This document shows positions 1 through 21,313 of a DNA stretch of 21,313 nucleotides, piece after piece. The notes under the pieces were generated by a model. It had not been told where the DNA came from and made no database searches. It was given only the letters and a program-made list of their open reading frames with translations. Positions within the stretch are counted from its first letter, which is position 1. Each line of letters starts with the position of its first letter. A program made the position numbers and the translations under genes. The stretch covers positions 1 to 21,313 of the forward strand of contig NZ_LWLG01000023.1 in assembly GCF_001652585.1 (NCBI RefSeq), given 5' to 3'. Source of the DNA: Thermosulfurimonas dismutans (GTDB taxonomy: Bacteria > Desulfobacterota > Thermodesulfobacteria > Thermodesulfobacteriales > Thermodesulfobacteriaceae).

Positions 1-374
1 GTCTCAAGGTCATGGAAAAACTTGTAGAGCTTGGATTAAAACCGGCCATAAAAGTAAAAGAAACCTTCAGGCAGAAGGTAAAACATCCTCTGCGGAAAGA
101 TTCCAGAATTTTCTGGGAGAAATGGGGCCGAAATAGATATCTGATTGAAAGTTTGTTTGGTACGGTAAAACTGAAAATAGGCTCGCATTTTAGGGTAAGA
201 AAGGAAGAAATAGCCCAGAAGAGAGGACTGGCCGCTTTTGTGCTCTATAATATGTACCTCCTGGCTACCCTCCTCTATATCTCGTTGCTCCTTAAAAACT
301 ATTTTCGAACACTCTCATACAATGGCTTGACAGGTACAAGAAATATGATATCTATTTATTATAAATTTGAATAA
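1..374 (+). mobile_element. C-terminal part of an IS4/IS5-type DDE transposase gene, truncated by the window edge
   Basis: The frame is open from nt 3 to the stop at 372-374, so the gene starts outside the window. The peptide ...WGRNRYLIESLFGTVKLK... fits the R-x3-E-x6-K signature around the last catalytic Glu of IS4/IS5-type DDE transposases. IS termini cannot be defined because the left end is not in the window. Confidence 0.6.
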
Positions 375-417
375 TTCTAAACTAAACTCTTATGTAAATT
401 TTTGGGGGGCGCGAAAA

Positions 418-990
418 ATGAAAAATCAGAAAGTAGGGTTTTTAGGGGTAGTTTTGTTAATGCTGTTTGTGCTAACGGCCGGCCATGTTTGGGCATCTAC
501 TTTAATCTCTTTAATCTCTCCTTTTTATGTCCAGTTCATCGATGGTGATGATGAAGATTCGGTTGTGAGCTTTAATGCTCATTTCGTCAATACGGACAAC
601 AATACGACATACTGGGTGGGAATAGGGTCTCTGGATCATAAGTGGAAATCGGATGGTATTGAGGTCGGGCCTAACTCAGACCTGCTAAAATATAATCTTA
701 CACTTGACCCCCCGGGTACCTACGATGTCTATGTGGCCTGGGATACGGGAACCGATGGTAAACCGGATAAGTATATTTGGACTTCCGAGGCCGGGGTTGC
801 TAGTGCGTCCACTAGTGGATCAACTCTTAGTATTATCTGGGACGACCCAATACACTTTTCGAGTTTCGAATATACTTTTAACGGTGATGGTTTTAACGTT
901 ATTTCGGCGGTTCCTCTCCCCGCGGCGGTATGGCTCTTCGGTTCGGGGATTTTGGGCGCGGGCTTGCTAAGAAGGAAACTGCTTGCATGA
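418..990 (+). CDS. Secreted protein with a C-terminal VPLPA/PEP-CTERM (exosortase-type) sorting signal
   Basis: The tracked ORF is 367..990. The ATG at 418 is preferred because a G-run (404-409) lies 8 nt upstream and it avoids overlap with the transposase stop. The N-terminus MKNQKVGFLGVVLLMLFVLTAGHVWA looks like a signal peptide. The C-terminus VPLPAAVWLFGSGILGAGLLRRK is a motif plus TM helix plus basic tail, the classic PEP-CTERM architecture in its VPLPA variant. Confidence 0.75.
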   Translation: MKNQKVGFLGVVLLMLFVLTAGHVWASTLISLISPFYVQFIDGDDEDSVVSFNAHFVNTDNNTTYWVGIGSLDHKWKSDGIEVGPNSDLLKYNLTLDPPGTYDVYVAWDTGTDGKPDKYIWTSEAGVASASTSGSTLSIIWDDPIHFSSFEYTFNGDGFNVISAVPLPAAVWLFGSGILGAGLLRRKLLA

Positions 991-1002
991 TTAAGATTTT
1001 TT

Positions 1003-1040
1003 AAAGCGCTGCGCAGGATCTGTGCCAGCGCTTTGTTTTT
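1003..1040 (+). terminator. Rho-independent terminator after the PEP-CTERM gene
   Basis: The stem AAAGCGCTG (1003-1011) pairs perfectly with CAGCGCTTT (1026-1034). It has a 14-nt loop and is followed by GTTTTT (1035-1040), 13 nt after the stop codon. Confidence 0.6.
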
Positions 1041-1130
1041 GAGGCTTCCCCGTCCAGTTCTTATCAGCTATACTTTTCTCACTTACCTAGCTCGCGATCC
1101 CATTAACATAGGAGGGAATACAAGGGGGGC

Positions 1131-1739
1131 ATGGATTCGGTAGTCAAAGATCCGAATGTGTTTTGGCACCAGGGTTATGTAACCCGAGCAGATAGAAATG
1201 CCCGTTACGGGCACAAAAGCGGCCTTGTTTGGTTTACAGGGCTTCCTTCCTCGGGTAAGTCTTCCATCGCCCACGGGGTGGAGAAGGTCCTTTTTGAGCG
1301 GGGGGTTAAGTGCTACGTTCTTGATGGGGACAACATCAGGCACGGTCTAAATGCCGATCTGCGTTTCAGTCTTGAGGATCGCCGGGAAAACATCCGTAGG
1401 GTGGTCGAGGTGGCAAAACTCATGACTGATGCCGGGTTGATAGTCTTGGCGGCCTTCGTATCCCCTTATCGGGAGGATAGGCAGTATGTGCGTCGTCGTT
1501 TCGAAGGCGACAATTTTATCGAAATTTACGTAAAATGCTCTCCGGAGGAATGCGAACGCCGGGATCCTAAGGGCAATTACAGAAAGGCCCGGGCCGGCCT
1601 CATCAAGGGCTATACCGGCGTAGATGCCCCTTATGAGGAACCGGAACACCCTGACTTAGTGCTCGACACCGAGAAGGTGAACCTTGAACTGGCCATCTCG
1701 GAGGTTATCCAGTACCTTGAAAAATTGGGTTGGATTTAG
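1131..1739 (+). CDS. cysC: Adenylylsulfate (APS) kinase, makes PAPS
   Basis: Shows the canonical CysC pattern: P-loop FTGLPSSGKSSIA, then YVLDGDNIRHGLNADLRFSLEDRRENIRRVVEVAKLMTDAGLIVLAAFVSPYREDR. The length of 202 aa is typical, and a purine-rich SD (AAGGGGGG) lies just upstream. Confidence 0.93.
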   Translation: MDSVVKDPNVFWHQGYVTRADRNARYGHKSGLVWFTGLPSSGKSSIAHGVEKVLFERGVKCYVLDGDNIRHGLNADLRFSLEDRRENIRRVVEVAKLMTDAGLIVLAAFVSPYREDRQYVRRRFEGDNFIEIYVKCSPEECERRDPKGNYRKARAGLIKGYTGVDAPYEEPEHPDLVLDTEKVNLELAISEVIQYLEKLGWI

Positions 1740-1754
1740 TCTTTTTTCCTGTTT

Positions 1755-1958
1755 CTATTTTTTCTTCTGCTCTGGCGCGCATGGGACTTCCGGGAGGAAT
1801 TCACGGATAGGGATTTCCACATGACCTTCGGCCATTTCGCTATAACTAAATTTCATCTCTTTTCTCGCGAACGATCTCATAGACATTGAGGGCCTTATTC
1901 GATTTCCTTTTTCATTTAAATCTAGTTTTCGGAAATAACTTCCAGAGACCGGGCGCAC
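1755..1958 (-). CDS. Hypothetical small ORF (67 aa, GTG start), convergent with cysC
   Basis: Supported only by an open frame, with no recognisable motif. It overlaps a second 56-aa minus-strand ORF (1912..2082, ATG preceded by AAAAGGA) in another frame. Coding status is doubtful. Confidence 0.2.
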   Translation of the reverse strand: MRPVSGSYFRKLDLNEKGNRIRPSMSMRSFARKEMKFSYSEMAEGHVEIPIREFLPEVPCAPEQKKK

Positions 1959-1984
1959 GTCTTTTTAATCGTTTGAAGCCAGAC

Positions 1985-2012
1985 TTGTCATTTTGAAGTA
2001 CTTTGATATATT
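1985..2012 (+). promoter_or_regulatory. Candidate sigma70-like promoter for the manC-led array
   Basis: TTGTCA (1985-1990), a 16-nt spacer, then TATATT (2007-2012), in the AT-rich gap upstream of manC (start 2190). This is a pattern match only. Confidence 0.25.
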
Positions 2013-2189
2013 GCTCTTTCGAGCTTTTGGCAATGCGACTTTTTATAGGCTGAGGGTAGAGATAATACTTTATTTTATTCATTTTATTCCTTTTGTTAGT
2101 GCGTTAGTTAGGATCTTAGTGGATTCATGTTGGTGAAAGGATTTTTATCTCTAGGTTAGAAGGTATCCAAGTATGTTAGGGTATTACAT

Positions 2190-3587
2190 ATGAAAGCGGT
2201 AATATTGGTAGGGGGAAGCGGGACAAGGCTTTGGCCCTTTTCTCGAGAGAAGTTACCCAAACAGTTTTTGCGTCTCTTAGGCGATGAAAGTTTTTTTCAA
2301 AAAACAATAAAACGTCTTTTACAGAACTTATCTCCTGAAGATCTCATTTTTTCAAGTAATCGCGAGCATATTTTTTTGCTTAAAGATCAATTAAAGGAAC
2401 TCCATTTAGATCCGGAATCCTTCAATTTTGTTCTTGAGCCGGTATCGCGGAATACCGCTCCTGCTATTGCCTTGGCAGTAAGATTTGCGGAAGAAAACCT
2501 CGGGATTTCTGAGGATGAAGCAATATTTGTGGCCCCTTCCGATCACTTGATTGAGCCTGAAGAGACTTTCGGAGAGTACCTGGAGAAAGCTGAAGCATTA
2601 GCCCGCGAGGGTTATATAGTCACCTTCGGGATAAAACCTTATCGGCCTGAAACCGGTTATGGATATATAGAAGCCGGAGAAAACCTGCCGCGCCTTGGGT
2701 TTCGGGTAAAAAGATTTGTGGAGAAGCCAGACCTTGATCAGGCCAGGACTTATATAGCTTCGGGGAACTTTTTCTGGAACTCAGGCATGTTTGCTTTCAC
2801 TCCCGCCACCTTTTGGAGCGAATTTAAGACGCACGCCCCTGAAATTTATAACGCGGTTTACGGTCAGATAGTGGAAAGCATCTTGGAGCGGTTCGATAAG
2901 CTTCCGGATATCTCTATAGACTATGCGGTAATGGAAAAGACGGATTGGGCGGCGGTTTTGCCTCTAGAACTACGGTGGTCGGACGTAGGCTCTTGGGAAG
3001 CGGTTTACGAGGTAAACCCTAAAGGGGAAAACGAGAATGTGATTCTGGGTAAAGCTTTGCTTATCGACACTAAAAACAGTCTGGTTGTAGGAAATGAACG
3101 TCTGGTTTCAGTAGTAGGTCTTTCAGATGTGATGGTTGTTGAGACCGGGGATGCAGTTTTGGTGGCCCGAAAAGGGGAGGGGCAGAAGGTAAGGGAGATA
3201 GTTGAGCGCCTGAAAGCGGACGATATGGTGGCTACTCTAACACGAGTTCATCTTACAGAACATCGTCCCTGGGGGAGTTTCACCGAGCTTGAAAGGGGAG
3301 AGCGTTATCGTATCAAGCGTATAACTGTCTTGCCGGGGGAAAGCCTGAGCCTCCAGATGCACCACCATCGAAGCGAACACTGGATAGTGGTAAAGGGTAC
3401 GGCCAAAGTAACTATCGGAGATAAAACCGTATACGTACATGAAAATGAAAGCATTTATGTTCCCAAAACTACCCCCCACAGATTGGAAAATCCGGGCAAG
3501 ATTCCCCTTGAGATCATAGAGGTTCAAGTGGGGGAGTATGTGGAAGAGGACGATATCGTGAGGTTTGAGGATCGGTATAAAAGGTAA
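2190..3587 (+). CDS. manC: Bifunctional mannose-1-phosphate guanylyltransferase / mannose-6-phosphate isomerase (type II PMI)
   Basis: The N-terminal NTP-transferase signature is MKAVILVGGSGTRLWPFSREKLPKQF. The C-terminal cupin region reads RPWGSF...LSLQMHHHRSEHWIVVKGTAKV...YVPKTTPHRLENPG...IIEVQVGEYVEEDDIVRFEDRY, typical of ManC/CpsB/RfbM. Confidence 0.93.
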   Translation: MKAVILVGGSGTRLWPFSREKLPKQFLRLLGDESFFQKTIKRLLQNLSPEDLIFSSNREHIFLLKDQLKELHLDPESFNFVLEPVSRNTAPAIALAVRFAEENLGISEDEAIFVAPSDHLIEPEETFGEYLEKAEALAREGYIVTFGIKPYRPETGYGYIEAGENLPRLGFRVKRFVEKPDLDQARTYIASGNFFWNSGMFAFTPATFWSEFKTHAPEIYNAVYGQIVESILERFDKLPDISIDYAVMEKTDWAAVLPLELRWSDVGSWEAVYEVNPKGENENVILGKALLIDTKNSLVVGNERLVSVVGLSDVMVVETGDAVLVARKGEGQKVREIVERLKADDMVATLTRVHLTEHRPWGSFTELERGERYRIKRITVLPGESLSLQMHHHRSEHWIVVKGTAKVTIGDKTVYVHENESIYVPKTTPHRLENPGKIPLEIIEVQVGEYVEEDDIVRFEDRYKR

Positions 3588-3774
3588 AGAGAGAATAAGG
3601 GATAAGAAAACCGAAAACAGAAGAGAATGGATGGGAATAGTAATGAAATAAGCATGAATTTTTCGTTAAGGGGTGCTCATTGAAGGATGGAGAGCTTTGC
3701 GTTATGTTTAATCGTACTTTAAATAAGTTCGGTTCCAAAAGTTGGGGTGGAGTAGGCGTTTTTGAGGTTGCTGA

Positions 3775-5085
3775 GTGTTAGGTGGAAGGATAAAAGAGTT
3801 TCTCAAAGACAGGGAGAAAAAACAACTTTGTGAAAACTTTATATCTCTTTCGTTGCTTCAGGGAGCGAATTATATACTTCCTTTAGTTATTTTACCGTAT
3901 TTAGTTAGGGTGTTGGGTCCAGAAAAGTTTGGTCTCATAGCTTTTGCTCGATCCTTTGTGCAGTATTTCAATATCTTAACGGATTATGGCTTTAATCTTT
4001 CTGCTACCCGAGAGATCTCGATATATCGGGAAAGCAAGGAGCGAATCTCTGAAATATTCAGTGCTGTACTGACTATTAAATTGGTTCTATTAATCTTTTC
4101 TCTTGTAATATTGACTATTATTGTTTTTGGTTTTCAAAAATTTCGAAAAGATTGGGAAATATATTACTTTAGTTTTGGAATAGTAGTGGGGCAAGTTTTA
4201 TTTCCTGTATGGTTTTTTCAGGGGATGGAAAGGATGAAGTATATTACAATTTTGAATGTTATTGCCAAATTGATTTTTGCTGTTTCTATTTTTGTTTTTG
4301 TTCGTGAAGTTTCGGATTATATTTATGTGCCGCTGATAAATTCTTTAGGTTTTATAGTTGCAGGTATATTGGCATTATGGATTGCTTTTAAGGATTTTGA
4401 TATTTACTTTAAAGTTCCTAATTTAATGGTAATAAAACGTCAAATAGAAGAGGGATGGCATATTTTTATGTCTACAGTTTCTTATAACTTATACACTAAT
4501 TCTCCTAAGTTTTTTATTGGAATATTGATAAACAATAAATCTGTTGCTTTTTTCTCACTGGCTGAAAAAGTAGTTAATATTTTAAGGCAGTTGATTAATA
4601 TTATCTTTCAAGTTTTTTATCCATATTTAGCAAGGATGTTTAAAGAAAGTTTTAAAACTTACACAAAAGAATGGTTTAGATTATTTAGAATTTCAACAGG
4701 AATAAGCATGTTATTATGTGCTTTTGTTGTTTTCATACCAAAAAGCATGTTTTTGTTTGTATTTTCGGAAAGTTTCTTGCCTTCGTTATCTATGCTAAAG
4801 CTATTGGTTTTATCTTTACCTTTGCAATGTTTTATGAATCTGTTCGGAATGCAATCTATGTTGATATTGGGATTTGTCAGAGCTTATGGATTTTCCTATG
4901 TGTTCTTTTCCATTTTATTTTTGGTTATTTTACCTATAATATTATGGTTTTCAAAAAGTGTTTTTTTATTAATAGGATTAATTTTAGTTACGGAATTTAT
5001 GATAATAATTTATAGAATTTTTTATTTATATAAAAAAGGAATTTTATATGCGTTATTTAGATACTCAGCATATAGTAGAAAATAA
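3775..5085 (+). CDS. wzx: Wzx-like polysaccharide/O-unit flippase (MOP superfamily)
   Basis: GTG start. The N-terminal pattern LLQGANYILPLVILPYLVRVLGPEKFGLIAFARSFVQYFNILTDYGFNLSATREIS is typical of RfbX/Wzx proteins. The protein is highly hydrophobic and multi-spanning across its 436 aa. Confidence 0.8.
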   Translation: MLGGRIKEFLKDREKKQLCENFISLSLLQGANYILPLVILPYLVRVLGPEKFGLIAFARSFVQYFNILTDYGFNLSATREISIYRESKERISEIFSAVLTIKLVLLIFSLVILTIIVFGFQKFRKDWEIYYFSFGIVVGQVLFPVWFFQGMERMKYITILNVIAKLIFAVSIFVFVREVSDYIYVPLINSLGFIVAGILALWIAFKDFDIYFKVPNLMVIKRQIEEGWHIFMSTVSYNLYTNSPKFFIGILINNKSVAFFSLAEKVVNILRQLINIIFQVFYPYLARMFKESFKTYTKEWFRLFRISTGISMLLCAFVVFIPKSMFLFVFSESFLPSLSMLKLLVLSLPLQCFMNLFGMQSMLILGFVRAYGFSYVFFSILFLVILPIILWFSKSVFLLIGLILVTEFMIIIYRIFYLYKKGILYALFRYSAYSRK

Positions 5086-6289
5086 TTGGGAAAAGTTAGC
5101 AATGAATAGACGTTATGAGTATTTACACTTTCGAATAAACCAATTACTTAATTCTATTGTTAATCTGAATGTTTTAGATAGGGGATCAAAAGTATTAATC
5201 AATTCCATAAGGGATAAAAGCAAACTTAAAGTTTCATTGTCAAGTGTCAATTACTTAAAGAATCTATTAAAGATACTTAATCGGATAACTGGTAAAAATT
5301 ATAGCCTTAGTTATAACATTTTGTATCTTAAAAATTACATAGAGTTTTTTCTAAAAATCCACAACATAATACTAAACTATCTTCATGAATATGTAAAAAC
5401 AAGACCATATTTAGTACAGGCTAAACAATATGACAACACATTTTATGCTTACCCTCAGCTTATAGAAGTGCGCAACTTCTATAAGAAAGTTTCGAGAATA
5501 GAAGGATTGAAAGAAGTATTTATTCAGGGAAGTCTGTCTACCCTTGACTATAACAAATTTAGTGATTTTGATACTTTTATAATCATAAGTAAAGAAGCAG
5601 AAGAAGATGTAGATCTTTTTATAGATACTATTTTTAAACTATTTAGAGCATCTCGCTATTTTTACAAGTTTGATCCTTATCAGCACCATAGATATTTTGC
5701 GTGTCTTGAGTCTGATTTATATGCGTACAACCAAGCATGTCTCCCAACGAAAGTTTTAGATTATGCTACATCCATAAAAAATTCAGAGGAATTATTCTTT
5801 CAAGTATATGACTCAAGGTTGTCACACGTTATTTTCCTCACGAATGTCTTAAACTATTTTGTAATTCATCACGAAGAAAGTTTTAAAAGAATAGCTAATC
5901 TATGGAATCTTAAATATTTTGTAGCTACAGTGTTATTTATTCCTGTTCTCTTTTTAGAGGTAATTAATATTTATGTATACAAAAGGGATTCTTTTTCGAT
6001 AATAAAACAATTTTTATCAATAGATTTACAAAATTATATTGATAGATGTAGCTACTTGCGTCAAATATGGAATTATAAACTAACAACCAAAGAAAATCTC
6101 TTTAGAAAGCTATTTTTAGATATATACTTAAATCCTATATTATATGAGTATGTAATGCAGAAATATAGTCAGAAGATTAATAGAAAAGAATTCAACTATA
6201 TATTTTCGGGAAGTATTCCTTATACTCAGTTTTTCTACGATGAAGTTAGAAAAATTTATAAGAAAGATTTTAACATAGATGTTGAATAA
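5048..6289 (+). CDS. Uncharacterised protein with a Pol-beta-type nucleotidyltransferase-fold motif
   Basis: G161-S-x10-D173-F-D175 (GSLSTLDYNKFSDFDTFIII, nt 5528-5572) matches the hG[GS]-x(9-13)-D-h-[DE]-h minimal NTase signature. The remainder is predicted to be helical and lysine/tyrosine-rich. An alternative start at ATG 5102 would avoid the 38-nt overlap with wzx. Confidence 0.5.
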   Translation: MRYLDTQHIVENNWEKLAMNRRYEYLHFRINQLLNSIVNLNVLDRGSKVLINSIRDKSKLKVSLSSVNYLKNLLKILNRITGKNYSLSYNILYLKNYIEFFLKIHNIILNYLHEYVKTRPYLVQAKQYDNTFYAYPQLIEVRNFYKKVSRIEGLKEVFIQGSLSTLDYNKFSDFDTFIIISKEAEEDVDLFIDTIFKLFRASRYFYKFDPYQHHRYFACLESDLYAYNQACLPTKVLDYATSIKNSEELFFQVYDSRLSHVIFLTNVLNYFVIHHEESFKRIANLWNLKYFVATVLFIPVLFLEVINIYVYKRDSFSIIKQFLSIDLQNYIDRCSYLRQIWNYKLTTKENLFRKLFLDIYLNPILYEYVMQKYSQKINRKEFNYIFSGSIPYTQFFYDEVRKIYKKDFNIDVE

Positions 6290-7346
6290 ACAACAGATTA
6301 TCAATGATCTAAAGAAATTAGATATGGATGACTATAGAAAGATAATAATAGAGTTTGTTGACGAGTTTAAATATCCTAAGATAACATTATATAGTTTTGG
6401 TAATTTAAAGCATCCCTCCATTTCTGATTTAGATCTTGTAATAGTGTATGATGATCGTCTGGATGATAGTTTTGTTGCAAAAATTGTAGAGAAAGCAAAA
6501 AAATTTGTTGTGTCCAATGAGGTTAAGAAATACGTTTTTACTCATGACATTTTAATCTATCCAAAGAGTATTTTTAGGAAGATAAAATTTTTGCATACTT
6601 TTCAAAACATGAAGCTACTCTGTGGTAAGGAGGTTGACATACTTGTTCCATCGGAAGAAGAGCAGAGCATAGTAGATAAAGTCCATTTTATAAACTTTAC
6701 ATATAATGCTCTTTTTTGGTTAAAAGGCATTAGATTACAAAAAAAAGTTTACTTAAGACAAACTTTACTCACTTTAAATTCTGTTAGACATAGTTTTGTT
6801 TTTTTAAAAAAAATTTATCAAGATTCAAATTTAATCAAATGGATAGATATTTTAGGAGAAGTTAGGCAAGATTATAGTCTTATTTACAAAATATCCTTTC
6901 ATGAGTTGGAAGAAATTTTTTTTGAATATTTACAAAAATTTTTAGCAAGATTTTTGAGAAAATGGATAGATTTTTCCAACTTAGATAAATTAATTAACAA
7001 AAAAATATTAGTATTACACGGAAGAAGAATGATTGCAGTTCCTAGTTTAAGCATTATACATGGAGCGTCTTATTGTAAATGTTGTCCTGAAAATAAACAA
7101 TCAATATATTGGAAGATACATCGATCCTTATATCCTATAAATAACTTTACTATTAAAGATAGAAATTATAAAGGTGTTTTGCGTCATCAGATGGAAGCTG
7201 CTATGGAATTCGAAGTGTTATATAGGAAATTCCGAATAAAACCTCTTATTCCACTTATGTGCAATTACTGTACGCCGGTGATGACTAAAAAACAAAAAAT
7301 AAGATCATTATTGAATAGCTTTGTAGTAAAAATACAGTTATTATAA
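6279..7346 (+). CDS. Uncharacterised protein with an NTase-fold-like motif and a C-terminal Cys cluster
   Basis: The motif is G41-N-x7-D50-L-D52 (FGNLKHPSISDLDLVIVYDD, nt 6399-6434), with a downstream acidic THD at residues 88-90. The C-terminal cysteines are C266-x-C268-C269 and C328-x2-C331. The gene overlaps the previous one by 11 nt, suggesting translational coupling. Confidence 0.45.
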   Translation: MLNKQQIINDLKKLDMDDYRKIIIEFVDEFKYPKITLYSFGNLKHPSISDLDLVIVYDDRLDDSFVAKIVEKAKKFVVSNEVKKYVFTHDILIYPKSIFRKIKFLHTFQNMKLLCGKEVDILVPSEEEQSIVDKVHFINFTYNALFWLKGIRLQKKVYLRQTLLTLNSVRHSFVFLKKIYQDSNLIKWIDILGEVRQDYSLIYKISFHELEEIFFEYLQKFLARFLRKWIDFSNLDKLINKKILVLHGRRMIAVPSLSIIHGASYCKCCPENKQSIYWKIHRSLYPINNFTIKDRNYKGVLRHQMEAAMEFEVLYRKFRIKPLIPLMCNYCTPVMTKKQKIRSLLNSFVVKIQLL

Positions 7347-7358
7347 GAAGGTGTTTTA

Positions 7359-8507
7359 GTGTTTAACTACATAATAGTTGGTTCAGGATTTGCAGGATCG
7401 GTAATAGCCGAAAGAATAGCAAATGTTTTAAACAAAAAAGTTTTGGTAATAGAAAAAAGAAGTCATATAGGTGGAAACTGTTATGACTATAGAAATAAAG
7501 ACGGGATAATTATTCATAAATACGGCCCTCATTTATTCCACACAAATTACAAAGAAGTTTTTGATTATCTTTCTAACTTTACAGATTGGCGAATATATTA
7601 CCATAAAGTTTTAGCTTTTATTGATGGAAAAAAGGTTCCAATTCCCTTTAATTTCAATTCTATGGATATACTATTCCCTGAAATTTTATCAAAAAAATTA
7701 CAAGAAAAACTTCTAAAAAAATATCCTTATGGTGCAAAGGTTCCGATTTTAAAGTTAAAAAAGGAAAATGATAAAGATTTAAAATTTCTGGCAGATTTTG
7801 TATATGAAAAAATTTTTAAAAATTACACAATAAAACAGTGGGGAAAGAGACCTGAAGAAATAGATTCAGAAGTTACTGCAAGAGTTCCTGTTTGTATTGG
7901 GAGGGATGATAGATACTTTGATGATAAATATCAAGCGTTACCAGAAGAAGGCTATACTAAAATCTTTGAAAGAATGCTTTCTCATCCAAACATAAAGCTC
8001 ATGTTGAATACGGATTTTAAGGAAATAATGAAAGTAGATTTAAAAGGTAAGAAAATCTACTTCTTGGGGCAAGAGTTTAAAGGAAAGGTAATATTTACGG
8101 GCATGATAGATGAATTATTTGCTTACAAATTTGGAATGTTACCTTATCGCTCTTTAGATCTTCATCTTGAAGTAATCGAAAAAGAATATTTTCAAGAAGT
8201 GGCTGTAGTGAATTATCCCAACGATTATGATTTCACAAGGATAACGGAATTTAAACACATACATCCTATCAAGACCAATAGGACCGTCATTCTTAAAGAG
8301 TACCCGAAAGATTATGATCCAGAGCGAGACATTCCCTATTATCCATTTTTCGATAAAGCAGCCCGGGAGGTCTATGCTAAATATCAGGAACTTGCCGAGA
8401 GATTTGACCATCTTATTCTTGTAGGACGATTAGCAGAATACAGGTATTATGATATGGATGATGTAATCAAAAGGAGTTTAGAAGTATTTGAAGAAAGGAT
8501 CAGATAA
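7359..8507 (+). CDS. glf: UDP-galactopyranose mutase
   Basis: GTG start. The FAD-binding N-terminus reads YIIVGSGFAGSVIAERIA...VLVIEKRSHIGGNCYD...IHKYGPHLFHTN. The C-terminus has ITEFKH...YYPF...GRLAEYRYYDMDDVI. The protein is collinear with E. coli Glf along its whole length. Confidence 0.93.
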   Translation: MFNYIIVGSGFAGSVIAERIANVLNKKVLVIEKRSHIGGNCYDYRNKDGIIIHKYGPHLFHTNYKEVFDYLSNFTDWRIYYHKVLAFIDGKKVPIPFNFNSMDILFPEILSKKLQEKLLKKYPYGAKVPILKLKKENDKDLKFLADFVYEKIFKNYTIKQWGKRPEEIDSEVTARVPVCIGRDDRYFDDKYQALPEEGYTKIFERMLSHPNIKLMLNTDFKEIMKVDLKGKKIYFLGQEFKGKVIFTGMIDELFAYKFGMLPYRSLDLHLEVIEKEYFQEVAVVNYPNDYDFTRITEFKHIHPIKTNRTVILKEYPKDYDPERDIPYYPFFDKAAREVYAKYQELAERFDHLILVGRLAEYRYYDMDDVIKRSLEVFEERIR

Positions 8508-8510
8508 AAG

Positions 8511-9473
8511 ATGAGCAGCGTAAAAGATACTGTTTGTGCGGTAGTGGTTACTTACAACCGTAAGGGTTTGCTTATTGAATGTCTAGAGGCTTTGTGCAAA
8601 CAGACCAGGCCGGTACAGGGAATTTATTTAATAGACAATGCTTCTACGGATGGTACCCCTGACTTGCTTCTGGAGAAGGGGTATATAAAAGAATTACCTC
8701 CTGAGAATTTGTTAGAGCCCTGGGAGAAAGAATTCGAGATAAAAAACTTAACTGATGAGCAGCATATAAAATTCTACTATGTTCGAATGCATGAAAATAC
8801 CGGTGGTGCTGGTGGTTTTCATGAGGGTGTAAAAAGGGCTTATGAAAAGGGATATGATTGGTTGTGGTTAATGGATGATGATGTTGAGCCCTTGCCAAAG
8901 GCGTTGGAGACTCAATTGTCATATGCAGAGATTTCTAAATGTATTCATCCGTCTAGAAAATATGTAGATGGCAATAGAGTTTTGTGGGAGGTGTATTTGG
9001 ATCCTAAAAGTTCTAAAGAGATTTTTTTGAAAGACAGATCTTTTAAAGAAAAAAAATTAAATTATTGTTTAGTAAATGTTGGATGTTTCGAAGGGATGTT
9101 GATCCATCGAGATATTGTTGCTAGGATAGGTTATCCTGATAAAAGCTTTTTTATTTCAAAAGATGATACTATTTATGGTTTTTTGGCAAGTAAATTTACG
9201 AAGAATATTTATATTAGAGATATATGTTTTATTAAAAAGGTTAAAAAATTAAATAAACTTTCCGGGAAATCTTTATATTATTTTGTCAGGAATAGGTTTA
9301 TTTTATGTTTATATTTAAAAAGAGAAGGATATTTCACTTGCAAGTCTTATTTTTGGGTTTTTTATAAGATTTTCAGAATGTTGGTGTTTAATTTTGTAAA
9401 ACTAGATTTAAAGAGTTGTTATTTTATCTTGAAAGGTTTGTCTAACGGTTTGAAATTTGTTTCAAAATCTTGA
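8511..9473 (+). CDS. GT2-family glycosyltransferase (candidate galactofuranosyltransferase by context)
   Basis: VVVTYNRKGLLIECLEALCKQT...IYLIDNASTDGT and WLWLMDDDVEP (DxD) are GT-A/GT2 hallmarks. The gene starts 3 nt after the glf stop. The acceptor and donor assignment is inferred from adjacency only. Confidence 0.8.
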   Translation: MSSVKDTVCAVVVTYNRKGLLIECLEALCKQTRPVQGIYLIDNASTDGTPDLLLEKGYIKELPPENLLEPWEKEFEIKNLTDEQHIKFYYVRMHENTGGAGGFHEGVKRAYEKGYDWLWLMDDDVEPLPKALETQLSYAEISKCIHPSRKYVDGNRVLWEVYLDPKSSKEIFLKDRSFKEKKLNYCLVNVGCFEGMLIHRDIVARIGYPDKSFFISKDDTIYGFLASKFTKNIYIRDICFIKKVKKLNKLSGKSLYYFVRNRFILCLYLKREGYFTCKSYFWVFYKIFRMLVFNFVKLDLKSCYFILKGLSNGLKFVSKS

Positions 9474-9500
9474 GTTTTTATTTTATAAAGTGCTTTAAAA

Positions 9501-10718
9501 ATGCTTTCCAAAATAGCTGTTGTAATTTCTAGTTTGATATTAATTTTATTATCTTTTTATCCGTTAGCTTTCATAAGATTTTATATTGTCATTAGGACAC
9601 TTTTTCAGCCTTTTGCGAATAAGCATTTGACATTGTTTGGGAATTTTCCTATTAATGCCCCATTGCCTTTAATTTTGTTGTTTTATTCGTATTTGGCGTG
9701 TATTTTTAGGCAAGATTTTTCTTTATTTGTTCCTAATTCTGTATATCTTTATTTGTTCCTTTTTTGGAGTCTGCTTTCTTTGATAAATTCTTTTAATTTA
9801 TACGCTTCATTTGCTTTCATTTTTAAAATCTTAGCTGTAATTTCCGTTTACTTATTAATTTATAATTCAATAGAATCCGCTGAAGATTTCAAGAAGATTC
9901 ATAAGACAGTAGTGTTTTTAGCCTTAATAACTATATTCTATGGTTTTTGTCAAATTTTTTTAAAAGAAGGACAACCATTCTATGGACCTATAGTAAGAAT
10001 TAAAAGTTTTTTTTCTAGTGCCAATGAATTTGGTATTTTTCTTTCTTTAGCAATAATTTCAAATTTAATATTAGTAGCCATAGAAGGATTTAAAAAACAA
10101 TATAAGATTTTCTTAAGCTTAATGATATTAGCCTATATTTTGGCTTTAAATCGTGGATCGTGGATAGCTATGACTACTTCTATATTTTTGTCATATTTCT
10201 TTTTTAGGGATAAAATAAGATTAAGAAGTATTGTTTTACCTATTGCTATAATTTTTTTAATGTTTTCTCCAATTATAATATTGCGATTTCTTCAATTGGA
10301 AAATCCTGCAGAAAATACCTTTGTAGGCCGTATAAATTTCTGGAAAAATATGCTATATTTAATACCGCAACATCCTCTTTTAGGCTTTGGAATTGGAACT
10401 ACTGAGTTAGTATTTCAGTCTCTAACTGGACGAAAAATATATCCTCACAATGATTTTTTAAGATTATTTTTTGAAATGGGATTCGGGAGTATTTTTTATA
10501 TCCTCTTTTTAATTAAATCTTTATTGTTTTTTATTAAAAATAAAGCTAATAACTGGAAAACAAACTTTTTGTTTATTGTATCCCTTTTTTATTGGCTAAT
10601 TATTAGCATTCCCCAAAATATTGTTAATAATGTAGTATTATTTCCTTTATTTATGACTTTAATTGCTTCAGGATTAAAATATAACTTTTTAATAAATTTT
10701 GAGGGAAAACATATATAA
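9501..10718 (+). CDS. wzy: Wzy_C/O-antigen-ligase-family polytopic membrane protein (probable polymerase)
   Basis: It has about 10-12 hydrophobic segments. LNRGSWIAMTTSIF and the periplasmic-loop motif YPHNDFLRLFFEMGFGS are characteristic of the Wzy_C / WaaL family. Polymerase and ligase cannot be told apart from sequence, and the wzy call rests on pairing with wzx. Confidence 0.7.
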   Translation: MLSKIAVVISSLILILLSFYPLAFIRFYIVIRTLFQPFANKHLTLFGNFPINAPLPLILLFYSYLACIFRQDFSLFVPNSVYLYLFLFWSLLSLINSFNLYASFAFIFKILAVISVYLLIYNSIESAEDFKKIHKTVVFLALITIFYGFCQIFLKEGQPFYGPIVRIKSFFSSANEFGIFLSLAIISNLILVAIEGFKKQYKIFLSLMILAYILALNRGSWIAMTTSIFLSYFFFRDKIRLRSIVLPIAIIFLMFSPIIILRFLQLENPAENTFVGRINFWKNMLYLIPQHPLLGFGIGTTELVFQSLTGRKIYPHNDFLRLFFEMGFGSIFYILFLIKSLLFFIKNKANNWKTNFLFIVSLFYWLIISIPQNIVNNVVLFPLFMTLIASGLKYNFLINFEGKHI

Positions 10719-10724
10719 ATTACT

Positions 10725-11828
10725 ATGATTGAATGTAAACTTTATTATTTTTATAGTCCTCATTTAATACAAATCTATGAAGGATTTTATCGTTTAGCAA
10801 AAAAGAGACTCATTAAGTTGAAAATTGAAAAAATAAAAGGCGATCCACAAAAACCTATTTTAGAAGTAATTATTGATAATAAATACAAAGTTATTTATGA
10901 TACATTAGATGGCTTTAATTGGATTGAAGCTTCTGTAGAAGAAAACCTTGAGTTTTTTAAAAAAAGATTTGTAAATGTGGATTATTACTTTAAAAGAAGT
11001 TTTTCAAAAATTTTATATAAATATGCCCCGTCTAATTGTAAGATTTATCCTTTAGGTTTGAATTTTTCTTTTGATCCATCTTATTTTGTGTTGGAATGGA
11101 AATATTTAGTTAAGAATATAGTCCAAAAAGTATGGCCAATTTTTTATAAAATTCAATCGATTTCTATTATTAAGAACAAATTTCCTAAATTAGGTTATAT
11201 TTCTGAAAAATTGCTATTAGAAAATTTTGAGTTTCCACCTATTAGTACACAAAATAAAGTGTTATTTATAACTCGATTATTTGATCCTATGAAGTTCCCT
11301 TTATGTTATAGAGAAGAAGTAGAAAAATTAAATGAAACCAGAATTTTAATAATTAGATCTTGCAAAAAAGAGCTTAAAAATATATTTACTGGTGGATTGT
11401 ATGAAGATGAATATTCTTTAAAAGTTGCTAAAAATTTAACAATATCTAGAAATATTACAAGAAGATCTAATTTTGTTAAGTTAATTAAATTACATAATAT
11501 TTGTATATCTACAACAGGATTACATAAATCTATTGGATGGAAATTTGTAGAATATGTTGCTGCATCTAGAGCTATAATTACAGAACCTCTTTTTTATCAA
11601 TTACCCGGAAATTTTAAGGTGGACAAGAATTATTTAGAATTTAGAAATATAGATGAATTATTAGAGAATATTTATACTCTTTTAAGAGATCAAGGAAAGA
11701 TCAAAGATATAATGCGAGCTAATTTTTATTATTATAATATGTATGTTAAACCCGAAAATTTAGTTTTAAATACACTATTAAAAATAAAGAATTTTTTAGG
11801 AAAAAATGATAATATTTATAGTGGGTAA
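10725..11828 (+). CDS. Putative GT-B-like glycosyltransferase (CgeB / Glyco_trans_1_2-like C-terminal half)
   Basis: The C-terminal stretch ICISTTGLHKSIGWKFVEYVAASRAIITEPL...NYLEFRNIDELLENIYTLLRD resembles the C-terminal nucleotide-sugar-binding half of CgeB-like GT-B enzymes. The N-terminal half is unrecognised. Confidence 0.4.
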   Translation: MIECKLYYFYSPHLIQIYEGFYRLAKKRLIKLKIEKIKGDPQKPILEVIIDNKYKVIYDTLDGFNWIEASVEENLEFFKKRFVNVDYYFKRSFSKILYKYAPSNCKIYPLGLNFSFDPSYFVLEWKYLVKNIVQKVWPIFYKIQSISIIKNKFPKLGYISEKLLLENFEFPPISTQNKVLFITRLFDPMKFPLCYREEVEKLNETRILIIRSCKKELKNIFTGGLYEDEYSLKVAKNLTISRNITRRSNFVKLIKLHNICISTTGLHKSIGWKFVEYVAASRAIITEPLFYQLPGNFKVDKNYLEFRNIDELLENIYTLLRDQGKIKDIMRANFYYYNMYVKPENLVLNTLLKIKNFLGKNDNIYSG

Positions 11829-12816
11829 TAGTAGAAGTGGTACTACTTTAATGGCCGAGATTTTAAATAAGCATCCTTTGATTTATTCTTTTAATGAATT
11901 ACATTTTTTTGAAATGCTATACGATCCTAATGATAACTCAATTAACGATAAAAAAATTTTGAACATGCTGACAAAATTATATTGGTCTCATAAAGGTAGT
12001 GATTGGGTTAAATGTAATATAGATGATTGTTATAATGATGCTTTGTTGTTATATAATAAACTTTGTTTTGAAAATAAAATTGAACATCCAATAGAAATAT
12101 ATAAAAATTTTTTGTATATTGAAACACAAAAAATGGGAAAACTTTTCCCTTGTGAGCAAACGCCACGTAACTTATTTTATTTAAAAGAAATTTTACAGTA
12201 CTTTTCTGATTCGAAGATTATATATATGATTCGAGATCCTAGAGCAGTATTAGCTTCACAAAAAAACAAATGGAAAATGAAATTTTTAGGACATAGTAAT
12301 ATGCCTCTGAGAGAAGCTATACGTTCTTGGATAAATTATCATCCTTATACAATAAGTAAGCTTTGGAATTCAGCTTCCAAGGCTATTAAGCCTTTTTTAT
12401 CTCATCCAAACGTTTTAGTAGTAAAATTTGAAGAATTGGTAAATGATCCTTACAGAACAATTAAAAAGACGTGTGATTTTCTGGAAGTAGAATTTTATAA
12501 TGAAATGTTGGATGTTCAGTTGGCCGGATCTTCTGTCTATAAAAAGGGTAAAAAAGGTTTCAGAAAAGAGGTAATAAGTGCTTGGAAAAATAAAGGATTA
12601 AATAAAACTGAAATATATATATGCCAAGAAGTTAATAAAAAAGAGATGGAATTCTGGGGATATGATTTTGAAAAAGTTAGTCCAAACTATTTATTTTTTG
12701 TTTATTATTTGATAACTTTTCCTATTAAAACATCTATGGCATTAATCTTTAATTTAAGAAGGTCAAAAAATATTTTTAATGCAATGAAAAGGCGCTTAGT
12801 AAGTTTAGAGAATTAA
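11806..12816 (+). CDS. PAPS-dependent sulfotransferase
   Basis: IIFIVGNSRSGTTLMAEILNKHP corresponds to the 5'-phosphosulfate-binding loop. IIYMIRDPRAVLAS corresponds to the 3'-phosphate-binding motif of the sulfotransferase fold. The gene overlaps the previous one by 23 nt. Confidence 0.8.
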   Translation: MIIFIVGNSRSGTTLMAEILNKHPLIYSFNELHFFEMLYDPNDNSINDKKILNMLTKLYWSHKGSDWVKCNIDDCYNDALLLYNKLCFENKIEHPIEIYKNFLYIETQKMGKLFPCEQTPRNLFYLKEILQYFSDSKIIYMIRDPRAVLASQKNKWKMKFLGHSNMPLREAIRSWINYHPYTISKLWNSASKAIKPFLSHPNVLVVKFEELVNDPYRTIKKTCDFLEVEFYNEMLDVQLAGSSVYKKGKKGFRKEVISAWKNKGLNKTEIYICQEVNKKEMEFWGYDFEKVSPNYLFFVYYLITFPIKTSMALIFNLRRSKNIFNAMKRRLVSLEN

Positions 12817-12819
12817 ATA

Positions 12820-14025
12820 ATGGAAATTCTTATAGCAAACAAATTTTTTTATCTTAAAGGCGGTTCAGAACGAGTTCTTTTTCAAGAAAGAGAGTTCTTG
12901 TTGAATAATAAGATTAAAGTAATAGATTTTTCTATGAAAGATTCCAGAAATTTTTCTTCTGAATATTCATCTTATTTTGTCTCCTATATTGACTATTACA
13001 CCACAAATAGATTTCTTATTAAATTAAAAAACGCTTTCAAATTTATTCATTCTCCAGAGGCGGTTCGAAAAATTAAATTTTTAATTCAAAAGGAAAAGCC
13101 GGATATTGCCCATCTGCATAACATTTACCACCAGTTGACACCTTCCATCATTCATCCTCTCAAGGAACAAGGGGTGAAAGTGATTCTAACCCTGCACGAC
13201 GGGAAGCTCATCTGCCCTACCTACCTTATGCTTGACCGGAAAATAAAGCTCTGCCTTGAGTGCCAGGGAAAGTATTTTTACAAACCGTTTCTCAAAAACT
13301 GTGCTGGCTCACGCTTCAAGGGGCTTCTTTTGATGGTGGAAGCTTACTGGCATAAGTTCTTTAAATCCTATGACAAGGTGGACCTTTTTATTGCTCCCAG
13401 TCGGTTTTTGGCAGAAGTGGTCTCGCAACGGATTCCGCGGGAGAAAATCGTAGTTCTTCGCAACGGGATAGACCTTAACGAATACCGGCCTACCTATGAG
13501 GATGGTGGATACGCCCTTTACTTCGGAAGGCTTTCCCGGGAGAAAGGCGTGGAGACCCTACTTGAGGCTCACCAGGAAGTGGCCAAAGAGATCCCCCTCA
13601 AAATAGTTGGGACCGGGCCGATGGAAGCCGAGCTTAAGGCGAAATATCCGGAGGCGGAGTTTTTGGGTTATCGGACAGGGGAGGAGCTCAAGTCGCTTGT
13701 GGCCCGGGCTTCCTTTGTGGTGGTGCCCTCGGAATGTTACGAAAACTGTCCTATGACTGTGCTTGAGGCCATGGCATTGGGGAAACCCATTATTGCAAGC
13801 CGCATCGGGGGGCTTCCGGAGCTCGTGGAGGAGGGTAAAACGGGGCTTCTTTTCGAGATGGGGAATGTGGAGGAATTAAAAGAAAAGATGCTTTTTCTGT
13901 GGAAGAACAAGGATCTTCGGCGGGAGATGGGGCGAGCTGCGCGGCAAAAGGCGGAGCGGGAATTTTCCCTCGAGAAACACTGCGAGGAACTCCTGCGAAT
14001 ATACCGAAGGCTTCTTGAGAGTTAG
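12820..14025 (+). CDS. GT4-family (GT-B, retaining) glycosyltransferase
   Basis: GRLSREKGVETLLEA...IVGTGPMEAEL...VVVPSECYENCPMTVLEAMALGKPIIASRIGGLPELVEEGKTGLLF includes the E-x7-E motif. The nucleotide composition switches from AT-rich to GC-rich at about nt 13090, inside the ORF. Confidence 0.9.
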   Translation: MEILIANKFFYLKGGSERVLFQEREFLLNNKIKVIDFSMKDSRNFSSEYSSYFVSYIDYYTTNRFLIKLKNAFKFIHSPEAVRKIKFLIQKEKPDIAHLHNIYHQLTPSIIHPLKEQGVKVILTLHDGKLICPTYLMLDRKIKLCLECQGKYFYKPFLKNCAGSRFKGLLLMVEAYWHKFFKSYDKVDLFIAPSRFLAEVVSQRIPREKIVVLRNGIDLNEYRPTYEDGGYALYFGRLSREKGVETLLEAHQEVAKEIPLKIVGTGPMEAELKAKYPEAEFLGYRTGEELKSLVARASFVVVPSECYENCPMTVLEAMALGKPIIASRIGGLPELVEEGKTGLLFEMGNVEELKEKMLFLWKNKDLRREMGRAARQKAEREFSLEKHCEELLRIYRRLLES

Positions 14026-14032
14026 GTGATCG

Positions 14033-16114
14033 ATGAGAATTTTTTGGCTCCTTGTTTTGCTGTGCTTTTTTTCGGTTTCTCCCTTGCTAGCGCAACCTGC
14101 GGCTGAAATTACCATCAACTTTGAGGAAGTGGAGAGGGTTAATCCCTACATTTTCGGCCAGGGAATATTGGGTTTCGATCCCTGTAAAACGCGAAGGAAA
14201 AACCGAAAGTTTTGTGTAAACGACGGAAGATTTACCAATTTCGGAGCCGGAGTCTGGGACCCACTTTTGAGAAGGCCAAACGCGGTTCTGGTAGACCTTG
14301 CCAAAAGAATAAAAGTTTCTGTTTTGCGTTTTCCCGGAGGGTGCGGTACCCATCATTACGACTGGAAAAGGGCCATCGGGCCGGTTGAAAAGCGGCCCAT
14401 GTACAGATTCGGCATAGACGAGTTCATGGAGCTCTGTCAGGCTGTAGGAGCTAAACCTATTATTGTTTTGAGTTATTTCACCGGGACCTGCCAGAACCTA
14501 GCGGATCTGGTGGAGTATCTCAATGCTCCCCTCGGGACCAACCCCAACGGCGGGGTGGCCTGGGCGGAGGTGCGGGCCGCCAATGGGCACCCGGAGCCTT
14601 ATGGGGTGAGATGGTTTGAATTTGGGAACGAAGTGTGGCATGGGGATCATAGGAAAATTTCCGCTGTAGATCCAAGAGAATATGGAGAACGGTATCTTGA
14701 ATGTCAAAAGTTAATTAAAAACATTGATCCTAAGATTAAACTCGGAGCAGTAATGAGAAGAAGTTTATATGGATTAGGCTGGTGGAGTCGAACTGTTCTT
14801 TCTGTAATTAAAGAAAATGTCGATTTCGTAATTTTTCATATCTATCCTCCTGGTTATCGATCTGATAGAAATGAAATATCTACTAATGAACTTTTTAAAA
14901 TAGCTTTGGCTGCTCCTGAGCAAATTAGCGATTCTCTTTTTAGGATCTCTAAACAATTAAAAGAAATTACTAGGAGAGAGATTCCGATTGCTATTACCGA
15001 ATATAATGGTGGTTTTGTGCAAAATAAGCCGGTACCATACAGGCATTCTCTAGGAAATGCTCTTCTAATTGCGGATCTTTTAAGAGTATTTTTGACGGCA
15101 AATACGCCTATTTTGTGCGCTAATTATCACCATTTTTCTAATTCTTATTGGGGATTAGTTTATAATCCTCGATATTTGAAATTAAGGGATAGATATTATA
15201 TGAGACCTAATTATTATGTATTTGAATTGTATGCCAATCATTTTGGAGATATTTTATTAAAAACTAAAGTGAAATCAAAAAGTTATTTTCAATCTGGCTA
15301 TAAAAACATTTTACCTTCTATAAAAACTAAAAAAGTATCCTCTCAAAATTTAAATTTTTCAGAGATCTATAAAGAAAAAGTTTTGAGAATTGATTTTAAA
15401 TGGCTTCCTCCGTGTGTTAAAGTAAAAAAATATTCTGATTATTCGGTAATTCATTTTGATTGCGAAAAACGTAATAAGTTAGGAATATATTTTATTGATA
15501 AAATTCAAAATGTTAAACCTAATTGGTTATATTTTTGGGAAACCGAAATAAAAACAAACTTGGCAAAAGCATGGTTTTTTATAGCAATTAAAGATCAAAG
15601 GTATAGACGTATTAAACATTCAAAGATTTTATGGGGAAATACAGAGTGGATAAAAACCGGCTTTGATTTTAAGACTCCCGATAATATTAAAATTTTAAAT
15701 CTGCTGTTTTTTATCAAAGGAAAAGAAAATAAAGGAATTAAGGGAACAGTCTATATTAAAAATATGAAAATTGGGGAACTTGGCTCGGCCCCGCAATACG
15801 GGCCGACGCCATATATTTCGGCCTTGGCGAGCACCAACGAGAAGAGGAACCGAATCTACCTCATGGTGATCAACAAAAACCTGGAAGAACCTATGAGGAC
15901 GCGGATAAAAATAAATGGCTTTCCCTCTGGTCCCGTGGTTCGGGCCTGGGTGCTGAACGGGCCTTCGGTGACCGCCACCAATGAAAATCGGCAAGAAAGG
16001 GTTAAAATCCATTACCAAGAGGTGGAGGTGGATCCGGGGAAAGAATACTTTTGGTTTACCTTCGAGCCGCATTCGGTAACGGCCTTAGAGTTAACACGTA
16101 GGGAGGGAACTTGA
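14033..16114 (+). CDS. Secreted GH51-like glycoside hydrolase (alpha-L-arabinofuranosidase family) with an internal extra module
   Basis: The signal peptide is MRIFWLLVLLCFFSVSPLLA|QP. Blocks collinear with GH51 AbfA are LRFPGGCGTHHYDWKRAIGPVEKRP, FGIDEFMELCQAVGAKPIIV, DLVEYLN and WFEFGNEVW (acid/base Glu in GNE). Further blocks are VDFVIFHIY, IAITEYN (candidate nucleophile) and a C-terminal beta-sandwich ending FEPHSVTALEL. About 175 extra residues (roughly aa 410-585) lie between the barrel and the C-terminal domain. Confidence 0.75.
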   Translation: MRIFWLLVLLCFFSVSPLLAQPAAEITINFEEVERVNPYIFGQGILGFDPCKTRRKNRKFCVNDGRFTNFGAGVWDPLLRRPNAVLVDLAKRIKVSVLRFPGGCGTHHYDWKRAIGPVEKRPMYRFGIDEFMELCQAVGAKPIIVLSYFTGTCQNLADLVEYLNAPLGTNPNGGVAWAEVRAANGHPEPYGVRWFEFGNEVWHGDHRKISAVDPREYGERYLECQKLIKNIDPKIKLGAVMRRSLYGLGWWSRTVLSVIKENVDFVIFHIYPPGYRSDRNEISTNELFKIALAAPEQISDSLFRISKQLKEITRREIPIAITEYNGGFVQNKPVPYRHSLGNALLIADLLRVFLTANTPILCANYHHFSNSYWGLVYNPRYLKLRDRYYMRPNYYVFELYANHFGDILLKTKVKSKSYFQSGYKNILPSIKTKKVSSQNLNFSEIYKEKVLRIDFKWLPPCVKVKKYSDYSVIHFDCEKRNKLGIYFIDKIQNVKPNWLYFWETEIKTNLAKAWFFIAIKDQRYRRIKHSKILWGNTEWIKTGFDFKTPDNIKILNLLFFIKGKENKGIKGTVYIKNMKIGELGSAPQYGPTPYISALASTNEKRNRIYLMVINKNLEEPMRTRIKINGFPSGPVVRAWVLNGPSVTATNENRQERVKIHYQEVEVDPGKEYFWFTFEPHSVTALELTRREGT

Positions 16115-17520
16115 AGGAAACCTGCCTCGAGTTTCTTCGGAATCAAAAGATAACCTCCTCACACCTCAGGGAAACCATTTGCTTCCAGGGAAAGAAGCTA
16201 CCGAAGAGATTTTTTTATGAGGAACTGCAGAGGTATTTAAGCGAATTTTTCAAATCCGGCCGGGGGATAAGGATGGTGGCCCTGGCCGGACTGCGGGGAA
16301 CCGGAAAGACCACCCTCCTCTGGCAACTGGCGGACTATCTCCTTCGAAACTTCAAGGAAAAAGCCGAAGGCTTCTTTATAAGCCTTGATGTGGCCTACAG
16401 TTACGGTTTTTCGGAAAAAGATCTTATCGAAGGATTGCAAAAAATATACGAAGATTTGAAGTCTCAAAGGAAAACACTGGTGCTCTTTCTCGACGAGGTG
16501 CAATATCTCCACAACTGGCCTCTGATGCTAAAAGTGCTCTATGACAAGTTCAAAGACTGTTTTATTTTCGTAAGCGGAAGCTCTGCCCTGTATCTTCACT
16601 CTACGGTAGATCTGGCCACCCGGTGGATCCTGAGATCCCTTCTTCCTTTGAGTTTTCGCGAGTTTCTAATGATAAAGGCCTTCCTAGAATCTGGCTTTGA
16701 AGTTCCTTCCTTTTCCCGAGCGGAGGAGCTCAGGAAGACACTTTTCTTCTCCGAATCGCTTGAGGAGTTAAAGGAAGGCCTGAAACTAGTAGAAAAAGAG
16801 GCGCAGGAGTTTTATAAAGAAGATCTTCCCTGGCAGGGGCTCATTCGGGAATACATATTATTTCTCAATCTCCCCCGTTTTATACCGGTGGAGGAGGAGA
16901 AGGTTCTGGCTGATCAGACCTTCGACATGCTTCAAAGAGTAGTCTATCAGGATCTCCGGAATTTTTATCCGGAAAGCGAGGTGGTGAGTGTCTTCAAGCT
17001 GCTTTCTCAGCTAGCGGCTAGCGACGAAATAAACCCGGAGAGGCTTTCGCAGGACTTAGGGGTTTCAAGAAAGCGGATAGAACGAATAATAAAAAGCTTG
17101 ATAGAAGCGGAGGTTTTACTGGCCTCTCCTCCCTACGGAGGAACCAAAACCAGAGTTGCCCGGCACAGAAAAGTCTTTTTCCTTTCTCCAACCCTTAGAT
17201 ACGGAATCCTTAGGCAGATTTTTGCGGACGTTCGGCCTTTCTTTTCCAAGTTTCTGGAGGATACCGTGGCCCTTTATCTAAGACGACTCCTTAAGAACGG
17301 AATGTATTATCTACCTACCGAGACACAAAAGACCCCGGATTTTGTGGTGGAAACCGCTCTTGCACCCGTGGTTTTGGAAGTGGGAACCGCTAAAAGGGAT
17401 GTTTCCCAACTCAAGCTTAAAAATATGCGTTACGGTATTCTCCTGAATTTTGATCTGGAGGTGCCGGAATTCAAGGATAAAGTAGTTATCTTTCCTTTCA
17501 AGTGGTTTTTGCTTATGTAG
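16111..17520 (+). CDS. AAA_14 / DUF4143-family ATPase with a C-terminal winged-helix-like segment
   Basis: The TTG start overlaps the GH stop codon by 4 nt. Walker A is LAGLRGTGKTTLL and Walker B is LVLFLDEVQYLHNWPLMLKVLYD, the typical AAA_14 pattern. An HTH-like segment LSQDLGVSRKRIERIIKSLIEAEVL lies in the C-terminal half. Confidence 0.8.
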   Translation: MKETCLEFLRNQKITSSHLRETICFQGKKLPKRFFYEELQRYLSEFFKSGRGIRMVALAGLRGTGKTTLLWQLADYLLRNFKEKAEGFFISLDVAYSYGFSEKDLIEGLQKIYEDLKSQRKTLVLFLDEVQYLHNWPLMLKVLYDKFKDCFIFVSGSSALYLHSTVDLATRWILRSLLPLSFREFLMIKAFLESGFEVPSFSRAEELRKTLFFSESLEELKEGLKLVEKEAQEFYKEDLPWQGLIREYILFLNLPRFIPVEEEKVLADQTFDMLQRVVYQDLRNFYPESEVVSVFKLLSQLAASDEINPERLSQDLGVSRKRIERIIKSLIEAEVLLASPPYGGTKTRVARHRKVFFLSPTLRYGILRQIFADVRPFFSKFLEDTVALYLRRLLKNGMYYLPTETQKTPDFVVETALAPVVLEVGTAKRDVSQLKLKNMRYGILLNFDLEVPEFKDKVVIFPFKWFLLM

Positions 17521-17544
17521 ATTTTTACCTTAATTTTTACCTTA
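17521..17544. repeat. Perfect 12-bp tandem direct repeat (ATTTTTACCTTA x2) between the ATPase and rSAM genes
   Basis: Read directly from the sequence: 17521-17532 equals 17533-17544. It starts immediately after the ATPase stop codon and ends 16 nt before the rSAM ATG. Confidence 0.9.
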
Positions 17545-17560
17545 ACATAGGGGGGTGAGG

Positions 17561-18538
17561 ATGGAGGCGGCTATTATTTTGACCTACCGCTGTATCTGCA
17601 AATGCTACATGTGTAACATCTGGAAATATCCCACAAAACCCTCGGAGGAAATAAAACCCGAGGTGCTGGAGAAGCTTCCGGACAATCTGGCCTTCGTGAA
17701 CCTCACCGGGGGCGAGCCCTTTTTGCGGGAAGACATAGAAGACATTGTGGACATTGTGATGCGCAAGTCTAAAAGAGTAGTCATAAGCACCAACGGGTGG
17801 TTTACGGAAAAGATCGTAAATATTGCCAAGAAGTATCCCCGAATAGGTATAAGAGTGAGTCTTGAGGGGCTTCCGGCGGCCAACGATGAGCTACGGGGTA
17901 TAAAAGACGGCTTTGATCACGGCCTGCGGACGCTCCTTGAGCTTCAGCGCATGGGCCTTAAGGACATCGGCTTCGGCATCACGGTCTCCGACCGGAACGC
18001 CAAAGACATGATAGAACTTTACCAGCTTGCCAAAAGTCTGGGGTTTGAATTTGCCACTGCGGTTACGCACAATTCCTATTATTTTCATAAACACGATAAT
18101 GTTTTCAAAGATCAAAGAATGATCGAAGACTGCTTCCGGGAATTGATAAATGAACTGCTCTGTACAAAGAGGGTGAAGAACTGGTTTCGAGCCTACTTCA
18201 ATTACGGGCTTATCCGAAGAGTGAGAGGTCAACCGCGACTTCTTCCTTGTGAGGCCGGGACGGAGAATTTCTTCGTAACCCCTTTTGGGGAAGTGGTTCC
18301 CTGCAACGGTTCTCCAGAACCGTGGGTCATGGGTAATCTGAAACGCCAATCCTGGGATGAGATCTGGAACGGTGAGCAGGCCCAAAAGGTTAGAGAAAAG
18401 GTCAAAAACTGTGATAGGCAGTGCTGGATGATAGGGACCGCCGCCCCGGTGATGAAGAAATATATATGGAAGCCTCTAAAATGGGTGGTAAGGAACAAAC
18501 TGCGGGTGATGATGGGAAAGGAGCCCTGTTTGGACTGA
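17561..18538 (+). CDS. Radical SAM enzyme with a SPASM/twitch-like C-terminal Cys domain
   Basis: The tracked ORF starts at GTG 17555. The ATG at 17561 is preferred because GGGGGTGAGG lies immediately upstream. The rSAM cluster motif is C11-x3-C15-x2-C18 (YRCICKCYMCNIW), followed by GGEPFL. The C-terminal pattern is LPCEAGTENFFVTPFGEVVPCNG...CDRQCW (SPASM-like C-x-A-G ... G-x-V-x-P-C). Confidence 0.85.
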   Translation: MEAAIILTYRCICKCYMCNIWKYPTKPSEEIKPEVLEKLPDNLAFVNLTGGEPFLREDIEDIVDIVMRKSKRVVISTNGWFTEKIVNIAKKYPRIGIRVSLEGLPAANDELRGIKDGFDHGLRTLLELQRMGLKDIGFGITVSDRNAKDMIELYQLAKSLGFEFATAVTHNSYYFHKHDNVFKDQRMIEDCFRELINELLCTKRVKNWFRAYFNYGLIRRVRGQPRLLPCEAGTENFFVTPFGEVVPCNGSPEPWVMGNLKRQSWDEIWNGEQAQKVREKVKNCDRQCWMIGTAAPVMKKYIWKPLKWVVRNKLRVMMGKEPCLD

Positions 18539-18542
18539 TTCC

Positions 18543-19664
18543 ATGAGAATCGTCGTATGCGGAACGAGGGGATTCCCCGGTGTTCAGGGAGGGGTGGAGA
18601 AACATTGCCAAGAACTTTACCCCAGGCTGGTAAAGCTCGGGTGCGAGGTTCTGGTCTTCACTCGCACGCCATATATCTCCAGGGACAACCGTCTTTTCGA
18701 ATGGCGCGGAGTAAAGTTCCACCATTTGTGGTGTCCGCGGAAAAAATCCCTTGAGGCCATAACGCATACCTTGTTTGCCGTCTCTTTGGCGCGGAGATTT
18801 AAGCCGGATATCCTCCATATTCACGCCATCGGTCCGTGTCTGGTCGTACCTCTGGCGCGGGCTCTTGGGTTCAAGGTGGTGATGACCCACCACGGGCCGG
18901 ACTACGAACGGGCCAAGTGGGGGCGCCTGGCCAAAAGGGCACTTAAGCAGGGCGAAAGCTGGGGCGTGAGGTACAGCCACCGGGTGATCGTCATCTCCCG
19001 GGGCATTCAGGAACATGTGAGAAGGCTTTACGGGCGGGAGGCCGTGTTCATCCCCAACGGGGTGCACATTCCGGAGGCCGTTCCTCCTGGAGAAGGGCTT
19101 TCGCGATGGGGACTTGAGCCCGGAAGCTATGTCTTTACCGCCTGCCGCTTCGTGCCGGAAAAGGGCCTCCACGATTTGATAGAGGCCTATCGGCGGCTCA
19201 AAAATCCGCCTTTTAAACTTGTGATTGCCGGGGATGCGGACCACGAGACTCCTTACAGCCGGAATATAAAAGAGCTGGCCGCTCGGACCCCGGGCGTGGT
19301 GCTCACGGGTTTTGTTTCCGGAAGGCCTCTTGCCGAACTTTTTTCAAACGCCGGACTCTTTGTGCTTCCCTCTTATTACGAAGGGCTTCCCATCGCCCTT
19401 CTTGAGGCTCTGAGTTACGGGCTTCCGGTGCTGGTAAGCGATATTCCTCAACATCGGGAGCTCCCTCTGCCCGACTTTCGCTATTTTCCGAAAGGAGACG
19501 TGGAGCGCCTGGCCCGGGCCATGAAAGATCTTTTCCACCGGGGCATTTCGCCCGAGGAGCGCAAGAAATATTTCGACCTCCTCCAGCGGGACTACAACTG
19601 GGACCACGTAGCCGAGCGCACGCTCGGGGTGTATCGGGAGGCCCAAGACTTTCGCACTTCGTAA
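18543..19664 (+). CDS. GT4-family (GT-B) glycosyltransferase
   Basis: RFVPEKGLHDLIEAY...LVIAGDADHE...GLFVLPSYYEGLPIALLEALSYGLPVLVSDIPQHRE includes the E-x7-E motif. The gene starts 4 nt after the rSAM stop. Confidence 0.9.
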   Translation: MRIVVCGTRGFPGVQGGVEKHCQELYPRLVKLGCEVLVFTRTPYISRDNRLFEWRGVKFHHLWCPRKKSLEAITHTLFAVSLARRFKPDILHIHAIGPCLVVPLARALGFKVVMTHHGPDYERAKWGRLAKRALKQGESWGVRYSHRVIVISRGIQEHVRRLYGREAVFIPNGVHIPEAVPPGEGLSRWGLEPGSYVFTACRFVPEKGLHDLIEAYRRLKNPPFKLVIAGDADHETPYSRNIKELAARTPGVVLTGFVSGRPLAELFSNAGLFVLPSYYEGLPIALLEALSYGLPVLVSDIPQHRELPLPDFRYFPKGDVERLARAMKDLFHRGISPEERKKYFDLLQRDYNWDHVAERTLGVYREAQDFRTS

Positions 19665-19750
19665 GTGCAACAAGGGATCGGGGAGATTTCTGGAGGGAGG
19701 CGGAGCGGCCTCGCGGAGCATGGGAAAAAGGATGGAGTGGATCCATGTAT

Positions 19751-19783
19751 TTACAAGTATGAATTCATGCTTAATAATTCATG
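19751..19783 (+). promoter_or_regulatory. Candidate vapBC promoter with overlapping operator repeats
   Basis: TTACAA (19751-19756), a 17-nt spacer, then ATAATT (19774-19779). The direct repeat AATTCATG occurs at 19762-19769 and 19776-19783. The palindrome ATGAATTCAT lies at 19759-19768. The element sits 37 nt upstream of the vapB ATG. Confidence 0.35.
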
Positions 19784-19819
19784 TAAGTAGAAAGTAATTA
19801 GTGAAATGAGGAAAAGTTA

Positions 19820-20038
19820 ATGCGTGCGAAGGTTGCTGAACGGGGACAGGTGACGATACCGAAACCTTTGAGGGATCGGTTGGGAATTCGGCCCGGGACT
19901 ATTTTGGAATTTAAGGAAGAAGCAGGGCGTTTGGTAGCCGTGAAAGTAGAGACTTTGGATCCTATAGATCAAATTTATGGTCAACTTGGTCGGGGAAGGC
20001 ATACGGACGAGATCCTCCGTCAGTTAAGAGAAAAATAA
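19820..20038 (+). CDS. vapB: AbrB/SpoVT-domain antitoxin (VapB-type)
   Basis: RGQVTIPKPLRDRLGIRPGTILEF is the swapped-hairpin AbrB/MazE DNA-binding motif. The protein is 72 aa, and its stop codon directly abuts the start of the PIN gene. Confidence 0.8.
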   Translation: MRAKVAERGQVTIPKPLRDRLGIRPGTILEFKEEAGRLVAVKVETLDPIDQIYGQLGRGRHTDEILRQLREK

Positions 20039-20449
20039 GTGATTACAGCCGTTGATACCAATATTCTAATAGATATTTTGGAACCCGATCCCCTTTATGG
20101 GCCTGCCTCAAAAGAAGCTCTAAAAAAGTGTCTAAGAGAAGGAAAGATTGTAGCTTGTGAAGTTGTATGGGCCGAGGTGGCTGTGGTTTATGTCGAGGCG
20201 CAGGAAACCCTTATAAAAATGTTAGAGAAGATAGGGCTCGAATTTTCACCTATTACTCGGGAAGCCGCCTTAGTGGCGGCTAAATGCTGGGCTGAATATT
20301 TAAAAAGGGGGCCCAAGAAGAGAAGGATTGCGGCTGATTTTCTCATAGGAGCTCATGCCTTGGTTCAGTGTGATCGTTTGTTAACCAGAGATAAGGGATT
20401 TTATCGGGAGTATTTTAAAGGACTTAAGGTTATATATCCTGGTGATTGA
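20039..20449 (+). CDS. vapC: PIN-domain ribonuclease toxin (VapC-type)
   Basis: GTG start. The N-terminal AVDTNILIDIL carries the first conserved Asp. Further acidic residues lie in ACEVVWAEV, AADFLIGAHA and LLTRD. A length of 136 aa is typical for VapC. Confidence 0.85.
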   Translation: MITAVDTNILIDILEPDPLYGPASKEALKKCLREGKIVACEVVWAEVAVVYVEAQETLIKMLEKIGLEFSPITREAALVAAKCWAEYLKRGPKKRRIAADFLIGAHALVQCDRLLTRDKGFYREYFKGLKVIYPGD

Positions 20450-20455
20450 AAGATG

Positions 20456-21193
20456 CCGTTGAGTTTTCGCGAGTTTCTAATGATAAAGGCCTTCCTGGAA
20501 TCCGACCTTGAAGTACCCCCCTTTTCCCGGGCGTAGGAGCTCCTGAAGACACTTTTCTTCTCCGAATCGCTTGAGGAGTTAAAGGAAGGTCTGAGATCTA
20601 TAAAAAAGAGGTGCAGAAGTTTTATAAAAAAGATCTTCCCTGGCAGGGGTTTATTCAGGAATACATCTTATTTCATAATCTCCCCCGTTTCATACCCGTG
20701 GAGGAGGAGAAGGTTCTGGCTGATCAGACCTTCGACATGCTTCAAAGAGTAGTCTATCAGGATCTCCGGAATTTCTATCCGGAAAACGAGGTGGTGAGTA
20801 TCTTCAAGCTGCTTTCTCAGCTTGCGGCCAGCGACGAAATAAACCCGGAACCAAAACCAGAGTTGCCCGACACAGAAAAGTCTTTTTCCTTTCTCCAACC
20901 CTTAGATACGGAATCCTTAGGTAGATTTTTGCGGACGTTCGGCCTTTCTTTTCCAAGTTTCTGGAGGATACCGTGGCCTTTTATCTAAGGCGACTCCTTC
21001 CGAACGGAATGTACTATCTACCTACCGAGACACAAAAGACCCCGGATTTTGTGGTGGAAACCGCTCTTGCACCTGTGGTTTTGGAAGTGGGAACCGCTAA
21101 AAGGGATGTTTCCCAACTCAAGCTTAAAAATATGCGTTACGGTATTTTCCTGAATTTTGATCTGGAGGTGCCGGAATTCAAGGATAAAGTAGT
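20456..21193 (+). pseudogene. Decayed 3' copy of the AAA_14/DUF4143 ATPase gene (paralogous to 16645..17486)
   Basis: Aligns base-by-base with 16645-17486, with 6 mismatches in a hand-counted 120-nt stretch (20671-20790). It lacks the 5' ~535 nt that include the Walker motifs. GAG at 16723 has become TAG at 20534-20536, there is a 1-nt deletion near 20591-20605, and a 103-nt deletion corresponds to 17040-17142. The tracked ORF 20611..20988 is a frame-shifted remnant of this copy. Confidence 0.85.
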
Positions 21194-21313
21194 ATTTTCG
21201 CTATTATCGGAAAGGCGAGGTGGACCGTCTGGCCCGGGCTATGTTCGAGCTTTTTCATCGTGGCATTTTGCCCGAGGAACACAAGAAATATTTCGACCTC
21301 CTCCAGCGGGACT
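21194..21313 (+). pseudogene. Fragment homologous to the 3' end of GT4 gene 18543..19664 (equivalent to 19474-19593), running off the window
   Basis: The alignment is ungapped, with 18 mismatches in 120 nt by hand count. It translates in the GT frame as YFRYYRKGEVDRLARAMFELFHRGILPEEHKKYFDLLQRD, versus DFRYFPKGDVERLARAMKDLFHRGISPEERKKYFDLLQRD. It is joined out of frame to the ATPase remnant at 21193/21194. Confidence 0.55.

Follow-up and report, generated by a model that had tools for sequence, protein, structure and literature searches.

Background

In the O-antigen (rfb) clusters of Salmonella enterica and Escherichia coli, the centre of the cluster has a GC content of 28-37% against about 51% for the genome, and wzx, wzy and the glycosyltransferase genes are the lowest of all (PMC3715488). 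Segments of unlike GC within these clusters imply unlike histories, blocks nearer to the specific genes being lower in GC, and in the flank the Salmonella rml genes carry both GC gradients and intragenic recombination junctions (Reeves et al. 2013, PMC3715488). The cps locus of Streptococcus pneumoniae becomes mosaic through recombination, which gives rise to new serotypes; its conserved genes act as breakpoint sites and preserve old recombination events (Mostowy et al. 2017, PMC5850285). The surface-polysaccharide loci of Enterobacterales and the K loci of Klebsiella are likewise described, in titles and abstracts, as modular and exchanged across genetic backgrounds (PMC7305143, PMC13043062).

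Here we describe a polysaccharide locus of the thermophilic vent bacterium Thermosulfurimonas dismutans that resembles the rfb clusters in its low-GC centre, with a GC gradient and junctions in a flank gene. With pneumococcal cps it shares the Wzx/Wzy type and a layout in which one end has conserved genes and the centre varies. We read its AT-rich 9-kb centre as assembled piecemeal through recombination, several of the joins falling inside intact genes, and we put the probability of this reading at roughly 0.8. A preliminary description of the same DNA had called crossovers inside coding sequences less usual; the Salmonella rml genes already document them (PMC3715488).

Results

The locus and its genes

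The window, by which we mean the whole stretch of DNA analysed, is one complete contig of 21,313 nt (21.3 kb) and holds a Wzx/Wzy-type polysaccharide gene cluster, in which a flippase, a polymerase, a GT2, two GT4 genes, glf and manC lie together:

1131..1739, + strand: cysC, adenylyl-sulfate kinase, which makes PAPS (NCBIfam NF003013, 275 bits, cut-off 163)
2190..3587, + strand: manC, mannose-1-phosphate guanylyltransferase/isomerase (TIGR01479, 578 bits, cut-off 373)
3775..5085, + strand: wzx flippase (PF01943, E=8.9e-67, 225.8 bits, cut-off 28.2)
5048-6289, + strand: nucleotidyltransferase-like gene (marginal PF01909 match)
6279-7346, + strand: gene without assigned function or family match
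7359..8507, + strand: glf, UDP-galactopyranose mutase (PF03275, E=1e-75)
8511..9473, + strand: GT2 glycosyltransferase, chimeric (PF00535)
9501..10718, + strand: wzy polymerase (PF04932 Wzy_C, E=2.6e-13, 50.4 bits, cut-off 31.7)
10725..11828, + strand: gene without assigned function (GC3 0.14, the minimum of the window)
11806..12816, + strand: sulfotransferase (PF13469, E=1.6e-26)
12820..14025, + strand: GT4 glycosyltransferase (GT4a), first gene of the right-hand module (PF00534, PF13439)
14033..16114, + strand: GH51-like glycoside hydrolase, GH (PF06964, PF22848)
16111..17520, + strand: AAA_14/DUF4143 ATPase gene, between GH and rSAM (PF13173, E=1e-24)
17555-18538, + strand: radical-SAM/SPASM gene, rSAM (PF04055, PF13186)
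18543-19664, + strand: second GT4, GT4b (PF00534)
4074..13097: low-GC core, GC 0.274 (likelihood segmentation)

The predicted Wzy protein has about 10 hydrophobic segments. Because glf, a sulfotransferase and, upstream, cysC are present, the gene content suggests a polysaccharide with galactofuranose and sulfate. Among the window ORFs scanned there was no Pfam match to an initiating phosphoglycosyl transferase (WbaP/WecA type); such a gene may sit on another contig, and the composition finding is unaffected. The window contains no chain-length regulator or export gene of the Wzz or Wza type, and the related locus L024 carries a GNVR/Wzz gene, a Poly_export gene and an AAA_31 kinase-like gene directly 3' of GT4b. 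At the end of the contig part of the locus occurs a second time, in decayed form, and paralogous sequence is therefore present in the genome.

Base composition along the window

A recursive maximum-likelihood GC segmentation applied to the whole window gave GC contents of 0.444 for positions 1-4073, 0.274 for 4074-13097, 0.510 for 13098-14692, 0.283 for 14693-15772 and 0.491 for 15773-21313, so that flanks of 0.44-0.51 enclose the core in a genome of 50.1% GC (PMC4911364). The two switch points that had been placed by hand counting were recovered at 4073/4074 and 13097/13098, and the counts themselves were reproduced (21.7% for 4081-4140, 25.0% for 6301-6360, 43.3% for 3901-3960 and 58.3% for 13561-13620). 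Tetranucleotide profiles agree that the centre is foreign in composition: the core correlates with the right flank at r of 0.32-0.33, the two right-flank segments with each other at 0.84, and the core with the low-GC block at 14693-15772 at 0.96. This second block, which lies inside GH, is absent from the preliminary description.

Neither core nor flank is even. GC rises to 0.37-0.43 at about 8250-8990, in the 3' end of glf and the 5' end of GT2, and falls to 0.37-0.39 over 1800-2550 in the left flank, where cysC has a GC of 0.52 (GC3 0.59) and manC an intermediate 0.46 (GC3 0.46). The reverse reading, with native low-GC DNA between imported flanks, is rejected because the genome has 50.1% GC. 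Also rejected is an AT-richness due to membrane proteins only; the soluble core enzymes encoded by glf and the sulfotransferase gene are as AT-rich as the membrane proteins, and these two genes and the nucleotidyltransferase-like gene have a GC3 of 0.21-0.26.

The right border inside GT4a

Both border ORFs are unbroken, as had been claimed, with wzx encoding 436 aa and GT4a 401 aa, and both align over their full length with homologues. The right border is sharp and the left border is a weaker step. On the right, the likelihood peaks at 13098 (2-lnL interval 13086-13128), and within GT4a the GC3 change-point falls at codon 90 (13090), where GC3 goes from 0.21 to 0.60 (LLR 22.6, permutation p<=0.003).

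An intragenic gradient of this kind might be intrinsic to the gene, produced by the amino acids of conserved and variable domains or by selection for AT-rich codons with no recombination at all, and the GC-richer parts of wzx, GT2 and GH are indeed their conserved domains. In GT4a, however, the step is mainly at synonymous third positions, and its place is not fixed among relatives: GC3 is flat, with no rise, in the low-GC relatives L023 and L024, and climbs as a ramp in L025, L026 and L111, reaching the flank level near codon 180. Given these different placements, the gradient is no property of the gene itself and reflects crossovers that took place independently. The max-chi2 break lies at codon ~118 for the window and codon ~193 for L025/L026 (p=0.0005-0.001 on nucleotides); the same test was not significant on GT4 amino acids (p about 0.09-0.10) and gave p=0.04-0.10 on codon positions 1+2, so that once base composition is set aside the phylogenetic signal for the GT4 junction is weak. 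Synonymous sites at which the window has G/C and L025 or L026 has A/T number 29 in codons 91-180, with 10-11 in the reverse sense; the counts are balanced in codons 181-400 (33:28 and 24:31) and reversed in codons 1-90 (6:15 and 6:14).

The GC steps coincide with the most conserved protein stretches, which are GT4 codons 76-120 (90-97% aa identity in all relatives) and wzx residues 41-80 (85-98% identical). Among the sampled relatives none was close enough to be named as a donor, the best match for GT4 codons 1-100 having 79-82% nt identity, and a search of genome contigs with GT4 returned distant relatives only, at most 60% identical in amino acids. DNA homology among the relatives restarts at the GT4 start codon (12813-12820) and not at 13090, so that alternative cassettes do not share exactly the breakpoints first proposed.

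The left border and the wzx mosaic

On the left, the likelihood peaks at 4074; the 2-lnL interval is 4036-4089, and the 5-lnL interval extends back to 3772. The all-base change-point in wzx is also at 4074 (GC 0.38 to 0.26, p=0.008); a free search for a single change-point in GC3 alone did not recover a step at codons 95-100, its best position being codon 383 (p=0.076). Here an intrinsic origin has something in its favour: in 79 of 82 homologues residues 20-95 exceed residues 96-200 in GC at codon positions 1+2, by +0.058 on average and by +0.053 in the window, and about one third of the left GC step is amino-acid composition common to these homologues. The third positions run against it, since GC3 over the same intervals differs by -0.043 on average among the homologues, opposite in sign to the window, whose excess of +0.15 is above each of the 82. 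An intrinsic gradient is thus refuted for GT4 and is still a partial explanation of the wzx step; as the account of the locus as a whole we judge it very improbable.

Whether the step at 4074 joins native to imported DNA is another matter. The preliminary description had taken the first ~100 codons of wzx to be native, and this is not borne out: the 5' part has a GC3 of 0.37, under the flank level of 0.46-0.65, its tetranucleotide profile lies no nearer to the flanks than to the core (r with the right flank 0.33-0.39), and the low-GC relative L108 is its best match on both sides of 4074 (85-87% nt to the left, 93% to the right). At synonymous sites the divergence from L108 falls from 0.36 on the left of 4060 to 0.15 on its right, a change-point with p=0.13. 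The GC change at 4074 therefore stands, but a clear native/imported join does not, as L108 homology crosses it; the compositional step is small, and a crossover there can be placed only tentatively. Among relatives manC adjoins wzx only in the low-GC contigs L080 and L065, and no relative contig covers both flanks.

Clearer junctions lie farther inside the gene. The nearest relative is L108 over 3805-4250 (85-93% nt), L027/L028 over 4200-4425 (83-86%) and L107 over 4430-5085 (70-88%), so that wzx, judged by these matches, is a mosaic whose segments number at least three and possibly four, the homology changing over at about 4230 and about 4430. By hydropathy the latter falls in the TM6-TM7 loop, codon 219 being in the hydrophilic stretch after TM6.

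A patchwork core

The nearest relative switches at least eight times across 3805-13200, inside wzx, GT2, wzy, the sulfotransferase gene and GT4 and otherwise at gene boundaries. To the right of wzx, the two genes at 5048..7346 are colinear with L107 (66% and 63% aa; 73% nt over 3831-8026) and move as one module with the 3' half of wzx, and glf is 84-91% identical in nucleotides to L108-L110. GT2 follows L108 at a nt identity of 0.86-0.88 up to 8870 and drops to 0.36-0.54 beyond a jump from 0.87 to 0.43 at about 8880, just after the DXD motif (DDD, residues 122-124), so its codons 1-126, DDD included, travel with glf. For the low-GC 3' part of GT2 no relative was found; the GC12 change-point of the gene has p=0.003. 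Identity of wzy to L108 goes from 0.75-0.84 over 9501-9975 to 0.95-0.98 over 9976-10425, where synonymous differences are 0-9%, with the internal junction at about 9976 (0.75 to 0.95-0.98). The gene at 10725..11828 has no Pfam or NCBIfam family and no homologue in any relative locus compared, and is missing between wzy and the sulfotransferase gene in L111. The sulfotransferase gene matches L111 at 0.44-0.78 before about 12200 and 0.88-0.94 after, the jump at the junction itself being from 0.78 to 0.90-0.94. Internal junctions of the core lie at about 4230, 4430, 7350, 8880, 9450, 9976 and 12200.

These junctions bear on a rival account, a single event in which one low-GC cassette replaced the native centre by crossovers at ~4050 in wzx and ~13090 in GT4, leaving wzx codons 1-100 and GT4 codons 91-401 native. 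Both positions are maximum-likelihood GC change-points, and the GC3 excess of wzx codons 20-95 and the lower synonymous divergence from L108 to the right of 4060 (0.15 against 0.36) fit it as well. Yet the segments of the core have different nearest relatives and divergences from 66% to 99% nt identity, the core contains the sub-block of GC 0.37-0.43, GH has its own low-GC block, and the wzx 5' end matches low-GC L108 and lies below the flanks in GC3. We consider a single exchange very improbable and a patchwork far better suited to the nearest-relative pattern. In-frame chimeric genes are real, and they are more numerous than the two first proposed.

The right-hand module and alternative cassettes

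A GT4-GH-(AAA)-rSAM-GT4 module recurs in L023, L024, L025, L026 and L111, and the genes upstream of it differ, so that relatives with alternative gene content, whose existence had been left to be checked, are found here. The sulfotransferases adjoining GT4 across the relatives are unrelated or distant (<28% aa), and the AAA_14/DUF4143 gene is in L025 and L111 and missing from L023 and L024. In the conserved right flank, rSAM and GT4b have a GC of 0.49-0.58 and 84-98% nt identity to L025. The low-GC block of GH is in frame, separate from the core and found with identical borders in L025; L111 and L112 have low-GC stretches at the corresponding place.

These independent assemblies also speak to an artefact in which two molecules, or paralogous loci, were joined at conserved stretches. 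The assembly is a 454/Newbler draft of 61 contigs (PMC4911364), and the decayed copy at the contig end provides paralogous sequence. The DNA nevertheless was prepared from a pure culture (PMC4911364), neither junction gene is truncated or out of frame, and low-to-high GC transitions in GT4 and the GH low-GC block appear in L025, L026, L111, L112 and L113. In addition L108 is colinear across 4074, self-BLAST found no repeat at the junctions, and the best 120 matches include no second T. dismutans protein like GT4a. A chimeric assembly is in our judgement extremely unlikely.

Discussion

The composition of the locus, the mosaic of nearest relatives, the alternative cassettes and the differently placed GC rises are direct observations; from them we infer the direction of transfer, the recombination mechanism and the functionality of the chimeras. 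In the recombination reading that we prefer, the 9-kb centre would be part of a pool of AT-rich, serotype-like modules that related loci of thermophiles living at vents exchange by homologous recombination. Crossovers would resolve wherever donor and recipient are sufficiently similar, at gene boundaries or in the most conserved intragenic stretches, and the frame would therefore be kept and intact chimeric proteins formed. The GT4-GH-rSAM-GT4 module may serve as the anchor for recombination on the right. With every exchange of cassettes a different length of the GT4 5' end would be overwritten with donor-type AT-rich DNA, which would account for the sudden step at codon 90 in the window and for a rise at other positions in the relatives. 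The conserved N-terminal lobe of wzx may have the corresponding role on the left, with clear junctions at about 4230 and about 4430.

A bolder extension, which we regard as doubtful, is a single pool of AT-rich polysaccharide modules common to vent thermophiles from different lineages, in which crossovers happen repeatedly at the boundaries between protein domains. If it held, the locus would be a natural series of domain-swap chimeras, showing which half of the enzyme or flippase determines specificity for the substrate in flippases and glycosyltransferases, and the wzy segment 95-99% identical to L108 would indicate that exchange is still ongoing. Candidate domain boundaries are the TM6-TM7 loop between the lobes of Wzx, the position just after the GT-A DXD and the GT-B acceptor-side domain.

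The T. dismutans locus is a further, clear case of a process familiar from O-antigen and capsule loci, and it reveals no new mechanism. It differs from the rfb clusters in belonging to a thermophilic member of the Thermodesulfobacteriota, in having GT4 and the wzx N-lobe as anchors in place of rml, galF and gnd, and in that its junctions were placed by comparison with a few metagenomic relatives of 70-99% identity and not from a population sample. Unlike in pneumococcal cps, its chimerism extends into the wzx, wzy and glycosyltransferase genes; with the loci of Enterobacterales and Klebsiella, as titles and abstracts describe them, it shares modular exchange (PMC7305143, PMC13043062). What it offers is base-level positions for several in-frame junctions, which could help in designing domain swaps for Wzx flippases and glycosyltransferases, and an instance in a deep-sea chemolithoautotroph of the Thermodesulfobacteriota of the cassette-and-anchor evolution of polysaccharides known mainly from enteric and streptococcal pathogens.

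Gene content of the locus

By its predicted gene content, the locus is a Wzx/Wzy-type polysaccharide cluster, with no initiating transferase or export genes found within the 21.3-kb window.

Genes of the window, all on the + strand
1131-1739, cysC (APS kinase gene)
2190-3587, manC
3775-5085, wzx
5048-6289, nucleotidyltransferase-like gene
6279-7346, unknown gene
7359-8507, glf
8511-9473, GT2
9501-10718, wzy
10725-11828, unknown gene
11806-12816, sulfotransferase
12820-14025, GT4 (GT4a)
14033-16114, GH51-like hydrolase (GH)
16111-17520, AAA_14/DUF4143 ATPase
17555-18538, radical-SAM/SPASM (rSAM)
18543-19664, second GT4 (GT4b)

The upstream cysC gene and the sulfotransferase of the low-GC core together suggest that the product would be a sulfated polysaccharide. 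The ORF at 10725-11828 (367 aa) has the lowest GC3 of the window, 0.14, matches no Pfam or NCBIfam family, and has no homologue in any of the fetched relative loci (L-handles, mostly metagenomic), one of which, L111, carries no counterpart between wzy and sulfotransferase. Another ORF, at 367-990 (207 aa), encodes a protein that begins with a hydrophobic stretch and carries at its C-terminus a weak match to the PEP-CTERM motif (17.3 bits against a cut-off of 20.7), and the top NCBIfam match of GT4a is a PEP-CTERM/XrtA-system glycosyltransferase family, at a score far under its cut-off; these sub-cut-off matches hint at a possible exosortase-system link.

Composition of the window

Likelihood segmentation by GC divides the window into five segments: 1-4073 (GC 0.444), the core at 4074-13097 (0.274), 13098-14692 (0.510), 14693-15772 (0.283), and 15773-21313 (0.491). 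The preliminary description had placed the core's borders at about 4030-4080 and 13090 and gave hand-counted GC for four lines; the segmentation matches both borders at 4074 and 13098, and all four GC values were exactly reproduced on recount. Tetranucleotide profiles correlate at 0.96 between the core and the second low-GC block, versus 0.32-0.33 between the core and the right flank, while the 299-nt 5′ piece of wzx has no clear likeness to either the low-GC or the flank class. An assembly chimera, in which a mis-join would produce these borders, is unlikely: the DNA of the draft genome came from a pure culture (454 reads, Newbler assembly, 61 contigs, 50.1% G+C; PMC4911364), the junction genes are intact and colinear, repeats are absent at the junctions, and independent assemblies carry the same kinds of transition.

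The right border inside GT4

The right border is tightly placed (2-lnL interval 13086-13128), and within GT4a GC3 is 0.21 up to a change-point at codon 90 and 0.60 beyond it (LLR 22.6, p<=0.003). A GT4-GH-(AAA)-rSAM-GT4 module is common to five loci, L023 (from a Ca. Desulfofervidus MAG), L024, L025, L026, and L111, and the genes upstream of GT4a vary between the window and the relatives that share its module. The sulfotransferases encoded directly upstream of GT4a in window/L111, in L026, and in L023/L025 are mutually unrelated or distant (<28% aa identity), and L024 has an unrelated ORF in that position. On the side of the right-hand module, gene content bears out alternative cassettes, but they do not share an exact breakpoint at 13090, since nucleotide homology with L023-L026 begins at 12813-12820, the start of GT4a, and the GC3 rises are placed differently. 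In L025, L026, and L111, GC3 ramps up from about codon 45-60 and attains flank level near codon 180, whereas the window steps at codon 90; in the low-GC relatives L023 and L024 it is uniformly low. This argues against a composition intrinsic to the gene as the source of the GT4 step.

Directional counts at synonymous GT4 sites (window G/C and relative A/T : the reverse)
Codons 1-90: L025 6:15; L026 6:14
Codons 91-180: L025 29:11; L026 29:10
Codons 181-400: L025 33:28; L026 24:31

The maximum chi-square break falls at about codon 118 in the window and at about codon 193 in L025 and L026 (nucleotide p=0.0005-0.001), and is marginal on amino acids or codon positions 1+2 (p=0.04-0.10). Codons 76-120, which contain the GC3 step, form the most conserved protein stretch, 90-97% identical across all relatives. 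Because the upstream genes vary and the GC3 rises and break-points are differently placed, we conclude that the GT4 border most plausibly marks a recombination crossover, and that different lineages would have crossed over at different points of the gene.

The left border inside wzx

The left border has its likelihood maximum at 4074, with a 5-lnL interval extending back to the wzx start, and a change-point search of wzx on GC3 only did not recover the step there. Codons 1-95 differ from the remainder in GC3 (0.37 vs 0.23, Fisher p=0.008) and in GC1 (0.44 vs 0.30). Intrinsic composition accounts for about a third of this step: in 79 of 82 metagenomic homologues, residues 20-95 exceed residues 96-200 in GC1+2 (mean +0.058; window +0.053), so the codon position 1+2 part is intrinsic, while the GC3 part, +0.15 in the window, exceeds that of all 82. 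To the left and to the right of 4074 alike, the top match is the low-GC contig L108 (85-87% nt at 3826-4125, 93% at 4051-4200). Synonymous differences from it drop from 0.36 to 0.15 at 4060, which is not significant (p=0.13), and have no strong G/C bias (13 vs 9).

Wzx residues 21-200 (3835-4375) are 80-95% identical to homologues of many taxa, including Hippea, Desulfurobacterium, Persephonella, and Thermodesulfovibrio, and the C-terminal half is only 10-40% identical, except to the homologous proteins P0122, P0123, and P0127. At the nucleotide level the identity of the conserved half is only about 0.65-0.75, and its protein conservation therefore reflects strong purifying selection, not recent transfer. 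In Thermosulfurimonas sp. F29 (58% GC), the flippase and GT4 genes lie together on one contig of 737,680 bp. Clear junctions lie at about 4230, where L027/L028 replace L108 as nearest relative, and at about 4430, where L107 takes over. Codon 219 lies in a hydrophilic stretch past the sixth hydrophobic segment, which we take to be the boundary of the two lobes of a MOP-type flippase.

A patchwork inside the core

A single imported cassette with two crossovers, as first proposed, is contradicted by the nearest relatives, which change along the core in a tile map with pairwise nucleotide identities.

Nearest relatives by interval
4430-7350: L107, 66-87% nt
7351-8890 (glf and GT2 codons 1-126): L108-L110, 85-96% nt
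8890-9450: no relative found
9451-9975: L108, about 80% nt
9976-10425: L108, 95-99% nt
10650-11800: no relative found
11803-12816 (sulfotransferase): L111, 0.44-0.78 nt before about 12200, 0.88-0.94 after

The core thus reads as a patchwork from several events, some apparently recent. The 450 bp of wzy at 9976-10425, with synonymous differences of 0-9% from metagenome contig L108 and adjoining wzy sequence at 75-84%, suggest a very recent exchange. The GT2 junction falls directly past a DDD motif (residues 122-124). In GT-A enzymes a DXD-type motif closes the donor-binding half, and therefore the donor-side half would travel with glf, and the replacement would concern the acceptor side.

The second low-GC block and the right-hand module

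Within the hydrolase gene, 1,080 bp of low-GC sequence (14693-15772) sit in frame, flanked by GC of about 0.5, with sharp borders at 14640-14711 and 15764-15783; this block covers the region where the protein is least conserved. Its borders are identical in L025, and in L111 and L112 the equivalent part of the gene also contains low-GC stretches. The AAA_14/DUF4143 gene is found between hydrolase and radical-SAM in the window, L025, and L111, but L023 and L024 lack it there, and it has the look of an insertion into the conserved module. The region 20456-21313 holds a decayed second copy of this gene, 92% identical to 16645-17039 and, past a gap of 100 bp, 97% identical to 17140-17486; directly adjoining it is a fragment resembling the GT4b 3′ end (86% to 19476-19593) that reaches the contig end. 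This arrangement may be left over from an earlier rearrangement, and is the probable reason for the assembly break there. A conserved GT4/radical-SAM-SPASM/GT4 triad adjoins the GT4a homologue in L001-L005, L009, L012, L013, and L019, from MAGs labelled Syntrophales, Desulfobulbaceae, Hydrogenophilales, Kofleriaceae, Muribaculaceae, Clostridia, and one Promethearchaeum.

Comparison with known systems

A speculative reading, which we consider rather improbable, is that domain boundaries of the proteins are recurrent crossover sites, drawing on a module pool common to vent taxa. The features of the T. dismutans locus are those already described for Salmonella O-antigen clusters (PMC3715488), and the pneumococcal cps loci, which are mosaics whose conserved genes act as breakpoints, offer a second parallel (PMC5850285). 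The locus is no new kind of system, but a further, well-resolved example from a lineage that is thermophilic and non-pathogenic.

Follow-up and report, generated by a model that had tools for sequence, protein, structure and literature searches.

Paired nucleotidyltransferase-fold proteins of polysaccharide loci probably add a nucleotide-derived group to cell-surface sugars

Introduction

What do two adjacent nucleotidyltransferase (NTase)-fold proteins do in the middle of a polysaccharide locus? The question is raised by a contig of Thermosulfurimonas dismutans, which we analyzed over its whole length of 21,313 nucleotides (the window). A preliminary description of this DNA had proposed that a coupled pair of Pol-beta-type proteins, here called A and B, either modifies the glycan made by the locus or is an unrelated toxin-antitoxin (TA) or defense module carried along in the cassette. 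The recurrence of the pair in the polysaccharide clusters of one archaeon and of numerous bacteria led us to conclude that it probably adds a nucleotide-derived group to cell-surface sugars.

Results

The locus in the window is of the Wzx/Wzy type and encodes APS kinase, ManC (PF00483), Wzx, Glf, GT2, Wzy, a sulfotransferase and GT1, and this gene content agrees with its earlier assignment to a glycan locus containing ManC. The low GC content of the cassette was also confirmed, with 24–29% GC at positions 4000–13000 compared with 43–54% in the flanks, and A and B do not differ in GC content from the cassette and the neighboring glycan genes. The features that define the pair and its surroundings are as follows.

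1131..1739, + strand: APS kinase, locus context (PAPS supply for the sulfotransferase); PF01583 at 3.5e-64
3775..5085, + strand: Wzx flippase gene; PF01943 at 8.9e-67
5048..6289, + strand: gene A, encoding a 413-aa ANT/GlnE-like Pol-beta nucleotidyltransferase; ORF with ATG start
6279..7346, + strand: gene B, encoding a 355-aa NTase-fold protein of a family other than that of A; ORF with ATG start
6279..6289, + strand: 11-nt overlap between the end of A and the start of B
7359..8507, + strand: Glf (UDP-galactopyranose mutase), the next gene 3′ of B; PF03275 at 1.1e-75
11806..12816, + strand: sulfotransferase in the same cassette as A and B; PF13469 and PF00685

Both open reading frames and their 11-nt overlap were thus found as first described, and the overlap implies translational coupling; in most other loci, the A-B junction is either an overlap or of the 4-nt ATGA type. 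The start of A shares 38 nt with the end of the Wzx gene, and the sequence AAGGA, which resembles a Shine-Dalgarno motif, is found 7 nt 5′ of the ATG of A. The N-termini of both A and B are kept in homologues, which supports both start codons.

AlphaFold2 modeled both proteins with high confidence (pLDDT 92.7 for A and 90.4 for B). In secondary-structure order, each model has an alpha-beta-alpha-beta-alpha-beta NTase core (approximately aa 16–115 in B) followed by a helical domain, in keeping with the helical region that had been noticed after each NTase motif, and A has an additional helical domain of 135 aa at its N-terminus. The Pol-beta signature, in which hG[GS] precedes a strand bearing [DE]h[DE]h, is present in both families. 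Models and family alignments support the proposed Pol-beta NTase fold with its conserved Gly and DxD. The best PDB matches of A and B identified by Foldseek were ANT(9)/AAD(9) (6xz0), AadA, ANT(6), ANT(4′), LinB, DrrA and MNT (led by ANT(9), AadA and DrrA for A, and by ANT(9), ANT(6), MNT and AadA for B); nearly all top matches were NTase-fold proteins, at weak scores (E 0.02–1, TM 0.3–0.5).

Profile searches pointed in the same direction. Against the PF01909 cutoff of 21 bits, A scored just above (21.2 bits) and B below (14.6 bits), and this family was matched at E ≤ 0.05 by 111 of 144 A-family members and 8 of 20 B-family members. PF18765 was matched by 103 of the 144 A-family members and NCBIfam ANT_9 weakly by 39 (best E 5.9e-6), the ANT models giving the best NCBIfam matches of the A family; the A and B of the window matched no NCBIfam ANT model (the curated cutoffs of ANT_9 and ANT_3pp were not reached), and we found no dedicated Pfam or NCBIfam model for either family. 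Among PDB sequences, the B profile matched ANT(9) (6sxj, E 0.08). The closest relatives of A and B are aminoglycoside O-nucleotidyltransferases, and, judged by sequence, A and B belong to separate families and are not detectable paralogues. When clustered at 50% identity, the A core family comprises 1,463 clusters or more.

Some of the matches suggest a protein target, in which case A and B would act like GlnE, GlnD or DrrA, AMPylating or UMPylating an assembly or export protein and thereby regulating polysaccharide production. The best PDB sequence match of the A profile was the AMPylation domain of DrrA (E 0.003), and of 144 A-family members, 31 matched SidM_N weakly (E 1.6e-4 at best), 22 matched Adenyl_cycl_N and one matched GlnD. 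A also shares a G-S-x10-S-D-[LF]-D motif with GlnE, GlnD and DrrA (SidM), and SD[LF]D is a GlnE/GlnD-like motif. However, neither PF03710 (GlnE) nor PF08335 (GlnD_UR_UTase) occurred among the matches listed for 144 A-family members, and a helical domain whose Lys and Arg residues face the NTase domain is the architecture of small-molecule ANTs. With the gene fusions described below, which also point to a glycan, we regard a protein target as quite improbable.

The preliminary description had also set the pair apart from LicD/fukutin-type enzymes. By such phosphotransfer, A and B would use an NDP-activated alcohol or sugar donor to attach two successive phospho-linked substituents, as with LicD1/LicD2 and FKTN/FKRP. 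LicD, fukutin and FKRP enzymes are often paired, acting as two sequential paralogues; they belong, as A and B do, to the NTase superfamily, and they decorate glycans with phosphodiester-linked groups. The donors of LicD enzymes, which act in glycan pathways, are CDP conjugates (PMC11666461). A and B are likewise found in a glycan context. Yet PF04991 (LicD/fukutin) was matched by neither A nor B at E ≤ 10 and was absent from the matches listed for 144 A-family and 20 B-family members, and the A/B motif is of another type, the classical G-S-x10-SDxD of NTP-using ANT, GlnE and DrrA. Genes for making a donor also argue against this explanation: the pair has no conserved companion gene for a cytidylyltransferase or for CDP-alcohol synthesis, CDP-donor genes being absent from the window, which has ManC only, and not conserved in the 13 loci compared; a TagD-like gene was present in L005 only, beside its own PF04464 transferase. 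More generally, neither the window nor the 13 loci revealed a special activated-donor gene conserved with the pair, in agreement with a donor as ubiquitous as an NTP. We therefore consider LicD-like phosphotransfer unlikely, and the separation from LicD/fukutin holds.

We then located the conserved residues of each family on the window.

5528..5572, + strand: A catalytic motif G161-S162-x10-D173-F174-D175 (with S172), predicted nucleotide- and Mg2+-binding signature; invariant in 144 representatives
5672..5689, + strand: A motif D209-P-Y-Q212-H213-H214, immediately preceding strand beta3 of the AlphaFold2 model; ≥90% conserved in 144 representatives
6399..6434, + strand: predicted B catalytic motif G41-N42-x3-P46-S-I48-S49-D50-L51-D52 (G-N, 7 residues, D-L-D); conserved across 20 members
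6543..6548, + strand: B H89-D90, just before strand beta3; H89 invariant family-wide, D90 conserved in the close subfamily only
7074..7271, + strand: B Cys residues C266, C268, C269, C328 and C331 (C266-x-C268-C269, C328-x2-C331); lineage-specific, not a family feature

The GS-x10-DFD and GN-x7-DLD motifs lie exactly at the coordinates first given for them, and the invariance of their key residues in 144 A-family and 20 B-family members shows that they did not arise by chance. Among the 144 diverse A representatives (~20% identity), G161, S162, D173, D175 and K312 are invariant, and conservation is 90% or higher at S172, D209, Q212, H213, H214, K289 and R338. Among the 20 B-family members (down to 14–21% identity, one archaeal), the invariant residues are G41, P46, I48, S49, D50 and D52, along with H89, R160 and R196. 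The Cys cluster fared differently: it is present in this B protein, but its residues vary among close homologues and are missing from distant ones, and the suggestion that it binds metal as a functional feature is not supported since it is not conserved.

Many of these residues have counterparts in ANT(9) and ANT(3″)(9)/AadA (6xz0, 5g4a), which, as A and B do, combine a PF01909-type NTase domain with an Arg/Lys-bearing helical domain, carry a G-S ... S-D-x-D signature, and act on a hydroxyl of a sugar or cyclitol, comparable to the acceptor that we propose for A and B. In AadA, S36, S46, D47, D49 and E87 together with R192 and K205 parallel the conserved residues of A and B, and the S36/S46-D47-x-D49 arrangement is matched by the A motif; Arg and Lys residues of its helical domain engage the triphosphate, E87 is the catalytic base, and W112, D182 and H/N185 are substrate residues (PMC6065190). 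The conserved Lys and Arg residues of the helical domains (K289, K312 and R338 in A; R160 and R196 in B) would likewise contact the nucleotide. The differences are considerable as well. Identity to ANT enzymes is just ~8–11%, with scores below every family cutoff; the 135-aa N-terminal domain is peculiar to A; and A and B are two different proteins that occur as a conserved pair, in polysaccharide loci and not in resistance cassettes. Where AadA has its catalytic base Glu-87, A and B have His (H213/H214 and H89, respectively), and by analogy A H213, 38 residues past D175, would occupy the spacing of AadA E87 after D49, with H89/D90 at the corresponding place in B. At the place of the third carboxylate, A has D209 (≥90%), four residues before H213/H214, and no invariant acidic residue on beta3. 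The presence of H213/H214 (and D209) in A and of invariant H89 in B, with no clear third carboxylate, means that the chemistry may differ from that of ANT.

All 12 genome loci have B downstream of A on the same strand, and so do 42 of the 49 loci from metagenomes, with the genes overlapping or at most 175 nt apart in 34 of these 42. The counts are not fully independent, since the loci include many related clusters from Bacteroidota. The hosts are Bacteroidota, one gammaproteobacterium, one Gastranaerophilales bacterium and one Woesearchaeote. In 6 of the 49 metagenome loci (~12%), A has no B nearby, which indicates that A can work alone. A single natural A-B fusion was found, P0233 (A core E 1e-40, B part E 2e-21).

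All loci with enough flanking sequence to judge are polysaccharide loci (Wzx, Wzy, GT4, AsnB-like). Across 13 of them, the 134 ORFs flanking A and B included 37 GT1, 10 Wzx, 9 AsnB-like and 8 Wzy proteins as well as methyltransferases and sulfotransferases. Wzx is encoded directly 5′ of A in several loci (L001–L004, L011, L016–L018, L024, L026, L079, L090, L092 and L101); the Wzx-A-B-Glf order is kept in close relatives (L001–L004), and Wzx-A-B is seen again in other lineages. A methyltransferase or sulfotransferase gene is wedged between A and B in another set (L005–L007, L012, L014, L021, L022, L028, L041, L084, L087, L089 and L095), including the Psychroserpens-type loci (L005–L007 and L028), where a sulfotransferase separates the A-like and B-like genes. 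The preliminary description had tied its reading of a modification module to conserved pairing or genomic context, and the conservation observed goes well beyond what that reading needed.

This context leaves hardly any probability for a hitch-hiking TA or defense pair. MNT antitoxins do appear among the weak structural matches, and MNT-HEPN type VII pairs, in which MNT is a minimal NTase domain, resemble A and B in being two-gene operons with overlapping genes. But both A and B carry the NTase motif, at 413 and 355 aa they are 3–4 times the size of MNT (about 100–150 aa), and neither matched HEPN. PADLOC gave no match, no TA or defense family was found among the 25 commonest families of the 134 neighboring ORFs, every judgeable locus is of the glycan type, and the GC content is that of the neighboring glycan genes. 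Genomic context effectively refutes this alternative. What stands of the preliminary description is the NTase fold, the distinction from LicD and the glycan-locus pair; the TA/defense alternative and a function for the Cys cluster are not supported.

The A core is also found fused to a GT1 domain (a GT4 glycosyltransferase; P0085 and P0123) and to a methyltransferase (P0101), both of them glycan enzymes and not regulators, which also speaks against a TA or defense pair. GT4 genes flank A and B in most loci, which, with the GT1-A fusions, could mean that the pair synthesizes a donor, an unusual NDP-X made from X-phosphate and NTP and consumed by the adjacent GT4 enzymes. A PF01663 nucleotide pyrophosphatase/phosphodiesterase gene directly 5′ of A in L061-type loci would agree with this. 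To our knowledge, however, no sugar-1-phosphate nucleotidylyltransferase has a fold of the A/B type, the ManC of the window is of the usual PF00483 type, and no kinase for a phosphorylated precursor is conserved in the 13 loci; donor synthesis is in our view very improbable.

Discussion

The reading that we favor, tentatively and with somewhat less than even confidence, is that A and B form a two-subunit, NTP-using, ANT-like cytoplasmic enzyme that tailors a lipid-linked glycan. We infer that A and B physically heterodimerize, that an NTP is the donor and that a glycan hydroxyl is the acceptor. In this scheme, binding of the NTP would involve the G-S/N loop, the carboxylates of SDxD together with Mg2+, and basic side chains from the helical domain. 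The alpha-phosphate would be attacked by a hydroxyl on the repeat unit, itself linked to undecaprenyl diphosphate. Pyrophosphate would be released and a sugar-O-phospho-nucleoside, a phosphodiester-linked nucleotide-derived substituent, formed before the repeat unit is flipped by the neighboring Wzx. The methyltransferase or sulfotransferase often encoded between or beside A and B may act on the same lipid-linked intermediate, and the nucleotide could either stay on the polymer or serve only as a transient activating group. We know of no nucleotide-bearing bacterial polysaccharide.

A more speculative and doubtful extension is that A and B mark the finished product by placing an NMP, or a phosphodiester derived from one, either on the repeat unit once it is complete or at the end of the chain. 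The mark, sometimes further methylated or sulfated, would be read by the co-inherited exporter, namely Wzx in the window and, in the ABC-type locus with the A-B fusion, Wzt through its carbohydrate-binding module. A comparable system is WbdD, which is encoded beside wzm-wzt, the same place as the P0233 fusion; the latter directly follows wzm-wzt in L023, whose Wzt carries a Wzt_C binding module. WbdD is a kinase plus methyltransferase of ABC-transporter-dependent O-antigen pathways, and such chain terminators resemble the enzyme proposed for A and B in being ATP-using, linked or fused to a methyltransferase and encoded beside an exporter (PMC3482155, PMC11231755). The WbdD kinase, in contrast, has a protein-kinase-like fold, and the locus in the window is Wzx/Wzy-dependent, adjacency to wzm-wzt and a Wzt binding module occurring in L023 only, the one ABC-type locus found. 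Capping is not known to us to operate in Wzx/Wzy-dependent loci.

If A and B do place such a mark, surface glycans of bacteria or archaea would undergo O-nucleotidylylation, a class of modification not described so far.

Fold and Conserved Residues of A and B

The NTase motifs of the preliminary description proved to be placed exactly: G161-S162-x10-D173-F-D175 at nt 5528-5572 in A, and G41-N42-x7-D50-L-D52 at nt 6399-6434 in B. The two genes are:

5048..6289, + strand: ORF A, 413 aa
6279..7346, + strand: ORF B, 355 aa

Against the Pfam nucleotidyltransferase model PF01909, A just reached the cutoff (21.2 bits, cutoff 21) and B fell under it (14.6 bits). Single-sequence searches with A and B gave nothing meaningful in NCBIfam, nothing useful among PDB sequences and no PADLOC match, and tblastn of A and the A-family member P0039 against 72,556 plasmids found no match. 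Close homologues are few (12 for A, 14 for B), and none carries a functional name.

AlphaFold2, working from shallow alignments, modeled A with a pLDDT of 92.7 and a pTM of 0.92, and B with 90.4 and 0.88. Both models run in the order helix, beta1 ending in the glycine motif, beta2 with the DxD, helices plus beta3, and a large helical domain, with A alone having an additional N-terminal helical region of ~135 aa. Foldseek searches of the PDB ranked aminoglycoside O-nucleotidyltransferases (ANTs) first for both proteins, the matches including AAD(9)/ANT(9) (6xz0), AadA, ANT(6), ANT(4′) and LinB, as well as DrrA (SidM), GlnE and MNT antitoxins; since the E values were only 0.02–1, we read this as likeness at the level of fold rather than family membership. 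In profile searches, A matched the DrrA AMPylation domain (E 0.003) and B matched ANT(9) 6sxj (E 0.08). We also considered whether A and B are paralogues, and rejected this: hhalign gave a probability of 0.4%, with the alignment limited to the SDxD stretch, and the B profile matched no A-family representative, so the two are treated here as separate families.

Both proteins look soluble. Residues 292-310 of A (window 5921-5977) form a strongly hydrophobic 19-residue stretch (Kyte-Doolittle mean 2.25) within a conserved helix containing the invariant P299; the stretch could lie buried in the core or contact the membrane in the handling of a lipid-linked substrate.

Searching the A-family profile against 1.84 billion cluster representatives retrieved 1,463 proteins at E ≤ 1e-3 (1,265 at E ≤ 1e-10), and at 50% identity the A core falls into at least 1,463 clusters, with members in Thermodesulfobacteriota, Bacteroidota, Gammaproteobacteria, Gastranaerophilales and Woesearchaeota. 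Most members have 270–350 aa and cover approximately residues 150–405 of A (NTase plus helical core), the N-terminal extension being present in a minority. In an alignment of 144 representatives (~20% identity), G161, S162, D173, D175, P233, P299 and K312 were invariant, and position 160 (His), S172, D209, Q212, H213, H214, K289, S315, F316, R338 and W341 were at least 90% conserved; at position 160 the A of the window has Gln where the family has His. Pfam matches among the 144 were to PF01909 (111), PF18765 (103), SidM_N (31) and Adenyl_cycl_N (22), LicD being absent from the matches listed for these members. ANT_9 of NCBIfam was matched weakly by 39/144, and NCBIfam holds no dedicated model for the family.

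For B, an alignment including distant members of other phyla had Y19, G41, P46, I48, S49, D50, D52, H89, R160 and R196 invariant. D90 is not conserved, nor is any cysteine, and the suggestion that the cysteines of B bind metal is thus not supported as a family property. All B-family matches are labeled "hypothetical," without a Pfam domain, and the pair as a whole currently goes by "nucleotidyltransferase domain-containing" or "hypothetical" only, with no dedicated family model.

From the data, both proteins are very probably active enzymes of the NTase fold. In AadA, an ANT(3″)(9), ATP and two Mg2+ are bound by S36, S46, D47, D49 and E87, the last of which serves as catalytic base, and the helical domain contributes R192 and K205, which bind the phosphates (PMC6065190). 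A and B share with AadA the Ser, the Asp-x-Asp and basic helical-domain residues; however, 38 residues past the DxD, where AadA has E87, the sequence reads H213 in A and H89/D90 in B. Judged from spacing and predicted secondary structure, A and B depart from the ANT pattern chiefly in this putative replacement of the third carboxylate by His.

Organization of the Polysaccharide Locus in the Window

In the window, 21,313 bp of Thermosulfurimonas dismutans (Thermodesulfobacteriota), the genes make up a polysaccharide cluster of the Wzx/Wzy type, encoding an APS kinase, ManC (PF00483 plus PMI), Wzx, A, B, Glf, a GT2, Wzy, an uncharacterized 367-aa protein, a sulfotransferase, a GT1 and a GH51-like protein. 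A and B overlap by 11 nt, the end of the preceding Wzx gene overlaps the start of A by 38 nt, and an AAGGA lies 7 nt upstream of the ATG of A. GC content is 24–29% across 4000-13000 compared with 43–54% outside, and A and B have the same composition as the glycan cassette.

The 367-aa ORF (10725-11828, +), flanked by Wzy on one side and the sulfotransferase on the other, has a faint Glyco_trans_1_2 hit (E 0.08) as its sole match. Also in the glycan locus, 3′ of Glf, a secreted-looking 693-aa protein (14033-16114, +) has alpha-L-arabinofuranosidase (GH51-like) domains and may process a furanoside-containing polymer. A 207-aa protein (367-990, +) begins with a signal-like segment and ends in a PEP-CTERM motif (PF07589, E 0.005), because of which the neighboring polysaccharide locus may belong to an exosortase/PEP-CTERM system. 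The left end holds a 120-aa ORF (12-374, +) that by inspection resembles a transposase C-terminal fragment, and a PIN-domain (VapC-like) protein is encoded toward the right end (20039-20449, +). An AAA_14/DUF4143 ATPase gene at 16111-17520 has a partial second copy at the right end: 20456-21193 is 92–97% identical to 16645-17486, with an internal deletion in the partial copy, and the 125-aa ORF at 20611-20988 is a fragment of such a copy. Finally, a radical-SAM/SPASM protein is encoded at 17555-18538 (+) and a similar one directly 3′ of B in a Woesearchaeota locus (L013, 9813-10886), a recurrence that may be coincidence.

A and B Are Paired Across Genomes and Metagenomes

Among the related loci (numbered L001 onward), close relatives keep the order Wzx-A-B-Glf (L001-L004), and A-B is kept in L008-L010. 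Flavobacterial loci have a distant A-like gene (278–285 aa), then a sulfotransferase, then a 319-aa protein that is B-like by both BLASTP and the B profile. Just upstream of Wzx-A-B, the metagenome contig L004 carries classical small MNT (NTP_transf_2) and HEPN genes (106-1243); they are distinct from A and B, which should not be mistaken for NTases of the MNT kind.

When each GTDB species was represented by one genome, scanning yielded 13 loci, and B was on the same strand in 12/12 of those having sequence downstream of A. Their hosts were Bacteroidota, a Woeseiaceae gammaproteobacterium, a Gastranaerophilales MAG, a Woesearchaeota archaeon and an uncultured bacterium; Psychroserpens sp. S379A, whose assembly holds related loci, is the only related genome record not labeled as a MAG. 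A metagenome scan, whose query alignment was narrower than the 144-sequence A-family set, gave 80 loci, 49 with at least 2.2 kb downstream of A. B lay within 6 kb of A in 42 of these 49, a figure that, like the other pairing counts, overstates independence, as the set includes some near-duplicate loci and many related clusters of Bacteroidota. The genes overlapped or were at most 175 nt apart in 34 of the 42, and exactly one small gene separated them in 6; B was 8 kb distant in one further locus and absent in the remaining 6. ORFs 3′ of A in B-less loci were considered as divergent B proteins or B-GT4 fusions and rejected, as none of five (L034, L053, L060, L065, L069) matched the B profile. 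One A-family protein, P0233 (628 aa), combines A and B in a single chain that follows the gene order.

Glycan Context of the Pair

The 134 ORFs flanking the pair in 13 loci most commonly belonged to GT1/GT4 (37), Wzx (10), AsnB-like amidotransferases (9) and Wzy (8), with methyltransferases (MTs), aminotransferases, acetyltransferases and sulfotransferases also common, and A lies directly 3′ of Wzx in several unrelated lineages. The preliminary description had raised a toxin-antitoxin or defense pair as an alternative, and MNT antitoxins do appear among the structural matches; however, no toxin-antitoxin or defense family was among the 25 most frequent listed near the pair, and together with the PADLOC result this locus context effectively excludes that reading, to which we assign next to no probability.

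Between A and B lies a sulfotransferase in L005-L007 and L028, and a SAM MT (PF13578 or PF08241) in L012, L014, L021, L022, L041, L084, L087, L089 and L095; other loci have an MT directly 5′ of A or 3′ of B. A link to sulfation, or a novel ATP sulfurylase, was rejected as a general rule because sulfotransferases occur in few loci and MTs fill that slot in many. The A core is fused to a GT1 domain in P0085 and P0123, and to an MT in P0101; with P0233, such fusions connect A and B with one another as well as with glycan enzymes. Both the GT4 fusions and the recurrence of an MT or sulfotransferase point to A and B acting on the same cytoplasmic intermediate as these enzymes. PF14907 (NTP_transf_5), another uncharacterized NTase family, also occurs in some of these polysaccharide loci (L006/L007, ~11.7–12.9 kb; L054, 3322-4626).

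The locus encoding P0233 is of the ABC-transporter type, with Wza, a Wzc-like protein, Wzm, Wzt with a Wzt_C module, the A-B fusion, a GT4 and several GT2s. Here the fusion stands where the wbdD gene order has the WbdD-type terminator. Chain-terminator biology and CBM recognition have been described (PMC3482155, PMC11231755). Chain termination did not hold up as a general reading and stays a lead: the apparent "Wzt" proteins of L054 and L061 are a generic ABC exporter and a RecN-like protein, and the only true ABC-type locus is L023, that of P0233.

Proposed Reaction

The data show that A and B make up a functional unit, conserved and devoted to the assembly of surface glycans, for which an ANT-like mechanism is the most economical. 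An NTP would be held between the NTase and helical domains, and its alpha-phosphate would be attacked by a hydroxyl of the lipid-linked repeat unit, with release of pyrophosphate; the nucleotide might then stay on the polymer, be trimmed, or only activate a position. Directly 5′ of A-B, L061 encodes a type I phosphodiesterase/nucleotide pyrophosphatase (PF01663; 8254-9816); L048-L051 and L057 are related to L061 and have the A-B-GT4 layout in common with it. The position of this enzyme in one locus group may bear on trimming, and a nucleotide-phosphodiester modification could be its substrate for trimming or reversal.

LicD-like phosphotransfer by A and B is a doubtful alternative: the classical G-S…SDxD motif, the similarities to ANTs and DrrA, and the lack of a conserved donor-synthesis gene favor an ANT-like reaction. 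The DrrA match could also be taken to point to AMPylation of a protein, which we consider improbable for a pair found in glycan loci, and synthesis of an NDP-activated donor by A and B is less probable still. With respect to the role of an ANT-like reaction, the product of A and B may be recognized by the exporter, as the frequent proximity of their genes suggests, and the single ABC-type locus, with the fusion in the terminator's place, points the same way as a lead rather than a result. The bolder reading, O-nucleotidylylation of the glycan as a mark of export or completion, has a low probability.

Neither the fold nor the general type of reaction is new; what appears undescribed is a widespread, conserved pairing of two distinct ANT-like families within polysaccharide loci, with His at the putative base position. 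We found no prior description of the pair in family libraries or in the literature on NTases with Wzx/Wzy, adenylylated polysaccharide, the LicD/NTase fold or T. dismutans polysaccharide. Work on vaccines, phage receptors and biotechnology has mined surface polysaccharide loci intensively, yet the pair is still without a functional name. If A and B do adenylylate or otherwise nucleotidylylate glycans, this would be new chemistry in glycan tailoring, would link the clinically important ANT resistance enzymes, in their origin, with housekeeping enzymes that modify sugars, and could explain why particular Wzx/Wzt exporters travel with particular tailoring genes.

Follow-up and report, generated by a model that had tools for sequence, protein, structure and literature searches.

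The window analysed here, i.e., the whole stretch of 21,313 bp, encodes a bona fide PAPS-type sulfotransferase (ST), apparently catalytically intact as judged from its predicted features, which probably carries out PAPS-dependent O-sulfation in a Wzx/Wzy polysaccharide locus, with the PAPS presumably coming from the CysC encoded at 1131-1739. The genes between 2190 and 19664, manC and the second GT4 gene included, are best explained as a single strand-uniform Wzx/Wzy-type heteropolysaccharide locus, EPS or O-antigen-like, and the best reading we can infer is that Wzx/Wzy produce a sulfated polysaccharide, where the acceptor is deduced from the gene context alone. The features of the window are as follows:

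367-990, + strand: PEP-CTERM (VPLPA-CTERM) sorting-signal protein, directly 5' of cysC (TIGR03370, 26.9 bits, cut-off 25.35)
1131-1739, + strand: stand-alone APS kinase CysC, converting APS and ATP into PAPS (PF01583, E 3.5e-64)
2190-3587, + strand: ManC, bifunctional mannose-1-phosphate guanylyltransferase / mannose-6-phosphate isomerase, for GDP-mannose supply (TIGR01479, 578 bits)
3775-5085, + strand: Wzx-type flippase, with about 10 or more hydrophobic segments and a GC of 0.288 (PF01943, E 8.9e-67)
5048-6289 and 6279-7346, + strand: two adjacent proteins with weak nucleotidyltransferase-fold (NTP_transf_2) signatures (PF01909, E 3.8e-4 and 0.044)
7359-8507, + strand: Glf, UDP-galactopyranose mutase, for UDP-Galf supply (TIGR00031, 493 bits, cut-off 304)
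8511-9473, + strand: GT2 glycosyltransferase, GlfT1-like, candidate galactofuranosyltransferase (PF00535, E 3.6e-21)
9501-10718, + strand: Wzy-type polymerase with a Wzy_C domain and about 10 TM segments (PF04932, E 2.6e-13; hydropathy)
10725-11828, + strand: GT-B-fold glycosyltransferase-like protein, of a family without Pfam model (AF2 and Foldseek)
11806-12816, + strand: PAPS-type sulfotransferase ST, 336 aa (Pfam, motifs, alignment, AF2, Foldseek)
12820-14025, + strand: GT4 glycosyltransferase, GT4a (PF00534, E 1.7e-33)
14033-16114, + strand: secreted GH51-like (alpha-L-arabinofuranosidase-like) protein with a signal-like N-terminus (PF06964, PF22848)
17555-18538, + strand: radical SAM/SPASM enzyme (PF04055, PF13186)
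18543-19664, + strand: second GT4 glycosyltransferase, GT4b, last gene of the cluster (PF00534, PF13439)

A preliminary description of this DNA had assigned both PAPS-binding motifs to the ORF at 11806-12816, and the ORF list, the translation and Pfam all agree with it. The ORF starts with an ATG on the + strand and its product exhibits a 5'-PSB loop (GNSRSGTT, aa 7-14) as well as a 3'-PB motif (IRDPRAVLAS, aa 142-151); these motifs are no chance match since the domain matches are significant, both to Sulfotransfer_3 (PF13469; E 1.6e-26, 94.4 bits for a cut-off of 27) and to Sulfotransfer_1 (PF00685; E 2.3e-18, 67 bits for a cut-off of 22). Across an alignment of 23 sequences, with homologues 40-72% identical, the residues S9, R10, S11, G12, T13 and T14 are invariant, and so are E31 and H33 on the one hand and R143-D144-P145-R146...S151 on the other hand. 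The N-terminal 35 residues can be aligned with the CurM and OLS sulfotransferases, where the PSB loop aligns with SPRSGST of CurM ST and E31/H33, the putative catalytic base, fall on the ELH motif, the Glu of which we take to be the catalytic base in CurM ST. The AF2 model of ST (pLDDT 86, pTM 0.87) gave 63 Foldseek matches in the PDB at E <= 1e-3, the best 50 of these 63 being all of the PAPS-fold sulfotransferase family, with 4gox, TPST1/2 and 4gbm ranking best. The nearest solved structures, namely the CurM/OLS and tyrosylprotein sulfotransferases (4gbm, 4gox, 3ap1, 5wrj), are reached at a sequence E of 1e-8 and a Foldseek E of 2e-10 (TMt 0.57-0.63, identity 18-20%) and share with ST a PRSGST-type PSB loop and an ELH motif after strand 2, but they lack its conserved C-terminal hydrophobic helices as well as any glycan-locus context, and they act on beta-hydroxyacyl-ACP or peptide tyrosine instead of sugars. 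This C-terminal helix pair of ST (aa 295-335) is hydrophobic then basic, and hydropathy delimits a segment at 296-314. Regarding the N-terminus, an AGGA ribosome-binding site stands 4 nt 5' of the ATG, and the start at 11806 is correct because homologues align from residue 2 on; the gene call of a public collection (P0001) starts at Met16 instead, giving 321 aa and losing the 5'-PSB loop. NoeE was the sole NCBIfam model touched by ST (E 7e-8, 31.5 bits for a cut-off of 500); as an equivalog of NoeE or Stf3 type, ST was rejected, the former lying far under its cut-off and the Stf3-like label stemming only from the automatic naming of some homologues by JGI.

ST had also been placed between glycosyltransferase genes, overlapping its upstream neighbour by 23 nt, and this description is accurate on both counts. 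The upstream gene ends at 11828, hence the 23-nt overlap with the ST start, and the GT4 gene follows ST after a gap of 3 nt; the position between glycosyltransferase genes holds because the model of the upstream protein matches GT-B enzymes and the downstream gene is a GT4 by Pfam. The upstream protein has no significant Pfam match of its own, Glyco_trans_1_2 being weakly matched by 13 out of 32 members of its family, which counts 1238 representative homologues, and the profile of this family found nothing among PDB sequences. Its GT-B identity comes from fold comparison only, the AF2 model (pLDDT 90) having GT-B enzymes for all its best Foldseek matches, at E of about 1e-6. The downstream GT4, with which the higher-GC part of the locus begins, shares 84% identity with its homologue in L001 (a locus from another sample), as against about 42% with the L083 and L037 homologues; against TIGR03088 (stp2), it scores 99 bits, far under the cut-off of 409.

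The Wzx/Wzy machinery announced by the preliminary description is present, in the form of wzx (3775-5085) and of the Wzy_C protein (9501-10718), and from wzx to the second GT4 the intergenic distances range from -38 to +34 nt. With wzx begins a low-GC cassette (about 27%) extending over 3775-12816, where the GC steps between 46% and about 27% at both borders, all ORFs are intact and junctions are tight or overlapping. ManC has relatives among Aquificota/Thermodesulfobacteriota proteins at about 60% identity; the proteins encoded at 5048-6289 and 6279-7346 show GS...DxD-like motifs, and the GT2 matches the GlfT1 model NF050113 with 73 bits, under the cut-off of the model. The GH51-like protein, a candidate polymer-trimming hydrolase, stays under the cut-off of NF051901 (122 bits) and its 39% identical homologue adjoins an ST homologue in L029. 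Homologues of the radical SAM/SPASM enzyme (58-59% identical) are found at an equivalent place in L083, L037 and L029, and ST-GT4-radical SAM/SPASM-GT4 constitutes a conserved module, the second GT4 being 48-50% identical to its homologues in L083 and L037. The radical SAM/SPASM enzyme was also considered as an anaerobic sulfatase-maturating enzyme and this candidate was rejected, no such model being found among the 25 of 53 NCBIfam matches listed, all of which lie far under their cut-offs. Pfam and NCBIfam revealed no priming phosphoglycosyl transferase, Wzz/Wzc or Wza in the 21.3-kb contig, and neither Rfam nor a tRNA scan found anything in the window. An IS5 fragment is found at 12-374, and an AAA_14/DUF4143 ATPase gene is inserted in the conserved part of the locus. 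With regard to a possible PEP-CTERM/exosortase-associated EPS locus, the PEP-CTERM protein passes its cut-off narrowly and has a PepA-like match under the cut-off, GT4a stays far under that of stp2, and no exosortase is encoded within the 21,313-bp window.

The APS kinase had been located at 1131-1739, before manC, and this proves right; within the window, its gene is stand-alone and belongs to no cysDN/cysH operon. CysC exceeds the cut-offs of both NF003013 (275 bits vs. 163) and TIGR00455 (241 bits vs. 139), its P-loop GLPSSGKS and its LDGDN motif are intact in the translation, and its gene lies 450 bp 5' of manC and 10 kb from ST. No sat, cysDN or cysQ exists within the 21,313 bp and cysH does not adjoin cysC. 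The best named homologues of CysC belong to Thermodesulfovibrio and Nitrospirota (69-81% identity), so that the taxonomic signals of the window diverge, CysC pointing to Nitrospirota and ManC to Aquificota/Thermodesulfobacteriota; a search for usable literature on sulfotransferases in Thermodesulfovibrio found none.

The search for the ST family retrieved 1769 matches, the family being present in the genomes of at least 427 species; as far as genes are concerned, it was thus overstated to call sulfated bacterial glycans uncommon. The neighbour census covered 118 immediate neighbours of ST family members, taken from 62 of the fetched genome loci, and the context is a glycan one family-wide, comprising 23 GT4, 17 further sulfotransferases and 15 WecG/TagA glycosyltransferases (n=118). 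The closest homologues (46-48% identical) reside in loci of the type Wzz-Wzx-ST-GT2-Wzy-GT4-ST-GT4-WecA-like, and the micro-order Wzy-GT-ST-GT is common to these loci and the present one. L001 exhibits a Wzy-ST-...-GT4 segment 71-84% identical with the same GC step. On plasmids, tblastn of ST against 72,556 sequences (E <= 1e-3) found distant sulfotransferases only (22-26% identity) and no link to the synechan plasmid genes; no Synechocystis record was among the matches listed, in a set that may or may not comprise pSYSM, the carrier of xssA/xssE.

A sulfotransferase together with a PAPS gene in a polysaccharide locus is an arrangement already known and widespread. In rhizobia, NodH, NoeE, LpsS and KpsS catalyse the PAPS-dependent O-sulfation of surface or secreted glycans and nodPQ constitutes a dedicated extra PAPS-synthesis copy; NodPQ comprises ATP sulfurylase and APS kinase, whereas the present locus has the kinase alone. 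In the capsule clusters of Vibrio sp. KMM 8419 and Cobetia marina KMM 1449, extra cysC/cysDN accompany the sulfotransferases and sulfation of the polymers has been proven chemically (PMC11641403, PMC11766843), PAPS genes with a sulfotransferase in a polysaccharide cluster being considered there as a “hallmark” of sulfated polysaccharide synthesis (PMC11641403). Like the present locus, these clusters have sulfotransferases interspersed with glycosyltransferase genes, as well as genes for sugar nucleotides (GDP-Man in Cobetia), and they include an extra copy of PAPS-synthesis genes; by contrast, they rely on ABC-transporter (Kps) export rather than Wzx/Wzy and possess full cysDN(C) with or without cysQ, whereas here cysC is on its own, at the 5' edge and 10 kb from ST, the host lineage is probably anaerobic or thermophilic, and the system is known from genes alone. 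The xss cluster of Synechocystis sp. PCC 6803, responsible for the Wzx/Wzy EPS synechan, likewise harbours sulfotransferases, XssA and XssE, among glycosyltransferases, and sulfation has been proposed to take place at the cytoplasmic lipid-linked repeat-unit stage (PMC8205485). Unlike the present locus with its cysC, the xss cluster is devoid of PAPS gene, and its regulators XssQRS have no counterpart here.

From the gene content, a repeat unit would be assembled from GDP-mannose (ManC), UDP-galactofuranose (Glf and the GlfT1-like GT2) and other sugars, presumably added by three GT-B/GT4 enzymes. As ST begins before the glycosyltransferase gene 5' of it has reached its stop, translational coupling between the two is suggested. 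Through its C-terminal hydrophobic/basic helix pair, ST would probably be held on the cytoplasmic side of the inner membrane, where it would most likely transfer sulfate from PAPS onto the hydroxyl group of a sugar in the repeat unit borne by undecaprenyl diphosphate, ahead of flipping by Wzx and polymerisation by Wzy. The APS kinase at 1131-1739 would be the source of PAPS and may be functionally dedicated to the locus, its own APS having to come from an ATP sulfurylase encoded elsewhere, which could be the dissimilatory Sat should the host reduce sulfate as Thermodesulfovibrio does. The O-sulfation of the repeat unit predicted in the preliminary description is then backed as regards the enzymes, by an intact predicted ST in a Wzx/Wzy cassette and by a stand-alone cysC that is ST-adjacent in relatives, while the acceptor is suggested by gene context only.

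The dedication of cysC is where another explanation carries the most weight, namely that ST does sulfate the polysaccharide but that cysC is a housekeeping PAPS gene, serving assimilatory sulfate reduction or all sulfation and found beside the locus by accident, which we consider possible though rather unlikely. The two genes stand 10 kb apart and differ in GC (0.52 for cysC vs. 0.27 for the ST cassette) and GC3 (0.59 vs. 0.21), so that by composition they were not acquired together, and the 450-bp gap between cysC and manC contains a promoter-like site, in a region (900-4000) where promoter and terminator counts are at shuffle level. The CysC of highest identity (81%, L005) has an aldehyde dehydrogenase and an amidohydrolase for neighbours and no glycan genes, and the proteins encoded most often beside related cysC genes are ATP sulfurylase and CysN. 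Moreover, an APS kinase occurs within 10 kb in 5 of the 80 genome loci carrying the ST family, and with 75/80 lacking one this family must therefore normally depend on a distal PAPS source. Against a housekeeping role, however, no cysD, cysN, cysH or sat adjoins cysC in the window, and sister contigs (L167-L169), 95-97% identical in nucleotides over 1834-3578 of the window (manC block) and with a 97% identical ManC, have no cysC at this site and gmd in place of the wzx...ST cassette, an absence unusual for a core assimilation gene. Besides, cysC and ST genes are recurrently adjacent in relatives: in Thermodesulfovibrio sp. L004 (CysC 74% identical), an ST gene ends 1 nt before cysC in a Wzx/NeuB/GT locus, and in the Nitrospirota MAGs L057 and L015 (cysC 66-71% identical) cysC is directly 5' of the orthologue of the present ST, at a distance of a few hundred nt in L015. 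Among the near neighbours of 48 stand-alone cysC loci (n=121), sulfotransferases, of which there are 8, equal ATP sulfurylases (8-10) in frequency.

The acceptor itself could lie off the repeat unit, with candidates ranging from lipids or isoprenoid quinones (Stf3-like) to glycolipids, small metabolites or a tyrosine in a secreted PEP-CTERM protein, such as the one encoded nearby. The best sequence and fold matches, i.e., CurM/OLS (acyl-ACP) and tyrosylprotein sulfotransferases, point this way, as does the name “omega-hydroxy-beta-dihydromenaquinone-9 sulfotransferase” given automatically by JGI to some ST homologues, and a lipid acceptor would likewise agree with the hydrophobic helix at the C-terminus. 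Yet ST overlaps one glycosyltransferase gene and abuts another, the neighbours of its family are dominated by glycosyltransferases, Wzx/Wzy and more sulfotransferases in several phyla, and neither PKS, menaquinone nor peptide-maturation genes are adjacent to it, which makes such an acceptor quite improbable. Least probable of all is that the cassette at 3775-12816 corresponds to a recent serotype import, poorly expressed or decaying, with an ST of no phenotypic effect. The abrupt change in GC between 46% and about 27% at the two borders, the IS5 fragment at 12-374 and the AAA_14/DUF4143 ATPase gene insertion in the conserved part of the locus would fit such a scenario, but Wzx/Wzy loci typically have a low GC in their central variable part, every ORF of the cassette is intact with tight or overlapping junctions, the catalytic and binding residues of ST are conserved and, since L001 carries the 71-84% identical segment with the same GC step, the arrangement has been maintained.

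Should PAPS-dependent O-sulfation by ST be confirmed chemically, the locus would provide one more Wzx/Wzy-made sulfated polysaccharide, probably from an anaerobic lineage, in addition to the few bacterial examples that are defined genetically, namely synechan, the Vibrio and Cobetia capsules and the rhizobial glycans. It would leave the understanding of the glycan sulfation mechanism unchanged but would give a function to an ST family spread over hundreds of species, for which the present searches found no named or curated characterised member. Sulfated glycoconjugates have been reported from granular sludge and biofilms, where the use of a few reference sulfotransferases did not permit to find the genes responsible (PMC10483923), and a function for the ST family would aid gene-finding in such systems. 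In a more specific and doubtful version, the host would be an anaerobic, possibly sulfate-reducing, Thermodesulfovibrionia-like lineage in which a strain-variable accessory cysC would serve solely to divert dissimilatory APS into PAPS for EPS sulfation, and the module Wzy-ST-GT4-radical SAM/SPASM-GT4 would build a sulfated, radical-SAM-modified matrix polymer. If true, this polymer could genetically underlie the sulfated glycoconjugates that chemical measurements have revealed in anaerobic granules; the module is common to the present locus and anammox Planctomycetota (Ca. Kuenenia).

The gene map built from Pfam and NCBIfam scans places all substantial open reading frames (ORFs) of the window on the + strand, namely:

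Features of the window
12-374, +, IS5-family transposase fragment (C-terminal part), left end of the window
367-990, +, PEP-CTERM (VPLPA-CTERM) protein
1131-1739, +, CysC (APS kinase)
2190-3587, +, ManC
3775-5085, +, Wzx flippase
5048-6289, +, unknown protein, weak nucleotidyltransferase-fold (NTP_transf_2) signal, E 4e-4
6279-7346, +, unknown protein, weak signal of the same fold (NTP_transf_2), E 0.04
7359-8507, +, Glf (UDP-galactopyranose mutase)
8511-9473, +, GlfT1-like GT2
9501-10718, +, Wzy
10725-11828, +, protein without Pfam match
11806-12816, +, sulfotransferase (ST)
12820-14025, +, GT4 (GT4a)
14033-16114, +, GH51-like protein with signal peptide
16111-17520, +, AAA_14/DUF4143 ATPase
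17555-18538, +, radical SAM/SPASM enzyme
18543-19664, +, second GT4 (GT4b)
19820-20038 and 20039-20449, +, VapBC pair, i.e., VapB (AbrB/SpoVT-like) and VapC (PIN)

From wzx to the last GT4 gene, intergenic distances range from -38 to +34 nt. GC content is 23-32% from wzx to ST (3775-12816) and most flanking genes reach 45-58% (cysC 52%, manC 46%, GT4a 45%, GT4b 58%), the GH51-like gene being at 39%. The VapBC toxin-antitoxin pair directly follows the cluster and, with the IS5 fragment at the left end, mobile or addiction-type elements thus bracket the locus. The two unknown genes (5048-6289 and 6279-7346), are adjacent and overlapping in the low-GC cassette; their products could transfer phospho substituents or nucleotidyl groups to the glycan.

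The sulfotransferase ORF, its two PAPS-binding motifs and its 23-nt overlap with the upstream gene are all exactly as given in the preliminary description. Its Pfam matches (E 1.6e-26 and 2.3e-18) are too strong to be fortuitous. Aligned with 22 homologues (40-72% identity), it shows no variation in the 5'-phosphosulfate-binding (PSB) loop (S9-T14), at E31/H33 or in the R143-D-P-R...S151 motif. The sulfotransferase domains of CurM and OLS align residue for residue with the N-terminal 35 residues, including the PRSGST loop and the ELH motif, and the best PDB matches of the confident AlphaFold model (pLDDT 86, pTM 0.87) are the OLS sulfotransferase, tyrosylprotein sulfotransferases, the CurM sulfotransferase, mycobacterial Stf9 and heparan-sulfate 3-O-sulfotransferases. 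The public gene call (P0001; 11806-11850 region) begins at Met16 and yields 321 aa, whereby the GNSRSGTT PSB loop is lost; because homologues align from residue 2, the longer ORF with its ATG at 11806 is correct, and the automated annotation would make the enzyme appear defective. Across the family, the C-terminus (aa 295-335; window 12520-12813) consists of a conserved hydrophobic helix and then a basic one, with N316, R319 and R330 invariant; the best-matching CurM/OLS sulfotransferase-domain structures (275-283 residues) lack this helix pair. The pair is probably a membrane anchor, in keeping with an enzyme retained at the membrane, the site where lipid-linked intermediates are synthesised.

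The location of ST between glycosyltransferases, as initially proposed, is borne out, with a GT4 downstream and, upstream, a protein (10725-11828) that is GT-B glycosyltransferase-like by predicted structure (pLDDT 90), the top of its match list comprising GT-B glycosyltransferases only. The family of this protein counts more than 1200 representatives and has no Pfam model, 13 of 32 members giving a weak Glyco_trans_1_2 match; its invariant residues include D62, R91, R206 and E276. The ST family itself is large (1769 matches at E <= 1e-3; at least 427 relatives confirmed across 185,579 species genomes) and occurs in Chitinophagales, Cyanobacteria, Poribacteria, Planctomycetota, Nitrospirota, Acidobacteriota and others. 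Among the 118 genes immediately flanking its members at 62 genome loci, Pfam identified GT4 (Glycos_transf_1; 23/118), a further sulfotransferase (17/118), WecG/TagA glycosyltransferase (15/118) and APS kinase (2/118). The closest homologues on long contigs (46-48% identity) lie in Wzz-Wzx-ST-GT2-Wzy-GT4-ST-GT4(DUF1972)-WecA-like loci, in which start codons overlap stop codons and as many as four sulfotransferases occur; the Wzy-GT-ST-GT micro-order of the window is also seen there. A 71% identical ST from another sample lies in the order Wzy(75%)-ST-acyltransferase-GT4(84%), where the GC step recurs.

The link of cysC to the locus, also put forward in the preliminary description, has evidence on both sides. 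CysC is complete, scores above the curated NCBIfam cut-offs and is stand-alone, cysD, cysN, cysH and sat all being absent from the 21,313-nt window. Its closest named homologues belong to Thermodesulfovibrio and Nitrospirota (69-81% identity). In two Nitrospirota MAGs (L057, L015), cysC (66-71% identical) is directly 5' of the ST orthologue, in the order Glf-GT2-GT2-...-glycerophosphotransferase-cysC-ST-formyltransferase-DUF3473 deacetylase-GT4-GT4. Thermodesulfovibrio sp. (CysC 74% identical) has, 1 nt upstream of cysC, the end of a Sulfotransfer_1 gene from another subfamily; the two genes are located inside a Wzx/NeuB/GT locus. Among 121 near neighbours of 48 metagenomic stand-alone cysC genes, sulfotransferases (Sulfotransfer_3, 8; Sulfotransfer_1, 6) match ATP sulfurylase (8-10) in frequency. 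Against the link, however, (i) the GC content of cysC differs from that of the ST cassette, (ii) a 450-bp gap separates cysC from manC, promoter and terminator predictions over 900-4000 being no more frequent than in shuffled sequence, (iii) the 81% identical CysC, on a short contig, has unrelated neighbours, and (iv) an APS kinase lies within 10 kb of the ST-family gene at only 5 of 80 loci. In one of the two Nitrospirota MAGs (Nitrospirae MAG SZUA-77; L015 3527-4041), cysC matches in two DNA-overlapping pieces, with a longest ORF of 114 aa, which looks like a frameshift and may reflect an assembly error or a pseudogene.

Over window 1834-3578, three sister-population contigs (L167-L169) are 95-97% identical in nucleotide sequence (ManC 97% identical); they display the order PEP-CTERM gene, terminator, spacer, manC, gmd (GDP-mannose 4,6-dehydratase), gmd directly following manC and a different cassette replacing wzx...ST. 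In these contigs, no cysC separates the PEP-CTERM gene from manC (L167 1-870, L168 1482-2024 versus window 840-3587); homology begins at window 1744 (75% stretch), 5 nt past the cysC stop codon, and ends just short of the manC stop. As such, cysC and the ST cassette are both strain-variable and co-occur, in this one comparison.

In the most likely mechanism, GDP-Man (ManC) and UDP-Galf (Glf) would supply a repeat unit built on undecaprenyl phosphate by the GT2, GT-B and GT4 proteins; while the unit is still lipid-linked in the cytoplasm, ST would sulfate one of its sugar hydroxyls with PAPS as donor, before the unit is flipped by Wzx and polymerised by Wzy. CysC would turn APS into PAPS, with the APS source encoded outside the window; should the host be a sulfate reducer, as CysC affinities hint, that source would be dissimilatory Sat, a speculative idea given that the taxonomic signal of ManC is different. 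The sulfated polysaccharide initially predicted is a reasonable and partly supported reading: the enzymes, the glycan context and cysC-ST adjacency in relatives speak for it, and from these we infer sulfation of the polymer itself.

The logic of the locus is already published. Capsule loci of Vibrio KMM 8419 and Cobetia marina, whose polymers are chemically sulfated, carry second cysC/cysDN copies with sulfotransferases, together with cysQ in C. marina (PMC11641403, PMC11766843), and in Synechocystis the xss cluster pairs Wzx/Wzy assembly with two sulfotransferases (PMC8205485). Set against these, the locus in the window is distinct in membership, not in kind, combining Wzx/Wzy assembly with the kinase step alone of PAPS synthesis. 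Within the searches made, the ST subfamily has no characterised member that is named or curated; its score on the NoeE model is 31 bits (cut-off 500), and the plasmid matches listed for ST (tblastn, 72,556 plasmids, E <= 1e-3) include no Synechocystis record. The locus is valuable for annotating a family that is both widespread and uncharacterised, and because cysC and the ST cassette co-vary between strains.

A Wzy-ST-GT4-radical SAM/SPASM-GT4 module (window 11806-19664) recurs in the anammox bacterium Ca. Kuenenia hertensis, a Planctomycetota MAG and 'Bacterium BMS3Abin06' (L083 8418-17238, L037 8730-16836 and L029 3262-12084), with identities of 58-59% for the radical SAM proteins and 48-50% for GT4b. 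A large secreted protein accompanies it, GH51-like in the window and L029, with BNR/Sortilin repeats in L083 and L037. In the window, this alpha-L-arabinofuranosidase-like signal-peptide protein (14033-16114) is encoded alongside Glf and a GlfT1-like transferase; speculatively, it might be a galactofuranosidase trimming the polymer, furanosidase activity on Galf being a guess. The AAA_14/DUF4143 ATPase gene, between the GH51-like gene (4-nt overlap) and the radical SAM gene, has no homologue in the related loci examined, including L029, L037 and L083; it appears to have been inserted into the conserved module.
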